64,000 bases of DNA from the NCBI GenBank assembly GCA_001771585.1, contig MEUE01000001.1, positions 21,062 through 85,061 of the forward strand. Direction: 5' to 3'. A model generated the notes under the pieces. That model saw only the letters and a list, made by a program, of their open reading frames with translations, ran no database searches and was not told where the DNA came from. This DNA comes from a candidate division WOR-1 bacterium RIFOXYB2_FULL_46_45. GTDB taxonomy: Bacteria; Margulisbacteria; WOR-1; XYC2-FULL-46-14. The position numbers and the translations under genes are program-made. Positions 1 through 64,000 of the stretch are shown here, piece by piece (positions within the stretch are counted from its first letter, which is position 1; every line of letters starts with the position of its first letter).

Positions 1-445
1 AAAAATTGAATACGAAGAACGCCTGATCGATAATATGTGCATGCAGTTGGTCCAGAAACCGGAGCTTTATGATGTTTTGGCCCTGCCGAATCTTTATGGA
101 GATATAATTTCTGACTTATGCGCCGGTTTGATCGGAGGCTTAGGGATTGCCCCGGGGGCAAATATAGGGGAGGGGATGGCGGTCTTCGAGGCGGTACACG
201 GTTCCGCGCCAAAATACAAAGGAAAAAATGTCGTCAATCCGACCGCGATGATCTTGTCCGGAGTTTTGATGCTCGATTATCTGGGAGAAAAAGCGGCGGC
301 ACAGAAACTTGAATCCGCCGTTGCCGCCGTTATTGCCGAAGGGAAAGATGTAACCTACGATATGAAACCGCATCGGGACGACCCCAGTGCTGTTGGCACT
401 TCACAGATGGCGGACGCGATAATTGCCAAGGTCAAAAATGCCTAA
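1..445 (+). CDS. Isocitrate/isopropylmalate dehydrogenase family protein, C-terminal fragment (gene begins upstream of the window)
   Basis: The frame is open from nt 2 ([15 protein letters not shown]...). The motif [27 protein letters not shown] is the IDH/IMDH family signature. The stop lies at 443-445. A TCA-type malate dehydrogenase follows immediately. Confidence 0.8.
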
Positions 446-1346
446 ACTTTCGGTCATCGGCGCCGGGAATGTCGGCGCGACCTGCGCTCAAAGATTGGTT
501 GAAAAGGACCTTGGGGACGTTGTTCTCGTTGATATAATAGAAGGGATCCCGCAGGGGAAGGCGCTTGATATCTACCAGTCGGCTTCGATTGAGGGCTTTT
601 CTTCCCAAATAACCGGGACCAATGACTTTTCGGAGATAAAAGATTCGGATGTCGTGGTGGTTACCGCCGGGCTGGCCCGAAAACCGGGGATGACCCGCGA
701 AGACCTGTTGCGTAAAAATGCCGCAATCATCACCGCAGTCTGCGAAAATATCAAAAAATACGCCCCTAACTCTATCATTATAATGGTATCTAATCCTCTG
801 GATGTCATGACCCAGCTGGCAATGAAAGTGACCGGCTTTGATCCGAAAAGGGTGGTGGGGATGGCGGGGATGCTTGATTCTGCCCGTTTATCCGCCTTTA
901 TCGCCATGGAAGCCGGATGCAAGCCGTCGGAGGTCTCCGCCATGATTTTGGGTTCGCACGGCGACTCAATGGTTACAATAAAAAGCCAAATCACGGTTAA
1001 AGGGAAGCTTTGGTCCAATGATAAACTTGATGCGCTGATCGAAAGAGCCAAAAACGGCGGGGCAGAGATCGTCGCGCATCTTAAAACCGGCTCGGCTTTT
1101 TATGCTCCTTCTTCCGGCGCGGCGTTTATGGTTGAGCAGATTATAAAAGATAAGAAAGATTTGATTCCTTGTACCTGCTACTTGACCGGACAGTACGGCT
1201 TATCTAATGTATATATAGGAGTTCCATGCAGGTTGGGGGAGAAGGGAATAGCAGAAATAGTCGAAATTGATCTTAATAATGATGAGCTGGCTACCCTTCA
1301 GAAATCCGCTAATATAGTAAGGCAAAACTTTGCTCTTCTCCTATAA
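438..1346 (+). CDS. mdh: Malate dehydrogenase, NAD-dependent (LDH/MDH family)
   Basis: The N-terminus [17 protein letters not shown] carries a Rossmann GxGxxG motif, and [19 protein letters not shown] is MDH-like. The ATG at 438 overlaps the upstream stop by a few nt. The ORF track starts at TTG 423, but the ATG gives the canonical N-terminus. Confidence 0.85.
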
Positions 1347-1455
1347 ACTCTAAATTCTAAACTCTAAACAAATTCTAATTACCGAAATCATAAATTCGAA
1401 ACTTAGAATTTTGAACGTTTGAACTTTAAATTTATTTAGAATTTAGGGTTTAGGA
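1345..1455. repeat. AT-rich cluster of short direct and inverted repeats (ctaaattctaaa / tttagaatttag) upstream of the groES promoter
   Basis: The left arm aactctaaattctaaactctaaac (1345-1368) pairs with the reverse complement of tttagaatttagggtttagg (1435-1454). The pentanucleotide ctaaa/tctaa recurs several times. Confidence 0.5.
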
Positions 1456-1471
1456 TTTGTATAAAGAACTA

Positions 1472-1501
1472 TTGACATCTAAAAAAGAAACATGCTACAA
1501 T
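1472..1501 (+). promoter_or_regulatory. Sigma-70-type promoter of groES-groEL (TTGACA, 18 nt spacer, TACAAT)
   Basis: TTGACA lies at 1472-1477 and TACAAT at 1496-1501 with an 18-nt spacer. An SD AGGAGGAGG sits at 1535-1543 and the groES ATG at 1556. Confidence 0.7.
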
Positions 1502-1527
1502 TAGCACTCAAGTTAGGTGAGTGCTAA
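1501..1527 (+). promoter_or_regulatory. CIRCE operator (HrcA-binding inverted repeat), a perfect consensus TTAGCACTC-N9-GAGTGCTAA
   Basis: TTAGCACTC aagttaggt GAGTGCTAA is read directly, overlaps the -10 element and lies directly upstream of groES. Confidence 0.92.
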
Positions 1528-1555
1528 CAATTTCAGGAGGAGGTGAAAGTAAAAT

Positions 1556-1846
1556 ATGGCAAAAAAGATGACACCATTGGGAGACAGGGTTCTGGTAAAG
1601 CCGGCGCCGTCGGAGGAAAAGACCAAATCGGGGATCGTTCTTCCCGACTCCGCTAAGGAAAAGCCGCAAGAAGGGACCATCGTCGCGGTTGGGTCCGGTC
1701 GGGTTTTGGACAACGGACAAAAGGTTCCTTTGGAGGTAAAAGTCGGTGACACCGTCATTTATTCCAAATACGGCGGGACCGAAATCAAATTGGACGGAGA
1801 AGAATTCATTATTCTCCAAGAGAGAGACATCTTGGCGATAAAATAA
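1556..1846 (+). CDS. groES: Co-chaperonin GroES
   Basis: The 96-aa product starts [16 protein letters not shown], a GroES signature, and precedes groEL by 16 nt. Confidence 0.95.
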
Positions 1847-1862
1847 GGAGGCGATATATAAA

Positions 1863-3527
1863 ATGGCATCAAAAGAATTGCTTTTTGGCGACGACGCGTG
1901 GCGCGCCGTTGAAAAGGGCGTGACCAAAGTCGCGGAAGCAGTAAAAATTACGCTTGGACCTCGCGGGAGGAATGTCGTAATCGAGAAAAAATGGGGATCA
2001 CCGACGATTACCAACGACGGGGTTACCATAGCGAAAGAGATTGACCTTGAAAATCCGTTTGAAAATATGGGGGCACAGCTTTTAAAAGAGGTCGCTTCCA
2101 AGACCAACGATATCGCGGGAGACGGGACCACCACCGCAACTTTGCTTGGTCAGATTATTTTTAAAGAGGGCTTAAAGGCCGTCGTTTCCGGGATCAACCC
2201 GATGGCGCTCAAGCGCGGGATCAACATGGCGGTTGAAAAGGCCGTTTCGGAACTGAAGAAACAGTCCCGCCCGGTTGAAGATAAGGAAGCGATCGCCCAG
2301 GTTGCTTCCATTTCGGCCAACAACGATCCGGAGATCGGGAACCTGATCGCCGACGCGATGGAAAAAGTCGGGAAAGACGGGGTCATCACCGTTGAAGAAT
2401 CAAAGGGGATTGAAACCTCTCTTGACGTGGTTGAAGGGATGCAGTTTGACAAGGGCTACGCTTCTCCCTACATGGTCACCGACCGTGAACGGATGGAATG
2501 CGTCCTTGAAGACTGCTTCATGCTGATCACCGACAAGAAAATTTCGGCGATCAAAGACCTGCTTCCCGCTTTGGAGAAGACGGTCCAGCTGAGCAAGCCC
2601 CTGCTCATCATTGCCGATGAGATCGAGGGTGAAGCTTTGGCGACAATCGTGGTCAACAAGATCCGCGGGACATTAAACTGCGTAGCGGTTAAGGCCCCCG
2701 GGTTCGGAGACCGCAGGAAAGCCATGCTTGAAGATATCGCTATTTTGACCGGCGGCGAAGTCATCTCGGAAGACAAGGGCTTGACCCTTGAAAATATCCA
2801 GGACGGCTGGTTCGGCAAGGCCAAAAAGATCGTAGTGAGAAAAGAAGACACCACGATCATTGAAGGTGCCGGAACGCAAAGGGCGATCAAAGACCGCGTT
2901 GCACAGATAAAGAAGGAGATCGAGCAATCGGATTCTTCTTACGACAAAGAGAAACTGCAGGAGCGGCTGGCAAAGCTCTCCGGCGGGGTCGCGATCGTTA
3001 AGGCGGGAGCTCCTACCGAAACCGAGCTGAAAGAAAAGAAACATCGCATTGAAGATGCCTTGTCGGCCACCAGGGCCGCGGTTGAAGAGGGGATCATTGC
3101 CGGCGGAGGATCATCGTTTATGCACATCCTTTCGGCTCTCGAAAAGTTTGAAAAAGAGACTTTAGGGGACGAGAAGGTTGGGGTTAGCATTATCCGCAAG
3201 GCGCTCGAAGAGCCGTTGAAGCAAATCGCGCGCAATGCCGGATTCGAAGGTTCGGTGGTAGCGGAAAGGGTTAAAAAAGAGAAAGAGGGTTACGGTTTCA
3301 ACGCCCAGACATTCGATTATACCGATATGTTTAAGGCGGGGATCGTCGATCCGCTCAAAGTTACCCGCTCCGCGCTGCAGAACGCGGCTTCAATCGCTTC
3401 GATGTTGTTGACAACCGAAGTGCTGGTTGCCGAAAAGCCGGAACCGGATAAGGGGATGCCTCAAATGCCGGGCGGCGGCGGAATGGGCGGCATGGGTGGA
3501 ATGGGCGGTATGGGCGGCATGATGTAG
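1863..3527 (+). CDS. groEL: Chaperonin GroEL (60 kDa)
   Basis: The 554-aa product has DGTTTATLL and a C-terminal [13 protein letters not shown] tail. An SD AGGAGG lies upstream. Confidence 0.97.
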
Positions 3528-3573
3528 TCCTTCGCTCCTTCGGAGCTTCGGACTATTTAGTCTAGAATTGGAA

Positions 3574-3608
3574 GAGAGGCCAGACGCAAGTTTGGCCTCT
3601 CTTTTTTG
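3574..3608 (+). terminator. Rho-independent terminator after groEL
   Basis: The stem agagaggccagac / gtttggcctctc has a gcaa loop and is followed by TTTTTT. Confidence 0.75.
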
Positions 3609-3642
3609 TGAAATTTTTGCTAAAATCTAACGATAAATATAC

Positions 3643-5685
3643 ATGGTAAGAATTGTTCAGGCTTCCGCAGGGTTGTTTAGGCATCGTTTGGGCGTACACA
3701 GACAAATAGTCGGTTCTAATCAGAGTTCCGCATTGAGCCAACCGCTCAGCTCCTTTCTTTCAACCTATGGAACAATGTTGCTGCTTTCTCCTCTTTGTGT
3801 TTTGGGGTTATTTGGTGTAACCGGAACAGCATCAAAAGGGCGCCCCGAAAGGTTTGAAATAAGGGGACAAAGCATTTTTCCCAAATATGCCATGGGAAGA
3901 GTCTTGGTGATAAAGGAAGAAAATGATCTTAGCAGTTTTCCTTGTAGGATTGGTTTGAGCGATGAAGAAGTTGAAGCTAAAACGGCAAGATTACAAAGGG
4001 TTTTTGAAAGAGTCGGCCAAGCATTAACGGATATAGCAGGGATAACCGGAGAATTGAGCGGTCTTGAGGGGATATTTGGGGAAATGCGGGAGTTTTTACT
4101 CGATCATATGCGAGAACAAAAAACAAATCTTGCTTCGGCCATTAACGCTTTTCTTGATACAGAAGCATGTATCGCGCTAAAGAACAGTTCCGATGCAAAA
4201 TTCAGTTCTATCTACCAGGACATCGTAAGATTGGGGTTAAAATTATTAAATATATACCGCGGGAATTTTTTTGATGTCCAAGAAGAAATAAGTAAATATA
4301 AAAGACGGGACATCATAATTGCGGCCGAAGATATTTGCCCGTCTGACTTAGCGGCATTATGCGGTACGGACAGCGTAAAAGGAGTCTTGCGCAAAACTGG
4401 AAATCTCATGGACCACAACAGCATCGGCATAAGAAACAAAGGATGCGCGGGAATGGTTTCATTGGAAAAAGGATTTGGGAATATACGTTCGGATAATTAC
4501 GTGATCATTGACGGGCACCGGCAATTTATCATTGTCAATCCGACCAGAGCAGAAATCAAAAAATACCGGGCCTTGATTGACAAACAAAATCAAATAGAAA
4601 AAATGACGGCAAAAACAAGAAATAGGCCGGCTAAAACAAAAGAGGAAGTTACCATTGACCTTTACGGAAACGTTATGCAGGAAGAAGACCTGCCCCTGCT
4701 CAGGCAAAAAAAAGCGGTCGGAATCGGGCTGGTGCGCACCGAGGCTTTCATTGCAAAAGACAGAGGAGAGAGTCGCCCTTCTCCGCCCACAAAAGAAGAT
4801 CAAGCCGTTTATTATGAAGACATCGTTTATGCTTCTCCGGGATCGGTAACATTTAGAACGGTTGACGTGTCCAAAGATAAACAGCTTCCTTTTGTAATCC
4901 CCTTATCCGAAAACAATCTTTCCGATCCCAGAAAAATAGGGATTGGGGCTTGTTTGGATATGAGCAGTCCGTATTATTCCATTTTTAGAGATCAATTGGC
5001 CGCATTGCTTGGATTAGATTTTAGAAATAAGACAATTAAAATAATGTTCCCTTTGGTTCTTGAACCGCGGCAGTTAGAAAAAGCCATGGGAATGGTTTCA
5101 GATATTATAGGGAATAATCCCAAGAAAAAAGAACGTTTCGCTTTCGGAATTATGGTTGAACACCCCGAAACAGTCGCCAACTTACCCCAATTTTTAGAAA
5201 ATCCGGATTTGCAATTTATAAGCGTTGGGACCAACGACCTAACACAATATTCTACCAAGGTCAGCCGATATTCGGAAGAAAAAACGGCAAACGAGCTTGA
5301 TCCAAGACATTTAAAACAACTTGCCCATATCTATGATCATGTAAAAACAGCAAACGAAAAAAGAAGAGAGCGGGAATTTTCAGAAATCGACCTCTCCTGT
5401 TGCGGAGACATGGGAAATACCTATTATGGCTTTTTAACGCTTTTAGCCTATGGGATCAGGAAAATAAGCATAGCAACTCCATTTATTGACGCGGCAAGGT
5501 TTATTGTGCAAAACATTGTTTTTTCCGATTTGGCGATTTTAAGGTCAAGATTGCAAGACGCGACAACCCCTGAGATGGCAAGATGGCTTATCGATAAATT
5601 TATTGAAGAAAAAATTGAGGATGGCAGTTGGGATGGCGGGCTAAAAAAACTATTCGGACATTTAAAAAGCGGAGTTGCCACTTAA
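3643..5685 (+). CDS. PEP-utilizing enzyme family protein, PtsI (enzyme I)-like, divergent with a long N-terminal extension
   Basis: Alignable motifs are MDHNSI (~ PtsI TSHTSI phospho-His), NYVIIDGHRQFIIVNPT (~ DYLILDAVNNQVYVNPT), GIGLVRTEAF (~ GVGLYRTEFLF), ISVGTNDLTQYS (~ FSIGTNDLTQYT) and CCGDMG (~ MCGELAG). The start is uncertain: internal Met codons at 3775 and 3892 are possible. Confidence 0.65.
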   Translation: MVRIVQASAGLFRHRLGVHRQIVGSNQSSALSQPLSSFLSTYGTMLLLSPLCVLGLFGVTGTASKGRPERFEIRGQSIFPKYAMGRVLVIKEENDLSSFPCRIGLSDEEVEAKTARLQRVFERVGQALTDIAGITGELSGLEGIFGEMREFLLDHMREQKTNLASAINAFLDTEACIALKNSSDAKFSSIYQDIVRLGLKLLNIYRGNFFDVQEEISKYKRRDIIIAAEDICPSDLAALCGTDSVKGVLRKTGNLMDHNSIGIRNKGCAGMVSLEKGFGNIRSDNYVIIDGHRQFIIVNPTRAEIKKYRALIDKQNQIEKMTAKTRNRPAKTKEEVTIDLYGNVMQEEDLPLLRQKKAVGIGLVRTEAFIAKDRGESRPSPPTKEDQAVYYEDIVYASPGSVTFRTVDVSKDKQLPFVIPLSENNLSDPRKIGIGACLDMSSPYYSIFRDQLAALLGLDFRNKTIKIMFPLVLEPRQLEKAMGMVSDIIGNNPKKKERFAFGIMVEHPETVANLPQFLENPDLQFISVGTNDLTQYSTKVSRYSEEKTANELDPRHLKQLAHIYDHVKTANEKRREREFSEIDLSCCGDMGNTYYGFLTLLAYGIRKISIATPFIDAARFIVQNIVFSDLAILRSRLQDATTPEMARWLIDKFIEEKIEDGSWDGGLKKLFGHLKSGVAT

Positions 5686-7002
5686 TTGTTTTAGCGGAAA
5701 AACATTCCCAATATTCAAAATTAACCCCGGATCAAACCCTTTCTTAATTTGGATCATTCCGGCAATCCCGGAATCGCCGTACATTTCCCTTAAGTAATCG
5801 TGCTTAATTTTGCCGATCCCGTGTTCGGCGGAGACGGTCCCGCCAAGAGAGACCGCTTTTTTGACAAATTTCATGATGAGCTCTTTTGCCAACGGAATAT
5901 CCGCCTGTGTTCTTGGGACCAGATTGACATGCAGATGGCTCTGCCCAATGTGTCCAAACTTGACATAAAACAGTTGTAAGTCGTAAGTACTAAGTACTAA
6001 GTTGTAAAAAGCAAACATCTCACGGAATTTTGAATCCGGGACAGCTATATCTGATGCGAATTTGACGGTGTGGTGTTTCTTGAATTCCTCATTGATATGT
6101 TCCGGCATCGAGTGGCGGAATTCCCACAGTTCTTCTTTCTGCTTTTCATTCATCCCCACCCAGGTCTCCCCCTCAAGCTCCAAATAGTTGTCGTCAACAA
6201 TTTTTTGTTCAAAATAAATCGCGCACTTTTTCCCTTTGCCGAGCAATTCAATCGAATTAAAATCAAAATACTCAATCATCAAAATATCTTCTCGCTCTCT
6301 CAGTTTTTCGGTAAGGTCTATCGCTGCCTCTTCTGAATCCAAAAAAACAATACAGTCAAAAGTGTTTTCGATCCGATCAATCAGGTTTACTTCAATTTCA
6401 GAAACAATCCCCAAGGTCCCTTCGCTTCCGATAAAAAGGTCAATCTGTTCCATATCCGGCGTGGAATAGTAGCCGGCCGAACTTTTCAGCCTTGGCAGTT
6501 CAAGCGGGCGGCTTCGGGTTAAGCTTAGAATTTCTCCGGTGCTTAAGATGACTTTTAACCGTTTAATGTGGTTTCTGGTCGGGCCCATGCGTAAGCTCCG
6601 CGCACCGGAGGCGTTGGTCGCCACATTCCCGCCCAGATATGCGCTCTTTTCGGTCGGATCGGGGGCATACATTAAGCCCTCTTTTTTTAAGGCGTTATCA
6701 AGCTGGTCCAAGCTCACTCCCGGCTGTATTAACGCCGTTTTGGCCTTTTTATCGATAGCTATTATTTGATTGAGTTTCTCGGTCGATAAGACCCAGCCGC
6801 CAAAGGGGATCCTCCCGCCGGTGGTCCCGGTCCCGGCACCGGAGATCGTCAGCGGGGTCTTTTTTGAAGAGCATTCTTTGACTGCTTCAAGGATTTCTTT
6901 GTCGTTTTCGGGGAGATAAGCCCCCTCCGCGTATCCTCCCTGCAAGTTTGAGCTGTCTTCCAAATATCCTTTGATCATGTCAGGATCGGTTTTTCTTAGC
7001 AT
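5662..7002 (-). CDS. FAD-linked oxidase (GlcD / D-lactate dehydrogenase family)
   Basis: TPLTISGAGTGTTGG is the FAD PCMH motif and VSAEHGIGKIKHDYL is a GlcD-type C-terminus. The 446-aa gene is convergent with the PtsI-like gene and overlaps its 3' end by 24 nt. Confidence 0.75.
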   Translation of the reverse strand: MLRKTDPDMIKGYLEDSSNLQGGYAEGAYLPENDKEILEAVKECSSKKTPLTISGAGTGTTGGRIPFGGWVLSTEKLNQIIAIDKKAKTALIQPGVSLDQLDNALKKEGLMYAPDPTEKSAYLGGNVATNASGARSLRMGPTRNHIKRLKVILSTGEILSLTRSRPLELPRLKSSAGYYSTPDMEQIDLFIGSEGTLGIVSEIEVNLIDRIENTFDCIVFLDSEEAAIDLTEKLREREDILMIEYFDFNSIELLGKGKKCAIYFEQKIVDDNYLELEGETWVGMNEKQKEELWEFRHSMPEHINEEFKKHHTVKFASDIAVPDSKFREMFAFYNLVLSTYDLQLFYVKFGHIGQSHLHVNLVPRTQADIPLAKELIMKFVKKAVSLGGTVSAEHGIGKIKHDYLREMYGDSGIAGMIQIKKGFDPGLILNIGNVFPLKQLSGNSAF

Positions 7003-7015
7003 AGTTCCATTATAG

Positions 7016-7046
7016 CTTGCCTATTGGCTTGTGCAAATGGTATAAT
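7016..7046 (+). promoter_or_regulatory. Candidate promoter for nusA (TTGCCT ... TGgTATAAT extended -10)
   Basis: TGGTATAAT lies at 7038-7046 and a TTGCCT -35-like element about 19 nt upstream. A gggagg/cctccc hairpin at ~7118-7137 lies between it and the nusA ATG. Confidence 0.3.
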
Positions 7047-7144
7047 TACACTATAATAAGCAACGAATAGGCTCGAACAAAAAAGTGGGAAAAACCCACT
7101 TTTGTCTTTAGAGGTAGGGAGGGGCAATATCCTCCCAAATAAAA

Positions 7145-8134
7145 ATGAAGATACAAAAATTTAAAGAGATGCTCAAACAGATCCAGGAGGAGCGCAATAT
7201 CAATAAAGAAGATATTGTCTCCGCTCTGCAGGAGGCCCTTTTACTCGCCGCCCGCAAGCGTTTTCCCGACAAAGAGACTGTCGAGGTCAAATTAAGCGAA
7301 GAAGGGGAGGCGCAGATCTATGACCAGGGTATTGATATCACCCCCTCTGATTTTGGGCGGCTGGCAGCCCAAACCGCCAAGCAGGTAATTTTACAAAGGA
7401 TCCGCGAAGCGGAAAAAGACGGTATTTTTAAAGAATACCAGGAAAAAGTCGGACAATTAATCAACGGAACGGTCCAGCGCCGGGAACCCTACGGCTATAT
7501 GATCAACATCGGAAGGATTGAGACCTTTCTCTCTTTTGAAGAGGCGATCCCGGGTGAAATTTTTAAGCCGCATGAAAGGGTTCGGGTCATCATCCTTGAC
7601 GTCAAAAAATCTCCCAAAGGGCCGGTAGTCATCGTCTCCCGCGCCCATCCCAATTTTATAAAACTCCTTTTTGAAATGGAAGTCCCCGAAATACAGGACA
7701 AGATCCTTGAGATCAAGGGGATTGCCAGGGAACCGGGACGCAGGACCAAGATTGCGCTGGTCTCTTCCGATCCGAATGTCGGGGTGGTTGGTACCTGTGT
7801 TGGACAGATGGGGGGGAGGATCCAGAATATCACCAGGGAAATCAACGGAGAGAGGATCGATATCATAGAATGGTCGGATAATCCCAAAAAGTTTATTTCT
7901 TCGGCTCTCTCTCCCGCCAAATCGGTCGGGATTGAAATAAACGAAGAAGCAAAATCGGCCCGGGTTATCTTTGATCCGTCGGAGCTGTCGCTTGCGATCG
8001 GGAAAGAGGGACAAAATGTCCGGTTGGCCGCGCGGCTGACCGGTTATAGAATAGATATTATCTCGAAAGAAGAGAGCAAGAAAGAGGAAATCAAAAAAGA
8101 TGGCGAAAAAAGCACCGACAAAGAAAACGCTTAG
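7145..8134 (+). CDS. nusA: Transcription termination/antitermination factor NusA (short form, no C-terminal AR repeats)
   Basis: KEDIVSALQEALLLAARKRF is the NusA N-domain. S1 and KH regions are present (GIAREPGRRTKIAL, GTCVGQMGGRIQNI). The protein is 329 aa. Confidence 0.92.
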   Translation: MKIQKFKEMLKQIQEERNINKEDIVSALQEALLLAARKRFPDKETVEVKLSEEGEAQIYDQGIDITPSDFGRLAAQTAKQVILQRIREAEKDGIFKEYQEKVGQLINGTVQRREPYGYMINIGRIETFLSFEEAIPGEIFKPHERVRVIILDVKKSPKGPVVIVSRAHPNFIKLLFEMEVPEIQDKILEIKGIAREPGRRTKIALVSSDPNVGVVGTCVGQMGGRIQNITREINGERIDIIEWSDNPKKFISSALSPAKSVGIEINEEAKSARVIFDPSELSLAIGKEGQNVRLAARLTGYRIDIISKEESKKEEIKKDGEKSTDKENA

Positions 8135-10121
8135 GGTCAGCGCCCTGGCCAAAGAACTTGGCAAGACCAGCAAGGAATTGCTTGCGATCCTTAAAGATTT
8201 AGGGATCCCGGCCAAAACCCACGCCAGCACCATCGAAGAAGAATCTGTCAAAATAGTTAAAGAATTATTGGAACCAAAAAAGGTTGCCTCTCCCGTTCCG
8301 GTTCATCCCGTTCCCGTTCCGCCTCCACCTCTTCCTATTCCTACTCCTCCTATGCCTACGCCTATGCCTATGCCTATGCCTTCTCCCCCTCCCCAGGTTA
8401 AGTCGATTAAGATAAAGGGTGAGGGTATAATCGTCAAGGACCTTGCCGACCTCTTAAAAATAAAGACGACCGATGTCATCAAAGAGCTGATGAAGAAGGG
8501 GTTCCTATTAAACATTAACCAATCGCTAAACGCCGAAGTGGCCAAACAGGTGGCGGAGCAATTCGGTTTTACCGTTGAGGTTGTTATGCGGGAAGAGAAG
8601 AAGCACGAAGTCCTTTTGTCCGACCTGCACGAATTAAAAACGCGTCCTCCGGTGGTAACGATTATGGGACATGTCGACCACGGAAAAACAAAACTACTCG
8701 ATGCGATCCGCGCAACCAAAGTCGCCGAGTCCGAAGCGGGGGGGATCACCCAGCACATCGGCGCATATCAAGTTGAAATCAAGGGGAAGAAAATTACTTT
8801 CCTCGATACCCCCGGCCACGAGGCCTTTACCGCTCTGCGTGCCAGGGGAGCCAAAGCTACCGATATCGCGGTCTTAGTCGTGGCGGCCGATGATGGGGTG
8901 ATGCCGCAGACGATCGAAGCGATCGACCACGCCAAAGCGGCGGGGGTCCCAATCATTGTGGCCATAAATAAAGTAGATAAGCCGGATTCCAATCCGGATA
9001 AAGTTAAACAACAATTGACCGAACACAAATTGGTTTCGGAGGATTGGGGGGGAGACACTATCATGCTCCCGGTTTCCGCCAAAAATAAGACCGGGATAGA
9101 CGAACTGCTGGAGATGATCCTTCTGGTGGCCGAAGTCCAGGAACTGAAAGCCAATCCGGGAGTTCCGGCAACCGGAGTCGTTATCGAATCAAAATTAGAC
9201 AAGGGGAGAGGGCCGGTCGCGACAATATTGATAAAGAACGGGACCCTGAAGGTTGGCGACGCTTTTGTCGCCGGCAAGGCCTACGGGAAAATTCGGGCCC
9301 TGATCAATAGCTTCGGAAAACGGGTCAATAAGGGCTTTCCCTCTTCTCCCGTGGAAATCCTGGGAGCATCGATTGTTCCCCAGCCGGGAGAACTTTTTGA
9401 AGTAGTCGCGGATGACAAGGTTGCCCGTCAGACGGCGGAAGATAATCTTGCCAGCCAAAAATTTTCACAGCACGGGGCGCAGACGCTTGAAAGCTTCAGC
9501 CAAAAAATAAAAGAAGGGGAAAGGAACGACCTTAAGATAGTACTAAAAGCGGATGTGCAGGGATCGCTCGAAGCGATCGCGCAGTCCCTCCAAACTCTTG
9601 AAGTTAACATTATCCACGCTCAGGTGGGAGAAATTTCCGAAAGCGATGTCCTGCTGGCGGAAGCGTCAAACGCGATCATCATCGGGTTTAACACTCTGGT
9701 TTCATCAAGAGCCCGCGAAATCGCCCGGACCGAAGGGGTTAATATCCGTCTTTATAATATTATTTATAAGGTAATAGACGACGTCAAAAAGGCGATGGAG
9801 GGCTTGCTGGCGATAGAGTATGAGGAAGTCGTGATCGGCAAGGGAGAAGTTCGGAACACCTTTAAATATTCAAAAGTCGGCGTAATCGCCGGTTGTTTTG
9901 TCCTTTCCGGAAAAATTGTGCGGGGCGCCGGTTTAAGAGTATTCCGCGATTCCAAGCTTATTTACGAAGGAAAAGTTGAAAACCTAAAAAGATTTAAAGA
10001 TGACGTAAAAGAGGTCCTGGAGGGCTTTGAATGCGGGGTTTCGATAAACGGCTACGAAGATTTCAAAGAAAAAGACCAGCTGGAAATTTTCGAAATGAGG
10101 GAAAAAGGAAAGAGTGAATAA
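8100..10121 (+). CDS. infB: Translation initiation factor IF-2
   Basis: The N-domain reads LRVSALAKELGKTSKELL. G-domain motifs are GHVDHGKTKLLD, DTPGH and NKVD. The 673-aa gene overlaps the nusA 3' end by 35 nt in another frame. Confidence 0.95.
   Translation: MAKKAPTKKTLRVSALAKELGKTSKELLAILKDLGIPAKTHASTIEEESVKIVKELLEPKKVASPVPVHPVPVPPPPLPIPTPPMPTPMPMPMPSPPPQVKSIKIKGEGIIVKDLADLLKIKTTDVIKELMKKGFLLNINQSLNAEVAKQVAEQFGFTVEVVMREEKKHEVLLSDLHELKTRPPVVTIMGHVDHGKTKLLDAIRATKVAESEAGGITQHIGAYQVEIKGKKITFLDTPGHEAFTALRARGAKATDIAVLVVAADDGVMPQTIEAIDHAKAAGVPIIVAINKVDKPDSNPDKVKQQLTEHKLVSEDWGGDTIMLPVSAKNKTGIDELLEMILLVAEVQELKANPGVPATGVVIESKLDKGRGPVATILIKNGTLKVGDAFVAGKAYGKIRALINSFGKRVNKGFPSSPVEILGASIVPQPGELFEVVADDKVARQTAEDNLASQKFSQHGAQTLESFSQKIKEGERNDLKIVLKADVQGSLEAIAQSLQTLEVNIIHAQVGEISESDVLLAEASNAIIIGFNTLVSSRAREIARTEGVNIRLYNIIYKVIDDVKKAMEGLLAIEYEEVVIGKGEVRNTFKYSKVGVIAGCFVLSGKIVRGAGLRVFRDSKLIYEGKVENLKRFKDDVKEVLEGFECGVSINGYEDFKEKDQLEIFEMREKGKSE
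8290..8400 (+). repeat. Proline-rich tandem repeat (PVP / PMPTPMPMPMP) encoding the IF-2 inter-domain linker
   Basis: ccgttcccgttccg and cctatgcctacgcctatgcctatgcctatgcct are directly repeated 6-9-nt units. Confidence 0.7.
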
Positions 10122-10524
10122 CCGGGAAAAAAGGATCGGCGAGCTTATTAAGGAAAAGATCAGCACGCTTTTGAGGGAAAAAGTTGCCGATCCCCGGATC
10201 GGGTTTGTTTCCATCATCGATGTGGAAGTCGCTCCCGATTTAAAATCGGCAAAAGTATTCATCAGTATTTTTGGCACGGAAAAGGCCCAAAAAGAGAGCA
10301 TGGCAGGGCTCTTAAGCGCCAAGGGGTTCATCCAGGGCGAAGTCGGGCGCACCCTTGATCTTCGCTATACTCCTGTCTTAACTTTTATCGCGGATAAGAC
10401 GATGGAAAGGGCCAGCCGGATCATGGCGATCATGAACCGGTTGGAAAAAGAGGCGGTTGAGAGCCGCAAGGCAAGCAATGAAAAGCATCTACGACCAAAT
10501 AAAAGATCTCGTAATTTTAAGTAA
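10114..10524 (+). CDS. rbfA: Ribosome-binding factor A
   Basis: MNNREKRIGELIKEKISTLL...DPRIGFVSIIDVEV is the RbfA family. The gene overlaps the infB stop by 8 nt. Confidence 0.9.
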   Translation: MNNREKRIGELIKEKISTLLREKVADPRIGFVSIIDVEVAPDLKSAKVFISIFGTEKAQKESMAGLLSAKGFIQGEVGRTLDLRYTPVLTFIADKTMERASRIMAIMNRLEKEAVESRKASNEKHLRPNKRSRNFK

Positions 10525-11424
10525 GACCATTTTAATTGCCGGACACATCGATCCCGACGGCGATACTTTGGGATCGATGGTCGCGCTCAAGATTATTCTT
10601 GAAAAGCTCGGCAAATCGGCAGAAATGTTTTCCCAAGACGGTGTCCCCGAAAATTATCTTTTTCTTCCCCGGTCGGCAGAGATCAAAAAAGCTCCCTTGT
10701 TAAAAGAATATGACCTTCTGATAACGGTCGATGCCTCGGACCTGACCAGAGTAGGCGATTTAAAGGTTAAAGCTAAAAAAATTATCAATATCGACCACCA
10801 TGCCGACAATTCTAATTTCGGTGATATTAATTGTGTTGAACTGCTCTCATCCGTCGCCGAGCAAATTTACAAACTGGCGAAAGAGTTTAATGTAGAGATC
10901 ACCGAAGAGATTGCCCAGGGGCTTTATGTTTCGATCATAACCGATACCGGAAACTTTAGATATTCAAATACTCTCCCCAGTACTTTTCATACCGTTTGCG
11001 CCCTGGTCGGCAGCGGAGTTATTCCTTGGCAGATCGCGTCAAATGTGTACGACAACCGGACAATCCCAAGCATGAAGGTTTTGGCGTATGCGTTGGAAAA
11101 GATCAAGACGGCGAAAAACGGGCGTTTGATCTGGTCAACCGTTTCTCTTTCCGCCATAAAAAAGAAAAAGGCCAATCATGAGGACTTGATCAGTGTGATC
11201 GACTATTTGAGGTCGGTTAAAGGGATTGAGATCGCGGTTTTTATAAGGGAAGAAGAGAAAAATAAAATCAAGGTCAACTTCCGTTCAAGGGGAAGGGCCA
11301 ATGTCTCCAAAATTGCAAGAGAGCTGGGAGGTGGGGGACACATCCAGGCGGCCGGGACCACTCTCAAGATGCCGATAGCCAAAGCGGAAAAAAAGGTTAT
11401 TAAAACGGTCCTCAAATACCTCTA

Positions 11425-11425
<1 letters not shown>
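10478..11425 (+). CDS. DHH-family phosphoesterase (NrnA-like oligoribonuclease / pAp phosphatase)
   Basis: DHH motifs are HIDPDGDTLGS and NIDHHADN. The rbfA-DHH-truB order is conserved. The ATG chosen at 10478 is tentative; the ORF track starts at 10457. Confidence 0.75.
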
Positions 11426-14086
<2,661 letters not shown>

Positions 14087-14094
14087 ATTTCTTA

Positions 14095-14300
14095 AGGCGT
14101 AGGCACAGGCATAGGCAAAGGTAAGGCATAGGAAAGGAAGAGAGAAATTGGGTATGGATGCGGGCTTGAAAGTAGAAGGGGATAATAGAAGTTAGATCCA
14201 ATCTCCAAACCAATTTCCATTTTCAAACTAGCTTCAATTCCCAAACCCTTATTCCTTTCACTCCTTTACCTTCCTACGCCTGCGCCTATGCCTGCGCCTT
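14095..14300. repeat. Long imperfect inverted repeat built of YAGGCR hexamers (arms about 14095-14147 and 14252-14300)
   Basis: The left arm is aaggcgtaggcacaggcataggcaaaggtaaggcataggaaaggaa. The reverse complement of the right arm is aaggcgcaggcataggcgcaggcgtaggaaggtaaaggagtgaaaggaa. It lies between convergent ligA and pgi. Confidence 0.7.
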
Positions 14301-14324
14301 GTTTTGTAAGGGGGAGATTATAGT

Positions 14325-14340
14325 GGGGGTAGCTACCCCC
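14325..14340. repeat. Perfect 16-bp palindrome GGGGGTAGCTACCCCC
   Basis: The sequence is self-complementary and lies 35 nt downstream of the pgi (minus-strand) stop codon. Confidence 0.8.
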
Positions 14341-14374
14341 GCAAAAAGGCCTCCAGCGTGGCACATCCGATTAA

Positions 14375-15820
14375 TTATACCGCTGCTCTAAATTGTAAAT
14401 TTGCACCATCATCTTGTTCTGTTGCAGGATTTTTAAGTAGAGCCATTGCAGCATTTTTATAGGCAACTACTCCCGGTTGGATAAATGGATTTTGAACTTT
14501 TGTAGCTAATGATGAAAGAGCGGCAACATTTCTTTCCAATTGATACCATTTTGCCATTACATATTCAGATAATTCGGGAAGCAAATAGCTCATTGTTGGA
14601 ACGCCGCCTTGATAATGTGCGCTTTCAAGCCCATCTATAAATGCGTTGTTTACAAGATGCAGTGACTTACCATCGACAAATTCAACAGGGGTTCCTTTCG
14701 CCGGAATGAGGACGTCAACTCCCGGATCTTCAACCTTTAAGAATGTTTCAATAAAAATTCTTGGTCCTTCTTGAATCATTTGTCCATTGGCGTGCGCCAT
14801 CTCTGTGTAAAGTTCAGGGGTAACCCAAAGTCCCAGTCCTTTTTTCCCTTCTGTTTCGGGAAAAACCTGTTGTGCTTCTTTGGCTGCCGCCCATAAATCC
14901 TGCATGCCGGTTGCGTACACTTCGATTGCTTTACCCCAGTTCGTCATTGCAACCGCGCGCATTGTGGCACGAAGAAAAGCGGGATTGCTTTCCAGTGAAT
15001 TATTTCTGGTTGCTTCTTCACCATCTTTTGCTCCAGCGACAAAACTTATAATATCTAATCCTCCCAGCGCTAAAACAAATAATCCGGCGTCTGTCAGCAC
15101 GGAATACCTGCCTCCAATATTATCCGGAACCACAAAACGTTTTAATCCCAATTTATTGGCGAATTCCAAAAGAGCTCCTTTTGATTTGTCGGTCAATGCC
15201 ACAATTCTTGATGCTATTTCTTCCGCGGAGTAACTTTCATCCATTGCCGCCTTTATTATTGCAAAAGCAATTGCCGGTTCCATGGTTGTTCCGGATTTTG
15301 AATAGACAGAGCCGGCGACTTGTCTTCCTTTCATAAGTTGAAGCTGTCTAGCCATCGCACGGGGATCCATATTGTTGCCAATGAACCAAAGCCTTGGTCC
15401 GCCTCTTTCTTCTCTGCTCATTGCATTCGTTTGTTCCAGGTTTCCTTTTACCGCCTCGATCATTGCTCTTCCGCCAAGATATGATCCTCCAATACCATCC
15501 ATCCAAATGTCATCCGAAATTTCCCTTAACGCATTTGCTGCTGCTGTAATGTCCCTGAGTTCCGCTTCGGATCTGTAAGGGGCTTCTCTTTTCCATCCAA
15601 CCATTGGGATACCACCATCTTGTATATTGGGATCAGCATTATCGTTTAATAACTTGTCTTGAAATCGCGGCATTTCATCCGCTATTTTTTTAAAAGCGGT
15701 GTCTTCTGTAATATGTGATCCAGGGGATCCAAATCGACGGTAATCTAACACAATTTTTGTTTTACTTATTGGGCCGCCCGTTCGAGCAATAACTCCTGCC
15801 GGTATACGTAATCCCGCCAT
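14375..15820 (-). CDS. pgi: Glucose-6-phosphate isomerase
   Basis: The PGI family signature DNIGGRYSVLTDAGL is present in the 481-aa product. Confidence 0.85.
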   Translation of the reverse strand: MAGLRIPAGVIARTGGPISKTKIVLDYRRFGSPGSHITEDTAFKKIADEMPRFQDKLLNDNADPNIQDGGIPMVGWKREAPYRSEAELRDITAAANALREISDDIWMDGIGGSYLGGRAMIEAVKGNLEQTNAMSREERGGPRLWFIGNNMDPRAMARQLQLMKGRQVAGSVYSKSGTTMEPAIAFAIIKAAMDESYSAEEIASRIVALTDKSKGALLEFANKLGLKRFVVPDNIGGRYSVLTDAGLFVLALGGLDIISFVAGAKDGEEATRNNSLESNPAFLRATMRAVAMTNWGKAIEVYATGMQDLWAAAKEAQQVFPETEGKKGLGLWVTPELYTEMAHANGQMIQEGPRIFIETFLKVEDPGVDVLIPAKGTPVEFVDGKSLHLVNNAFIDGLESAHYQGGVPTMSYLLPELSEYVMAKWYQLERNVAALSSLATKVQNPFIQPGVVAYKNAAMALLKNPATEQDDGANLQFRAAV

Positions 15821-15875
15821 TTTCTTTTCCTCCTGTTTTAATTATTCGAAACCCAATTATAACATTTTACTGCGA

Positions 15876-17504
15876 TTAGCCAAAAATCAACCGAGGGGCT
15901 TCTTCAAAAATCTTATTCCAAAGCGCTTCCCCTCCAAAGCTTTCTATATAAAGCTTCATTTTGGGTTCCGTTCCCGACGGCCTTAACGCAAACCAGGAAC
16001 CATCGGCCAATACCACTTTTACTCCGCCAATTGATGCCCCATTTCCCGGAGCGGTAGTCATAATATTGGCAATCCCCAATCCGGCCAAAGTTGTTGCAGT
16101 TATAGAAGACGGTTGAAGCGCTTTTAGTATCTTTTTCTGCTCATCGGTGATTGGCCCGTCCGCTCTTTTATAAAACGGCTCCCCGTATTGCGGGACAAGA
16201 ATTTGCCGATAAATTTCTCCCGGAGTTTTACCCGTCTTGGCCAATATTTCGGCCGACAGAAGAGTCAGCGCAAAGCCGTCTTTATCGGTTGTCCAGGTTG
16301 TTCCATCCATGCGCAAAAACGATGCTCCGGCGCTCTCTTCTCCTCCAAAAGCGACCGAACCGTCGAGCAATCCTTGAACAAACCACTTGAAACCGACCGG
16401 TACTTCATAAAGTTGTTTACCAAGTCCTGCAACAACTTTGTCGATCATGCTGCTGCTAACCAATGTCTTGCCAATTTTTACGTTAGCACTCCATCCCGGG
16501 CGGTTTTGCAGTAAATACCAGATTGCGACCGATAAATAGTGGTTCGGGTTCATAAGGCCGTCCGGACGGCAAACAATTCCATGCCGATCAAAATCGGTGT
16601 CATTGCCCCACGCTATATCGTATTTTGAAGCCAGACCGATCAAACTTGCCATGGCATAAGGAGAAGAGCAATCCATTCTGATTGTTCCGTCCGAATCCAA
16701 AGTCATAAAACCAAAAGTCGGATCGACATAGGGATTAACTATTTCAAGGTTTTGTAAGCCGTACCTTTCAGCAATCGGTGCCCAAAAATGGACTCCCGAT
16801 CCGCCCATCGGATCAACCCCGATTTTTATTCCGGATTGACGAATAGCTTCCATATCTACCACAGTTGCAAGGCCTTCAACAAAAGGAGAGATAAAATCTC
16901 TTTCGGTAACCATTTGACGGCTTGTATCATAAAACGTTTTAGCAATTGCGGGCGTTAACGAAAAGGGATCCATTATGCGATTAGCTCTGTTCTCAATCCA
17001 TTTGGTCGCGTCTACATCCGCCGGTCCGCCGTGGGGAGGATTATATTTAAAGCCGCCATCTTGAGGCCCATTATGTGAGGGGGTAATTATTATCCCATCC
17101 GCCAGCTGTTCTGTTCTTCCTTTATTATGTCCCAGAATAAGATGCGATATTACCGGAGTAGGGGTGTATTCATCTCCTTTATGCACAACAACCTCAACCC
17201 CATTTGCCACCAATACTTCAATAGCGGTCCTAAAAGCCGGCTCCGATAGGGCATGAGTATCAAAACCGATAAAAAGAGGCCCGGTTATATTTTGTCCTTT
17301 TCTGTATTCACAGATTGCCTGGGTTGTCGCGGCAATATGTAATTCATTAAAGGTCCCTTTTAAGGATGACCCTCTGTGACCCGATGTCCCAAACTCAACT
17401 TTTCCAAGCTGTCCTTGCGGAGCATAATATGAAGAAACCAATCTCGGAACATTTACCAGCATTTCCCTCGGAGCCCTTTGTCCTGCCAACGCGTGTACTG
17501 CCAT
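15876..17504 (-). CDS. pgm: Phosphoglucomutase (alpha-D-glucose phosphate-specific)
   Basis: The N-terminus FGTSGHRGSSLKGTFN aligns with E. coli Pgm. The catalytic Ser motif is TPSHNGPQDGGFKYN. The protein is 542 aa. Confidence 0.9.
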   Translation of the reverse strand: MAVHALAGQRAPREMLVNVPRLVSSYYAPQGQLGKVEFGTSGHRGSSLKGTFNELHIAATTQAICEYRKGQNITGPLFIGFDTHALSEPAFRTAIEVLVANGVEVVVHKGDEYTPTPVISHLILGHNKGRTEQLADGIIITPSHNGPQDGGFKYNPPHGGPADVDATKWIENRANRIMDPFSLTPAIAKTFYDTSRQMVTERDFISPFVEGLATVVDMEAIRQSGIKIGVDPMGGSGVHFWAPIAERYGLQNLEIVNPYVDPTFGFMTLDSDGTIRMDCSSPYAMASLIGLASKYDIAWGNDTDFDRHGIVCRPDGLMNPNHYLSVAIWYLLQNRPGWSANVKIGKTLVSSSMIDKVVAGLGKQLYEVPVGFKWFVQGLLDGSVAFGGEESAGASFLRMDGTTWTTDKDGFALTLLSAEILAKTGKTPGEIYRQILVPQYGEPFYKRADGPITDEQKKILKALQPSSITATTLAGLGIANIMTTAPGNGASIGGVKVVLADGSWFALRPSGTEPKMKLYIESFGGEALWNKIFEEAPRLIFG

Positions 17505-17601
17505 TTTCTTTTCCTCCTTTTTCCTCCTTCGTCTTTCATGACTTCGGAGGATTTTTTAATTTCCTGAATTTATTTCGTACCCATTTTCAAAAAATTTCAT
17601 A

Positions 17602-18795
17602 CTATTTTGAACCCAAAAAAGAAAACAGGATATAGGCCAATGTTTGCGGATCAAAGGTCTTTTGGTCGCCCGAAAGCAGCTCTTCTCCGCATACCTCAAT
17701 CAAGGGATGCTCCCTGCTAATAATTTCTCCGTTAAAGTTGACAAAACGCAGGACGCTCTCCGGTGGAAAGAGGGTATTTCCAACCACCGCCGTCAAATAA
17801 CTGGAATCGTCGGCCTCGCCGCCGTTCAATCTTAAAACCCGCAATAATTCATCAACCATGTCGGAGGCCTTCATTCCTCTGGTTTCCGCGTCTTCGTACG
17901 AAGGGATTAAAAATACTTTTTGTGCGGAAGATTTCCTGATCGCTTCCGCCATCCCCTTGATGTGGAGGGTTGAAAAGATGCTCGTCCACAAGCTGCCGAT
18001 CGAATAAACCAAAAGATTCGCTTCTTCAATCGCTTTCCTGGCTCCCTCAAAAATTTGCGGTTCAACTTTTTGCCGGCTTCTAAAATCAATATGCCAGAGG
18101 TCACGGACGGGACCGTTGGCCGCTGCAGTGATAGTGTGCTGTCCTTTTATTGTTTGTCCATCATTCATTCGACCGGCCAAAGTAACATTTTCCAAAGTCG
18201 CCGGGATTATTTCTCCTTTAACCGACAACAGCTCACAATAGAAACTTATGGCCTCCGGAAGACTGTCGTTTAATAGATATAGTCCGGTTAAAAACAGATT
18301 GCCAACACTGGCACCCCTGGGATCAAATTTTTTCGCCGCTAATGTGCGGGAAGAATCAAAAGATCGTAATGCCGAGTTGAAGGCGTCCAGCCAGCAGTCA
18401 ACAAGGTTGCTTCCGGAATGCTTAACGGCGGTTATCAAAGAATGTGTTCCATCTATTAGGGTTTCCAATTCTTTTTCGGCTGTTTCCAAAGAGTACTCTT
18501 TAGGCAAACGATGTTTCATTAATGCCAACAATTCCTTGTGTCCTCCGGTTTCTGAATCGGAAAGATCAATTAGACGGCTCCGGAAATCTCCAATCCCGGG
18601 AATATTTTTAAACAAATCCCTTATTGCTCCCGTGCTTCCACCGTCATCCGCCGTATGAATAAGATAAGAGATATTGCTCGTATGTTTTGCCAATTCCATC
18701 GCCAGCGGTCGGCTTCCTGTTCCACCGGTAAAAAGGACTATCGGACTTTGGAATTGCGCCGCAATCTTTCTTCCTACTTCTATTCGATTTATCAT
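17602..18795 (-). CDS. YvcK/CofD-family protein (UPF0052, gluconeogenesis-factor-like)
   Basis: VLFTGGTGSRPL and TADDGGSTGAIRD match the YvcK/CofD family. The gene is co-oriented with pgm and pgi. Confidence 0.6.
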   Translation of the reverse strand: MINRIEVGRKIAAQFQSPIVLFTGGTGSRPLAMELAKHTSNISYLIHTADDGGSTGAIRDLFKNIPGIGDFRSRLIDLSDSETGGHKELLALMKHRLPKEYSLETAEKELETLIDGTHSLITAVKHSGSNLVDCWLDAFNSALRSFDSSRTLAAKKFDPRGASVGNLFLTGLYLLNDSLPEAISFYCELLSVKGEIIPATLENVTLAGRMNDGQTIKGQHTITAAANGPVRDLWHIDFRSRQKVEPQIFEGARKAIEEANLLVYSIGSLWTSIFSTLHIKGMAEAIRKSSAQKVFLIPSYEDAETRGMKASDMVDELLRVLRLNGGEADDSSYLTAVVGNTLFPPESVLRFVNFNGEIISREHPLIEVCGEELLSGDQKTFDPQTLAYILFSFLGSK

Positions 18796-18825
18796 TGCTA
18801 GTCTTATTTCGTACGTTTTCCGGTT

Positions 18826-18886
18826 AAAATTTCACTTTATTTCTTAATTTTGCTATAATTCAACCATATTCAGGAGGTAACAAAAT
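18826..18886 (+). promoter_or_regulatory. Divergent promoter region with a -10 TATAAT (18854-18859) and an SD AGGAGG for pfkA
   Basis: tgcTATAATtcaacc and cAGGAGGtaacaaaat-ATG are read directly. The same intergenic region must also drive the leftward yvcK-pgm-pgi unit. Confidence 0.4.
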
Positions 18887-19867
18887 ATGCCCAAAAACAA
18901 AATCGATACAATCGCGGTCTTAACCCCGGGAGGAGACGCGCCGGGGATGAACACCGCCATTCGCGCGGTGGTCCGGACTGCCATTTATCACAATCTAAGA
19001 ATTTTCGGGATCCAGAAAGGATGGTACGGCTTGACCACCGGCCAGATCGAAGAGTTAAATTTAAAATCAGTCGGCGGGATTATCAATAAAGGGGGAACGA
19101 TCCTCCATACCCACCGCTGTCCAGAATTTAAAGATTCCCGGGTGCGCCAAACCGGTTATAAAAACCTGGCCGAACATGGAATCGACGGGCTGGTCGTTAT
19201 CGGCGGCGACGGTTCGCTTGCCGCCGCTAACGTTGTCGCTAAAGAGACCGAATTAAACGTTGTTCATATCCCCGCCAGCATCGACAACGACATCAGCTTA
19301 ACCGATTATACGATCGGCTTTGACACCGCGGTCAATACCGCGCTCGATGCGATCGACAAGATCAGGGACACCGCCACCTCTCACGAGCGGGTCTTTGTGG
19401 TTGAAGTGATGGGAAGGAAACACGGCATCCTGGCGCTTGAAATCGGGCTGGTCAGCGGCGCGGAGTCAATTATTATTCCCGAAGTAAAATTTAATATTGC
19501 GAAGACCGCGGAAAAGATCAAAGAGGGGAGGGAGCGGGGAAAATCAAGTTTTATCATCGTGGTGGCCGAAGGGGCAATTTCTGCCATTGAATTCGCCAAA
19601 AAATTGAAAGGTAGAATCAAAAACATGGATATCAGGATCAGCGTTCTGGGGCATGTACAAAGGGGCGGCTCTCCAACCGCCATTTCACGAGAGCTGGCCT
19701 GTAAAATGGGAGCCAACGCGGTTGAAGCTCTGATTGAAGGTAAAAACTGTCTTATGATGGCAGCCAGGTCGGAGAATATCTGTCCGGTTCCGTTTAAGGA
19801 TGTTTTGAAACATAAGAAGACCGCCGATCTTAGCCAGTTGAAGCTGGCCGAGATGCTGGCGATTTAG
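18887..19867 (+). CDS. pfkA: 6-phosphofructokinase, ATP-dependent type
   Basis: IAVLTPGGDAPGMN, GGDGS and PASIDND are present. Gly is retained in GGDGS, unlike PPi-dependent enzymes. Confidence 0.88.
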   Translation: MPKNKIDTIAVLTPGGDAPGMNTAIRAVVRTAIYHNLRIFGIQKGWYGLTTGQIEELNLKSVGGIINKGGTILHTHRCPEFKDSRVRQTGYKNLAEHGIDGLVVIGGDGSLAAANVVAKETELNVVHIPASIDNDISLTDYTIGFDTAVNTALDAIDKIRDTATSHERVFVVEVMGRKHGILALEIGLVSGAESIIIPEVKFNIAKTAEKIKEGRERGKSSFIIVVAEGAISAIEFAKKLKGRIKNMDIRISVLGHVQRGGSPTAISRELACKMGANAVEALIEGKNCLMMAARSENICPVPFKDVLKHKKTADLSQLKLAEMLAI

Positions 19868-19907
19868 CACTGAAATTTTTTGCTATATATTTCGATAAAT
19901 ATGTAGC

Positions 19908-21323
19908 ATGAGCATAATTGTAAATAGATATGGTTTGCCTAAAAGGGAAATAGCTCACCTAATATTTTCAAACGAGTCAAATAAAGCAGACGATTCACTT
20001 ATACAACGGATAGTTATGCCTTTTCATCAAAATGGAACTTTTTTTATTGGAGAAAGAGCAAACAATCCTCCTTATATTCGAGGTGAAAAGAATGAAGGAT
20101 TTCTTCCTTGGGCTAGAGAAGTGACTCTTCAGGACCTAGAGCTATTAGAAATGAGTAAAGAGTTGTCTGGAATAAGTCTTTCCGAAGGAGATAGGGTATT
20201 AGTTGCCGATGCAGTTGCTAATTCTCTTACTTACTCAGATGTTGATGGCGTTCCAATTGCAGATAAAATACCTAATCAAAACTATATTGATTATGTAAGA
20301 AGATCAATAGGCTTATTATTATTTAATGATGTTAATAAGGAGTTTGATTCTGAAAAAGAGTATAACTCTCTAGGGAGAGCGGTCGTTTTATCTGTTGTAG
20401 AAAAACTAGAAAAAGAGAAACTAGAAAATCTTATGGTTTATGCAATTCTTGCCGGAGTAATTGGACTCGATATTAAATGTTCTTTTTGTGCTGCTTCAAC
20501 TTTTGATAGAAAAGGGTCTATTTGGTTAGGATGCTATGACTCTCATGATTCCGCTGTAGAGGGAGTAATTCTTGATTTAAGAAGAAGGATATCGCAATTT
20601 GATACACTTTTGTTTGACTGGAATAAATATCATTCATTGGTTTTAGAAAATCCTTGTATGCTAACTTTTTTCCCTGATGATATTCCAGAAACAATATTTG
20701 ATCTGTATCAATTACAAAAGCAAATGCTTTTTAATCCGCAACTTAGAGTACAGGTGATACCAAGAGGAGGTAGATTTCATAATGATGCCTCTTTTGAAGA
20801 TACTATGGGCCTACTTGATGAACCAATATTTTCAGATCTCGGAAGATTTATGAATGAGGGGCGTCTAGTTGTTTCTCCTCATGGCCCTAAAAATGGAGGG
20901 CTTGATTTAACCAAATTATCAAGAGAGGCAGCAGAGCTCGTCCTTGCTTCAGATGTATTGTATATAAAAGGTTCGCGTTCCTATGAGTTGGCGGCAACCG
21001 GGATCAGAATTCCGACATTTTTTGCACAAACAGTTTCAAGAGAGTTTTCAGAATCAGTTATTGGTGTTGATGCAAATAAAATGTTACCAGCTTTACAATA
21101 TGTACATGCTTTTCCTGGATTTTGGGGTTTTAGAAACAGAAATAATAACGAAGGATGGACTTCTGATATGACGGCAATTCAAAGTTCTCGTTTTATTCAG
21201 TCAGCACCCTTTGCTCGTTATGCTGATCAATATGGAGGAGTGGATGCGCTATCTCTTAGGATAATGGATAGATCTATCCAAGAAGGGATTCCACCACATT
21301 TAATAGAATTATGCATTTTGTAA
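19908..21323 (+). CDS. Hypothetical protein, possibly a DUF89/ARMT1-like damage-control phosphatase
   Basis: FFPDDIPETIFDL resembles the DUF89 DNAGE-x-FD metal motif, and VLYIKGSRSYE resembles the KGxxNYE motif. The gene has strongly lower GC and different codon usage from its neighbours. Confidence 0.3.
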   Translation: MSIIVNRYGLPKREIAHLIFSNESNKADDSLIQRIVMPFHQNGTFFIGERANNPPYIRGEKNEGFLPWAREVTLQDLELLEMSKELSGISLSEGDRVLVADAVANSLTYSDVDGVPIADKIPNQNYIDYVRRSIGLLLFNDVNKEFDSEKEYNSLGRAVVLSVVEKLEKEKLENLMVYAILAGVIGLDIKCSFCAASTFDRKGSIWLGCYDSHDSAVEGVILDLRRRISQFDTLLFDWNKYHSLVLENPCMLTFFPDDIPETIFDLYQLQKQMLFNPQLRVQVIPRGGRFHNDASFEDTMGLLDEPIFSDLGRFMNEGRLVVSPHGPKNGGLDLTKLSREAAELVLASDVLYIKGSRSYELAATGIRIPTFFAQTVSREFSESVIGVDANKMLPALQYVHAFPGFWGFRNRNNNEGWTSDMTAIQSSRFIQSAPFARYADQYGGVDALSLRIMDRSIQEGIPPHLIELCIL

Positions 21324-22306
21324 AAGGAACAGCATCATTATATAGGCCAATATTGTTATCATTGATTAGGTCAAGATCTCTTTCTGGATTGCCTTTATAT
21401 GTCGATGTTCATCCTACAACAAGGTGTAACTTGGAATGCCGCTGGTGTGTTAACAAAACAAATAAAGATACCGCGGCTTCGGAAACAATGAATGATGTTA
21501 ATATTCCTATGTATTTAACTAAGCTATTGGAGCCTCGTCCCAATAGTCCTTCCTATTCTCCCAAAAGAATTCATTTTTGTGGCGGAGAACCATTATTAAG
21601 ACGATCCGTTGTATTAGCCGGAATACGTTTTCTTGAAGGAAAAGATATTGCTGTCTCTCTTGTAACCAATGGAACATTATTAATCCAGGAAGTTAGACTG
21701 GCTGTTTTGGGCGTTGAATCCCTACAGGTTAGCATAGATGCTCAGGACCGCGAAACTTACGCCAGATTAAAAAGGGGAGATTATTTTGAGCAGGTTCTAA
21801 GAAACTTAGAAGCTTTAGCTAATTTAAGATCTAAGTCAAATTCATCTTTGCGTCTCGTAGTTAATTACGTTTTGTGCAGAGATAATATAAATGCCCTTCA
21901 TCCCTTTTTAACGCGGCTTTCAAATATTGGAGTTGATAAAATACAATTTAGAACCGATTTGACTGCTGATTTAGAAACTCAAAGAGCTTTACTTCAGGAA
22001 GTAATTGGCCTAAAGTATGAAGCTCCATTATCGGTAATAATTAAGTCTCCCGACACTCCAGTTACTAGAGATTCTTTTGACAATTGCTTGGCCCGTTTTA
22101 TTTGGATTGTTTTGGGATCGGATTTATCTATTTATCCTTGTGCCCATACGGTAGCCAGAGGTTTTCAAATGGGAAGTTTAATTGACTCTAATCTTTTTGA
22201 AGTTTTAGAAAAAAACATTAAATCCCCAAACCCCAATTGTTTGAGGATTTGTCCCTCTACTTGTGGAAATATCAATCTCCTAGGGCAGGAGATTTTAGAT
22301 CAATAA
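21311..22306 (+). CDS. Radical SAM enzyme with a C-terminal SPASM/twitch-like Cys cluster
   Basis: The CxxxCxxC motif is TTRCNLECRWC, with GGEPLL present. The C-terminal cysteines are CAHT...NCLRICPSTCGN. It overlaps the preceding gene by 13 nt and lies in the same low-GC segment. Confidence 0.75.
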   Translation: MHFVKGTASLYRPILLSLIRSRSLSGLPLYVDVHPTTRCNLECRWCVNKTNKDTAASETMNDVNIPMYLTKLLEPRPNSPSYSPKRIHFCGGEPLLRRSVVLAGIRFLEGKDIAVSLVTNGTLLIQEVRLAVLGVESLQVSIDAQDRETYARLKRGDYFEQVLRNLEALANLRSKSNSSLRLVVNYVLCRDNINALHPFLTRLSNIGVDKIQFRTDLTADLETQRALLQEVIGLKYEAPLSVIIKSPDTPVTRDSFDNCLARFIWIVLGSDLSIYPCAHTVARGFQMGSLIDSNLFEVLEKNIKSPNPNCLRICPSTCGNINLLGQEILDQ

Positions 22307-23508
22307 AACTCCACCGCGTCTTTCATTGCAAGGAGCTGGTTATCCGCAGGAATAAAGGCGCCGCCTTTGACTTCCAATAAGTTGTTCGCGACGATTTTAT
22401 CCGCCTGAAGGCCGGGATAGGTCCCAAACTTTGAATCCCGGATAAATCCAAAGATCGCATCTCCGAATCTTAAACCCAGCAGGCGGTCGGCAACATGGGC
22501 CACTCCGCCGCGGATGGCGTGGCCGCAGTTCTGCAGGCGGTATTCAATCCCTTTAGTATGTTTTTCCAATAGGGCATAAATATATTCCCCAATTCCACCC
22601 AGTTGCTCATTTCCAAAAGAATCGAGTTTCTTGGGTAACGCGTGCCGGGCTTTGATCATGGCGTATTTTGGGTCGGCTAAAACATCGTCCAATAACTTTT
22701 GGTTGCTGTCGTTAATTTCTTTTGGGTAACTCTTGTCAAAGAGGCGGGATCCTTCAGACGTTACCACGACACAATAATTCTGATAGGCCATCGCCTTTTC
22801 AACCTTTTTGATAACCTGGCGCATGTCAACCGTTTCTTCCGGAAGAAGGACAATATCTGCTCCTCCGGCAATTCCGGCATGAAGCGCGACCCAGCCGGCA
22901 TGCCGTCCCATTAGTTCTATGACAAAACAGCGGTTGTGGGAGCGGACGGTCGTCATAATATTCTCAATAAAATGGACCGATTCGATCACCGCCGACTCAA
23001 AACCATACGTCCTCTCGGTGCCAAAAACATCGTTATCCATGGTTTTGGGAGCCCCAAGCATCGGGAAAGAAAATTGTTTCCCCAGTTTTCCGGCGGCGCC
23101 AAGGGTATCATCTCCGCCTAAAACAACCAAACAATCAATCCCAAGCTTCTTTAGATTTTCCATCGCCTTTTCGGGGGCTTTCGCTTCAATATTTGCCTTT
23201 GAAAAGAGATTGGTGCGGGAGGATTTGATGATTGTCCCGGAAACCTTATAGCTGTCTTTTAAATCTTCGGTTTTTAATGGACGAAGGATTTTATCCTTTT
23301 CGGTATCGGGATTTCTGGTTAGTGCTTTCCATCCTTCCAGCAGGCCGATTAACTCCATCTTTTCATCGGCCGGAAGCGACTGGTTTGCCTGATTGATCCT
23401 GCGCAGTAGTCCGTAGATTACGGCATTGTGTCCGGCGCAATCCCCGCCGCCGGTTAGGATTCCGATTCTTTTGATGTTAATTTCTTTTCCCTGAAACTTG
23501 ACTCTCAT
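22300..23508 (-). CDS. pfp: Pyrophosphate-dependent phosphofructokinase (PFK-A family, PPi type)
   Basis: GGDDT has Asp replacing the ATP-specific Gly, and PKTMDND has Lys replacing Gly. Both are established PPi-PFK signatures. The protein is 402 aa. Confidence 0.8.
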   Translation of the reverse strand: MRVKFQGKEINIKRIGILTGGGDCAGHNAVIYGLLRRINQANQSLPADEKMELIGLLEGWKALTRNPDTEKDKILRPLKTEDLKDSYKVSGTIIKSSRTNLFSKANIEAKAPEKAMENLKKLGIDCLVVLGGDDTLGAAGKLGKQFSFPMLGAPKTMDNDVFGTERTYGFESAVIESVHFIENIMTTVRSHNRCFVIELMGRHAGWVALHAGIAGGADIVLLPEETVDMRQVIKKVEKAMAYQNYCVVVTSEGSRLFDKSYPKEINDSNQKLLDDVLADPKYAMIKARHALPKKLDSFGNEQLGGIGEYIYALLEKHTKGIEYRLQNCGHAIRGGVAHVADRLLGLRFGDAIFGFIRDSKFGTYPGLQADKIVANNLLEVKGGAFIPADNQLLAMKDAVEFY

Positions 23509-23512
23509 CTTG

Positions 23513-24487
23513 TTACGCCCTCCCTGCCGATCCTAAAACATTTTGATTTTTATGGACAAGAAGTTTCTTTAATTCATCGCGGGCAGGCCCAAGATATTTC
23601 CTGGGGTCAAACTCGGCCGGCTTTTCCGCAAAAACTTTCCTGATAACTCCGGTGACGACTAATCTTCCGTCGGAATCGATATTGATTTTGCAGACGGCCG
23701 ATTTTGCCGCTTCGCGCAGCTGTTCTTCGGGAACTCCGACTGCTCCCTTCATCGCCCCGCCGAATTTATTGACCATCTCAACATATTCCTGCGGAACAGA
23801 AGATGCTCCGTGAAGAACAATCGGGAAACCGGGCAGTTTTTTTTCAATTTCTTTTAAGATGTCAAAACGGAGCGGGGGGACCGGTTGTCCGGGCTTAAAC
23901 TTATAAGCTCCGTGAGATGTTCCAATTGATATTGCCAAAGAATCAACACCGGTTCTTTTTACAAAATCCTCAACCTGCTTGGGATCGGTATAAGTATGTT
24001 GTTCGGCTTTAACGTCATCTTCAATTCCGGCCAAAACTCCAAGCTCACCTTCAACCGTTACATCAAAAGGGTGGGCGAATTCAACCACCTTTTTGGTTAA
24101 AGCGATGTTTTCTTCGTAAGGATGGGCGGAGCCGTCGATCATGACGGAAGAAAATCCTGTCTCGATACAAGATTTGCACAATTCAAAGGTGTCTCCGTGG
24201 TCTAGGTGAAGGCAGATTGGAATATTGCTCTTCAGGTCGTTTCTGACCATTTGAACCGCGCCTTCAGCCATATAACGGAGCAGGGTCTGGTTGGCATACT
24301 TTCTGGCACCGGATGATACCTGGATAATTACCGGTGATCCGCTCTCCGCGCAGGCGCCGACAATTGCCTGCAGCTGTTCCATATTATTAAAGTTGTATGC
24401 CGGAATTGCATACTTCCCCTCCATTGCCTTTTTGAACATTTCCCTGGTATTTACGAGTCCGAGTTTCTTGTATAACGCTTCTGACAT
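23513..24487 (-). CDS. fba: Fructose-bisphosphate aldolase, class II
   Basis: The class II motif HLDHGDTFE is present, with the Zn-ligand His residues. Confidence 0.88.
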   Translation of the reverse strand: MSEALYKKLGLVNTREMFKKAMEGKYAIPAYNFNNMEQLQAIVGACAESGSPVIIQVSSGARKYANQTLLRYMAEGAVQMVRNDLKSNIPICLHLDHGDTFELCKSCIETGFSSVMIDGSAHPYEENIALTKKVVEFAHPFDVTVEGELGVLAGIEDDVKAEQHTYTDPKQVEDFVKRTGVDSLAISIGTSHGAYKFKPGQPVPPLRFDILKEIEKKLPGFPIVLHGASSVPQEYVEMVNKFGGAMKGAVGVPEEQLREAAKSAVCKINIDSDGRLVVTGVIRKVFAEKPAEFDPRKYLGPARDELKKLLVHKNQNVLGSAGRA

Positions 24488-24505
24488 TTTTGAATCCTCC
24501 TTTTT

Positions 24506-25243
24506 TTAATATTTTACTATTGCCGCAAAATCTTCTGCTTTAAGGGAGGCGCCGCCGATTAGTCCGCCGTCAATATCCTCTTTGGCCATCAGTTCTTTAA
24601 CATTTCCCGGATTCATCGATCCGCCGTATAAAATACGGACGGTATCTTTAACTTCCGCGGGAAGCAGTCCGCGAATGAAAGCGTGGACTTCTTCAGCTTG
24701 TTCCGGAGAGGCGGTTTTTCCTGTTCCAATCGCCCACACAGGTTCATAGGCAATAGTCGTTAGTAGTAATTCGTCAGTTGTTAGTCCGTTGATTCCACCC
24801 TTAAGTTGAGTTTCAACCACTTTCTTTGTTACATCTTTTTCTCTCTCTTCAAGTGTCTCGCCAACACAAATGATCGGAAGCAGTCTATATTTTAAGGCCG
24901 CCTTTACTCTTTTGTTTACCGTTTCGTCGGTCTCGCCAAAATACTGCCTTCGCTCGGAATGACCGATGATTACGTATTTGCATCCTGCGGCTTTGAGCAT
25001 TGGTCCGGAGACTTCTCCGGTATATGCCCCTTTCTCTTCCCAAAAAATATTCTGGGCTCCGAGCATTATATTGGTTCCGGCTATCGCATCCGCAACCGGT
25101 TTTAAGGCGGGGTAGGTGGGACAAACTAAAATCTCTCTATCGTCGACTCCTTTCACTTTTTCCGCCAATTCGGATACCAAAGCAACCGACTCGTCAATCG
25201 TCTTGTTCATTTTCCAGTTTCCGGCCAACAAAGGTTTGCGCAT
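24506..25243 (-). CDS. tpiA: Triosephosphate isomerase
   Basis: AGNWKMNKT, IIGHSERR and AYEPVWAIGTG are TIM signatures. Confidence 0.95.
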   Translation of the reverse strand: MRKPLLAGNWKMNKTIDESVALVSELAEKVKGVDDREILVCPTYPALKPVADAIAGTNIMLGAQNIFWEEKGAYTGEVSGPMLKAAGCKYVIIGHSERRQYFGETDETVNKRVKAALKYRLLPIICVGETLEEREKDVTKKVVETQLKGGINGLTTDELLLTTIAYEPVWAIGTGKTASPEQAEEVHAFIRGLLPAEVKDTVRILYGGSMNPGNVKELMAKEDIDGGLIGGASLKAEDFAAIVKY

Positions 25244-25645
25244 TTATAAAACTCCTTTTCTATTTTTTAAAGATGATCCTCACCATCAACTCCTCTCCCT
25301 GAGAAAGAGGAAAATCCCGAGCGGAGTCAAGGGACGGAACTTTTATTATAGCAAATAATTTATAATATGTAAGCAGAATATCAGAATATACGGCTTACGC
25401 GCGCAAGATTTTCACTATAAATCCCGATATATAGATTGATGAAGATTAAGCCAATATTCTATCGGGTAAAGATAGAATGATCCTAGAGCGGGTACAAAAT
25501 TTAATTAAATAAAGTGGTGATGGTCGGGATATGTTTTTACTTTCCCGTCGCAGATATAAAAAAAGGTATTTAAAAAAAATATTGCATGAAATGATGATTT
25601 TAAAACGATAAGTATTTAGGACACTTCCAAAGAGGAGGAAAAGAA

Positions 25646-26920
25646 ATGATAGCAATTAGACCTGGCCATGCCGCAATTCAACCTAAAGCCATACAAGTAC
25701 TACCAAAAGGATCGGTGGATTTTTCTACTGTTCGGTCTCATGCTTTGATGGTGGGGAGTACAAGTTTTTCGCTTAGCAAGTTTAGACGTGGGGGGAGCGA
25801 TATTGCAATAAGCATTGGCGAATTAGAACTTGGGAAAATAGGAATGAACCAATCGATCGCTTTAGTTTATGGCGGGGTTGATTATGTCTTTTCCAGGAAA
25901 ACCTGCGCCGAACTTGATACTGTTTCTGTTGCTGCTTTGGATCTGCCTTCTGACATAGAGCCATATTATCATTCCATGAATATGGCTCTAGAAAGGATGG
26001 AAGCTGAAGGATTCGAAGAAGATGGTCCGATTATAAAAAGACCCGCTATAACCAGGCAAGTACAAGTTGATTCTTCTGATGTCAAATGCATGGGAGATCC
26101 GGGATATTTAATAGAAATTAATCCTGGAGTAAAAACAGTATTTATCGGAGATCTTCACGCGAATGCTAAAAATTTATTAAGCGCCGTAAACGCCCACGAA
26201 AAAGAATTGGCTGAAGAAAAGGTTGTTATTGTGGTTATGGGGGATGCTATCCATCCCCAAACCGGCAACTTGGAAGAAATGGATTCTTCAATTGAAATGA
26301 TCAGGATTATTTGCGACCTAAAAGCAAAGTACGGGGATTGTTTTCATTATATATTGGGGGATCATGAAACCTTGGAACCCGGATTCATGACAAAGAGAAA
26401 TATTGACCAGCCGGATCTTTTTGTGAAAGCGGTAGTTAGAAAACTCGGTAATGCGTATGTCAGAAAGATCGATGCTTTATGGAAAGGCTGTCCATATGCG
26501 GTACTTATACCTGGAATTGCTTTTGCGGCACATAATGCTGTTGTGGAAAACTTGAACGGTATAGATGATATTATTCACGCGGGACTTCCCGGAAGCGAGA
26601 GGGTGGCCTTGACCTTATTGAGCTTCAGGCCAGAAGCAGTTGATTTGAAAAGCGGTAATACTTATCCCCCCCAAGCCTCGGAAAGGATGAAACAACTTTT
26701 AAAAGTAAAAAACCTGATTTCTGCCCACACCTCGGATCCGGAGGGTAAAAGTTCAATTGTAACTTTTGGGCAAATGCCCGGCCATTATTTCCTTCAAGGA
26801 TGGGGAAGCCCCGAATTCTTGCCGTTTCAGGTTATGGAGGTTGGGGAAGACGGGAATTTGCTCCCAATATTTATTAGTCCTGATGGAGAAAAAAGCCTCG
26901 GACAAGTGAGGAATATATGA
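25646..26920 (+). CDS. Two-domain protein with an unknown ~150-aa N-terminal domain and a calcineurin-like metallophosphoesterase domain (divergent PPP motifs)
   Basis: GDLHA, GDAIH and GDHE occur at PPP-like spacings (~31 and ~39 aa), resembling GDxHG / GDxxDRG / GNHE. A strong SD AGAGGAGG lies upstream. GC is lower than in the flanking genes. Confidence 0.45.
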   Translation: MIAIRPGHAAIQPKAIQVLPKGSVDFSTVRSHALMVGSTSFSLSKFRRGGSDIAISIGELELGKIGMNQSIALVYGGVDYVFSRKTCAELDTVSVAALDLPSDIEPYYHSMNMALERMEAEGFEEDGPIIKRPAITRQVQVDSSDVKCMGDPGYLIEINPGVKTVFIGDLHANAKNLLSAVNAHEKELAEEKVVIVVMGDAIHPQTGNLEEMDSSIEMIRIICDLKAKYGDCFHYILGDHETLEPGFMTKRNIDQPDLFVKAVVRKLGNAYVRKIDALWKGCPYAVLIPGIAFAAHNAVVENLNGIDDIIHAGLPGSERVALTLLSFRPEAVDLKSGNTYPPQASERMKQLLKVKNLISAHTSDPEGKSSIVTFGQMPGHYFLQGWGSPEFLPFQVMEVGEDGNLLPIFISPDGEKSLGQVRNI

Positions 26921-27513
26921 GCGACTGGCAGTGTAATTTTAAACCGACGGCACAAAAATATTATACATTAAAACCCGAGGATAAGCTGTGTGTAAATACC
27001 GATCCAAACAAGCATTATCGAATCGAGGTTAAAAGCAGGGACGATGCCGAATTAAAGCTTCGTGAATTAGCAAAAAAAGCATTAACTGAAGAGTCTTGGA
27101 TATATATTGAAGTTAAATTAAAGAATGGAAAAATTGCCAGGTTTTTGTGCGAAGACGGGGTTAATGAAGAAAAAGGAGCGATCGGCGAAGTCAACATAAA
27201 AGTTCTAGACGAAATTTTGAAATTAGGACAGATTCTTGAAATAGGGGATTATCACATCCACCCAACAGATTCCCTAAAAAGTGTAAGTAGTCTTGGATTG
27301 CCAGTGTTTGATTTGACATCTCCCGCTGATTTAGAAAGTGCGAACACAAGGAAAGAATATCTTGCTCGACAAGGATTTAAAGATATTCCTTATGATTCAA
27401 GATCGGTATCAGAAAAAAAAGTAATTATTGTCATTCCTCCCAAGGAAGAAGCTGGAGAATTTCCATTTTCTTTCATTTCTTCTATCCCAAAAATTATTTA
27501 TAGAAAGTTTTGA
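26917..27513 (+). CDS. Hypothetical protein (198 aa), translationally coupled to the upstream phosphatase-like gene
   Basis: The ATGA overlap couples it to the upstream gene. It contains EIGDYHIHPTDSLKS, which is His-rich but not a clean JAMM motif. No recognisable family was found. Confidence 0.35.
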   Translation: MSDWQCNFKPTAQKYYTLKPEDKLCVNTDPNKHYRIEVKSRDDAELKLRELAKKALTEESWIYIEVKLKNGKIARFLCEDGVNEEKGAIGEVNIKVLDEILKLGQILEIGDYHIHPTDSLKSVSSLGLPVFDLTSPADLESANTRKEYLARQGFKDIPYDSRSVSEKKVIIVIPPKEEAGEFPFSFISSIPKIIYRKF

Positions 27514-27607
27514 TGTGGTTATTTTAATGAATTTAGAATAGGGAAAGACAATTCATACAAGCTTTTTTAATGCAAGTTTGTTTAACATCATTGCGATATA
27601 ATAATGT

Positions 27608-28246
27608 ATGACACACGTCTTTAATATTGACCAGATTAAGCCAATTAATCGTCATCGGCCAATAGAAATTGACAACGAGAGCAGAGCTTTATCTGAAGAG
27701 TTAAAAGGTCTAAAGTATATTCCTCATCAGGAAATTCAATCAGTTGGACCACAAGTAGTAGTTCTACCCCAAAAGCCTGAGGCAGCTGGTGTTCAAAATG
27801 TAAGGACAACAGAGCACGCTGGGGGCGGGGATTGTGATGATCTGGCCCTAAAAGCTGCTTACGAAAGAAACAAAACAGCGCCAAGGCACATTGAATATGG
27901 GGTAATATCCGGATATTCTGAAAAAGTTCCTGGCAAAAAATACGATGGGCATGCCGTTATGGCAAAATTCAATAAGAGGGAGCGAAAATTTTATTTATAC
28001 GAGGTTGCGGATCCTGCCAATCCTCACCTTATTGGCAGTTTTTCGGCAAAACAAATACCCTCAAAGAGCATTCCGCAACTCAAAACCGGTGAATTTGTTA
28101 GGAATGTTTATTTTGGTGTTACAAAAGATGGAAAACCTGATTTTACAAAGAAGAGATATTTTGTTCCTGCTCCAAAGGATATTCTAAAACCATTATTTAG
28201 GCAGATAGAATTCCCAACTCTGAAACCTGAAAATCAATTGGGTTAA
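27608..28246 (+). CDS. Small transglutaminase-like cysteine peptidase family protein
   Basis: A Cys-His-Asp triad is at TGase-core-like spacing: GGGDCDDLA (C76), DGHAVMA (H115) and YEVADPANP (D135), resembling GxCxxFA / GHAW / DPT. Confidence 0.4.
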   Translation: MTHVFNIDQIKPINRHRPIEIDNESRALSEELKGLKYIPHQEIQSVGPQVVVLPQKPEAAGVQNVRTTEHAGGGDCDDLALKAAYERNKTAPRHIEYGVISGYSEKVPGKKYDGHAVMAKFNKRERKFYLYEVADPANPHLIGSFSAKQIPSKSIPQLKTGEFVRNVYFGVTKDGKPDFTKKRYFVPAPKDILKPLFRQIEFPTLKPENQLG

Positions 28247-28282
28247 CCCAAATCCAAACTTCGATTATGTTATAATCAAATC

Positions 28283-29872
28283 ATGTTATATCTTTGCATC
28301 CTCGACGGATTCGGAATAGGGAAAGATAAAAAGTCTGACGCAATCCAGGCGGCGATTGCCGACGGCAAGGCACCGTTCTTTAAAGAGCTCTTTGAAAAAC
28401 ATCCTTACGCAAAATTGGAATGTTCGGGTGAAGCGGTCGGTCTCCCTCCCGGAACAATGGGAAACTCGGAAGTAAACCATTTGAATATGGGAGCCGGCCG
28501 GGTCGTTTACCAGTCGCTCCTCCGCGTCAACAAAGCAATTGAAGACGGAAGCTTCTATAATAATGAAGCCCTGCTGAAGGCGGTCAACAATTGCAAGCAA
28601 AATAATTCAACCCTGCATCTGATGGGGGTTTTGCAGGGAGGCGGCGGTTGTGTCCACGGGAACATTGAACATCTTTTTGGCTTGCTGGAATTGGTAAAAA
28701 GAAATAATTTGGAAAAAGTCGTTCTCCATCTTTTTACCGACGGACGTGACACCAACCCCAATGCGGCGGGAAACGAATATATTCCCCAACTATTAAAAAA
28801 GAGCAAAGCTCAAATTGGGACCGTGATGGGGAGGACCTACGCAATGGATCGCGACCAAAATTGGCCTTCGGTCATCAAAGCGCTCAAGGCGCTGGTCAAC
28901 GGTATCGGAGTTAGAAAAGAACCGGATATTGTCTCCGCTATCAAGACGGCCTATGCTTCAAATGAGACAGACGAATTCATCCAGCCGACGGTGATTGGGG
29001 AATATAAAGGGATGGATGAAAAAGATTCGGTCATATTTTGGAATTTCAGGCAGGATCGGGGGATTGAGCTGACCACCTGCTTCCGCGAACAGGACCGGAA
29101 GTTTTTTAACTACAAACCGAAACAGCCGGAGATAGGTGACGATTTATATAATGAAATAGAAAAGATTCAAGCCCGGGTGCGCGGCCTCACTTTTGTGGCG
29201 ATGACCGAATATTATGAAGGGATGAACGCCCTTTCGGCCTTCCCCGAAAAAGAGATCGAGAACACGGTCGGAGAAATTGTTTCTCGCGCCGGGATGAAAC
29301 AACTTCGCCTGGCCGGGCCGGAAAAATTTGTCCATGTTACAGGCTGGTTTTCCGGGCGGCATTCCGAACCCTTTCCCGGGGAAGACCGGATTTTGGCCAA
29401 AGATCCGACTTTGAAAGAACGGACCAACAACGGCAAAAATTACGACTGGGTCCCGGAGATGACCGCCTATATTGAGACCGAGGAATCGCTAAAAGCGATC
29501 AAATCAAAAAAGTATGATCTGATCGTCCACAACTTTCAAAACGGGGATATGGTGGGGCACACCGGGAATTTTGACGCGGCCGAAAAAGCGATCATTGCCT
29601 TATCGTCTTGCGTTGAACATATTTACAAAGCGGTAATGGACGCGGGCGGGGTGATGATTATCACCGCCGACCACGGCAACGCGGATGAAATGGTAATTGA
29701 CGGAACAATCGTCAGTACACAGCATTCAACCAATCCGGTTCCTTGCTGGATCTTAGGCAAAGACGTCAAACTTCAATCAAATGGGATCATTCCCGATATC
29801 GGCACCACAGCGTTAAAACTGCTTAATTTGGAAATACCGAAAGAGATGACGGGAAAAGTTCTCTATTCCTGA
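28283..29872 (+). CDS. gpmI: 2,3-bisphosphoglycerate-independent phosphoglycerate mutase
   Basis: LCILDGFGIG and SEVNHLNMGAGRVVYQ match iPGM (E. coli SEVGHLNLGAGRIVYQ). The protein is 529 aa. Confidence 0.9.
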   Translation: MLYLCILDGFGIGKDKKSDAIQAAIADGKAPFFKELFEKHPYAKLECSGEAVGLPPGTMGNSEVNHLNMGAGRVVYQSLLRVNKAIEDGSFYNNEALLKAVNNCKQNNSTLHLMGVLQGGGGCVHGNIEHLFGLLELVKRNNLEKVVLHLFTDGRDTNPNAAGNEYIPQLLKKSKAQIGTVMGRTYAMDRDQNWPSVIKALKALVNGIGVRKEPDIVSAIKTAYASNETDEFIQPTVIGEYKGMDEKDSVIFWNFRQDRGIELTTCFREQDRKFFNYKPKQPEIGDDLYNEIEKIQARVRGLTFVAMTEYYEGMNALSAFPEKEIENTVGEIVSRAGMKQLRLAGPEKFVHVTGWFSGRHSEPFPGEDRILAKDPTLKERTNNGKNYDWVPEMTAYIETEESLKAIKSKKYDLIVHNFQNGDMVGHTGNFDAAEKAIIALSSCVEHIYKAVMDAGGVMIITADHGNADEMVIDGTIVSTQHSTNPVPCWILGKDVKLQSNGIIPDIGTTALKLLNLEIPKEMTGKVLYS

Positions 29873-30483
29873 CGCGGCATCACGTAACAAGTCGATCTTC
29901 CCTGACCCTGGGTCAACACCAACTTCTTGTCCGACAGCATCGTTAATTCAATATGCGCGGTCTTGTGTGAAATGTTAAACGCTTCTCTGTATTCGCGGTT
30001 GCAGATTGAACCGTGTTCGGCAATCATCTGCATGGCGCGTAGCTGGCGCTTGTTCAACCCGTAGCCCCCCCATGGGTTGGTGATCTGTTTTTCTTCTTCT
30101 TCCCTGGCCGGGCGCGAAACCGCCCCGTCGCGGATATAGGCGATATCGTCGGTGCGGTACGGTTTTTCGTCGCCCTCCGGCACGGTGATGATTACGATCC
30201 GCTTAACCCCATGGTTAAAAATTTCAATGTCGACATGGATCTTGGGTGAACAGCGCTTTAGCAGGATTTCTTTGATGTCATCCTCGAAATCATCACCAAT
30301 CATGGCTCCCAAAAGATGTTTGTTCTTGTCGTCAATTCCGTAAACGATTTTTCCGCCGTCGGCATTGGCAAAAGCGATGATATCGCGGGCAATATCTTCG
30401 GGAGGGGGGACCTGCTTTTCAAACTCCAGCGTCTGCCCTTCGCCCTGGCCTAAAAGGTCCATTATATCCTGCCATGTTGTCAT
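29863..30483 (-). CDS. AlbA_2 (Schlafen-like) domain DNA-binding protein with a C-terminal winged HTH
   Basis: LEFEKQ...DIARDIIAFANADGGKIVYGIDD is AlbA_2-like. The C-terminal HTH reads EYREAFNISHKTAHIELTMLSDKKLV. The start is chosen at MTTWQD; the ORF track extends to 30618. Confidence 0.55.
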   Translation of the reverse strand: MTTWQDIMDLLGQGEGQTLEFEKQVPPPEDIARDIIAFANADGGKIVYGIDDKNKHLLGAMIGDDFEDDIKEILLKRCSPKIHVDIEIFNHGVKRIVIITVPEGDEKPYRTDDIAYIRDGAVSRPAREEEEKQITNPWGGYGLNKRQLRAMQMIAEHGSICNREYREAFNISHKTAHIELTMLSDKKLVLTQGQGRSTCYVMPRQE

Positions 30484-30544
30484 GTGGTGATGATTAAGAT
30501 AACACATCGAGTTTTCAAATGCAAGTATGCTATAATTCACGCAA

Positions 30545-31168
30545 ATGGCGAACCTAACCGAACAAATTCTTGACCTGATCTTCCCTCCCAAGTGCGAGGT
30601 TTGCGGAAGAATTGGCAAGGAAGCGCTTTGCCAAAAATGCGCCGCCGGGATCAGTTTTTTGGCTCCCTCAATCTTCTTTCACGCGGTCGGAGAATATGAA
30701 GGGATTCTAAAGAATGCTATTCTGCGCTTCAAATTTAAAAGAATAAAACGCTTGGCGGAACCGCTCGGTCTTTTGATGGTGCAATACATCAACCATCATT
30801 TATGGAAAGATCATCTTGACATGATAATTCCGGTTCCTTTGCATGAAAAGAGACAGGCGGTGAGGGGCTTTAATCAGGCCGAGTTGCTCGCCCTAAAAAT
30901 AACCGAAGCGTGCCGTATTCCAACCGTCTCCGGACTTCTTTTTAGGAAGAGGGAGACCGCGCCGCAGTTTGATCTCCCGCGACAGAAGAGGATCTCAAAT
31001 ATCCGTGGAGCTTTTGAAGTCCGGGGCGCCAAGCTTTTATATGATAGGAATATTCTTTTGGTGGACGATATTTATACCACCGGAGCCACCGCGGGAGAAT
31101 GCACCAAAACGCTCAAAGCCGCCGGAGCCAAATCGGTCCACATCTTGACGCTTTCAAGAACCGTCTGA
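30545..31168 (+). CDS. comFC: ComF-family protein (double Zn-ribbon plus phosphoribosyltransferase domain)
   Basis: The Zn ribbon reads CEVCGR...CQKCAAG. The PRTase motif is ILLVDDIYTTGAT. Confidence 0.75.
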   Translation: MANLTEQILDLIFPPKCEVCGRIGKEALCQKCAAGISFLAPSIFFHAVGEYEGILKNAILRFKFKRIKRLAEPLGLLMVQYINHHLWKDHLDMIIPVPLHEKRQAVRGFNQAELLALKITEACRIPTVSGLLFRKRETAPQFDLPRQKRISNIRGAFEVRGAKLLYDRNILLVDDIYTTGATAGECTKTLKAAGAKSVHILTLSRTV

Positions 31169-31199
31169 CTTTGCTACAATAAGGAGAGGGAGGAAACTT

Positions 31200-31562
31200 A
31201 TGCAAATAAAAATACAGGGACACGGGATGGAGCTGACTCCGGCGTTGAAGGCCTACGCGGAAAAAAAGATCGGGAAACTGGAAGAGTTTTTTGCCAACAT
31301 CATTAAAGCCGAAGTAACACTTGACGACCGCCATACCAGAAACATAAAAAAACAGCAGGTAGCGGAAGTCAGCATGTGGGTTGCCGGAAAAAAAGTGATC
31401 CGGGCGACTGAGGCGGGAGAAGACATGTACGCCGCGATCGATCTGGTGACTGAAGAATTAAAACAGCAGCTGAAAAAGTTTAAAGACAAGCATGTGAAAA
31501 ACAAAAGACGTGAAGCGGAAGAGATCAAAAGAGAACTTCGCACTTTTCGTCCTTCCCTATGA
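31200..31562 (+). CDS. hpf: Ribosome hibernation promoting factor (short HPF/RaiA)
   Basis: [31 protein letters not shown] is the sigma-54 modulation protein / HPF family. Confidence 0.85.
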
Positions 31563-33928
31563 TAAAATGGCTTTTTAGTCTTCTGGGGGACAGCGACGAA
31601 AAGAAACTAAAACAGCTGGCTCCGCTGATTTCCCAAATCAACCGGCTTGAGCCGGAGCTAAAAAAACTTTCGGACGATCAACTTCGCTCCAAAACTTTTG
31701 CCTTCAAAGAAGCTCTGAAACAAGAGAAGACTCTTGCCGAGCTTTTGCCCGAAGCGTTCGCGGTTGTGCGCGAGGCCTCCGTCCGCACCATCGGCCTGCG
31801 TCACTTTGACGTCCAGCTTTTGGGCGGAATAACGCTCCATCAGGGAAGAATTTCGGAGATGAAGACCGGCGAAGGAAAAACACTGGTCGCCACGCTTCCG
31901 ATTTATCTAAACGCGCTGGAAGAAAAAGGGGCGCACCTTGTCACCGTCAACGATTACCTGGCCCGCCGCGACGCGGAGTGGATGGGGCCGATCTACCGCT
32001 TTCTTGGGCTTGAAGTCGGCGTAATCCAGCATGATATGGAACCGAGGGAGCGGCGGATCGCCTATGCCGCGGATATCACCTACGGGACCAACAACGAATT
32101 CGGCTTTGATTATCTGCGCGACAATATGGCTTTCACACTCGATACTTGCGTTCAGCGCGGACTGCACTACGCCATTGTTGACGAAGTCGATTCTATTTTA
32201 ATCGACGAAGCGCGCACCCCGCTGATCATTTCGGGAATGGTGGAAGATAAGGTTGACACCTATCTCCAGGCGATGAACCTGGCGCGCCGGCTGGACAAAG
32301 AAGCCGACTTTACAATGGACGAAAAGACCAAAAATGCCATCTTGACCGAAGCGGGCATTAAAAAAACCGAAGAGCTTTTAAACCTCGAATATCTTTTTGA
32401 CGTAAAAAACATGAGCATCGCCCATCAAGTTATCCAGTCGCTCAAGGCGCTCCATCTTTTTAAACGCGATGTCGATTATGTGATCAAAGAAGGGGAAATT
32501 ATAATTGTGGACGAATTTACCGGACGCCTGATGGTCGGGCGGCGCTACAGCGACGGACTGCACCAGGCGATTGAAGCCAAGGAGAGACTAAAAATCCAGG
32601 AAGAATCGCAAACCCTGGCGACGATCACTTTCCAAAATTATTTCCGCCTTTACAAAAAACTCTCCGGCATGACCGGAACCGCCAAGACCGAAGAAGGGGA
32701 GTTCTGGAAGATTTACGGGCTCGAGGTATTGGTGGTCCCGCCGAACCAAAAGATGATCCGCAACGATCTGTCGGATGTGATTTATAAATCGACGAAAGAA
32801 AAGTTCAAGGCGGTGGCGGACGAGATAGAGAACCGGCACAAGACCGGACAGCCGATTTTGGTCGGTACCGTTTCAATCGAGCACTCCGAGCATCTGGCCG
32901 ACATTTTATTCCACCGCGGGGTCCCGCACCAGGTCCTAAACGCCAAACAGCATGAAAAAGAGGCGGAGATCGTAGCACAGGCGGGGCAAAAGGGGCGGGT
33001 TACGATTTCAACCAACATGGCCGGCCGCGGGACCGACATTGTTCTGGGGGAAGGGGTCGTGGATCTTGGAGGACTGCATGTAATAGGGACCGAAAGGCAC
33101 GAATCGCGGAGAATCGACAACCAGCTGCGCGGACGATCGGGGCGCCAGGGCGATCCCGGCTCTTCCCGTTTTTATGTTTCATTGGAAGACGACCTGATGC
33201 GGCTTTTTGGCTCCGACCGGATCGCGGGTATGATGGGGCGGTTGGGGATTGAAGAGAATACGCCGATTGAGCACCCCTGGATTTCCCGCGCGCTTGAAAA
33301 CGCGCAGAAAAAAGTCGAGCAGTACCATTTCAGCATCAGAAAACAGATCCTTGAATTTGACGATGTGATGAACAAACAGCGCGACGCCATTTATTCTTTA
33401 CGCCGGCAGATTTTGGAAGGACGGGACCTCAAGGCGAAAATAGAAGAGATGGCGGCAACGGTCAATCCGGAAGGGGTTGATCAATTCAAATCGCTTTACG
33501 AAAAGAGAGAGGCGGAGATCGGCTCGGTCATCATGCGCGACCTGGAGCGGATTGTGATGCTTAGGGTGATCGATCAGAAGTGGATTGAACAGCTGGATTT
33601 AATGGAGGTTTTGAAGGACGGGATCGGGTTGCGGGGGTACGGCGGAAAAGATCCGCTGGTTGAATATAAGATGGAAGGCTATAATTTATTCCAGGAGATG
33701 ATGGATAATATTCGTGCTGAGGTTTGCGATATGATCCTGAAGGTGAAGGTAACGCATGAGGACGAAGAGTATATTCCCCGTCCAAAGATTACCTCTTACG
33801 GCGCTTCGGATCAGTCTGCTCCCAAACCGGCGCAAAACACAGAGAATAAAGTCGGCAGGAACGATCCGTGTCCCTGCGGAAGCGGGAAGAAGTATAAGAA
33901 ATGCTGCATGAACAAATCGAAAAACTAG
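31559..33928 (+). CDS. secA: Preprotein translocase ATPase SecA
   Basis: The DEAD motor is present ([32 protein letters not shown]) with a C-terminal Zn finger [13 protein letters not shown]. The protein is 789 aa. Confidence 0.96.
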
Positions 33929-34875
33929 GGAAGCTTTTAAAAATAGAAGAGAAGCGCAAGAAGGCGGATGAACTGCTCAAGCTCAGCGCCGATCCAGCTT
34001 TCTGGAAAGATTCGGCCCGTGCCGGCCGTGTTATGCAGGAAATTTCGGGATTAGAAAAAGAGATAAAAGAGTGGGAAGGATTGATGGAACGGGCTGATGA
34101 CCCCGCCGTCCTTTCCGATATTAAAAAAATGGAGCTCAAAGCCCTTCTCTCCGGTCCCTACGACCATAACAACGCGATTCTTTCGATCCAGGCGGGAGCG
34201 GGCGGCGCCGACGCGCAGGATTGGGCGCAGATACTGCTTCGCATGTACAGCCGCTGGGGGGAGAGTAAAGAATATTCGGTTGAATTGGTCGACTCTGCTA
34301 TGCTTTTGATCTCCGGACCCTATGCCTACGGCTATCTAAAAAATGAGAGCGGAGTGCATCGCTTGGTCCGAATGTCCCCCTTTAATGCCGACGGGAAGCG
34401 CCACACCTCTTTTGCTGCGGTTGAAGTTATCCCCGACTTGACCGAAGATATAAAAGTGGAGATAAATCCAAATGACTTGCGGGTCGACACCTATCGCGCG
34501 GGGGGGCCGGGGGGACAAAACGTAAACAAAGTCAGCTCCGCCGTCCGCATCACCCATCTTCCGACCGGGATCGTAACCCAAAGCCAGGCTGAACGCTCAC
34601 AGCACCAAAACCGTGACTTTGCCATGAAAATTTTGAAGGCCAAACTTTTTGAAATGATGCAGGCGCAACATAAGGAGAAGATTGAAGAGCTAAAAGGTGA
34701 GCGCAAAAAGATAGAGTGGGGGAGCCAGATCCGCTCCTATGTTTTTGCCCCCTATACCCTGGTAAAAGACCATCGGACCGGCTCTGAAATCGGCAATGTT
34801 CAAAAGGTCATCGACGGCGATATCGACCAATTCATCGAAGCGATGCTAAGGAGGGAAAATGAGAAGCCTAGTTAA
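33901..34875 (+). CDS. prfB: Peptide chain release factor 2 (no programmed +1 frameshift site evident)
   Basis: The SPF tripeptide ([15 protein letters not shown]) is RF2-specific, and GGQ is present ([13 protein letters not shown]). The single ORF begins at an ATG overlapping the secA end. No CTT-TGA shift site was found upstream. Confidence 0.85.
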
Positions 34876-36670
34876 AATTCTTTTGGTGGTCTTGCTCACC
34901 GCGGCGGTCCTTTTGGGCGCTTATTTCGCCTATCTTAGGGTTATGGTTGAAAACCAAAACAAAACGGTGGAAATAGCGGTTGACTATGCCGAACTCGACC
35001 GGGCTGGGATTCCTTTGTCCGAATTGCGCAACCTGGGAATTCCGTCAATCGCGGTCCTTGAAGAGACGCCGCTGGCCGGAACGTTAAACGGCGACTTTTA
35101 TTTCTCGTCGGGAAACGGGATCCTATCCGCCGCCAAGATGGTCCCTCCGGAAATCGAAAAATATCGTTCAAAAAAGATGATCCTGAAAGACCGCTGTTAT
35201 ATTTTGGCCGAAAATCCGGTAGTCCGAAAAAGGATCGCCAACAATCTTTTGGCGGCGGTAACAAATAAGGAATTAAAGTTTTTAGGGGGCAATGTTATAG
35301 AGATCAACCGAAGGGAAAGTGAAGTCAAAAATCTTGGCATCGGCTTTTCGGAAAAGACAATTAAAAAGCTCTCCCAGTTCCATGTCATCCCCCGCCTCAT
35401 GAACCGCCCCGGGGACAATATAGAAAAAAAGATCAAACTTCTTGCCGGATTTGATACCATTATTTTTGAGGGGGAAGAGGTGGTCGGTTTTCCCGGTAGG
35501 ATAAAAGAGACCGCGCAGTCGCTCACAAAAAGCAACCTAACTTACGGCTATATTGAAATCATCAATCAGCTGGGCTCCGATCAACTCAAAAAACTGGTTG
35601 GAAAGAAAATCGTCAAAGTCCATTCGATCGGCCAGGATGAGATGCGGAAAGTAAATCAGGAGAAGGCGGTTGAACGGTTTACCCGTGCGGTGAAAGAGCG
35701 CAATGTCCGACTCCTTTATGTCCGCCCGTACCTTACGGGAGATAATTTAACCTATCTTTCGACTCTCAAAACTAATATTGAAAAGGCCGGCTTTATGATC
35801 GGGCGGGCGTCATCCCCGCAAGATATTATTTTACAAAATTGGCAGTTGATGGTTTTGGGGCTGGGGGTTGTGGCGGCGACAATTATCCTGCTGGATACTT
35901 TTTTTAAACTTAATGCTGTTTTAATGCTGTTGTTATTACTCTTGGGAACTTTTATTGCCAATCCGCAAATACTGGCGCTTCTCGCGGCGGTTGTCTTCCC
36001 GTCGCTCTCTATGATCAACGCTTTTAAGCGCTCCGCGCCAAAACCGGTGATGACGGTTTTGAATGTTGTCTCCGAAACAACTATGGGAATTATGATTTTG
36101 ATCGGCCTTTTGAGCGGTTTTAACTTTATGGTCGGCATCGATACTTTTATGGGGGTAAAACTGGCGTTGGTCATTCCAATCGCGATTGTTGGCTTCTATT
36201 TTATCGTAAGGGGTGAAGATAATTGGGTAAGTTACCAAAAAATAAAAGAGCGGATACTATTTTATCTTAATTCCTCTGTTCCGTTTTCTTTTATCATCCT
36301 TGCTATTGTACTGTTCGGAGCGGCTTATCTTCTTTTGGCGCGCAGCGGCAATTTTATCCTCCCGGTTTCGGGGATCGAAACGGCGGCGCGCGGCTGGCTC
36401 GAAAATATCCTGGTGGTCCGCCCGCGGTTTAAGGAGTTCGCAATCGGCTATCCGGCCCTGTTTATCGCCGCGGCCTTATTCAATTCCAATCGCAAAAGCT
36501 GGCTCTGGCTTCTTTTACCGATCGCGACAATCGCTCCGACCTCTTTGCTCAACAGCTTTTCCCACATCCACACGCCGCTTGTGGTATCCCTCATCCGATC
36601 GTTAAACGGGCTATGGATCGGAGTTGGAATCGGTTTCATAATAAGTTTATTTATAAAAAAGCAAGCATGA
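34859..36670 (+). CDS. Integral membrane protein (N-terminal TM, ~330-aa extracytoplasmic domain, C-terminal polytopic region), possibly DUF5693-like and associated with csaB
   Basis: The N-terminus is hydrophobic (LLVVLLTAAVLLGAYFAY) and the C-terminal 270 aa hold multiple TM segments. The gene is translationally coupled (ATGA) to csaB. Confidence 0.5.
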   Translation: MRSLVKILLVVLLTAAVLLGAYFAYLRVMVENQNKTVEIAVDYAELDRAGIPLSELRNLGIPSIAVLEETPLAGTLNGDFYFSSGNGILSAAKMVPPEIEKYRSKKMILKDRCYILAENPVVRKRIANNLLAAVTNKELKFLGGNVIEINRRESEVKNLGIGFSEKTIKKLSQFHVIPRLMNRPGDNIEKKIKLLAGFDTIIFEGEEVVGFPGRIKETAQSLTKSNLTYGYIEIINQLGSDQLKKLVGKKIVKVHSIGQDEMRKVNQEKAVERFTRAVKERNVRLLYVRPYLTGDNLTYLSTLKTNIEKAGFMIGRASSPQDIILQNWQLMVLGLGVVAATIILLDTFFKLNAVLMLLLLLLGTFIANPQILALLAAVVFPSLSMINAFKRSAPKPVMTVLNVVSETTMGIMILIGLLSGFNFMVGIDTFMGVKLALVIPIAIVGFYFIVRGEDNWVSYQKIKERILFYLNSSVPFSFIILAIVLFGAAYLLLARSGNFILPVSGIETAARGWLENILVVRPRFKEFAIGYPALFIAAALFNSNRKSWLWLLLPIATIAPTSLLNSFSHIHTPLVVSLIRSLNGLWIGVGIGFIISLFIKKQA

Positions 36671-37602
36671 AACTTCTTCTCTCCGGCTACTATGGGTTTG
36701 GAAACACGGGGGACGAAGCGATTCTTCAGGCGATCAAGCTTGGCTTCAAAGATTTTCAAGTCTCAACCTCTTTGTCCGATCTTTTTTCCTGCGACGCCTT
36801 CATCTCCGGCGGCGGCAGTCTTTTTCAGGACAAGACCAGCTATCGAAGCTTCTGGTATTATCTCGGTCTTTTGGCGCTGGCCCAGTTTTTAAGAAAAAAG
36901 ACCGTCGTCTTTGCGCAGGGAATCGGACCAATCAGGTCAAAAGTAAACCTCTTTTTCCTTAAAATGGTTTTTAGTCGCTGTAACCTGATAACTTTAAGAG
37001 ATAAAGATTCTTACGACTTGGTTAAATCTTTTAATTTAAAGAAACCGAGAGTTGAATTGACCGCAGATTTGGCATTTATCCTTCCCATTCGTGAAAAAAA
37101 ACAAAAAACGGGGAAGACAATTGGAATATCAATTCGCACTTGCGACGGAAGCGATAAATTATTTCCTAAAATTGCCGAAACCGCCGACCTTTTGGCCGAT
37201 AAATACCATGCCGAAATTGCCTTTCTCCCTTTCCAGCCGTCGGTTGACGAATCCCCCTGCCTTGAAATTATGAAGAAGATGAAACATCCGGCCAGGATTA
37301 TCGCTCCGGAAAAGATCAATCAACTCTCTTTTCTAATTGGAATGCGCCTGCACGCTTTGATCTTCGCGGTTGCCAACCAGGTTCCATCATACGGGATTTC
37401 GTATGATCCAAAGGTTGAAAGTTTTATGAAAGATACCGGTCTCCCTTATTCCGATGTTTTCGATTTTAAGGCCGAAGACCTCTTCCAAAAATTTGACCAA
37501 AAGATCGATTTGGGTTATATTAGGAACCAAATGAAGAGTAGAAGCGAGAAAAACTTCACGCTGGTCAAAACATTGTTGAAGGAGGAATCATGGAAGTCTT
37601 AG
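36667..37602 (+). CDS. csaB: Polysaccharide pyruvyl transferase CsaB
   Basis: MKLLLSGYYGFGNTGDEAILQA is the PF04230 pyruvyl-transferase N-terminal signature. Confidence 0.8.
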   Translation: MKLLLSGYYGFGNTGDEAILQAIKLGFKDFQVSTSLSDLFSCDAFISGGGSLFQDKTSYRSFWYYLGLLALAQFLRKKTVVFAQGIGPIRSKVNLFFLKMVFSRCNLITLRDKDSYDLVKSFNLKKPRVELTADLAFILPIREKKQKTGKTIGISIRTCDGSDKLFPKIAETADLLADKYHAEIAFLPFQPSVDESPCLEIMKKMKHPARIIAPEKINQLSFLIGMRLHALIFAVANQVPSYGISYDPKVESFMKDTGLPYSDVFDFKAEDLFQKFDQKIDLGYIRNQMKSRSEKNFTLVKTLLKEESWKS

Positions 37603-38180
37603 TCGCGTTTATCCAATTGTTTGTCATCACCGACCCGCTGGGGAACCTGCCGGTTTTTCACGCCGTTACCCAAGGCAAAAATCTGCATGAACGCCAAAAA
37701 ATTTACCTGGCGGCGGGAGTTTTTGCTTCAATAATCCTTTTGATTTTTGCCCTCTTAGGAGTTTATATTCTTGGTCTTTTGGGAATCAGCCTATCCGACT
37801 TCCGGATTGCGGGAGGATTGCTCCTGCTTATTATCTCGATTATGATTTTGGTTAAAGGATCGTGGATGGGAGAACCAAAGCCGGACGGAAAAAGTATGGG
37901 GGCGGTTCCACTGGGCTGTCCGCTTTTAGCCGGTCCCGGAGCGATCACCACCACTATGATCCTGATCGAAACTTATGGTTACGCAATAACTCTTCCCGCC
38001 ATCCTCATTAACTTTGGCATCAGCTTATTAATCCTCTTCCGCGGAGAAACAATCCTGGGCTTTATCGGTGAGACCGGAGCGGAAATTGTCGCCCGCATCA
38101 TGGCGATCTTCCTGGCCGCCATCGGAGTGCATAATATCATCGTCGGGATATCGCAAACCTTTTTGATCACGATACATTGA
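37590..38180 (+). CDS. marC: MarC-family (UPF0056) integral membrane protein
   Basis: ITDPLGNLPVF matches the MarC DPIGNIPIF motif. The 196-aa product is polytopic. Confidence 0.75.
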   Translation: MEVLVAFIQLFVITDPLGNLPVFHAVTQGKNLHERQKIYLAAGVFASIILLIFALLGVYILGLLGISLSDFRIAGGLLLLIISIMILVKGSWMGEPKPDGKSMGAVPLGCPLLAGPGAITTTMILIETYGYAITLPAILINFGISLLILFRGETILGFIGETGAEIVARIMAIFLAAIGVHNIIVGISQTFLITIH

Positions 38181-38878
38181 TGACTGTTGATTTTGCCGGG
38201 ATCAAAGTTGATAATGTAACCCTGGCCAAAGCGATAAAAAAACTGGAAGAATTTGTCGCCGCCGGAACACCGCATCTGATTGTAACCCCCAATCCGGAGA
38301 TGATCGTTGGCTCCCAGGATGACGCAATGCTAAAACAAATCTTAAACAACGCTGATTTGCGCCTGCCGGACGGGATTTCGATGGTGGTTGTCTCAAGAAT
38401 TCTTGGAAAACCGCTCAAAGAACGGGTTTCAGGAATTGATTTCCTGCTGGAAGCGACAAAAGACAAAAAGTATAAGATCTTCCTTTTGGGAAGCGCGGAA
38501 GATGTGGTCAAAAAGGCGGCCGAAAAGCTCGGTGCGGCCGGATATCACCACGGCTACTTCAAGGAAGATCAGGCGGTGATTTCGGAAATAAAAAAGGTTC
38601 GGCCGGATATTTTGTTTGCCGGATTGGGCGGTGGACGGCAGGAGAAGTGGCTGGCTAAATATCTAAAAGAATTAAATGTGCCGGTTTGCATGGGGGTAGG
38701 AGGAAGCCTTGATGTTGTTTCGGGGATTAAAAAACGCGCTCCGGTCTGGATACAAAAATTATATATCGAATGGCTCTACCGCCTGATAATGGAACCGTGG
38801 AGATGGAAAAGGCAACTGGCTCTGCCGAAATTTTTGTGGTATAGTTTTACAAGATGGAAGAGACGCTCCAAGATATAG
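38177..38878 (+). CDS. tagA: WecB/TagA/CpsF-family glycosyltransferase (N-acetylmannosaminyltransferase-like)
   Basis: LIVTPNPEMIV, PDGISMVVVSRILGK and IFLLGSAEDVV match the TagA family. Confidence 0.8.
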   Translation: MMTVDFAGIKVDNVTLAKAIKKLEEFVAAGTPHLIVTPNPEMIVGSQDDAMLKQILNNADLRLPDGISMVVVSRILGKPLKERVSGIDFLLEATKDKKYKIFLLGSAEDVVKKAAEKLGAAGYHHGYFKEDQAVISEIKKVRPDILFAGLGGGRQEKWLAKYLKELNVPVCMGVGGSLDVVSGIKKRAPVWIQKLYIEWLYRLIMEPWRWKRQLALPKFLWYSFTRWKRRSKI

Positions 38879-39744
38879 ATTTACCCGGCCTAAAACTTTT
38901 TCGCAAGGGAAAAGTGCGCAATGTCTTTGACTTGGGAGATAAACTGCTCCTGGTCGCCTCCGACCGCATTTCCGCCTTTGATTCGGTCATGCCCAATGGG
39001 ATCCCGGATAAAGGGAAAATCCTAACCCAGATATCGCTTTTTTGGTTTGATTTAGTAAAAGATATTATTCCCAATCACGTCATTTCAGCCGATGTGAATG
39101 ATTTCCCGATTGAACTTCAAAAATACAAAAAACAATTGGAGAAGCGCTCCATGCTTGGGAAAAAGGCCAAGGGAATTCCGGTTGAATGCGTGGTGCGCGG
39201 CTATCTCTCCGGCTCCGGTTGGAACGAATACCAAAAAAGCCGGACAATCTGTGGGATAAAACTGCCGGAAGGGCTAAAAGAATCTGACAAGCTTTCCGAA
39301 CCGATCTTTACCCCGACCACCAAGGCCGAACAGGGGCATGATTTGAATATCACTTTTGACGAAGTGATCGATACGGTCGGGAAAGAGACGGCCGATTTCA
39401 TCAAACAAAAGACGATTGAGGTCTATTCCGCCGCGGCGGAGTATGCCCTGAAAAAAGGGATAATAATTGCCGATACCAAATTTGAGTTTGGTTTTGTCGA
39501 CAATAAAATAATTCTGATTGACGAGATTTTGACCCCCGATTCTTCCCGTTTCTGGCCGGCCGACCAATACCGCCCGGGGAGCGGACAGCCCAGTTACGAC
39601 AAGCAATATGTCCGCAATTATCTGGTTTCAATCAAATGGGACAAGGAACCTCCCGCGCCAAAGCTTTCGGATGAGGTGGTAGAAAAAACGCGGGATAAGT
39701 ATATGGAAGCATACAGGATGATAACGGGGAAGATTAATTTATAG
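38854..39744 (+). CDS. purC: Phosphoribosylaminoimidazole-succinocarboxamide synthase
   Basis: LFRKGKVRNVFDLGDKLLLVASDRISAFD is the SAICAR synthetase signature. Confidence 0.9.
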   Translation: MEETLQDIDLPGLKLFRKGKVRNVFDLGDKLLLVASDRISAFDSVMPNGIPDKGKILTQISLFWFDLVKDIIPNHVISADVNDFPIELQKYKKQLEKRSMLGKKAKGIPVECVVRGYLSGSGWNEYQKSRTICGIKLPEGLKESDKLSEPIFTPTTKAEQGHDLNITFDEVIDTVGKETADFIKQKTIEVYSAAAEYALKKGIIIADTKFEFGFVDNKIILIDEILTPDSSRFWPADQYRPGSGQPSYDKQYVRNYLVSIKWDKEPPAPKLSDEVVEKTRDKYMEAYRMITGKINL

Positions 39745-40041
39745 CTTCTTCCATAATCTCGTCAGATCTCTTTTTCCGTGAATTATTCCCAATATTACAA
39801 TCCGTGAATCTTCCAACAGATAAATTAATCGGTAGTCGCTTACAAATAATTCCCTTATCTTGGAAGTATCGAATTCCGGAACAACTCGTCCTCTTTCCGA
39901 TAATTGACCAAGAGAATTAGCGGCATTGACGATGTCTTGTACAAAAGAGGCGGCGTAATAATGGGAATCCCTCGCTATGTATTCAGCAATGGATTCGAGA
40001 TCTTTGACTGATTCCTGTGCCCAGACTACTTTTCTAGCCAT
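39739..40041 (-). CDS. parE: Type II toxin-antitoxin system RelE/ParE-family toxin
   Basis: The 100-aa product reads VVWAQESVKDLESIAEYIARDS...RLIYLLEDSRIVILGIIHGKRDL, typical of ParE/RelE. Confidence 0.7.
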   Translation of the reverse strand: MARKVVWAQESVKDLESIAEYIARDSHYYAASFVQDIVNAANSLGQLSERGRVVPEFDTSKIRELFVSDYRLIYLLEDSRIVILGIIHGKRDLTRLWKKL

Positions 40042-40214
40042 TTGGACATCTTCTTTTCGACATCTTTTTGAGAGAGCAATCGTCCTTGTTCGGCATCTTC
40101 CAAACCGTGTTCAACCTTTTGAAGAACATAAAGGTGGTATTGCACATCTTCCAGAGAACAATCTTCCGGTAAACGGGTAAGGAGATTAGTTATTTCTTTT
40201 TTAATGCTTTGCAT
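40026..40214 (-). CDS. Putative antitoxin (addiction-module component) partner of the ParE-like toxin
   Basis: The 62-aa gene overlaps the toxin start by 16 nt. It contains ...HGLEDAEQGRLLSQKDVEKKMSKWL. Confidence 0.5.
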   Translation of the reverse strand: MQSIKKEITNLLTRLPEDCSLEDVQYHLYVLQKVEHGLEDAEQGRLLSQKDVEKKMSKWLEK

Positions 40215-40289
40215 TTGTTCCTCCTTTTATATCTACAACTATAAATTAGTATACCATATAAATAAACGGGCATATGCTATAATTCCCTT

Positions 40290-41345
40290 GTGGAGAAAAA
40301 AACCAAAACAATAAAGATCGGTTCCCTCAAAATCGGCGGCGGGAATCCGATTTCGGTCCAGTCGATGACCAAAACCGACACCTCCGACGTTTCCGCAACC
40401 GTAAAACAAATAAAAGAGCTTGAAGCCGCCGGCTGCCAGATCGTCCGCTGCGCCGTAAAAAACGAAGAAGACGCCCTCGCCATCTCCAAAATAAAAAAAC
40501 AGATCTCAATCCCTTTGGTCGCCGATATCCATTTTAATTATAAATTGGCGGTCATCGCCGTCAACGAAGGGGCGGACAAGATCAGGATTAACCCGGGAAA
40601 TATAGGGGGAGGGGAGAAGATTAAAGCGGTCGTTGATGTCTGTAAAGAAGCAAAAATCCCGATCAGAGTCGGGGTAAATTCGGGTTCGCTTGAAAAAGAT
40701 CTCCTCAAAAAATATAAGCATCCAACTGCCGAAGCTCTGGTTGAAAGTGCTTTGCGGAACGTAAAAATTCTTGAAAAACTTAATTTCAAAGATATTGTCA
40801 TCTCGATTAAAGCAACCAGTGTCATAACAACGATAAAAGCTTACCGTCTTCTTTCCAAAAAGACCAACTATCCGCTCCATGTCGGCATCACCGAATCCGG
40901 AATCCCAAAGACCGGAATTATCCGCTCATCGGTCGGAATCGGCGCGATTTTGGCCGATGGGATAGGGGATACAATCAGGGTTTCATTGACCGGGAATCCG
41001 GTTGAAGAGGTGCGGGTCGGCTTTGAAATACTTAAATCGTTGGAATTAATCCGGCATGGAGTGACCATCATCTCCTGTCCGACTTGCGGAAGATGTAATT
41101 ATGACGTTGAAAAGGTCGCCCTAAAGATTGAAAAACGGACCCGCCGCATCAAATCCCCCCTGAAAGTGGCAATTATGGGCTGTGAAGTGAACGGTCCGGG
41201 CGAAGCCGCCGATGCCGATGTTGGCTTGGCCGGCGGCAATGGAATTGGCATAATTTTCCGCTCCGGAGAGGTGGTCCGCCGCGTTCCCGAAGACGAAATG
41301 ATTGATGCCCTCATTGACGAAATTGAGAGTTTTTCGCTCAAATAA
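40290..41345 (+). CDS. ispG: 4-hydroxy-3-methylbut-2-en-1-yl diphosphate synthase (flavodoxin)
   Basis: IKIGSLKIGGGNPISVQSMTKTDT is present, with Fe-S Cys residues at CPTCGRC...GC. Confidence 0.92.
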   Translation: MEKKTKTIKIGSLKIGGGNPISVQSMTKTDTSDVSATVKQIKELEAAGCQIVRCAVKNEEDALAISKIKKQISIPLVADIHFNYKLAVIAVNEGADKIRINPGNIGGGEKIKAVVDVCKEAKIPIRVGVNSGSLEKDLLKKYKHPTAEALVESALRNVKILEKLNFKDIVISIKATSVITTIKAYRLLSKKTNYPLHVGITESGIPKTGIIRSSVGIGAILADGIGDTIRVSLTGNPVEEVRVGFEILKSLELIRHGVTIISCPTCGRCNYDVEKVALKIEKRTRRIKSPLKVAIMGCEVNGPGEAADADVGLAGGNGIGIIFRSGEVVRRVPEDEMIDALIDEIESFSLK

Positions 41346-41406
41346 GCTAAAAAATAACGCTTTTCTCGTTTTTCTCTCCATGATATAATCGATTTGAGGT
41401 GCAGAA

Positions 41407-42699
41407 ATGATAGAACGTTATACAACGGAAAAGATGGGGAAGATCTGGTCTGAAGAAAATAAATTCCAAAAGTGGCTTGATGTCGAGTTGGCCGCTTGCG
41501 AGGCCTGGGCAAAGCTTAAAAAAATTCCGTCAAAATCACTAAAAAAGATTAAAGAAAAAGCCGCTTTTTCAATTGACCGGATCAACCAGATCGAAAAGAC
41601 CGTTGACCACGATGTAATCGCTTTCTTGACTTCGGTGGCGGAAAAGGTCGGACAGGATTCCCGCTATATACACATGGGAATGACCTCTTCCGATGTCGTT
41701 GATACCGCTTTGTCGCTCCAGCTCAAAGAGGCTTCCGATATCATCATCGACAATGTCGAACGTTTTATCCTGGTTTTGAAAAAGACCGCCCGTAAACATA
41801 AAAATACTATTATGGTTGGCCGATCACACGGAATTCACGCCGAACCGACTACTTTTGGGCTGAAAATGGCTCTTTATATAGAAGAGATGCAAAGAAACCT
41901 GGTCCGTGTGCAGGAAGCCAAAAAGATAATTTCGGTCGGGAAACTCTCCGGCGCGGTCGGGACCTATTCCAATATCGATCCCCAGGTTGAAGCAATCGCC
42001 TGCGAGAATCTGGGCTTGACTCCGGTATCGGTCGCTTCCCAGGTAATCCAGCGCGACCGCCACGCCCAATTTTTAGCCGCTCTTGCCATCACGGCAGCCA
42101 CACTCGAAAAGATTGCCACCGAAATCCGCGGCCTGCAGAGGACCGAGGTTGCCGAAGTCGAAGAGCCGTTCCGGCAGGGACAAAAGGGCTCTTCCGCCAT
42201 GCCGCACAAGAGAAATCCGATCGTTTGCGAACGGGTTTGCGGGCTGGCGCGTCTGGTTCGCGCCAACTCGATGGTGGCTCTTGAAAATATCGCTCTCTGG
42301 CACGAGCGCGACATCAGCCACTCTTCAACCGAGAGGGTCATCCTTCCCGACAGCGCTATTTTGCTCGATTATATGCTTCAAAAGATGATCACGGTCATAA
42401 ACGACCTGAAAATTTTTCCGGACAAGATGAGAGAGAACCTGGAACTGACCCGCGGGCGGATTTATTCCCAGCGGCTTCTGCTGATGCTGGCGGGGAAAGG
42501 ATTAACCCGGGAAGAAGCCTACAGATTGGTCCAGGACGATGCCATGGAATCGTTAAAGACCAGCACAAACCTCAAGGTGCTGGTGATGGCAAATAAAAAG
42601 ATTACCAAACATTTGAGCTTAAAAGAGATCGACAGCGCTTTCAGCACCGCCTATTATTTGCGCAACATTAAGTCGATTTTTAGGAAGCTGGGGCTATAA
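41407..42699 (+). CDS. purB: Adenylosuccinate lyase
   Basis: MIERYTTEKMGKIWSEENKF is a PurB-type N-terminus. The fumarate-lyase signature GSSAMPHKRNP is present. Confidence 0.92.
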   Translation: MIERYTTEKMGKIWSEENKFQKWLDVELAACEAWAKLKKIPSKSLKKIKEKAAFSIDRINQIEKTVDHDVIAFLTSVAEKVGQDSRYIHMGMTSSDVVDTALSLQLKEASDIIIDNVERFILVLKKTARKHKNTIMVGRSHGIHAEPTTFGLKMALYIEEMQRNLVRVQEAKKIISVGKLSGAVGTYSNIDPQVEAIACENLGLTPVSVASQVIQRDRHAQFLAALAITAATLEKIATEIRGLQRTEVAEVEEPFRQGQKGSSAMPHKRNPIVCERVCGLARLVRANSMVALENIALWHERDISHSSTERVILPDSAILLDYMLQKMITVINDLKIFPDKMRENLELTRGRIYSQRLLLMLAGKGLTREEAYRLVQDDAMESLKTSTNLKVLVMANKKITKHLSLKEIDSAFSTAYYLRNIKSIFRKLGL

Positions 42700-42700
42700 A

Positions 42701-42943
42701 ATGGCTGATCGGAAAGTCAAAGTTTATATAAAGAACAAAAAGGGAGTGCTCAATCCGCAGGGAAAGACGGTTGAATCGGCGCTCCATTCTTTGGGCTATA
42801 AAAATGTTTCGGAGATGCGGGTCGGAAAATATATCGAATTTAGGATCCCGGATAAAAATGATGCCAAAAAACAGGTGGATGAGATGTGCCGGAAACTGCT
42901 GGCCAATCCGGTGATCGAAGAATATCGGTTTGAAATAGAATGA
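42701..42943 (+). CDS. purS: Phosphoribosylformylglycinamidine synthase subunit PurS
   Basis: The 80-aa product has [24 protein letters not shown]. Confidence 0.88.
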
Positions 42944-43590
42944 AATTCGGCGTAATTGTATTCCCCGGATCAAACTGCGATCAGGATTGTTTTCATGTCG
43001 TAAAAAATGTCATGAAACAGCCGGTTAAATACATTTGGCATGCCGAAAAGAAACTGGACAACTTTGACTGCCTTATCCTCCCCGGAGGCTTTTCCTACGG
43101 AGATTATTTGCGTTCCGGCGCGATCGCCCGCTTTGCCCCGATCATGGAAGCGGTCAAAAAATTTGCCGGCAGGGGAGGGCGGGTCATCGGAATTTGCAAC
43201 GGCTTCCAGATCTTATGTGAAGCGGGGCTTCTTCCGGGGGCGCTCCACCGCAACAAAAACCTGAATTTTATCTGTAAAAACGTGCGGCTTAAAGTGGAAA
43301 ACAACCATACTATTTTTACAAAACTTTATTCCAAAAATCAGATTGTAACGATCCCGATCGCGCATGCCGACGGGAATTACATAATTGATCCGAAAAGCAA
43401 GGGAAAATTCAAAGTTGTCTTTACCTACCATGGGGAAAACCCGAACGGTTCCGAAGAGAATATCGCCGGGATCATAAATAAGGCCGGAAACATCCTGGGA
43501 ATGATGCCGCACCCGGAACGGGTCGCGGAAGGGATTTTGGGAGGGACCGACGGCCGGCTCCTTTTTGAATCCCTCTTGCAAAATGCTTAA
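42940..43590 (+). CDS. purQ: Phosphoribosylformylglycinamidine synthase glutamine amidotransferase subunit PurQ
   Basis: [16 protein letters not shown] is present, with catalytic Cys GICNGFQ and MMPHPER. Confidence 0.9.
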
Positions 43591-44830
43591 ACGCTCTCTG
43601 GCGTTTTTATTCCTATCCTTATTTTTTTTCTCCCCGCTTGAAGCAAAAGTCAAGATTATAACCGAAAAGGACTTGTCCGATATTGCCGTGATCGACGTCT
43701 GGGTCCGCGCCGGATCTAGGAACGAGTCCGCGGAAATAAACGGCATTTCACACTTTTTGGAGCACCTGATCTTTAAGGGATCAAAAAAATATAAGACCGG
43801 AGAGATGGATAAGCTGATCGAAGAGTGCGGCGGGATCGTCAATGCCGCCACCTCGAAGGATTTTACCCATTTTTATGTTACGGTCCCCAAGGAATATTTT
43901 TACCGCGCCGCGGATATCATGTCCGATTCGATTACAAATCCGCTCTTTCCGGAAGAGGAGATCGAAAAAGAGCGTAAGGTTGTCCTGGAAGAGATTTTAA
44001 GGAGCCAAAGCCAGCCGGACAACGAACTTTACGATCTAATTTACGCAAAATGTTTTCGCCTCCACCCGTATCATTATTCGGTTCTCGGAACCGTTCCTTC
44101 GCTTTTGAATATAAAAAAAGCTGATATCACAAACTACAAAAAGAAATTTTATGTTGATTCCAACATGACGGTTTTAGCGGCCGGAAATCTGCCCAATGAC
44201 GCTGCCGGTTATTTAAGCAAAGCTTTTTCCGGCCTCCCGGGCGGGAAAAGGACCGAAAATCTCGAGGCGGAAACCCTTTTCCAAAATAGCCTGCTGGAAA
44301 AGAAAAAGAAGGTCAACAAAACCTATCTGGCGGTCGCTTTTTCCTCTCCATCGGCCCAAAGCCCCGACAGCTACACAATGGATGTCATTTCTATGATAAT
44401 GGGAAGCGGACGCAACAGCCGCTTGAACAAAGAGCTAAAAGAAAATAAACAATTGGTCTGGAGTATCGGCTTTAGCTATCCGACCCCGATTGACCAGAAT
44501 TTGGTCTTGATCTCCGCCGTTTGCGACGCCAAAAAAGTTGAAAAAGCGACCGAAGCGATCTTTACGGAGCTTCGCAAGCTGGCGACTCAACCGGTCAAAC
44601 CGGCGGAACTTGAAAAAGCCAAGACCATAATCGAGGTCGATTATAAGGTTACACACTCCAATCCGCAGTCGCTCGCTTCCAATCTCGGCTACTTCGCGAC
44701 GGTAATCAACGCGGAATACGAGAAGAATTATCTTGAGAATATTAAAAAAGTAACCGCCGACGATATCCTGCGGGTTACCAAACAATATTTTAGTTACTAT
44801 ACCATCGGGAGGATTATCGGTGAAAACTAG
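43565..44830 (+). CDS. M16-family zinc peptidase (pitrilysin-like), active subunit, secreted
   Basis: A signal peptide is present, and the HxxEH Zn motif is [11 protein letters not shown]. Its 5' end overlaps purQ; the start may be the Met at 43583. Confidence 0.8.
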
Positions 44831-46037
44831 TATTGCGGCAATTATTCTAACTCTTTTGTTGGCGCAGGCCTCTTTTTCGTCGCTAATCGTGAAAGAACTG
44901 CCCGGAAGCGGACTGGTTGCCGTCTCTATTTTTATAAAGGCCTACGGTCCGGCCGCCGCTTTGACCGCCGGGATGCTGGATAAAGGGACCAAAACGCGCT
45001 CTGCCGATAAAATAGCGGAGGAGATTGAAAGTATGGGGGCTTCAATCGGAATAGAGAGCAATCCCGATTATACTGGCGTCTCCTTTTTATCGCTATCAAA
45101 GGATTTTCCAAAAGGGGCGGAAATTTTAAAAGATCTGCTTTCCAACAGTATTTTTCCTCAAAAGGAATTTACAAAAGAAAAAGCGGACGCGCTGGCGGAG
45201 ATCAAGCAGGCAGAGGACAATCCCGACGCGATGGCTTACGACACTTTGCTTTCCATGCTTTATCCAAATCATCCCTACGGTCTCTCTTTTAAGGAGAAGG
45301 CCGCGTATGTGAAGCGCGTAACGCGGCAGGACCTGGTTTCATTTTACCGCCAATCTTATCGCGAGAAAAACATGGTTGTTGCTATCGCCGGAGATATAAC
45401 CTCGGCTGAGGCGGCCAGATTTTTTGGCGACAGCGATAGGGGAGGCGACGGCAAAAATTCTTTGCCTTCGGTAAAAAGCAACCCTAAAGAAATCAACCGG
45501 ACCATAAAAAATAAAAACCTGAAGGCAGACTGGCTACAAATTGGATATCTTGGAACCTCCGTTTTTGACGCCGACTATCCGGCGCTTAAGGTTTTAAGCT
45601 CAATTTTGGGTTCCGGGATGAGTTCGCGGCTTTTTGAAGAGGTCCGCAAGAAAAGCGGCCTGGTCTATTCAATCGGCGCTTTTTATCCGTCCCGGAAAGA
45701 AAAGAGCGACTTTACCGTTTATGCTATCACCGGACACGATAATCTCCAAAAGGTTAAAACTTTAATCTTTAATGAAATTGAAAAGATAAAGAAGACGCCG
45801 GTTACCGAAGCCGAATTAAATCATCATAAGCGCGCGATTCGCGGGAAATACGTGATACAACACCAGGAACTTTCGCGCAAGGCCTGGTTTCTCGGCTGGT
45901 TTGAAGCGGTCGGCCTCGGCGCCGCCATGGACCAAAACTATCCCAATCTAATTAACGCCGTTAAAATTGAAGATATACAAAGAGTAGCCCAAAAATACCT
46001 CAAGTACCCCAAAACGGTGGTTTTGACCGCTAACTAG
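44820..46037 (+). CDS. M16-family peptidase, non-catalytic partner subunit (no HxxEH), secreted
   Basis: A signal peptide is present and the M16 fold is similar to the upstream gene but lacks the zinc motif. The two genes overlap by 11 nt. Confidence 0.75.
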   Translation: MKTSIAAIILTLLLAQASFSSLIVKELPGSGLVAVSIFIKAYGPAAALTAGMLDKGTKTRSADKIAEEIESMGASIGIESNPDYTGVSFLSLSKDFPKGAEILKDLLSNSIFPQKEFTKEKADALAEIKQAEDNPDAMAYDTLLSMLYPNHPYGLSFKEKAAYVKRVTRQDLVSFYRQSYREKNMVVAIAGDITSAEAARFFGDSDRGGDGKNSLPSVKSNPKEINRTIKNKNLKADWLQIGYLGTSVFDADYPALKVLSSILGSGMSSRLFEEVRKKSGLVYSIGAFYPSRKEKSDFTVYAITGHDNLQKVKTLIFNEIEKIKKTPVTEAELNHHKRAIRGKYVIQHQELSRKAWFLGWFEAVGLGAAMDQNYPNLINAVKIEDIQRVAQKYLKYPKTVVLTAN

Positions 46038-46220
46038 AATCCCTGTTAATAACCTCATGTGGATAACCACGGCAATAGCTAGTTTTTGCCATAACAACAA
46101 CTAAAAATAGCTATTCGTCACCCACCATATACTTGACATAAGATATATTATACGACATTGGACAACGGATAAAAACCAATTAAAAACCGTGCTATTTCGG
46201 CTGTTTTTGCTGTGCTTAAA

Positions 46221-47336
46221 TTATCTGTGGACCGATTCACCGATACTGACACCGAGTGAATAGTTGCGGGTCGGATTAAAAAGATCGTCGGCCTGCAAGA
46301 CCAGATCGACATAAGGATTTACCCCATGCGCGCTTCTAATCCTGACTTTGGGCACGTTCGGTTTCGGGTTGTTAATGTCATAAATATCGGTGCTCAAAAG
46401 CCAGGTCGGAGAACCGTACAGATCAAGGCCGCCGCCAAGTTGTGCGTTTATTACTCCCAGCTTAAGTCCCCAAAGCTTGTCAACTTTTTTTGAAAGATAA
46501 ACATCCAGCAATCCGGGAGCCCTTCTGGTAGGCCCCTCCCCCAGTCCGAATCTCAAGAAATCACCCGGCCCCTGAACTATGTCGATATCGCCGCGAACTT
46601 CATTGGCGGTTGTCCCAAGCAGAACATCTCCCGATACTTTTACGTTTAATTTACCGAATGATTCGAAGAAATTATTGGCGGAAGATAAGGTTTTATGCGT
46701 TTCCGCGACGGTCCCTTTAACCGCGGATTGAAACTTGGGGTCGGTTGTTATCGCCATAATCCCGCGGTTGGTCGCCCGAAGTTCTTCGGTCAATTGCTTA
46801 ATATCCTTTGCCACCTGGTCTGCGGTAATAACCGCGCTGGCAAAAGCGTTTTGCAGCTTCGGATCACCAACCAATTTCAAGACATTTTGCAGGATTGCCC
46901 GCGTCTCTTCAAGGTTCTTTGCTCCGATATCTATAAAATCAACGATTCCGGCGGTTGAAATGCCGTTCAACTCTCCGCCTTCGCTGTAAAGCTGATCGGA
47001 AACCCCCGGCCTTATTTCAAGATACTTTAAGCCGACCAATCCGTCAAAACCGACCCGCAGGGTTGAATCCGCCGGTATTTTGAGCCCTCTTTTTACGCGC
47101 GCAAAAACCTTGATATCATACGGCGTCGGATCGATATCCATAACTTTTCCTACATTAAAGCCGCGATAGCGCACTTCGGAACCGATCGTTAGCCCCTCAA
47201 TATTCTTAAAGGACCCGGTAAGCTTATAGCCGCTGCTGATTAAAAAAAGTTCGCTCTTCCAGCTGACAATGATCGCCAAAGCGATCAACGCGCTTAAAGT
47301 GATCAGTCCGACCTTCCCCAATGTAGAAATTTTCAT
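46221..47336 (-). CDS. mlaD: MCE/MlaD-family substrate-binding protein of an ABC transporter
   Basis: An N-terminal TM is followed by an MCE domain (KLTGSFKNIEGLTIGSEVRYRGFNVGKV). Confidence 0.8.
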   Translation of the reverse strand: MKISTLGKVGLITLSALIALAIIVSWKSELFLISSGYKLTGSFKNIEGLTIGSEVRYRGFNVGKVMDIDPTPYDIKVFARVKRGLKIPADSTLRVGFDGLVGLKYLEIRPGVSDQLYSEGGELNGISTAGIVDFIDIGAKNLEETRAILQNVLKLVGDPKLQNAFASAVITADQVAKDIKQLTEELRATNRGIMAITTDPKFQSAVKGTVAETHKTLSSANNFFESFGKLNVKVSGDVLLGTTANEVRGDIDIVQGPGDFLRFGLGEGPTRRAPGLLDVYLSKKVDKLWGLKLGVINAQLGGGLDLYGSPTWLLSTDIYDINNPKPNVPKVRIRSAHGVNPYVDLVLQADDLFNPTRNYSLGVSIGESVHR

Positions 47337-48041
47337 TTAAATCTCCTTTCCGGCCTCCAAAAATTGTTTAACCACCGGTCGATCGGAATCAATCAGCTTC
47401 CCCCGATCAAGCATTATAATACGAGTGGCGGTCCTAAGTATAGTGGTTACCTGGTGCGTGACAATAACGGAAGTTGCGCCGGTCTCTTTCGCGATTTTGT
47501 TGATCAGTTTTTCAATTGTAATTGAAGTCAAGGGGTCCAGGCCGGTGGTCGGCTCATCGTATAAAATAATTTTTGGGTCAAAGGCCAGCGCCCGGGCGAT
47601 TGAAACCCGCTTCTGCATTCCGCCGGACAACTCGGAGGGCATAAGATCATCTTTACCGCTCAAATCAACCAGCTCCAGTTTTCGCGCGACAATCTCTTTG
47701 ATCTCCCGTTCGCTCTTATGAGTATGCTCGCGCAGGGCAAAAGCGACATTTTCTCCAACCGTTAAGGAATCAAAAAGAGCGGAAGATTGGAAGACCATCC
47801 CGATTCCCTGGCGTAATTTTATCAGGCCTTCTTCCTCCAGTTTGTGGACAATTTTACCGTCTATTTCAATCTCGCCTCCGGTCGGATTTTCCAGCCCAAT
47901 TAACAAACGAAGCAAAGTGCTCTTGCCGCAGCCGGAAGGTCCAATCACCGCCAGCTTCTCCCCCTCTTTAATTTCAAGGGAGATCCCATCAATCACAAAG
48001 TGATGGTTAAATTTTTTAGTTAAGTTTTTTATTTTTATCAT
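47337..48041 (-). CDS. mlaF: ABC transporter ATP-binding protein (MlaF-like)
   Basis: Walker A is GPSGCGKST, the signature is LSGGMQKRVSIARAL, and Walker B is ILYDEPT. Confidence 0.88.
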   Translation of the reverse strand: MIKIKNLTKKFNHHFVIDGISLEIKEGEKLAVIGPSGCGKSTLLRLLIGLENPTGGEIEIDGKIVHKLEEEGLIKLRQGIGMVFQSSALFDSLTVGENVAFALREHTHKSEREIKEIVARKLELVDLSGKDDLMPSELSGGMQKRVSIARALAFDPKIILYDEPTTGLDPLTSITIEKLINKIAKETGATSVIVTHQVTTILRTATRIIMLDRGKLIDSDRPVVKQFLEAGKEI

Positions 48042-48802
48042 TTAAAAAATAAGACCGACAAAAAATAATTTAAGATAAATAAAGCGATCAAACAGGCGAC
48101 TACGGAACCGGTCGTCGCTTCCCCCACCCCTTTGGCCCCGCCCCTGGTATTTAACCCTTTATGGCAGGCAATGATTGCCAAAACCACGCCAAAAACCAGC
48201 GACTTGATGATCCCGCCAAAGACATCCCATAATTTCAAAAGCTGCTGCGCCGAGTTCATGTAATCAATCGCGTTGATCTTGATCGCATAAACGGCCACCG
48301 CGTAGCCGCCAAAAAAACAGACCATATCCGCCAGAATAGTCAAAAGAGGCATCATCAGCATACAGGCCCAAAAACGGGGAATGACCAGGTAACGGATCGG
48401 ATTGCTCCCCAGGGCGGAAAGGGCGTCAATCTGCTCGGTTACTTTCATCGTCCCGAGTTCCGCGGTGATGGCGGAGGCGACCCGGGCGGAAATGATGATC
48501 CCGCTCAAGGCCGGAGCCAATTCCCTGGCTACCGCGATCGCCATAACGCCGCCGACAAATTTGCTGGCGCCGAATTTTACGAATTCGGTCGCAACCTGGA
48601 CCGCGAAGACCATCCCGACAAAAGCGGCGCCGATTAGGGCGATCGGAAGAGAATCGACTCCCATCTTTACCATCTGTTCGAGCGTCAGATCCACCCTGGT
48701 TTTTCCCTTAAAAATATTCGAAAGGGTTGAGGTAAAAAGAAGGGTTATCTCTCCGGTCTCCTCCAAAAAAGCGGCAACCGTCTTTTTTATTTCTTCAAGC
48801 AT
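48038..48802 (-). CDS. mlaE: ABC transporter permease (MlaE-like)
   Basis: The 254-aa polytopic protein is of the MlaE family and is translationally coupled to mlaF. Confidence 0.8.
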   Translation of the reverse strand: MLEEIKKTVAAFLEETGEITLLFTSTLSNIFKGKTRVDLTLEQMVKMGVDSLPIALIGAAFVGMVFAVQVATEFVKFGASKFVGGVMAIAVARELAPALSGIIISARVASAITAELGTMKVTEQIDALSALGSNPIRYLVIPRFWACMLMMPLLTILADMVCFFGGYAVAVYAIKINAIDYMNSAQQLLKLWDVFGGIIKSLVFGVVLAIIACHKGLNTRGGAKGVGEATTGSVVACLIALFILNYFLSVLFFK

Positions 48803-49650
48803 TGTAAAATTGCCTCCGGGACCGCTTCGGCAACATCCGTCGCGATCAAACCGTGGATTCCCTTTTGTTTTACCGCGAGATCTCCCGCCAGCCCGTGGAG
48901 ATAAACTCCCAAAATGGCCGCTTCGTAGGGAGAGGTTCCCTGGGCGATAAAAGAAGCGATAATTCCGGTTAAAACGTCCCCCATCCCGCCGCTGGCCATC
49001 CCCGAATTTCCGGTCGTATTAACGTAGAATTTTCCGTCGGGGGTAGCGACAACCGTCCCTGCCCCTTTCAAAACACAGATGACCCCCCATTTTTTTGCCG
49101 CATTCTTGGCGGCGGCAACCCGGTCGGCTAAAATAGCATCGATTGAAACGGCCAATAGCCGGGAGAGCTCTCCGGGATGCGGAGTTATTACCGCCGAGGA
49201 CTTAAAACGCATCAAAATGTTCGGGTTTTCGGAGATAGAATTCAAACCGTCGGCGTCGATCACGATCGGCTTGTTCCACCCGGTGATTTTTTCAAGAATG
49301 CTTGAGAAAGAGAGCCCCGGTCCGATCGCTATGACATCGGATTTTCCGGCCAATTCCAAAATTTGCGGGACGGTCCGGTCGCTGATCAAGCCGCGGATAT
49401 TTTCCGCCAGGCCGTAAGTAATTGATTCCGTAACCGCGATATCAATTAAACCGGAGATGCTTTTAGGGGCGGCAATTTTTACCAGTCCCGCGCCGGAACG
49501 AAGCGCACCTTTGGCACAGAGTATCGCGGCGCCGGACATTCCGGGAGAACCGGCAATAATAAAAACTTCACCGCAGTTCCCCTTGTGGGCATTGACCGCC
49601 CGACAGGGTAAAAGGCTTCGGTAATACTCTTTTTGTTTTATTTTAGCCAA
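48787..49650 (-). CDS. nnrD: NAD(P)H-hydrate dehydratase (YjeF C-terminal domain)
   Basis: HKGNCGEVFIIAGSPGMSGAAILCAKGALRSGAGLV is the YjeF_C signature, with GGMGDVLTG. Confidence 0.85.
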   Translation of the reverse strand: MAKIKQKEYYRSLLPCRAVNAHKGNCGEVFIIAGSPGMSGAAILCAKGALRSGAGLVKIAAPKSISGLIDIAVTESITYGLAENIRGLISDRTVPQILELAGKSDVIAIGPGLSFSSILEKITGWNKPIVIDADGLNSISENPNILMRFKSSAVITPHPGELSRLLAVSIDAILADRVAAAKNAAKKWGVICVLKGAGTVVATPDGKFYVNTTGNSGMASGGMGDVLTGIIASFIAQGTSPYEAAILGVYLHGLAGDLAVKQKGIHGLIATDVAEAVPEAILQCLKK

Positions 49651-49993
49651 GGTATTTTGCTATTTTTTGGAGCAGATCGGCCGGTTGGAACGGTTTCGAA
49701 ATATAATCGAGAGCTCCGGCGGCGAAGGCCTTCTTAATTACTTCACCGTCTTCATGAGCCGTCAGCATGATGAACTTGGTCCCTTTTTTCAATTTCTGGG
49801 CAACGGCAAAGCCGTCGATATCGGGCATGACGATATCAAGAAGAATAAGGTCCGGGTTTTCTCCCGCCTTTTTGATCGCCTCGGCTCCGTTCTTCGCTTC
49901 AATCACCTGGTATCCTTTGGCGGTCAGCAAGTCCTTGATGATTTTCCGGTTTGGATCCTGGTCGTCGGCTACAAGAATTTTTTTAGCGGACAT
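49643..49993 (-). CDS. Single-domain response regulator (CheY-like receiver)
   Basis: KILVADDQ is followed by the phospho-acceptor Asp in LILLDIVMPDIDGF and by LTAHED. The protein is 116 aa. Confidence 0.85.
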   Translation of the reverse strand: MSAKKILVADDQDPNRKIIKDLLTAKGYQVIEAKNGAEAIKKAGENPDLILLDIVMPDIDGFAVAQKLKKGTKFIMLTAHEDGEVIKKAFAAGALDYISKPFQPADLLQKIAKYLG

Positions 49994-50041
49994 AGTTTAC
50001 TCCTTTCTTGGTTGGCAATATTATAGCATACTGGCGTAAAT

Positions 50042-53000
50042 TTACGCGTTCACCAGATTACTCGCATCCCTATAATGCTCGTAAACAAAGTTATAAACTT
50101 CGATTTTCTTTATTTCACAATCTTGCTCTGTATAAGTTGGTTCCGGCAGTTTTTCATACAAAAGATCAGAAATGGTAGTTTTGACTCCTGCCCTATTTGG
50201 CTCAAAATCTCGCCAGTGAGAAACCAAAAGCGGCTTGAGATTTATAAGCAATTCATGAGATGTACCTTTTATGCAAGCAACTTCATCGGGATTGAGATTA
50301 TCTTTGATAAGCAGATCAAAAATCGCTAACTCCTCTTCGGTCATGTTTTCTCTGGCAGCGCGTTGTTCTTCTTCACTTAGATCTTTTGCCAAATCGATGA
50401 GATCTTCAAAAAGCTGGTCAATGTCATGGGCGCCGCTATTATATTCTTGCAAGAGAGAAATAAGCCTTTCCATAAATTTGGCCCGTTTTTTGTTTTTTCT
50501 AACCATTTCCGCTATTTTCTTTTTAAGTTCGGCACTCATACAAGCTACTTGCATATTCTTGTTTTCCAGCCCGGCAAAAAAAGCCTGAAGGGCATTGGCA
50601 TCAAGCAAGCTCAAATCTTTTATCTTTTTGTGCTGTGGAATGACATATTCACCCGCCTGGATAGATTTATCCAGCAAATCCTCTAAATCTTTTTTTACCT
50701 GGGAAACGTCCACGCTTTTTGCTCCCACATCGCGGATACGAGATGCCAAAACACGGACAGCTGTTACTTCGCGGCAATAATCTTCCGCGTTGGGATCAGG
50801 CAAGACCGAACGATAAGCGCTTTGCAAATCACTGGAAAGATTAAGAAACTTTTTCTTGTTTTCCTGGACGCCAATAATTTTGTCGGCATATTGTTCCAGG
50901 ATCAGCAATTTCTGCTCGCTCGGCGCTGCCAATAAAGGCTCAAGCTCCATTTTCTCTCCCCGCATAAATTCCTTTGCATTACGCAACGCCTTTTTCAGAT
51001 CAGTAAGCAACTCGTCTTTACTCCGAATAATTTCATCCTCATCCGTTCCGGTGGCCGCATATAAAGCCAAAGCACGCTCAATATTTTTAAACACGCCAAT
51101 ATAATCCACGATTAAACCGTTTTTCTTCCCTTCATCAGCAACACGGTTAGCGCGCGCGATAGTTTGCATCAAGGTATGGTTTTTAAGCGGCTTATCCAAA
51201 TAAAGAGTGGAAAGATTGGGCACATCAAAACCGGTCATCCACATGGCACAAACAAAGATAATGCGCAGATTGCTATTAGCCTTCTTAAACTCCTCTTCCA
51301 GATTACCATGGATTATCCGCTCTCTAATCGGTCGGACATCAATTTCATACTGTTCCATATCGCTAATTTCGTTTTGGTTGTCGCCCAAGCTGACCATAAC
51401 TGCCATATCCACTTTTTCGTATTGCTCCAGTTTGGCAAGGATCTTTTCCTGCTCGCGCTCGTCGGCAACGCGGGAAAGATCCATGCGCAATTTTGCAATA
51501 TAACGGCCCCATTCTTTTTTTACTTTGTCATACATCCTGAAAGCGGTCTTTTTATCAATGGATACCACCATTGCCTTGCCATCGTATCCCCGCCCCACAA
51601 AGTGCTCCACAATATCGCGGGCAATAGTATTAAGCCGGTCTTCACGGGTAACAATTTCATAAAAAGTGGAGTATTCCCTTTCCAGTTTTTCCTCTTCATC
51701 CTCATCAAGGTCATACCTGTCCAGCAATTGCCCTAATTGAACTTCCAGGTTTTCATTAACATTTTTGAGGCGCGGAACCCGATTCTCGTAAAAGAGCGGA
51801 ACGGTTGAACCATCAGCCACTGACTGTCCAAAGTTATAAACGGAAACATACTCGCCAAAAGTTTTGATTGTTTCCGGCTCATTAGCAGCCATCAATGGGG
51901 TACCGGTAAAGCCGATAAAAGAAGCGTTAGGCAGGGCCCGGCGCATATTAAGAGCCATTTGATCATACTGGGTGCGGTGCGCCTCATCGGTCATAACGAT
52001 TATGCTGTCGCGCGTGGAAATTGGTCCGGAGATATCCTGGAATTTTTGGATAGTAGTAAAAATTTGGCGATGGTCCTCACCCAGCAAAGCGTGAAGATGA
52101 GCGATGCTTTCAGCATGAACCTCTTTTTCATAAACCGCGCCAACATGGGCAAAATTATCATATGCTTGTCCATCCAGCTGCGCCCGGTCAGTTACAATTA
52201 CAAAGGTAAAATTGCCTTCCAATTTACGCAAGACTTTTTGCGACAGCCAGACCATGGAATATGATTTTCCCGAGCCTTGCGTGTGCCAGAAGACGCCAAG
52301 TTTGCCATCTTTTTCGTGACGATCAACGACATTATTAAATGCGCGATTGACCCCAAAATATTGAAAATAGCGCGGGAGTATTTTTTTGACAGAGCCAAGG
52401 GATTCGTCAAACAGCACAAAGTTTTCCAAGATATCAAGCAAGCGTGTTTTGTCGCAAATGCCGTTAATAATTGTTGCTAGGTCTGTTCTGGGTTTATCTT
52501 CTTCCCTTTTCGCCTTTTTCCATTCGTTAAAAAACTCATAAGGAGAGGTAAGGGAGCCAAATTTATTTTCAATGCCGTTAGAAATAATAATTCCCAGGTT
52601 ATACCAAAAAAGCTTGGGGATAGTGCCTTTGTAATCGCGGATATTATCGCGGTAGGCGTCAACCAGGCTTTTGTGCGAAGCTTTTAGTTCCAGGAGCACT
52701 AGCGGAATACCGTTAACAAAGAGGACGATATCCGGGCGTCTGGTATACATGGGGCCAACCACCCAGAGCTGGGAAACACAAAGGAAGTGGTTGTTTTTAG
52801 GGTTTTCAAAATCAAAAAACCGCACCCGATCTATTTTGTTTTGTCCTTTAGTATTAACGGTTTTAACGTTTGCCCCATCGCGCAAGAGCTGATAAACTTC
52901 GTGATTAGCTTTAACCAGGCTTAGGTTGGAGCGATCGCGGATAAGTTCATCTATGGCAATAACGAGGGCGCTTTCGGACAAGTGGGGATTGATCTTTTTA

Positions 53001-53173
53001 AGCGCTGGCATGAGATATTTTTCCAGCACCACTTCACCTTGATTTTTACGGCCAAGCAACAAATCGTTTTCTTCTTTAAAGGTGTCAATATGACAATCTT
53101 TATCCGCCCAAACTTTTTTGATGAGCCTGATAACCGTTTTTTCCACTAAATTAGCTTCGTTAAATTGGGTCAT
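50042..53173 (-). CDS. hsdR: Type I restriction enzyme R subunit (HsdR)
   Basis: The 1043-aa product has an SF2 helicase core with DEAH (VMTDEAHRTQ). Confidence 0.92.
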   Translation of the reverse strand: MTQFNEANLVEKTVIRLIKKVWADKDCHIDTFKEENDLLLGRKNQGEVVLEKYLMPALKKINPHLSESALVIAIDELIRDRSNLSLVKANHEVYQLLRDGANVKTVNTKGQNKIDRVRFFDFENPKNNHFLCVSQLWVVGPMYTRRPDIVLFVNGIPLVLLELKASHKSLVDAYRDNIRDYKGTIPKLFWYNLGIIISNGIENKFGSLTSPYEFFNEWKKAKREEDKPRTDLATIINGICDKTRLLDILENFVLFDESLGSVKKILPRYFQYFGVNRAFNNVVDRHEKDGKLGVFWHTQGSGKSYSMVWLSQKVLRKLEGNFTFVIVTDRAQLDGQAYDNFAHVGAVYEKEVHAESIAHLHALLGEDHRQIFTTIQKFQDISGPISTRDSIIVMTDEAHRTQYDQMALNMRRALPNASFIGFTGTPLMAANEPETIKTFGEYVSVYNFGQSVADGSTVPLFYENRVPRLKNVNENLEVQLGQLLDRYDLDEDEEEKLEREYSTFYEIVTREDRLNTIARDIVEHFVGRGYDGKAMVVSIDKKTAFRMYDKVKKEWGRYIAKLRMDLSRVADEREQEKILAKLEQYEKVDMAVMVSLGDNQNEISDMEQYEIDVRPIRERIIHGNLEEEFKKANSNLRIIFVCAMWMTGFDVPNLSTLYLDKPLKNHTLMQTIARANRVADEGKKNGLIVDYIGVFKNIERALALYAATGTDEDEIIRSKDELLTDLKKALRNAKEFMRGEKMELEPLLAAPSEQKLLILEQYADKIIGVQENKKKFLNLSSDLQSAYRSVLPDPNAEDYCREVTAVRVLASRIRDVGAKSVDVSQVKKDLEDLLDKSIQAGEYVIPQHKKIKDLSLLDANALQAFFAGLENKNMQVACMSAELKKKIAEMVRKNKKRAKFMERLISLLQEYNSGAHDIDQLFEDLIDLAKDLSEEEQRAARENMTEEELAIFDLLIKDNLNPDEVACIKGTSHELLINLKPLLVSHWRDFEPNRAGVKTTISDLLYEKLPEPTYTEQDCEIKKIEVYNFVYEHYRDASNLVNA

Positions 53174-54666
53174 AATTTTTGAGAAAAATAATTACATGCT
53201 TCTAATAGAAACTGTTCGAATTCGACAAGCCAATTATTAAAATCATCATTATTCAACATTTCCTTATAAAGCTGATTAAAAACTTCGTTTTCAGTTATAG
53301 AGATCGACGCCTCAACACATCTAGAAAATAAAATATGGGCAGGAGAATGATCTAAATGATATTGCAAATTTGCATTCGGATATTTATTTAAGTAATTTCT
53401 CAGCAAAAATTTTTCTGGGGGGTCACCAGAAAAGAGAAAACTTATTCTATCATCGGTTCCGATTATTGCTGAATAAACATCTCTCTTATCTCCATCAAAA
53501 ACCGCAGCATATCCAATATTTATTTTTGAAAGACCCCAAGTTCTCTTAAATACATCATAATTTTCCTTGACTTGTTTATCCGAACCAGAAAGAACAACGT
53601 TAATGTGTCTGTGTATATCACGATAACCTTTGTTTTGTAATGATTCCAGTGCTTTATTTATTATTCTTAGAGATACCGGATCTTCATAAAATAGATTTAA
53701 AAGTGGAAATATCTGAGAATCCATCTTTGAAAAAGCCGCATTAACACTAATTCTTTGAATTGAACGAGAATCATTGTTTTCCTTTTTTTCTATAAAAATA
53801 CGCGACTCATGATCAAAACTTGCAAGAAGCGTTGGCGAGTGCGTCGTAACAATAAATTGTTTTTGATCTTTCAATGCTATGTCCATTAAGACATCTACAA
53901 GTCTTCGTTGGATTTTAGGGTGCAACCCCAACTCTAATTCGTCAATTAAAACAAGAGATTTCTTCTCAGCCTGAACAGAATCAAGCAGGATGGCCAATAA
54001 AACATCTTCTCCAGAAGCTGAATTAAAACTGGTAAAAACATTATTCAGTTTATAACTGGCCTTATTATGATGCCTTGCGATATGAGCAAGCTCAAACGAA
54101 GTTTCAAAAACATACTCAAAATATTCAACAACCCGAGGATCAAGCTGAGTAATCGCTCCAGATGCCTGTGTATTAATAAACAAGACATTTGAACATGCCC
54201 GTGCTGGAGTTATGCGATCCACATCTATATAAATGACTTTTCTGTTTCGTATTTGACTTTCTTTTTTTGCAATCCCACTCCATTTTTTTGTGATAGCTGT
54301 TCTTTTTCCTTCTTTTTCTTCAGCATGCTTACCTATTTTATATTTAATATTATATTCCCAATCAGATGCCTGCTTATCATGTTTGGTAAATTTAACCAAA
54401 CGACCCCAAGTACAACGATTAAATTCCCCAGTCCCAATATCTCTCATTTGAAACTCAAAATGACTGCACGCCAACATAGCCAAAATGCTGGTTTTGCCAA
54501 TTTTATTGGTACCTGTAAGAACAGTTAGTGGATGTATAAAATTTAGATCCAATCTTGATATATTTCGAAACCTTTTTATAATCAATTTATGAGTAAATAG
54601 CGGAAATTGATGTTCATTGTCAAGATCAATATTTTTTAATTGTTGCCGAGTTTTATTAGGATTCAC
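53170..54666 (-). CDS. AAA_21-type ABC ATPase with a C-terminal TOPRIM-like region (RloA/RloB-, OLD- or PARIS-like candidate defence protein) embedded between hsdS and hsdR
   Basis: Walker A is LTGTNKIGKTS, Walker B is LVLIDELELGLHP, and the H-loop is IVTTHSPTLL. The C-terminal ~170 aa carry VVLSGSDK...AVFDGDKRD (TOPRIM-like DxD). It has 4-nt overlaps with both hsdR and hsdS. Confidence 0.55.
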   Translation of the reverse strand: MNPNKTRQQLKNIDLDNEHQFPLFTHKLIIKRFRNISRLDLNFIHPLTVLTGTNKIGKTSILAMLACSHFEFQMRDIGTGEFNRCTWGRLVKFTKHDKQASDWEYNIKYKIGKHAEEKEGKRTAITKKWSGIAKKESQIRNRKVIYIDVDRITPARACSNVLFINTQASGAITQLDPRVVEYFEYVFETSFELAHIARHHNKASYKLNNVFTSFNSASGEDVLLAILLDSVQAEKKSLVLIDELELGLHPKIQRRLVDVLMDIALKDQKQFIVTTHSPTLLASFDHESRIFIEKKENNDSRSIQRISVNAAFSKMDSQIFPLLNLFYEDPVSLRIINKALESLQNKGYRDIHRHINVVLSGSDKQVKENYDVFKRTWGLSKINIGYAAVFDGDKRDVYSAIIGTDDRISFLFSGDPPEKFLLRNYLNKYPNANLQYHLDHSPAHILFSRCVEASISITENEVFNQLYKEMLNNDDFNNWLVEFEQFLLEACNYFSQKL

Positions 54667-54670
54667 ACTT

Positions 54671-55828
54671 TCAACCCCTCTTCCCCGTAACCAACTGGGG
54701 AATTAAAAGATCACGGATTTTGGATAGATTTTGACTTTGATCAAGCAGGTTTGTAATTTTTGACCGGAGCATAGAAACCTTACTCTCAAAGTCTTCTAAT
54801 GTTTTTTTGTCTGGAACAAGTATATTGATCATTCCTACTTGTTTTGAATTTACGCTTTTCCTGGTAGTCCCACTTGATGAACCAACTACAAAGTTTTGAT
54901 ATTTTTCTGATATTAGAAAATAAAACAAAAAATAGCTTGTTAGCCGGCTCTTTATTTTTAATCTCATTAGATATGAGGCAAAAATTGCATCAACCTGCTT
55001 TTCACATATACCTATTTTCCCCGGATCAGCCATACGAATAATAAATATGTCCCCTTTTTGTATTGTGTATCTATTTTTATCATCTGCTTTAATTTCACAA
55101 CACGGCACAGATGACCAATTTATGTATGAAGTCTTATTAATATCCATACCTCGTAAAAACTTAACGCCGGATGTTTTGTCAATTGCTGATGTGGTAAACC
55201 CATATTGTGGTTGTATTAAATCCCCCAACCTCTTCACCCCCCACCCCTCCGGTATCTTGCCATACTCTGTCCCACTATCAACCATCTTAACCTTTTTATG
55301 GCAAGGAAATTTAAACTTCACAAACCACTCGGCATAAAGCCGCTGGGCTATTTCTTCCAGAATTTTGATCCGCTTTTCGTTGTTTTCAATCAGATCGTCG
55401 TAGGTGGAGAGGATGGAGGCGATGCGGGATTGGGTTGGGAGATCGGGACGATATGCAATAATTTGATTTAATAATCTTTGCGTCATTAATGGCTGGGCAG
55501 CGCCACCAGCATATTTATTTAAGTTTAATATCCTTAATAAATAATTGACATATGTCAAATTATTTTCTTCTTCATCAACTTTTGCAACTATTGTATTGTC
55601 AGAAGCCCAAAATCTACTTTTGCACATTTCAACGGATCCACAATAAGCGCCCACTCTACCTATTATTATTGCATTTTCATATTGGTATTCCTCAGATCCA
55701 CCAATGACCCCATTTGAACCAAAAACAGGATATCTCCCCTCTCCTCCAGGCCTTATTGATTTTCCATTAAAGAAATGTAATAAATCCCTTAATCTCACTT
55801 TCTTAAAATTTGCCTTATTTCTTTTCAA
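54671..55828 (-). CDS. hsdS: Type I restriction-modification specificity subunit (HsdS), two target-recognition domains
   Basis: The 385-aa product has HsdS-typical central and C-terminal conserved helices (LDDLIENNEKRIKILEEIAQRLY, LLDQSQNLSKIRDLLIPQLVTGK). Confidence 0.85.
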   Translation of the reverse strand: MKRNKANFKKVRLRDLLHFFNGKSIRPGGEGRYPVFGSNGVIGGSEEYQYENAIIIGRVGAYCGSVEMCKSRFWASDNTIVAKVDEEENNLTYVNYLLRILNLNKYAGGAAQPLMTQRLLNQIIAYRPDLPTQSRIASILSTYDDLIENNEKRIKILEEIAQRLYAEWFVKFKFPCHKKVKMVDSGTEYGKIPEGWGVKRLGDLIQPQYGFTTSAIDKTSGVKFLRGMDINKTSYINWSSVPCCEIKADDKNRYTIQKGDIFIIRMADPGKIGICEKQVDAIFASYLMRLKIKSRLTSYFLFYFLISEKYQNFVVGSSSGTTRKSVNSKQVGMINILVPDKKTLEDFESKVSMLRSKITNLLDQSQNLSKIRDLLIPQLVTGKRG

Positions 55829-55899
55829 TTCTCAACCTCTCCATCCCATGTTTCCTCCCTGACTTTCCAATCAAATAGCCATCAAATGACCTTCCCCAA

Positions 55900-56034
55900 T
55901 TAATATCTTTTGCCATCAGAACCAGTATTCCGGAATTTCCGGATAACTGCCTCCTTTGTCAATTCCGCTGCCAAAAATATGTTTTGCAAGTGCTCACTGA
56001 CTGTACGCACATCAACGCCAAAAAGTTCCTCCAT
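55900..56034 (-). pseudogene. Relic 44-codon fragment of a RhuM-family gene between hsdM and hsdS
   Basis: Translation MEELFGVDVRTVSEHLQNIFLAAELTKEAVIRKFRNTGSDGKRY aligns with the core of the intact RhuM two genes upstream (IALLFGVQRPAITKHLKNIFENGEL...TADDGKTY). It is truncated at both ends. Confidence 0.4.
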
Positions 56035-56040
56035 CCCTTT

Positions 56041-57621
56041 TCATACTACTTCCTTCCAGTCTTTAATTATCTTCTTTTCCAGCTTGTGTGATTCTTCAGT
56101 TAAAGAAGTAAATTCCGTCATTAACTCTTTCATCTTGGCGTCGAAATCAACCTTGCTGACTTCTTTTTCCACAATCTCCACGTAGCGCCCGGGATTAAGA
56201 GAATAGTCATTAGCACGCACTTCATCTAAAGTTGCAACTTTTGAGCGGCCCTTGATATCAGCATATTTTCCCGCGCCCTCTTCCTCACGATATCGCCGCA
56301 CAATACCGGCAATCTCCTGTATCTGCTCATCAGTCCAGGTACTATGAGCACGATCAATTTCAGTATAAATATCCTGGGCGTTAATAAAAAGAATTTTATT
56401 TTGCCTTTTTGTCCCGGCTTTGCGCTTATCAAAAAACCAAAGGGTACAGGAAAGCGTGGCGTTTAAAAACATATTGGTACCAACGGATAAGATAACATCC
56501 ACTATCCCATCCTCAACCATTTTTTGCCGAATAACTTTTTCGGCATTGCCGGCATCGGTCGCCGAATTGGCCATAACAAAGCCTGCCCGGCCTTGAGCAT
56601 TGAGCGCGCTGGCAAAGATTTGCATCCAAAGATAATTGGCGTTACTGATCTCTTTTTTCCCAGTCAGCGGCAAACCAAAATAATAGCGGGGATCACCTTG
56701 GAGACGCGCTTGGTCAATTACAATCTGCTTATTTTTATCTATACCCTTAACATTAAAAGGTGGATTAGCCAAAACAAAATCAAATTTACCTAAACTCTGA
56801 AAGGGATCTTCGTAATATGAATTTGTTTCGGCAATTTTACCGGACAGCCCGTGGATAGCCAGGTTCATTTTAGCGATATGCACATTAGCGGTTGTCTTCT
56901 CCTGGCCGTAGAGCGCGACCTCATTCATAACCCGCGTTTTATTTTTAGCGTGGGCCTCAACAAAATGGGCGGATTGGACAAACATGCCGCCGCTGCCGCA
57001 AGCCGGGTCAAAGATTTTACCATGATACGGCTCAAGGATTTCAACAATTAATTTTACAATCGGCTGCGCCGTAAAAAATTCGCCCCCTTTCGCTCCCTCT
57101 TTGCGGGCAAATTCACCAAGAAAATATTCGTATATTCCACCAAAAGCATCCCCCTCAATATCATCGGGAATTTGGTTAAAATTCTTAAGCAGAGTTACCA
57201 GTATCCGATTGTTTTCATCGGCTTTTTTCGAGAGTGAAGTGTAGTCTTGCGGCAAAACTCCGGCCAGATCGGTATTCTCTGCCTCGATTGCCTTCATTGC
57301 CTCATTAATTGTTTTTCCAATATCTTTGTTCTCGGGCAGGTTCATTAAGTATGAATAGGTGGCAATTTCAGGAAGATACAAAACTCCTTTTGATTTGTAA
57401 TGGTCTGGTGTTAATGGTACTTGCCGAGTACCCTTATTGTTTTTCCGTTCTTCTGCTATTTTTTCTTTGGCTCTTTTGAAGCGGACATCCGCGAATTTAA
57501 GAAAAATTAAACCAAGGATTGGCTCGGATATTTCATTGAGCTTAAGGCTGGAATTTGCCCGAAGTTGCTCTGCTGCAGCCCATAATCTTTCGTGGAGTTG
57601 TTTGCGGCTTGGTAGTAACAT
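56041..57621 (-). CDS. hsdM: Type I restriction-modification N6-adenine DNA methyltransferase (HsdM)
   Basis: The N-terminal HsdM_N domain is present. Motif I is DPACGSGGM and motif IV is NPPFN. Confidence 0.92.
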   Translation of the reverse strand: MLLPSRKQLHERLWAAAEQLRANSSLKLNEISEPILGLIFLKFADVRFKRAKEKIAEERKNNKGTRQVPLTPDHYKSKGVLYLPEIATYSYLMNLPENKDIGKTINEAMKAIEAENTDLAGVLPQDYTSLSKKADENNRILVTLLKNFNQIPDDIEGDAFGGIYEYFLGEFARKEGAKGGEFFTAQPIVKLIVEILEPYHGKIFDPACGSGGMFVQSAHFVEAHAKNKTRVMNEVALYGQEKTTANVHIAKMNLAIHGLSGKIAETNSYYEDPFQSLGKFDFVLANPPFNVKGIDKNKQIVIDQARLQGDPRYYFGLPLTGKKEISNANYLWMQIFASALNAQGRAGFVMANSATDAGNAEKVIRQKMVEDGIVDVILSVGTNMFLNATLSCTLWFFDKRKAGTKRQNKILFINAQDIYTEIDRAHSTWTDEQIQEIAGIVRRYREEEGAGKYADIKGRSKVATLDEVRANDYSLNPGRYVEIVEKEVSKVDFDAKMKELMTEFTSLTEESHKLEKKIIKDWKEVV

Positions 57622-57680
57622 TTACTCTAATTTTACCGTGTTTTGTAGTCATAAACAAGCACCCTCCATCCTACTCCCCC

Positions 57681-58763
57681 TCATCCCTCTTTGCTTCCAC
57701 GCTTCTTCTTCTCAATAGCCAAAAACTTTTTCACCTCGCGGTCAAAATCGGAAATGTAGTTTTTGTCCTGCGCCTGGCGATATTTTTCATATTCTTTCAA
57801 TGCCAGTGTCTCGGCGACTTCGTGTGCAATTTTCCCGGCGTCACCCAATATTTGTTGCTCGTTAAATTTTAGAAATGCGTCTAATTTTGATACCCAGTCC
57901 TTCATATACATAATAATCCCGCGATTAGCCTGCATTTCCGCAAAATCAAGGTACATGGTTACGATCCTATTGAGGTGATCAAGCTCTTTTTCGTTGAGAT
58001 AGTTTTTGGCAATCACCACGTCGGCCTCTCGAATTTTACCCTTTGGAGCATTTTTCCAAACAGTCAGCCCCATATTCACTTTAGTACTATCGGCTCTTTC
58101 GTGGATTATCTCTGCGGCAGTTTTGCCCGTCATGGCAAAGTGAAGCTTGTTTTGCACTGTGGCAAAAAATTGCCTGGTTATGTCGCTGTCTGGGGAATAG
58201 TCCGCACTACACTCCGCGTATATATCGGTAATCTTTTGATACATCCGTCTTTCGCTTGAGCGTATATCTCGTATTCGGGCAAGCTGCTCCTCAAAATAGT
58301 CTTGGCCAAAGATATTGTAAGGATTTTTGAGCCGCTCGTCATCCATGGTAAAGCCTTTGATGATATATTCTTTTAGCCTTTCCGTGGCCCAGATTCGAAA
58401 TTGTGTCGCTTGCGCGCTATTGACCCGATACCCCACGGAGAGAACCGCATCAAGATTGTAAAACTTTGTATTGTACGTTTTTCCATCATCGGCAGTATGT
58501 TCCAAAATGGAACTAACTGAATTTTCATTTAATTCGCCATTTTCAAAGATATTCTTAAGATGTTTAGTAATAGCAGGCCTTTGTACTCCAAATAAAAGGG
58601 CAATTTTGTCTTGAGTAAGCCAAATGTTTTCATCGCGCAAAAATATCTCAACTTTCACTTTGCCATTTGGTGTGGTATAAAGTAAAAACTCCGTAAAACT
58701 GTTGTTGGTAACAATTTGTTGGTTCTTTTTTTTCATAAGCGGTTTATCCTCACTATCTATCAA
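57681..58763 (-). CDS. rhuM: RhuM-family protein
   Basis: KVKVEIFLRDENIWLTQDKIALLFGVQRPAITKHLKNIFENGEL...DGKTYNTKFYNLDAVLSVGYRVNSAQATQFRIWAT is a strong match to the PF13310 RhuM consensus. Confidence 0.8.
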   Translation of the reverse strand: MIDSEDKPLMKKKNQQIVTNNSFTEFLLYTTPNGKVKVEIFLRDENIWLTQDKIALLFGVQRPAITKHLKNIFENGELNENSVSSILEHTADDGKTYNTKFYNLDAVLSVGYRVNSAQATQFRIWATERLKEYIIKGFTMDDERLKNPYNIFGQDYFEEQLARIRDIRSSERRMYQKITDIYAECSADYSPDSDITRQFFATVQNKLHFAMTGKTAAEIIHERADSTKVNMGLTVWKNAPKGKIREADVVIAKNYLNEKELDHLNRIVTMYLDFAEMQANRGIIMYMKDWVSKLDAFLKFNEQQILGDAGKIAHEVAETLALKEYEKYRQAQDKNYISDFDREVKKFLAIEKKKRGSKEG

Positions 58764-58788
58764 TTTTACGCCAATATTGCCAAATTAT

Positions 58789-60321
58789 CTACACCACCCT
58801 CATCTCCAATATCCGATCCACCCGAAAGACCCGCTCTTCCTGCCGATGATGGCAAAAAGCCCTGATGCCCAAAAAGGGCTTCTCGTTGTAGTACATCTCC
58901 CCCACTTCGAGCGGCTCAATCACCCGCTTTGACTTAACATCCTGCGCCTTGAGATATAAAACCTCAATCCGGTTTTTTTCTTCAATCGCCTTGGTGATTA
59001 TCGCGACTTTATCGTCCAACGAACACAGCTTCTCCGACAATCCGTATTGATACCCGGTCACAAACTTGACCACCCGCCAGTCCATGAAAATATGCCCTTT
59101 TTTGATCGGCTTCTTCAAGACCATCCCTTCCAGACTGCGGCAGCGGCTTAAGGCGACATACATTTGGCCGTGGGCAAAGGTCCCGTTCCCGATATCAATC
59201 ACCACCCGGTCAAAGGTCTTCCCCTGGCTCTTGTGGATAGTGATCGCCCAGGCCAGCTTGAGCGGAAACTGGGTAAAAGAGGCGGTTACCTCCGATTCAA
59301 TCCTCCGGTTTCTAGTATTGTAGCTGAAATGAAAAATTTCCCAGGTGTAAGGGTTAACCTCATGCGTCTCGCCGCTTTGCAATTGGATAACAAGTTCGTC
59401 CTTCTTGATGTCCTTAATTTTAGCCATGGTGCCATTGACCCAGCGGCCAAACTGATCGTTGTTTAGCATCATCACCTGCGCCCCTTTTTTCAGTTTCAGC
59501 TCAATTTCGGTCGGCAATTGATTCCTGTCAAACTGACCCTCCATCTCCCCTTCAAAAACCCGCTCTTTTCCGGGGAGCTGTTCCAGTTTTATTTCATTCA
59601 TCTCTTTTGCCATCCGGTTGGTGGTAGTCAAAAGGATCGAATAATCACCCTTTGGTTCGTAATCCACATCAACTCTTCTGTTAAGTTCCAGCAATTCGTT
59701 TTCTCCGGCGGTGTTGTTGCGGATCGAATTGAGCAGGGCAATAAACTTTTCGTCCCTCTGGCGGTAGACCTTTTCCAGCTCAAGATATTCCATCGTCAAT
59801 TGACCAAAAACTTTTGCGGAAAAAAAATATTCGCTGTCATAATGATTCTTAAAAATATGCTTCTCTTCCCCGGCTACCACCGGCGGCAGTTGATAGAGAT
59901 CGCCAAAAAAGATCATCTGCAGGCCGCCGAACGGCTTTTTCCGGTTCGGACCGTTTAAGCGCAGGAATTTATCAACGCAGTCAAGCAGGTCCGCCCGAAC
60001 CATCGAAATCTCGTCAATCACAATGGCATCAAGCTGTTTATAAATATTCGGCTTTCCGTCTCTAAACTTAATTTCCCTTATTTTTGAGAGCGTTATATCC
60101 GGCTTAAAATGAAAGAAAGAGTGGATCGTTTCTCCTCCCACATTGATCGCCGCCACTCCGGTCGGAGCCAAAACCACCACCCGCTTTTTGGTTTGATTGC
60201 GAAAATAATCGAGCAGGGTCGATTTTCCGGTCCCGGCCTTGCCGGTTATAAAGACATTCTTGCCGGTGTTTTCGATAAGACAGAGTGATTTTTTAAAGAG
60301 TTCGTTAAGTTCTACCGGCAT
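58789..60321 (-). CDS. PIF1/RecD-like SF1B DNA helicase with a C-terminal WYL-like domain
   Basis: Walker A is ITGKAGTGKST. Further motifs are VLAPTGVAAINVGGETIHSFF and DAIVIDEISMV. The C-terminus RVIEPLEVGEMYYNEKPFLGIRAFCHHRQEERVFRVDRI is WYL-like. It is the first gene of the leftward island. Confidence 0.8.
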   Translation of the reverse strand: MPVELNELFKKSLCLIENTGKNVFITGKAGTGKSTLLDYFRNQTKKRVVVLAPTGVAAINVGGETIHSFFHFKPDITLSKIREIKFRDGKPNIYKQLDAIVIDEISMVRADLLDCVDKFLRLNGPNRKKPFGGLQMIFFGDLYQLPPVVAGEEKHIFKNHYDSEYFFSAKVFGQLTMEYLELEKVYRQRDEKFIALLNSIRNNTAGENELLELNRRVDVDYEPKGDYSILLTTTNRMAKEMNEIKLEQLPGKERVFEGEMEGQFDRNQLPTEIELKLKKGAQVMMLNNDQFGRWVNGTMAKIKDIKKDELVIQLQSGETHEVNPYTWEIFHFSYNTRNRRIESEVTASFTQFPLKLAWAITIHKSQGKTFDRVVIDIGNGTFAHGQMYVALSRCRSLEGMVLKKPIKKGHIFMDWRVVKFVTGYQYGLSEKLCSLDDKVAIITKAIEEKNRIEVLYLKAQDVKSKRVIEPLEVGEMYYNEKPFLGIRAFCHHRQEERVFRVDRILEMRVV

Positions 60322-60674
60322 TATTCCATCACCACAAAGGCGATCGCGGTATTTCTTTCGTGGGATAAGCTGACGTGGATTTTGGGCTTCTTTTTTCCGT
60401 TGATATAAATATGCGGCTTGCCGGCTTTATCGTTAACAATTTCTATATGCTTCCAGCTCAAAGTCGCGGTAATTCCGGTCCCGTTCGCCTTGGCATAGGC
60501 CTCTTTGGCGGCAAAACGGACCGCCAATTCAGGAAAGCGGATCGCCTTGTGCGCCTGGCAGTAGCTTAATTCTTTTTGGGTGAAAACCCGCTTTAAAAAA
60601 CGATCGCCGTATCTTGAAACCGCCTCTTTTATGCGGGAAATTTCAACAATGTCAACGCCGATCCCTTTTATCAT
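60321..60674 (-). CDS. acpS: Holo-[acyl-carrier-protein] synthase
   Basis: MIKGIGVDIVEISRI...ERFLKRVFTQKE is the ACPS family. The protein is 117 aa. Confidence 0.9.
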   Translation of the reverse strand: MIKGIGVDIVEISRIKEAVSRYGDRFLKRVFTQKELSYCQAHKAIRFPELAVRFAAKEAYAKANGTGITATLSWKHIEIVNDKAGKPHIYINGKKKPKIHVSLSHERNTAIAFVVME

Positions 60675-61585
60675 TACTCAACCGGGGTCAGCCAGGATTT
60701 GTATTTGGGGTTTTCGCCTTTGACCGCTTTGAAGTATATCTCTTGCAGCTTTTTGGTGATCGGGCCGACTTTCCCTGCGCCAATCTTCTTTTTCTCAACT
60801 TGGGTAATCGGTGAAATTTGGACGCCGGTACCGCAAAAGAAGAGCTCATCCGCTTTGTACAAAGCGGCCGGCTTAAAGGATTTCTCAACGCATTTTATTT
60901 TTAACTCTTTTCTGGCTAGCTCCATGACCGCCAAACGGGTAATCCCGGGTAAAATATCATCCGACAGCGGCGGAGTTATCAGTTTCCCGTTTTTTACCAT
61001 GAAAATATTTTCCGCGCTCCCCTCCGCCACGTTCCCCCGGTGGGACAAAGTAATCGCCTCAACATACCCCCGGATCAGCGCTTCGGACTTGGCCAGCGAA
61101 GAATTAAAATAGGTCCCGGTCAATTTTGCTCCCGAGGGCATCGATTTTGAACTGATGCGGTGGTATTTTGAGATGCAAACCTTTATCCCTTCCGAGATAT
61201 CAAGATAATTGCCAAAAGGAGCCAGATAGATGGCAATATCATCCTCAACCCCGTATAAGCCCAAGCCGATTTTTTCTTCAGATTTATAGGCGATCGGACG
61301 GATATAAACATCCTCCCTGTAGCCATTCTTTTTGACCAGTTCAACGGTGATTTTGACAAGATCATCCAGGGTTGGATCTATTTTAGTGTGGATCGCTTTG
61401 CATGAACTCAACAAGCGCCGATAGTGCTCTTTTAATTTTAAGATGTAGGACTTCTGCTGTTCCTCGTTCCAATAGGCCCGAATCCCCTCAAAACAGCCGG
61501 TCCCGTAATTGAGCGCGTGGGTCATGATGCTCAAAGTGGCTTCTTCGAACGGGACAATTTTTCCTTTAAAGTAGGCGTATTTCAC
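60674..61585 (-). CDS. ilvE: Branched-chain amino acid aminotransferase (class IV)
   Basis: YGTGCFEGIRAY is present, with EHYRRLLSSCKAI and a catalytic Lys region. The protein is 303 aa. Confidence 0.85.
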   Translation of the reverse strand: MKYAYFKGKIVPFEEATLSIMTHALNYGTGCFEGIRAYWNEEQQKSYILKLKEHYRRLLSSCKAIHTKIDPTLDDLVKITVELVKKNGYREDVYIRPIAYKSEEKIGLGLYGVEDDIAIYLAPFGNYLDISEGIKVCISKYHRISSKSMPSGAKLTGTYFNSSLAKSEALIRGYVEAITLSHRGNVAEGSAENIFMVKNGKLITPPLSDDILPGITRLAVMELARKELKIKCVEKSFKPAALYKADELFFCGTGVQISPITQVEKKKIGAGKVGPITKKLQEIYFKAVKGENPKYKSWLTPVE

Positions 61586-63075
61586 ATCTGCTCCGGTGCT
61601 TCTATTTTTAATAATTTTAGCACGTTTTCAATTACAATTCGAGTCGCTTCAACCAGAACCAGCCGCGCCGGATTATCAAGCACCCGGCACTGGTGGTAGA
61701 AATTGTGGAAGATTGCCGCGACATCTTTAACATAATTTATCAGCTGATGCGGCTCGCGCTTACGGCAGGCGGCCAGGATTTCGTCCTCAAAGTCCAGCAG
61801 TTTTCTCATCAATGCCCGCTCCGCTTCGTGAGTTAAGGTGTCTAGCTTTGCACTTTGCACTTTGCACTTTGACTTTCTTAAGATGCTGCAAATTCTGGCA
61901 TGAGCATACTGTACGTAATAAACAGGATTTTCCTGTTTTTTCTCTTTGGCCAGCTCCAGGTCAAAATCCAAATGGTTGTTGACCGAAGTTGAGGTCATAA
62001 AAAACCGGACCGCGTCGGATCCGATTTCGGAAATTATCTCGTCCAAGGTCACCATCTCTCCGGTCCGCTTGCTCATCTTAACCTGCTCTTTTCCGCGGTA
62101 AAGAGTAACCAGTTGCCCGATGATCACCTCAAACCGGTCAATCGGCAAACCAACTGCCGCAAGGGCCGCTTTGACGCGCGGGACATAGCCGTGATGATCG
62201 GCCCCCCAAATATCGATTATAATATCGTAGCCGCGTTTAAACTTGTTGATATGATATGCGATATCGGCGGCAAAATAGGTCAGCTCCCCGTTTTCTTTTA
62301 CCAGGACCCGGTTCTTGTCGTCCCCAAAGGCCTCGGATTTAAACCAAAGCGCCCCACCCTCCCTGATCGTGTGCCCCTCCGAACTTAAACGGGAGATGGC
62401 GTCTTCAACCAGTCCCTCATCATGCAAGGTCTTTTCACTAAAATAGGAATCAAAAATAACTTTTAATTTCGCAAGGGTCTCTTTTTGTTTGGAAAGAATA
62501 TAAGGCAAAAGCTGTTTGTGATCCTTCAAATCATCGGCAATCTCTTTTATATAAGAACCCCCGTATCCGCCCTCCGGAACAGGAGAACCGTTTGCGGCCG
62601 CCTTGACCGATTTTTCGAGCAGTTTAATCTGGTTTCCCCGGTCGTTTACGTAATATTCGCGGTCAACTTTATAACCGCAGGCCTCAAATAAACTGGCAAT
62701 ATCGTCCCCGATCACCGCCCAGCGGCCGTGGCCGACATGCAAAGGCCCGGTCGGATTGGCGGAGACAAATTCGATCAAGACCTTTTTGCCTTTACCGGTT
62801 TTATTCCTGCCGTATTTTTGTTTCTCTTTAAGGATCGTCTTAAGATTGTTTTGAAGAAATTCAAAGCTGATCTTAAAATTAATAAACCCGTTTTTGAAGG
62901 CGGAAATTTCCGAAAAGATTTTTTGCGGCTTCTTTTTTATTTCCGCGACGATCTTTTCGGCAATTTCAAAGGGGGGCTGCCTTAACGATTTCGCCAAAAG
63001 CAGAGCGGCATTGGTCGAAAAATCGCCGTATTCGGCGTTTTTGGGGACCTCAACCGTCACTTCGGGAAGATTCAC
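61582..63075 (-). CDS. argS: Arginine--tRNA ligase (the N-terminus probably extends further)
   Basis: GDFSTNAALLLAK is the ArgRS N-domain, the HIGH motif is PTGPLHVGHGR and the DALR domain is C-terminal. The track start is GTG. The in-frame sequence continues upstream to a CTG at 63135 preceded by a perfect AAGGAG. Confidence 0.85.
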   Translation of the reverse strand: MNLPEVTVEVPKNAEYGDFSTNAALLLAKSLRQPPFEIAEKIVAEIKKKPQKIFSEISAFKNGFINFKISFEFLQNNLKTILKEKQKYGRNKTGKGKKVLIEFVSANPTGPLHVGHGRWAVIGDDIASLFEACGYKVDREYYVNDRGNQIKLLEKSVKAAANGSPVPEGGYGGSYIKEIADDLKDHKQLLPYILSKQKETLAKLKVIFDSYFSEKTLHDEGLVEDAISRLSSEGHTIREGGALWFKSEAFGDDKNRVLVKENGELTYFAADIAYHINKFKRGYDIIIDIWGADHHGYVPRVKAALAAVGLPIDRFEVIIGQLVTLYRGKEQVKMSKRTGEMVTLDEIISEIGSDAVRFFMTSTSVNNHLDFDLELAKEKKQENPVYYVQYAHARICSILRKSKCKVQSAKLDTLTHEAERALMRKLLDFEDEILAACRKREPHQLINYVKDVAAIFHNFYHQCRVLDNPARLVLVEATRIVIENVLKLLKIEAPEQM

Positions 63076-63137
63076 TCCCTGCGGCAGGAAACCCGCGAGA
63101 GTTGAAGTTATGATATCAGATATTTGCCGCTTCAGTG

Positions 63138-63308
63138 TTACTCCTTCTTTTCAAAGCTCCCCTTTATCTCTTCGAACTTTTCTTTTCCTTTTTTTATCGC
63201 TTCGTTCAGCTTTTCACGGTTCTTTTCTCCCTTGTCGGGCGAGAAAAGAACCCCCAGTATCCCTCCGATCACTCCTCCGGTCATCAGCGTCTTTAACCAT
63301 TTTCCCAT
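63138..63308 (-). CDS. Small YtxH-like membrane protein (56 aa, below the ORF-track cutoff)
   Basis: The minus-strand translation is MGKWLKTLMTGGVIGGILGVLFSPDKGEKNREKLNEAIKKGKEKFEEIKGSFEKKE. Its stop overlaps the SD of argS. Confidence 0.5.
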   Translation of the reverse strand: MGKWLKTLMTGGVIGGILGVLFSPDKGEKNREKLNEAIKKGKEKFEEIKGSFEKKE

Positions 63309-63318
63309 AAGTCACCTC

Positions 63319-63630
63319 CTATTTAAATAAAACCGTCAGCGCCTTTTTTACTCCGGCAAAGAAACCGACGATCACAGCCTGTGAAGGCATGACATCCCGG
63401 ACCAGTTTTTTCTTAAGCTTCGATTTGGCCGCATCGATCCCGCCGATTAAAGTTGATGCGATATCCAAAACCGAAGTCAAAGCGTTTAATTTTCGCCTGG
63501 CATCGGCAACCATCTGGTTGGCGGTCTTCAAGCTCTGGCTGACTTCACGCAGGATAAAGATAAAATAAACAACCGCAACAGTCAGCGCGATTACCAGAAT
63601 CGAAAGGCAGATTAAAAGGATTTGGTTCAT
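63319..63630 (-). CDS. DUF948-like small membrane / coiled-coil protein
   Basis: An N-terminal TM (LLICLSILVIALTVAVVYFIFIL) is followed by a coiled-coil. It overlaps the upstream YtxH gene by 4 nt. Confidence 0.55.
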   Translation of the reverse strand: MNQILLICLSILVIALTVAVVYFIFILREVSQSLKTANQMVADARRKLNALTSVLDIASTLIGGIDAAKSKLKKKLVRDVMPSQAVIVGFFAGVKKALTVLFK

Positions 63631-63869
63631 AGGTTTTCCTCCTCTTGCGCCTTGCGGGCCGCTTCTTTTGCCTCTTCTATTCCCGCTTCAATAGCGTTTG
63701 AAAACTTTTCGATCCCTTTTTCCAGGTCAAATTCTTTGAGCTTTTCTTTTAACTTTTCGCGCATCGCCTCTCCCGCCAACGGGGTAAACATCGCCCCCAG
63801 CGCCGCTCCCAGCACCCCGCCGATCATGAGGCCGTTTAAAAACTGGTTGCCATCTTCATTTTCTGACAT
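63627..63869 (-). CDS. YtxH-domain protein
   Basis: MSENEDGNQFLNGLMIGGVLGAALGAMFTPLAGEAMREKLKEKL is the YtxH family. An SD AAGGAGGAG lies upstream. Confidence 0.65.
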   Translation of the reverse strand: MSENEDGNQFLNGLMIGGVLGAALGAMFTPLAGEAMREKLKEKLKEFDLEKGIEKFSNAIEAGIEEAKEAARKAQEEENL

Positions 63870-64000
63870 CTTATCTCCTCCTTGCCGCAGGGTAAGAGCC
63901 GAGGTTTTTAAAAAACCCGGCTTTTCGCTTGATATTTTTTAGGGCGTGGGCAACCGGAGGCTCTTCCCGATGCCCCTCCATATCGATAAAAAAGTAGTAG

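Follow-up and report, generated by a model that had tools for sequence, protein, structure and literature searches.

The locus analysed here raises the question of what the reading frame between hsdS and hsdR of a type I restriction-modification (R-M) operon encodes, and whether its position inside that operon is required for its function or is that of a passenger. An earlier note on this DNA had proposed an ABC ATPase with a TOPRIM-like tail, possibly a compact or new variant of the known defence ATPases. The window referred to below is the whole stretch of DNA that was analysed (64 kb), and the coordinates of the features are collected in Table 1.

The reading frame and its host operon

The 498-aa reading frame, which is encoded by the minus strand and begins with GTG, was recovered at exactly the position proposed earlier, and the motifs that had been quoted from it (GTNKIGKTS, LIDELE, TTHSP, VLSGSDK and AVFDGDKRD) were all present in the translation. 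The plus-strand reading of 53170-54666 was rejected, its translation being full of stops. The frame is a real gene and not a chance one, as 316 homologues were found and one identical protein was encoded on 7 metagenome contigs.

The hsdM, hsdS and hsdR genes each gave a full-length Pfam match and the type I R-M operon is intact. The order is hsdM-hsdS-X-hsdR, all on the same strand, with hsdS upstream of the ATPase gene and hsdR downstream, and these flanking genes bear out the proposed embedding. Overlaps of 4 nt had been described on both sides; the downstream one was correct, the stop codon of the ATPase gene and the ATG of hsdR sharing ATGA (53170-53173), while the upstream junction proved to be a 4-nt spacer between the hsdS TGA, which ends at 54671, and the GTG at 54666. 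A purine-rich GGGGAAGAGGGG stretch immediately precedes this start codon. The gene shares an operon with hsdS and hsdR despite the corrected upstream junction.

Scans for promoter-like and terminator-like sites gave no excess, the counts being equal to shuffled expectation, neither Rfam families nor tRNAs were detected anywhere in the window, and a search of the sequence surrounding the gene for repeats or insertion scars yielded chance-level short matches only. The composition of the ATPase gene is anomalously AT-rich relative to the operon, with a GC fraction of 0.330; hsdR and hsdM have 0.43, and the flanking housekeeping genes 0.47-0.52.

Table 1. Positions in the window of the ATPase gene, its predicted domains and motifs, and the genes of the host operon
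Feature	Position	Strand	Basis
hsdR, restriction subunit, 1043 aa	50042..53173	-	Pfam HSDR_N, SWI2_SNF2, T1R_D3-like, T1RH-like_C
ABC-ATPase-TOPRIM gene, 498 aa	53170..54666	-	ORF list and translation, PADLOC, hhalign, AF2
Start and stop codons of this gene	GTG 54666-54664, TGA 53172-53170	-	read from sequence
Predicted C-terminal helical bundle, residues 417-498	53173..53418	-	AF2 models, alignment, Foldseek to BpOLD
Predicted TOPRIM core, residues about 321-412 (beta1 323-327, alpha, beta2 355-359, alpha, beta3 385-390, alpha, beta4 408-410)	53431..53706	-	
D391-G392-D393 (DxD), directly after TOPRIM strand 3	53488..53496	-	invariant columns, aligned with IbfA LDGDK
E328-D329, motif F-[CY]-E-D, directly after TOPRIM strand 1; predicted metal-binding Glu	53680..53685	-	invariant columns, aligned with IbfA YVEDD
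ABC ATPase head, residues about 23-304, with beta-rich insert 1 and short insert 2	53755..54600	-	Pfam, model secondary structure, Foldseek
H-loop TTHSP, residues 274-278, H276 invariant	53833..53847	-	sequence and alignment
Walker B LVLIDELE, residues 238-245, E243 invariant, D242 nearly so	53932..53955	-	sequence and alignment
ABC signature-like NSASGE, residues 215-220, N215, A217 and E220 invariant	54007..54024	-	alignment A1
Walker A (P-loop) GTNKIGKTS, residues 52-60, K58 invariant	54487..54513	-	sequence and alignment
hsdS, specificity subunit, two target-recognition domains	54671..55828	-	Pfam Methylase_S 1.5e-25, two stretches
hsdM, methyltransferase subunit, 526 aa	56041..57621	-	Pfam HsdM_N and N6_Mtase 1.2e-79

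The ATPase head

The 498-aa protein matched the Pfam families AAA_15 (5.5e-18) and AAA_21 (5.2e-15), with SMC_N also matched, and the solved structures nearest to it were PtuA, OLD, AriA and GajA; these data agree with the earlier assignment to the AAA_15/AAA_21 defence ATPases. K58 is the counterpart of the Walker A lysine that is needed for defence by HEC-04, a system described below. The NSASGE motif, judged by its position before Walker B, is the likely ABC signature. Between the Walker A helix and this motif (residues 69-215) the model consists mostly of beta strands, with short helices at 160-168 and 177-187. Full-length Foldseek comparisons retrieved PtuA, GajA, TsOLD and the retron Eco8 effector with TM-scores of 0.3-0.4, dominated by the ATPase head, and as they could not settle the TOPRIM question residues 305-498 were modelled separately.

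NCBIfam returned far-sub-threshold matches only, among them PtuA (73 bits against a cut-off of 500) and TIGR04435, 'Restriction system-associated AAA ATPase' (32 bits against a cut-off of 300). SMC_N, RecF and RecN were weakly matched in Pfam and NCBIfam, and Rad50 and RecF were matched in the PDB around the P-loop, which would fit an accessory or housekeeping ABC ATPase, either a RecF/RecN/SMC/Rad50-like repair factor or an R-M modulator, that merely happens to sit in the operon. Such matches, however, cover no more than generic ABC motifs and fall far short of the family cut-offs, and the strongest relatives are all defence ATPases. The homologues occur sporadically, are horizontally mobile and have an anomalous GC content, and their neighbours elsewhere (DpnI-like, zeta toxin, SocA/Panacea, GmrSD and RadC) are defence or toxin genes. 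A non-defence role is considered extremely improbable.

The C-terminal tail

The C-terminal 190 aa are confidently predicted to comprise a TOPRIM domain followed by a helical bundle. Mean pLDDT of the AF2 models was 89.4 for the full-length protein and 90.7 for the isolated C-terminal domain, which has a beta-alpha-beta topology; pLDDT in the bundle was mostly 93-96 and lower in its last block. Across the 38 aligned sequences of the family alignment A1, K58, E328, D329 and D391-G-D393 were invariant, and in the bundle P417 and E418 were invariant and H437, H444 and K449 nearly so. Fold, topology and the conserved E...DxD agree with the TOPRIM-like tail proposed earlier. The core residues had been assigned in part correctly: the DGD of AVFDGDKRD supplies D391 and D393, whereas the glutamate is not found in VLSGSDK and is instead the invariant E328 of LFYED. 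The structural comparison with OLD and GajA that the earlier note had recommended likewise gave a TOPRIM-like result, the best Foldseek match of the isolated tail being the catalytic region of BpOLD, an OLD nuclease (probability 0.97, 216 columns).

The description of the tail as RloB- or DUF4435-like was not upheld. When the tail alone was compared with Pfam at E-values up to 10, the profile check that had been proposed for RloB (PF13707), DUF4435 and the OLD TOPRIM, only a chance match to DUF659 was returned and no RloB, DUF4435, Toprim or OLD-like TOPRIM family was matched; about 28 homologous tails (E up to 1) gave no Toprim-family, RloB or DUF4435 match. The tail alone had no match among the PADLOC models and its profile had only a chance match among PDB sequences. 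A tail-only hhalign comparison with the tail of IbfA gave a probability of 86 and an E-value of 5e-6. A C-terminal-only profile was searched against 1.84 billion representatives, of which only 78 cluster representatives carry the C-terminal domain of the window clade. This search led to proteins or fragments with HEC-04 as the best PADLOC model, and two short ones matched the HEC-04 model in its C-terminal part.

Relationship to HEC-04 and IbfA

The best PADLOC model for the whole protein was also HEC-04 (PDLC04149; E 3.2e-31, 106.5 bits), residues 17-431 aligning with profile positions 19-410 of 494; this assignment is the best score among the PADLOC models, taken apart from the PADLOC acceptance thresholds. 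PtuA was second (82.8 bits). HEC-04 was likewise the best model for other family members (118-131 bits), and IbfA of plasmid R64 (from NC_005014) scored 141 bits on it. The family profile from A1 and R64 IbfA were aligned by hhalign over 450 columns (28-513 against 12-510) with a probability of 99.67 and an E-value of 1.5e-25, and BLASTP of the window protein against IbfA gave 26% identity over 329 aa (E 4e-10). The window protein is a full-length but remote homologue of IbfA, at 22-26% identity. A Citrobacter plasmid match (H19) was rejected as a family member, being closest to the PADLOC retron I-B ATPase-Toprim model.

HEC-04, Hma-embedded candidate 4, is an ABC-ATPase-TOPRIM fusion (Payne et al., bioRxiv 10.1101/2024.01.29.577857). 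On its own it confers protection from T4, T5 and other phages on an E. coli strain devoid of R-M systems, its defence is abolished by mutation of the Walker A lysine and in the TOPRIM E/D/D triple mutant, and it is toxic on induction. IbfA of the IncI1 plasmids R64 and pUA1135 produces an abortive-infection-like phenotype, in which phage transcription is altered and ATP is not depleted; nuclease activity is not among the reported results (PMC12111858).

The earlier suggestion of a compact or new variant was not upheld, the size and architecture being those of the previously described HEC-04/IbfA type (the PADLOC model has 494 positions and IbfA has 518 aa). The gene is genuine, but as a defence gene it is of an essentially known kind, and what is new is modest, namely a small, sequence-distinct clade resident in type I R-M operons.

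The two-domain logic is common to the HEC-04/IbfA type and the classical OLD and PARIS proteins, so that membership of the latter (class 1 OLD, GajA, retron class 3 OLD or fused AriAB) was weighed. The PADLOC retron I-B ATPase-Toprim model was matched at 1.3e-18 (residues 216-487 against 185-441 of 443) and AriAB at 5.7e-20, GajA and Old were also matched, and structural matches included TsOLD, GajA, the retron Eco8 effector and the BpOLD catalytic region. These PADLOC models score far below HEC-04, however, and mostly cover the Walker B/H-loop region only, the Old model matching residues 231-320 alone. The tail lacks the Pfam matches expected of such a protein, as given above, the model is without the long helical dimerisation insert that OLD ATPases have, and no reverse transcriptase, UvrD-like GajB helicase or AriB gene lies within the operon. 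That the window protein is a classical OLD-family or PARIS member is regarded as very unlikely, and assignment to the HEC-04/IbfA type is preferred.

Distribution and genomic context

The close relatives of the window protein form a monophyletic clade (at least 59% identity), in which all nine distinct loci with readable context, not to be counted as nine independent events, adjoin type I R-M genes. At eight of them a position within the operon is clear, and at the ninth hsdS lies upstream before the contig ends. At six loci other than the window the ATPase retained 59-77% identity while HsdR identity dropped to 23-77%, and two gene orders, M-S-A-R and R-RhuM/Fic-M-A-S, were found among the host operons. 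The junctions with hsd genes are tight or overlapping, and the ATPase gene always lies at a boundary between hsd genes. In the window and at these six loci it exceeded its host operon in AT content in every case. At one locus (L003) hsdS is seemingly shorter; this reflects a different called start, as the open reading frame matches the window HsdS equally well.

More distant relatives (at most 52% identity) mostly stand alone. Among 75 genome loci, 68 lack any R-M gene over a distance of 6 kb and one is embedded, and one distant relative is located among purine genes. No conserved partner gene other than R-M genes was found among 80 genome loci. By tblastn no close copy of the window protein was found on 72,556 plasmids or 50,697 phage records, and the same phage records yielded no homologue. 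Unrelated genes, encoding a KAP NTPase, DUF4268 and DUF4143, were also inserted at the same hsd junction.

The strict residence of the close clade in R-M operons might mean that activity depends on the R-M complex, contrary to an autonomous passenger. The protein would then be of the same family, with its nuclease silenced by contact with HsdMS/HsdR and firing when an Ocr-, Stp- or ArdA-like protein disables the complex, so that embedding would be functionally required. The earlier note had raised a comparable role for such arrangements, that of an anti-anti-restriction sensor. The constancy of the clade's position in differing host operons and its tight junctions are consistent with such a guard, for which there are two precedents: PrrC, which resides within EcoprrI and is set free by Stp, and PARIS, in which an ABC ATPase with a TOPRIM partner is triggered by Ocr. 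Against this, HEC-04 defends alone in an E. coli strain without R-M systems and gives no protection against T7, an Ocr producer, IbfA acts from plasmids without R-M neighbours, and the more distant relatives mostly stand alone. The AT-richness and the presence of other genes at the same junction would be expected just as well from a 'genomic sink' combined with co-transfer, and the nine close loci do not amount to as many independent events. A guard function of this kind is judged unlikely. Its evolutionary extension, a clade specialised in type I R-M operons that has hopped between unrelated hsd operons at subunit-gene junctions and acts as the TOPRIM counterpart of PrrC, silent on an intact Hsd complex and unleashed by a phage anti-restriction protein, is to our mind equally doubtful.

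Proposed mechanism

The product of the gene is probably an antiphage effector of the HEC-04/IbfA type formed by a single polypeptide, in which an ABC ATPase serves as sensor and switch for an OLD-like TOPRIM metal-dependent nuclease, and which is carried and co-expressed as a passenger in the type I R-M operon. In the uninfected cell the ATPase head would keep the nuclease inactive, probably within an oligomer. A phage-derived cue may be sensed via the family-specific ATPase inserts, and the resulting change in ATP binding or oligomer state would expose the TOPRIM site. This site could then cleave tRNA, as for P2 OLD and PARIS AriB, or DNA, as for GajA and class 1/2 OLD, and such cleavage would halt phage production at a cost to the cell. 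Embedding would provide co-expression and co-transfer with the R-M genes, adding a second layer of defence, and activity would not require it.

If this passenger reading is true, the locus is another case of 'guilt by embedding', and it widens the range of the HEC-04/IbfA type to include an uncultured lineage and type I R-M hosts. No solved structure was found for the family in PDB profile searches, and a compact, confidently modelled member of about 500 aa could suit structural and biochemical work. The more interesting point is the clade pattern, an ATPase conserved at about 60-77% identity at hsd junctions of AT-poorer R-M hosts that diverge to 23-37%. Natural pairs of ATPase and host operon therefore make PrrC-like monitoring of an R-M complex by an embedded ABC-TOPRIM effector directly testable.

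Comparison with known systems

An N-terminal ABC ATPase followed by a C-terminal TOPRIM domain with acidic metal ligands is shared with the OLD family (class 1, P2 Old and TsOLD; class 2, GajA and BpOLD; class 3, retron Eco8). The window protein differs in being shorter, in having neither a helicase nor a retron partner, in an ATPase insert that is predicted to lack the helical dimerisation domain, and in a tail that does not match OLD TOPRIM models in sequence. With PARIS it has in common the coupling of an ABC ATPase sensor to a TOPRIM effector, and the AriA/AriAB models match its ATPase part; unlike PARIS it has no DUF4435 match, and it is half the size of fused AriAB.

The nesting of an ABC-type ATPase gene in a type I R-M operon recalls PrrC and also rloA/rloB, which lie in type I R-M loci of Campylobacter, and the consistency with which the close clade occurs in R-M operons equals that described for PrrC. 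The effector domain, however, is predicted to be TOPRIM-like, with no PrrC anticodon-nuclease domain and no PADLOC match to the tail, and RloA/RloB are encoded by two overlapping genes where the window has one reading frame, with no match to RloB.

The nearest comparisons are IbfA and HEC-04. IbfA is plasmid-borne, adjoins proQ and lies outside any R-M operon; its length is similar to that of the window protein, the YxED and DGD motifs of the two align, and IbfA is itself called HEC-04 by PADLOC. The relationship to HEC-04 is remote, the last ~80 profile positions being unaligned with the window protein, and the host system of HEC-04 is Hma whereas that of the window protein is type I R-M. Yet both are single proteins of ~500 aa in which an ABC ATPase is fused to an apparently OLD-like TOPRIM domain, with the Walker A lysine and the TOPRIM glutamate and DxD retained, and both are embedded in the same orientation within a multi-gene defence system.

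Organization of the gene and its operon

The ATPase gene is located within a run of same-strand genes (see table), and the plus strand opposite it is closed by stop codons on translation. The GTG start is credible because homologues share a conserved M/I-N-P-N at the N-terminus, and a purine-rich GGGGAAGAGGGG stretch is found just upstream of it. The earlier note had described overlaps on both sides of the gene; an ATGA overlap does join it to hsdR, but upstream the TGA of hsdS ends at 54671 and a 4-base spacer precedes the GTG. Seven JGI metagenome contigs of up to 1.67 Mb encode the identical protein with unchanged neighbours, therefore the window is chromosomal DNA of an uncultured bacterium and not plasmid or phage DNA. 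No close copies of the protein were found on the plasmid or phage records searched.

Features of the operon region in the window
Feature	Position	Strand	Remarks
PIF1-like helicase with WYL domain	58789-60321	-	First gene in same-strand order
RhuM	57681-58763	-	Between helicase gene and hsdM
hsdM	56041-57621	-	Full-length Pfam match
hsdM-hsdS spacer	55829-56040		212 nt
RhuM-like stretch	55900-56040	-	46 aa in frame, then stop
hsdS	54671-55828	-	Full-length Pfam match; directly precedes ATPase gene
ATPase gene	53170-54666	-	498-aa ORF, GTG start
N-terminal N-P and insert 1	54100-54660		Residues 2-3 and 67-154
Promoter-like match	54555-54582	+	TTGATA, 16 nt, TATAAT; 11/12
hsdR	50042-53173	-	Full-length Pfam match; after ATPase gene
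Response-regulator gene		-	After hsdR; last in same-strand order

The highest-scoring promoter-like match of the region is antisense to the ATPase gene, within its 5' portion, and may be due to chance, given the AT-richness of the gene and a total of such sites equal to that expected on shuffling. Two further candidate defence genes lie directly upstream of hsdM. The RhuM-family protein matched its Pfam family at 4.4e-110 and PADLOC PDC-S05 at 3e-147, and the SF1 helicase carries PIF1 (1.1e-31) and C-terminal WYL (6.3e-10) domains, with partial PADLOC matches to PDC-S68, RecD-like and PDC-M16A. The helicase gene is at the genome level of GC (0.474), unlike the R-M block. The in-frame stretch in the hsdM-hsdS spacer, KGMEELFGVDVRTVSEHLQNIFLAAELTKEAVIRKFRNTGSDGKRY, aligned with residues 57-97 of the intact upstream RhuM at 41% identity over 41 aa (BLASTP E 4e-9); judged by this similarity, it seems to be what is left of another RhuM-like gene formerly embedded there.

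The protein belongs with HEC-04 and IbfA

All motifs quoted in the earlier note were found in the 498-aa protein. Pfam recognized only the ATPase part (AAA_15, 5.5e-18; AAA_21, 5.2e-15; SMC_N), which has a full set of ABC motifs, including a signature-like NSASGE, with K58, E243 and H276 invariant in a 38-sequence alignment. The top PADLOC model was HEC-04, Hma-embedded candidate 4 (3.2e-31, 106.5 bits, residues 17-431 against profile positions 19-410 of 494); PtuA, NsnB, AriA, AriAB, GajA and Old were far behind and spanned barely more than Walker B to the H-loop. Three further members of the family scored 118-131 bits, each with HEC-04 first, and IbfA, the homologue from plasmid R64, scored 141 bits, therefore the window protein is about as far from the model as IbfA. 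R64 IbfA (L086:12654-14210) lies beside proQ, in agreement with PMC12111858. It is 26% identical to the window protein over 329 residues (BLASTP), and a profile of 38 homologues aligned with it end to end (hhalign probability 99.67, E 1.5e-25, 450 columns).

The window protein differs from OLD at the sequence level and in the insert domain, from PARIS in having no DUF4435 match and from RloA/B in having no RloB match. OLD proteins have a long helical dimerization domain in the ATPase insert, whereas the AlphaFold2 model of the window protein has a beta-rich insert region without one. The N-terminal N-P is invariant across the family and insert 1 is dense in invariant residues (C67, S68, H69, R84, W87, D97, Q99, W103, Y105, W129, G131, K134, R151 and P154), features largely missing in the alignment with IbfA; from conservation, they are candidates for a family-specific sensor or nucleic-acid-binding surface.

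The C-terminal tail is a TOPRIM domain

The tail alone had no Pfam or PADLOC match in sequence searches, and Pfam detected no Toprim, RloB, DUF4435 or OLD-like TOPRIM domain in 28 homologous tails, so that the RloB/DUF4435 resemblance proposed earlier was not borne out; a tail profile found no PDB sequence. AlphaFold2 gave a pLDDT of 89.4 for the full-length protein and, for residues 305-498 alone, a pLDDT of 90.7 and a pTM of 0.85. In the modelled tail helices alternate with four strands, followed by a helical bundle. E328-D329, immediately past strand 1, and D391-G392-D393, immediately past strand 3, are invariant in the 38-sequence alignment and are the canonical TOPRIM positions. The DGD had thus been correctly seen from the sequence, but the glutamate had been placed in the strand-2 loop, VLSGSDK. 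Comparison of the predicted structure with OLD had also been proposed, and the top match of the isolated tail in both structure searches was the C-terminal catalytic region of Burkholderia pseudomallei OLD (6nk8_B; Foldseek E 4.4e-3, probability 0.97, 216 columns). The tail profile matched the IbfA tail from strand 1 to strand 3 (probability 86, E 5e-6), and HEC-04 was the best PADLOC model for all marginal matches of an exhaustive HMMER search with it, two of these being short proteins whose match is limited to the C-terminal portion of the model. From these four lines, the models, the invariant residues, the structure match and the sequence links, the tail is assigned as an OLD/HEC-04-type TOPRIM domain, in support of the TOPRIM-like tail of the earlier note.

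Of 1.84 billion cluster representatives (50% identity), the tail profile retrieved just 78. Around twelve of these are full-length proteins of ∼500 aa, and the numerous short ones match the profile in part and are taken as fragments; a separate TOPRIM partner family was not clearly present among them. A species-level genome scan yielded 80 loci, mainly in Bacteroidota and also in Proteobacteria, Gracilibacteria, Kiritimatiellae and others. No conserved partner gene was found across the loci, therefore this is a single-gene system.

A clade resident in type I R-M operons

Type I R-M genes were sought within 6 kb of the homologue in 75 distant genome loci (≤46% identity); they were absent from 68, nearby in six and embedding in one, L017 from Kiritimatiellae. 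The window protein falls within a monophyletic clade (at least 59% identity, neighbour-joining tree), and all nine distinct clade loci with readable context are resident in type I R-M operons. In seven (the window, L004, L087, L089, L090, L092 and L094) the ATPase gene lies right after hsdS and before hsdR; L093 has hsdS upstream before the contig ends, and L088 has the order hsdR-RhuM/Fic-hsdM-ATPase-hsdS with an EcoEI-type HsdR. Identity to the window ATPase was 77, 70, 65, 63, 61 and 59% in L004, L087, L089, L092, L090 and L088, respectively, while that to the window HsdR was 77, 55, 60, 37, 32 and 23%; the gene is therefore associated with clearly different R-M operons.

The nearest outgroups likewise lie outside type I R-M operons. 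P0016 (52% identity) is among purine genes and a further one adjoins a SocA/Panacea gene. At L096 5299-7485 the gene for P0030 is separated by 4 nt from a preceding DpnI-like, methyl-directed restriction gene; a zeta toxin and an EVE-domain protein are encoded close by. The association may extend beyond type I to restriction systems at large. P0030 is the nearest outgroup, and its homologous genome-scan loci are labelled Candidatus Gracilibacteria.

In every compared clade locus the ATPase gene had a lower GC content than hsdR and hsdM (0.435 against 0.58 in L088), which suggests a horizontally mobile cassette. In the window, flanking housekeeping genes are at 0.47-0.52, hsdR and hsdM at 0.43 and the ATPase gene at 0.330 (GC3 0.236). 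The R-M operon is thus itself below its flanks, and the marked GC trough at 53000-56000 is confined to the ATPase gene and hsdS (0.367), which may form a joint unit of exchange.

The ATPase/hsdR junction holds a KAP-family P-loop NTPase gene in L004 and a DUF4268 protein gene in L017. L004 also has a DUF4268 protein upstream of hsdM (passengers at 7571-8848 and 2099-3037), L017 a KilA-N protein between hsdM and hsdS (passengers at 7652-8656 and 3458-4369) and L087 an unannotatable 216-aa ORF between hsdM and hsdS (3481-4131). In L094 (2006-3654), whose homologue is 65% identical, a DUF4143/AAA_14 ATPase gene has been inserted exactly at the junction, preceded by a second copy of hsdR codons 1-24, a visible scar of cassette insertion.

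Mode of action and relation to known systems

The strict R-M residence of the clade supports the anti-anti-restriction sensor of the earlier note, held latent on the Hsd complex as PrrC is. This main rival is considered unlikely, as HEC-04 and IbfA act autonomously, relatives stand alone and the ATPase/hsdR junction behaves as a 'genomic sink'. An autonomous effector of the HEC-04/IbfA type is the best-supported reading. In the study of HEC-04 by Payne et al. (bioRxiv 10.1101/2024.01.29.577857), a representative alone cut plaquing in E. coli MG1655 without R-M systems and was toxic when induced, and its defence was lost on mutation of Walker A (K62A) or of the TOPRIM residues (E319A/D375A/D377A). 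HEC-04 is active against T4 and T5 and not against T7 or lambda; IbfA (518 aa; plasmids R64 and pUA1135), later recognized as its homologue, blocks a P22-like phage in an abortive-infection-like manner (PMC12111858). Defence and its dependence on ATPase and TOPRIM residues, known only for these homologues, would by analogy extend to the window protein, for which architecture, catalytic residues, homology, operon position and gene mobility are described here.

The ABC head would sense a phage cue and gate the TOPRIM nuclease, leading to abortive infection or nucleic-acid destruction. Analogues for such gating are P2 OLD, whose inactive tetramer, once destabilized, exposes the TOPRIM site so that tRNA is cleaved (bioRxiv 10.64898/2026.07.10.737580), the tRNA nuclease AriB of PARIS, and the DNA nucleases GajA and class 1/2 OLD.

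Added here are an R-M-resident clade distinct in sequence, natural ATPase/R-M pairings with which the sensor hypothesis could be tested, and a family for which no solved structure was found. All defining features of the HEC-04/IbfA type that could be tested are present in the window protein, and defence genes embedded in type I R-M operons, ABC-ATPase systems included, have already been described; it is therefore of a kind already known.

Follow-up and report, generated by a model that had tools for sequence, protein, structure and literature searches.

Among the described proteins, those closest to the helicase examined here are bacterial Pif1 enzymes that carry a WYL domain at the C-terminus. 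In the case of TePif1 from Thermotoga elfii, deletion of the WYL domain or mutation of its arginines was reported to result in less ssDNA affinity and unwinding and in more ATPase activity (Andis et al., bioRxiv 10.1101/163188), and these mutant effects point to an accessory ssDNA clamp which couples hydrolysis to unwinding. The crystals of DdPif1 from Deferribacter (8BNV/8BNX) and SsPif1 from Sulfurihydrogenibium (8BNS) contain the helicase cores only (residues 1-433 and 1-438), the WYL domain being given as an AlphaFold model; R464, R491, R495, R498 and R501 of DdPif1 were named as ssDNA contacts, and heat adaptation was proposed as a possible reason for the WYL extension (Rety et al. 2023, PMC9964779). 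The original prediction, which regarded the present gene as one of a known bacterial Pif1-WYL architecture, was thus right on this point (TePif1; DdPif1/SsPif1, 8BNV/8BNS). The Bacteroides enzymes BaPif1/BsPif1 (5FHD/5FTB) and the eukaryotic PIF1 proteins (yeast and human; 6HPT, 5O6B) have the same SF1B core without a WYL domain. In BrxR, CapW, PafBC and DriD the WYL domain serves as the sensor of HTH transcription factors, and ssDNA binding via this domain is reported for DriD, PafBC and CapW. A text search of the literature yielded no paper in which Pif1-WYL is treated as a defence gene.

In the window (the whole 64-kb stretch of DNA that was analysed) an uninterrupted open reading frame on the minus strand (58789..60321, 510 aa, stop codon included) encodes, as judged by its Pfam domains and PDB sequence matches, a Pif1-family SF1B helicase with a C-terminal WYL domain. 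This very protein comes from a genome of ~1.67 Mb assigned to candidate division WOR-1 (Saganbacteria). Pfam PIF1 (PF05970) matched residues 15-203 (E 1.1e-31, 110.6 bits versus a cut-off of 25.9) and UvrD_C_2 residues 356-395, and the Pif1_2B_dom profile scored 22.1 bits, slightly below its cut-off of 23.9. NCBIfam gave RecD, RecD2 and TraA matches, all of them sub-threshold, as is expected of a Pif1-type SF1B protein. The conserved motifs were read from the translation and from an alignment of the helicase with twelve relatives from several phyla (13 sequences). In the Walker A motif (motif I, GKAGTGKST, residues 27-35; 60217..60243, minus strand) G27, A29, G30, T31, G32, K33, S34 and T35 were invariant, as were D103, E104, S106 and M107 of motif II (DEISMV, residues 103-108; 59998..60015, minus strand) and K118, F119, F131, G132, G133 and Q135 of the Pif1 signature region (DKFLRLNG...PFGGLQ). 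Motifs III-VI were also found and are invariant in the same alignment. The predicted Pif1/SF1B identity, which had been based on GKAGTGKST and DEISMV, is therefore corroborated by the Pfam match and by the invariance of both motifs, and the name Pif1-WYL helicase can confidently replace the public record name 'AAA family ATPase'.

The core (domains 1A, 1B, 2A and 2B) can be aligned with the solved Pif1 structures. The most extensive sequence matches were obtained for SsPif1 (8bns; E 1.6e-192, helicase residues 3-508) and for DdPif1 (8bnv/8bnx; E 2.5e-166); both align end to end, from residue 2-3 to 508 of the helicase, the WYL tail included. BaPif1/BsPif1 matched residues 5-425 (E 1e-89) and share the SF1B core, all helicase motifs and the signature region; the eukaryotic PIF1 proteins matched with E 1e-46 to 1e-50, and the similarity to both groups stops at about residue 425-440. 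The N-terminal 425 residues are helicase core and no HTH domain was detected in the protein by Pfam. An AlphaFold model of the whole protein, for which 13 sequences were used, was of poor quality in domain 1A (pLDDT 67.5) and was left aside. No full-length match was found among the PADLOC-DB v2 defence models, the resemblances being limited to single domains: the P-loop region (to PDC-S68 and to RecD-like models) and the WYL tail (to Cas-associated WYL models).

Pfam assigned the C-terminal region (residues 439-509; 58795..59007, minus strand) to the WYL family (PF13280) with 39.4 bits versus a gathering cut-off of 21.8 (E 6.3e-10, profile positions 3-70 of 70), and the tail quoted earlier, PFLGIRAFCHHRQEERVFRVDRI, falls within this match. 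A separate model of residues 425-510, calculated from a 12-sequence alignment with a mean pLDDT of 86.8, folds into one helix (H11-24) followed by a five-strand barrel; a five-stranded barrel of the Sm/SH3-like type is what is expected of a WYL domain. When the tail model was compared with the PDB by Foldseek, the best 26 matches were all WYL domains (PafBC, CapW, BrxR, DriD), superposing with TM 0.64-0.74 and an rmsd of 2.2-3.0 A over 72-76 columns. R466, R493, R497, R500 and R503, which form the WYL basic patch, are all invariant in the alignments and correspond to R464, R491, R495, R498 and R501 of DdPif1 according to the offset from the PDB sequence alignment. The assignment of the last ~70 aa to a WYL domain, suggested beforehand from the sequence, is borne out by the Pfam score above threshold, the fold matches and the conserved arginines, and the tail, which had been named as the part that might fail to model as WYL, did model as such (pLDDT 86.8; 26 of the 26 best matches).

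By analogy with the characterised homologues the protein would be an ATP-dependent helicase which unwinds DNA in the 5'->3' direction, as TePif1 does. The likeness to TePif1, drawn via DdPif1/SsPif1, comprises the Pif1 core, the UvrD_C_2 region, the WYL layout and the conserved WYL arginines, and the same activities are expected: an ssDNA-stimulated ATPase, unwinding of fork, 5'-tailed and G4 substrates, and a WYL clamp. In such a mechanism the SF1B core would bind ssDNA and unwind forked, 5'-tailed and G-quadruplex DNA by ATP-driven 5'->3' translocation, while the WYL barrel would grip the 5' ssDNA exiting the core via the conserved arginine patch, raising the ssDNA affinity and coupling ATP hydrolysis to productive unwinding. 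The TePif1 mutants make ssDNA binding by the WYL domain probable here as well, and by the same analogy the enzyme would serve in genome maintenance. Two differences should be kept in view. TePif1 comes from a thermophile, whereas the host here is a mesophilic groundwater WOR-1 (Saganbacteria) bacterium; and in BrxR, CapW, PafBC and DriD, in spite of the superposable fold, the WYL domain belongs to HTH transcription factors, whereas here it is fused to a motor enzyme.

On the minus strand the gene order is argS, an Aminotran_4 gene (ilvE-like), acpS, the helicase, RhuM, hsdM, hsdS, a PtuA-like ATPase, hsdR and a response regulator. The helicase was correctly placed beside R-M genes by the original prediction, since RhuM, hsdM, hsdS, the AAA ATPase and hsdR follow it on the same strand. 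The RhuM-family gene (57681..58736, minus strand; Pfam Virulence_RhuM 4.4e-110, PADLOC PDC-S05 3e-147) is the first gene of a lower-GC island of 8.8 kb, which starts at the helicase stop codon and continues with a type I R-M module (50042..57621, minus strand; identified by Pfam, NCBIfam and PADLOC, GC3 0.24-0.45). The module consists of hsdM (56041-57621), hsdS (54671-55828), the PtuA-like AAA_15/AAA_21 ATPase (53170-54666) and hsdR (50042-53173), all on the minus strand; both RhuM and the module are considered here as neighbours only. While RhuM (PDC-S05) and the ATPase (HEC-04/PtuA-like) match defence models in PADLOC, the helicase has no full-length match.

With respect to the upstream side, the stop codon of acpS (identified by its PF01648 match) and the start codon of the helicase overlap in the sequence TAATG (60319..60323, minus strand), sharing one base. 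The helicase has a GC3 of 0.607, compared with 0.55-0.58 for acpS, ilvE and argS and a mean of 0.505 (sd 0.103) for 41 other window genes, and its codon-usage distance is core-like as is its GC3. For the island the GC3 values are 0.446, 0.419, 0.332, 0.236 and 0.449 (RhuM, hsdM, hsdS, ATPase and hsdR), and in a 400-nt profile the G+C content drops from 0.50 to 0.36 exactly at the helicase stop codon. The TAATG overlap with acpS and a GC3 which groups the helicase with the upstream genes (0.607 versus 0.24-0.45 for the island) speak against its description as the first gene of the hsd operon. The 52-nt spacer between the helicase stop codon and the RhuM ATG (58737..58788, minus strand), a start which a gene call also gives, offers TAGATA-17-TAAAAT as a weak sigma-70-like match, together with the ribosome binding site GAGGA; the promoter-like match is weak evidence, because such matches were no commoner than in shuffled sequences. 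A terminator-like hairpin was not predicted in a scan of this spacer, so that transcription may run on past the helicase gene and enter the island.

Taking these data together, we consider it probable (roughly 0.7) that the protein is a Pif1-WYL helicase of the kind represented by TePif1, DdPif1 and SsPif1 and acts on its own, and that its gene ends a housekeeping string and borders the R-M island while lying outside of it. The helicase would be the last gene of the string argS-ilvE-acpS-pif1, translationally coupled to and co-expressed with acpS, and the R-M island with its own accessory genes would be a later arrival at the 3' flank of the helicase. On this reading the hsd system would not include the helicase among its components.

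In the window the island has no integrase or tRNA gene beside it and no direct repeats on its flanks, and a search for att-like repeats around it gave short imperfect matches only. A strain with an empty site was not found among the contigs with the identical helicase or with the downstream response regulator, in all of which the island is kept or the contig breaks inside it; the 24 contigs inspected for the identical helicase all keep the same arrangement where flanks are present. An apparent strain variant of hsdS and the ATPase (L006/L132) turned out to be a gene-calling difference, the DNA being identical. None of the window's remaining low-GC patches is a defence island.

The helicase belongs to a very large family, in which the top 120 cluster representatives are at least 58% identical to it. 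For the species-level sample one genome per species was used and the best 80 loci were considered (49-60% identity), which belong to CPR, Dehalococcoidia (Chloroflexota), Deltaproteobacteria, Nitrospirota, Omnitrophota, Elusimicrobia and Proteobacteria as well as to six DPANN archaeal MAGs. When all neighbour ORFs from about 85 independent loci were clustered, no recurrent partner of the helicase appeared. The 262 ORFs at ranks +/-1-2 match more than 360 Pfam families, which are heterogeneous and mostly metabolic, and the same Pfam picture was obtained for the control set of neighbour ORFs at ranks +/-5-8. By PADLOC, few defence genes were detected near the helicase in this sample, with no excess among near over far neighbours. 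A type I R-M system occurs nearby in one lineage only among 74 species-level loci (L071/L072, with HsdR; counted as one lineage because the two helicases are 94% identical), and in L072 the end of hsdR overlaps the start of the helicase gene. Neither in the 80 species-level loci nor in close relatives do acpS and ilvE ever lie beside the helicase, which means that the locus is not conserved. Consequently, the question raised beforehand, whether relatives lacking the R-M genes retain the gene at this locus, received a divided answer: most relatives have the gene without R-M, but the locus itself is not conserved.

Such variable surroundings might be taken as a sign that the helicase is cargo of the flexible genome, often transferred and sharing hot spots with R-M and CRISPR systems without any functional link, in which case no other part of the island in the window would be older. 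Consistent with this, helicases of 49-60% identity occur in CPR, in Chloroflexota, Deltaproteobacteria and Omnitrophota and also in several DPANN archaea, and in 7 loci the gene has tyrosine recombinases in its vicinity. Furthermore, both flanks differ between helicases which are 80-86% identical, and since the upstream synteny is not kept even at this identity, the helicase gene is not a fixed landmark of the core genome. Yet the window locus, with the missing integrase, tRNA gene and direct repeat, the acpS overlap, the core-like GC3 and codon-usage distance and the arrangement kept in all 24 contigs wherever flanks are present, speaks against this explanation. Searches of phage and plasmid records (tblastn) and a scan of IMG/VR also revealed no WYL-bearing relative; the phage, plasmid and viral relatives are core-only, at most 52% identical, and end at about residue 420-438. 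We therefore give this explanation a slim chance and retain the stand-alone helicase at the end of a housekeeping string as the preferred reading.

A different picture was obtained for the close clade in the Margulisbacteria/Saganbacteria (66-74% identity). Upstream of the helicase, L001 has genes for a specificity subunit and an Eco57I-type methylase, and in L128 hsdM follows 93 nt downstream. L090 carries RhuM and then the type I-C genes cas3-cas5-csd1-cas7-cas4-cas1, and L091 carries RhuM-N/Fic together with a deaminase and with an SLFN-like helicase. Some relatives at 66-72% identity lie between plain housekeeping genes: L126 (panB, aroK), L127 (nadC and uvrD-ychF-rpsF-ssb-ssb-rpsR-rplI-uvrC) and the contig P0023 (relA, trpD) are among the closest relatives and are all embedded in such genes. 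Mixed contexts were found for L089, L092 and L129. A metagenome scan for close relatives returned only sequences of at most 56% identity, many of them without WYL, and gave two further loci. In L095, Pif1-WYL is followed after 162 nt by an EcoEI-type HsdR, Fic, HsdM and HsdS; the order in L094 is ftsW, murG, Pif1-WYL, 7 nt, RhuM-N/Fic and murC, so that the helicase is inserted in the dcw cluster, a position which would also suit the cargo explanation. The genome to which the window belongs has murG and murC next to each other. Pif1-WYL followed by RhuM/Fic is thus an order common to the window, L090, L094 and L091.

For the quantitative comparison the window was excluded. Defence genes lie directly beside the helicase in 7 of the 89 other independent full-length loci (8%), about 92% having no defence neighbour, and no fixed partner is common to the seven defence-adjacent loci. 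Such adjacency is mainly a feature of the close clade, with 4/10 loci versus 1/73 for the species-level loci (Fisher p = 5e-4). For the overall excess to be significant, the assumed rate at which a random gene meets defence genes by chance must be at most about 2%; at 4% it is not significant. The EcoEI-type HsdR of L095 escaped our own small HsdR HMM, so the HMM-based counts are lower bounds; the Pfam and PADLOC neighbour scans are less biased. Type I or Eco57I-type R-M lies beside the helicase in four independent lineages (L001, L128, L071/L072 and L095) of the 89 loci, now on one side of it and now on the other. These R-M systems are not related among themselves (hsdM 23-37% identity), which indicates that the juxtaposition arose repeatedly. 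The defence-adjacent helicases are interleaved with the non-adjacent ones, the nearest relative of the window helicase being L126 and that of L001 being L127; as far as these sequence relationships go, they are no separate lineage. The expected co-occurrence with hsd genes across genomes was accordingly not found beyond these four lineages, with variable sides and unrelated hsd genes. The helicase resembles the accessory genes embedded in type I R-M loci, such as RhuM/Fic, YgjP and PtuA-like ATPases, in that it directly borders such a locus in the window and in six other independent lineages (seven loci, with L071 and L072 counted as one lineage).

These loci raise the possibility that the helicase, perhaps as a Pif1-WYL plus RhuM/Fic cassette, is tied to DNA-targeting immunity and acts together with nuclease systems that translocate along DNA (HsdR of type I R-M, type I-C Cas3), its WYL domain sensing ssDNA that arises during restriction or infection. 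The R-M systems adjoining in the window and in the four lineages, their repeated and mutually independent juxtaposition, the RhuM and type I-C cas genes of L090, the RhuM-Fic and SLFN-like helicase of L091 and the 7-nt distance between Pif1-WYL and RhuM-N/Fic amid murG and murC in L094 would all agree with such a role, as would the WYL domains of BrxR, CapW and DriD, which are described as sensors in defence or damage responses. We nevertheless regard it as unlikely, given that about 92% of the independent loci have no defence neighbour, that the species-level sample gives no near-versus-far enrichment and that the excess is not significant at an assumed background rate of 4%. Neither a defence-specific sublineage nor a fusion with Fic, RhuM or hsd among the longer relatives was found, the residues of its WYL domain coincide with those which make up the constitutive ssDNA clamp in TePif1/DdPif1, and in the window the gene is coupled to acpS and has a core-like composition. 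The original prediction had favoured a defence-associated over a housekeeping role; this is opposed by the composition, the acpS overlap and the ~92% of loci without defence genes, and what speaks for it are the 7 of 89 adjacent loci, mostly from the same clade, and the missing terminator. A defence role as a property of the family is not supported. A lineage-restricted tendency to border RhuM/Fic and defence modules is weak but real enough to record, and either shared integration hot spots or a genuine functional link could explain it.

A bolder version, which we consider distinctly improbable, holds that Pif1-WYL and RhuM/Fic form a small mobile cassette which accompanies or seeds type I R-M and type I-C CRISPR-Cas systems in the Margulisbacteria/Saganbacteria as well as in some further uncultivated lineages, the WYL clamp being used on HsdR or Cas3 intermediates. 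If true, it would provide the first physiological role for a bacterial Pif1. For the stand-alone Pif1-WYL helicase preferred here, two observations go beyond the published picture. In one clade the helicase repeatedly borders RhuM/Fic and defence modules, which is a lead only, too weak and too lineage-restricted for a defence claim. Furthermore, WYL-bearing Pif1 proteins are widespread in non-thermophilic uncultivated bacteria, as known from their MAGs, and in DPANN archaea, and this wide distribution does not support the heat adaptation which the authors of the DdPif1/SsPif1 study had proposed as a possible reason for the WYL extension.

Two accessory genes, both on the minus strand, are embedded in the type I R-M island of the window: a RhuM-family gene (57681-58763; PADLOC PDC-S05, 3e-147), which precedes hsdM, and a gene for a PtuA-like AAA_15/AAA_21 ATPase (53170-54666; PADLOC HEC-04, 3e-31), which is located between hsdS and hsdR. 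The latter starts 4 nt past hsdS, overlaps hsdR by 4 nt and, with a GC3 of 0.236, represents the minimum of the region. Furthermore, an 18-nt inverted repeat with 94% complementarity (58478-58495 and 58840-58857, arms 344 nt apart) was found, of which one arm lies within RhuM and the other within the WYL-coding region of the helicase; this repeat is probably due to chance.

The pairing of the Pif1-WYL helicase with RhuM was also observed in relatives. For example, the Margulisbacteria locus L090 (8001-17605) carries the same Pif1-WYL and RhuM pair as the window (69% and 61% identity to the window for the helicase and RhuM, respectively), and downstream of this pair a type I-C CRISPR-Cas operon takes the place of the type I R-M system. 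On the metagenome contig L094 (5042-11457) a Pif1-WYL gene and a RhuM-N/Fic gene, separated by a 7-nt gap, are located between murG and murC within an ftsW-murG-murC cell-wall cluster. Since murG and murC are direct neighbors in the window's own genome (contig L003), the pair on L094 looks like a two-gene insertion. In the alphaproteobacterial loci a complete, co-oriented R-M module directly precedes Pif1-WYL, with a YgjP-like metallopeptidase gene separating hsdR from the helicase gene (L071:9274-9987); at the locus L072 the end of hsdR and the start of the helicase gene overlap by 10 nt.

Elsewhere in the window two patches of low GC content (0.36-0.37) were recorded. The first (19908-22306) comprises one ARMT1-like and one radical-SAM gene, flanked by two phosphofructokinase paralogues, and the second (26917-28246) two ORFs of 198 and 212 aa without Pfam match; neither patch has the appearance of a defence island. 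A ParE-family toxin gene (39739-40041, minus strand, 100 aa), whose Pfam annotation comes from the matching contig L130, is preceded by a small ORF, with which it likely forms a toxin-antitoxin pair, and is surrounded by purine-biosynthesis genes.

With respect to the helicase itself, the deposited chains of the PDB entries 8bns and 8bnv are full-length sequences (517 and 510 aa), and the alignment extends through the WYL tail. According to the paper (PMC9964779), the crystallised constructs were truncated cores comprising residues 1-438 and 1-433, and a sequence match to these entries therefore does not imply a solved WYL structure. Among the relatives, the Pif1-WYL proteins of the metagenome loci L117-L122 (e.g. 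L117:6770-8629) are 619 aa long and carry about 100 additional residues in the core past position ~221. In a 1082-aa relative (L087:5281-8529) a DUF3857 domain stands behind the Pif1 core in place of the WYL tail, and in the ~800-aa relatives L111-L114 (L111:6376-8829) this tail is replaced by a C-terminal region without Pfam match. In this family a constant motor with swapped accessory domains seems to be common.

Finally, Pif1-WYL genes whose products are 52-58% identical to the window protein were found in DPANN archaeal MAGs (L015, L018, L020, L059, L062 and L067); these MAGs belong to Aenigmatarchaeota, Woesearchaeota, Nanoarchaeia, Micrarchaeota and Marsarchaeota. The occurrences in DPANN MAGs suggest a putative inter-domain transfer of Pif1-WYL.
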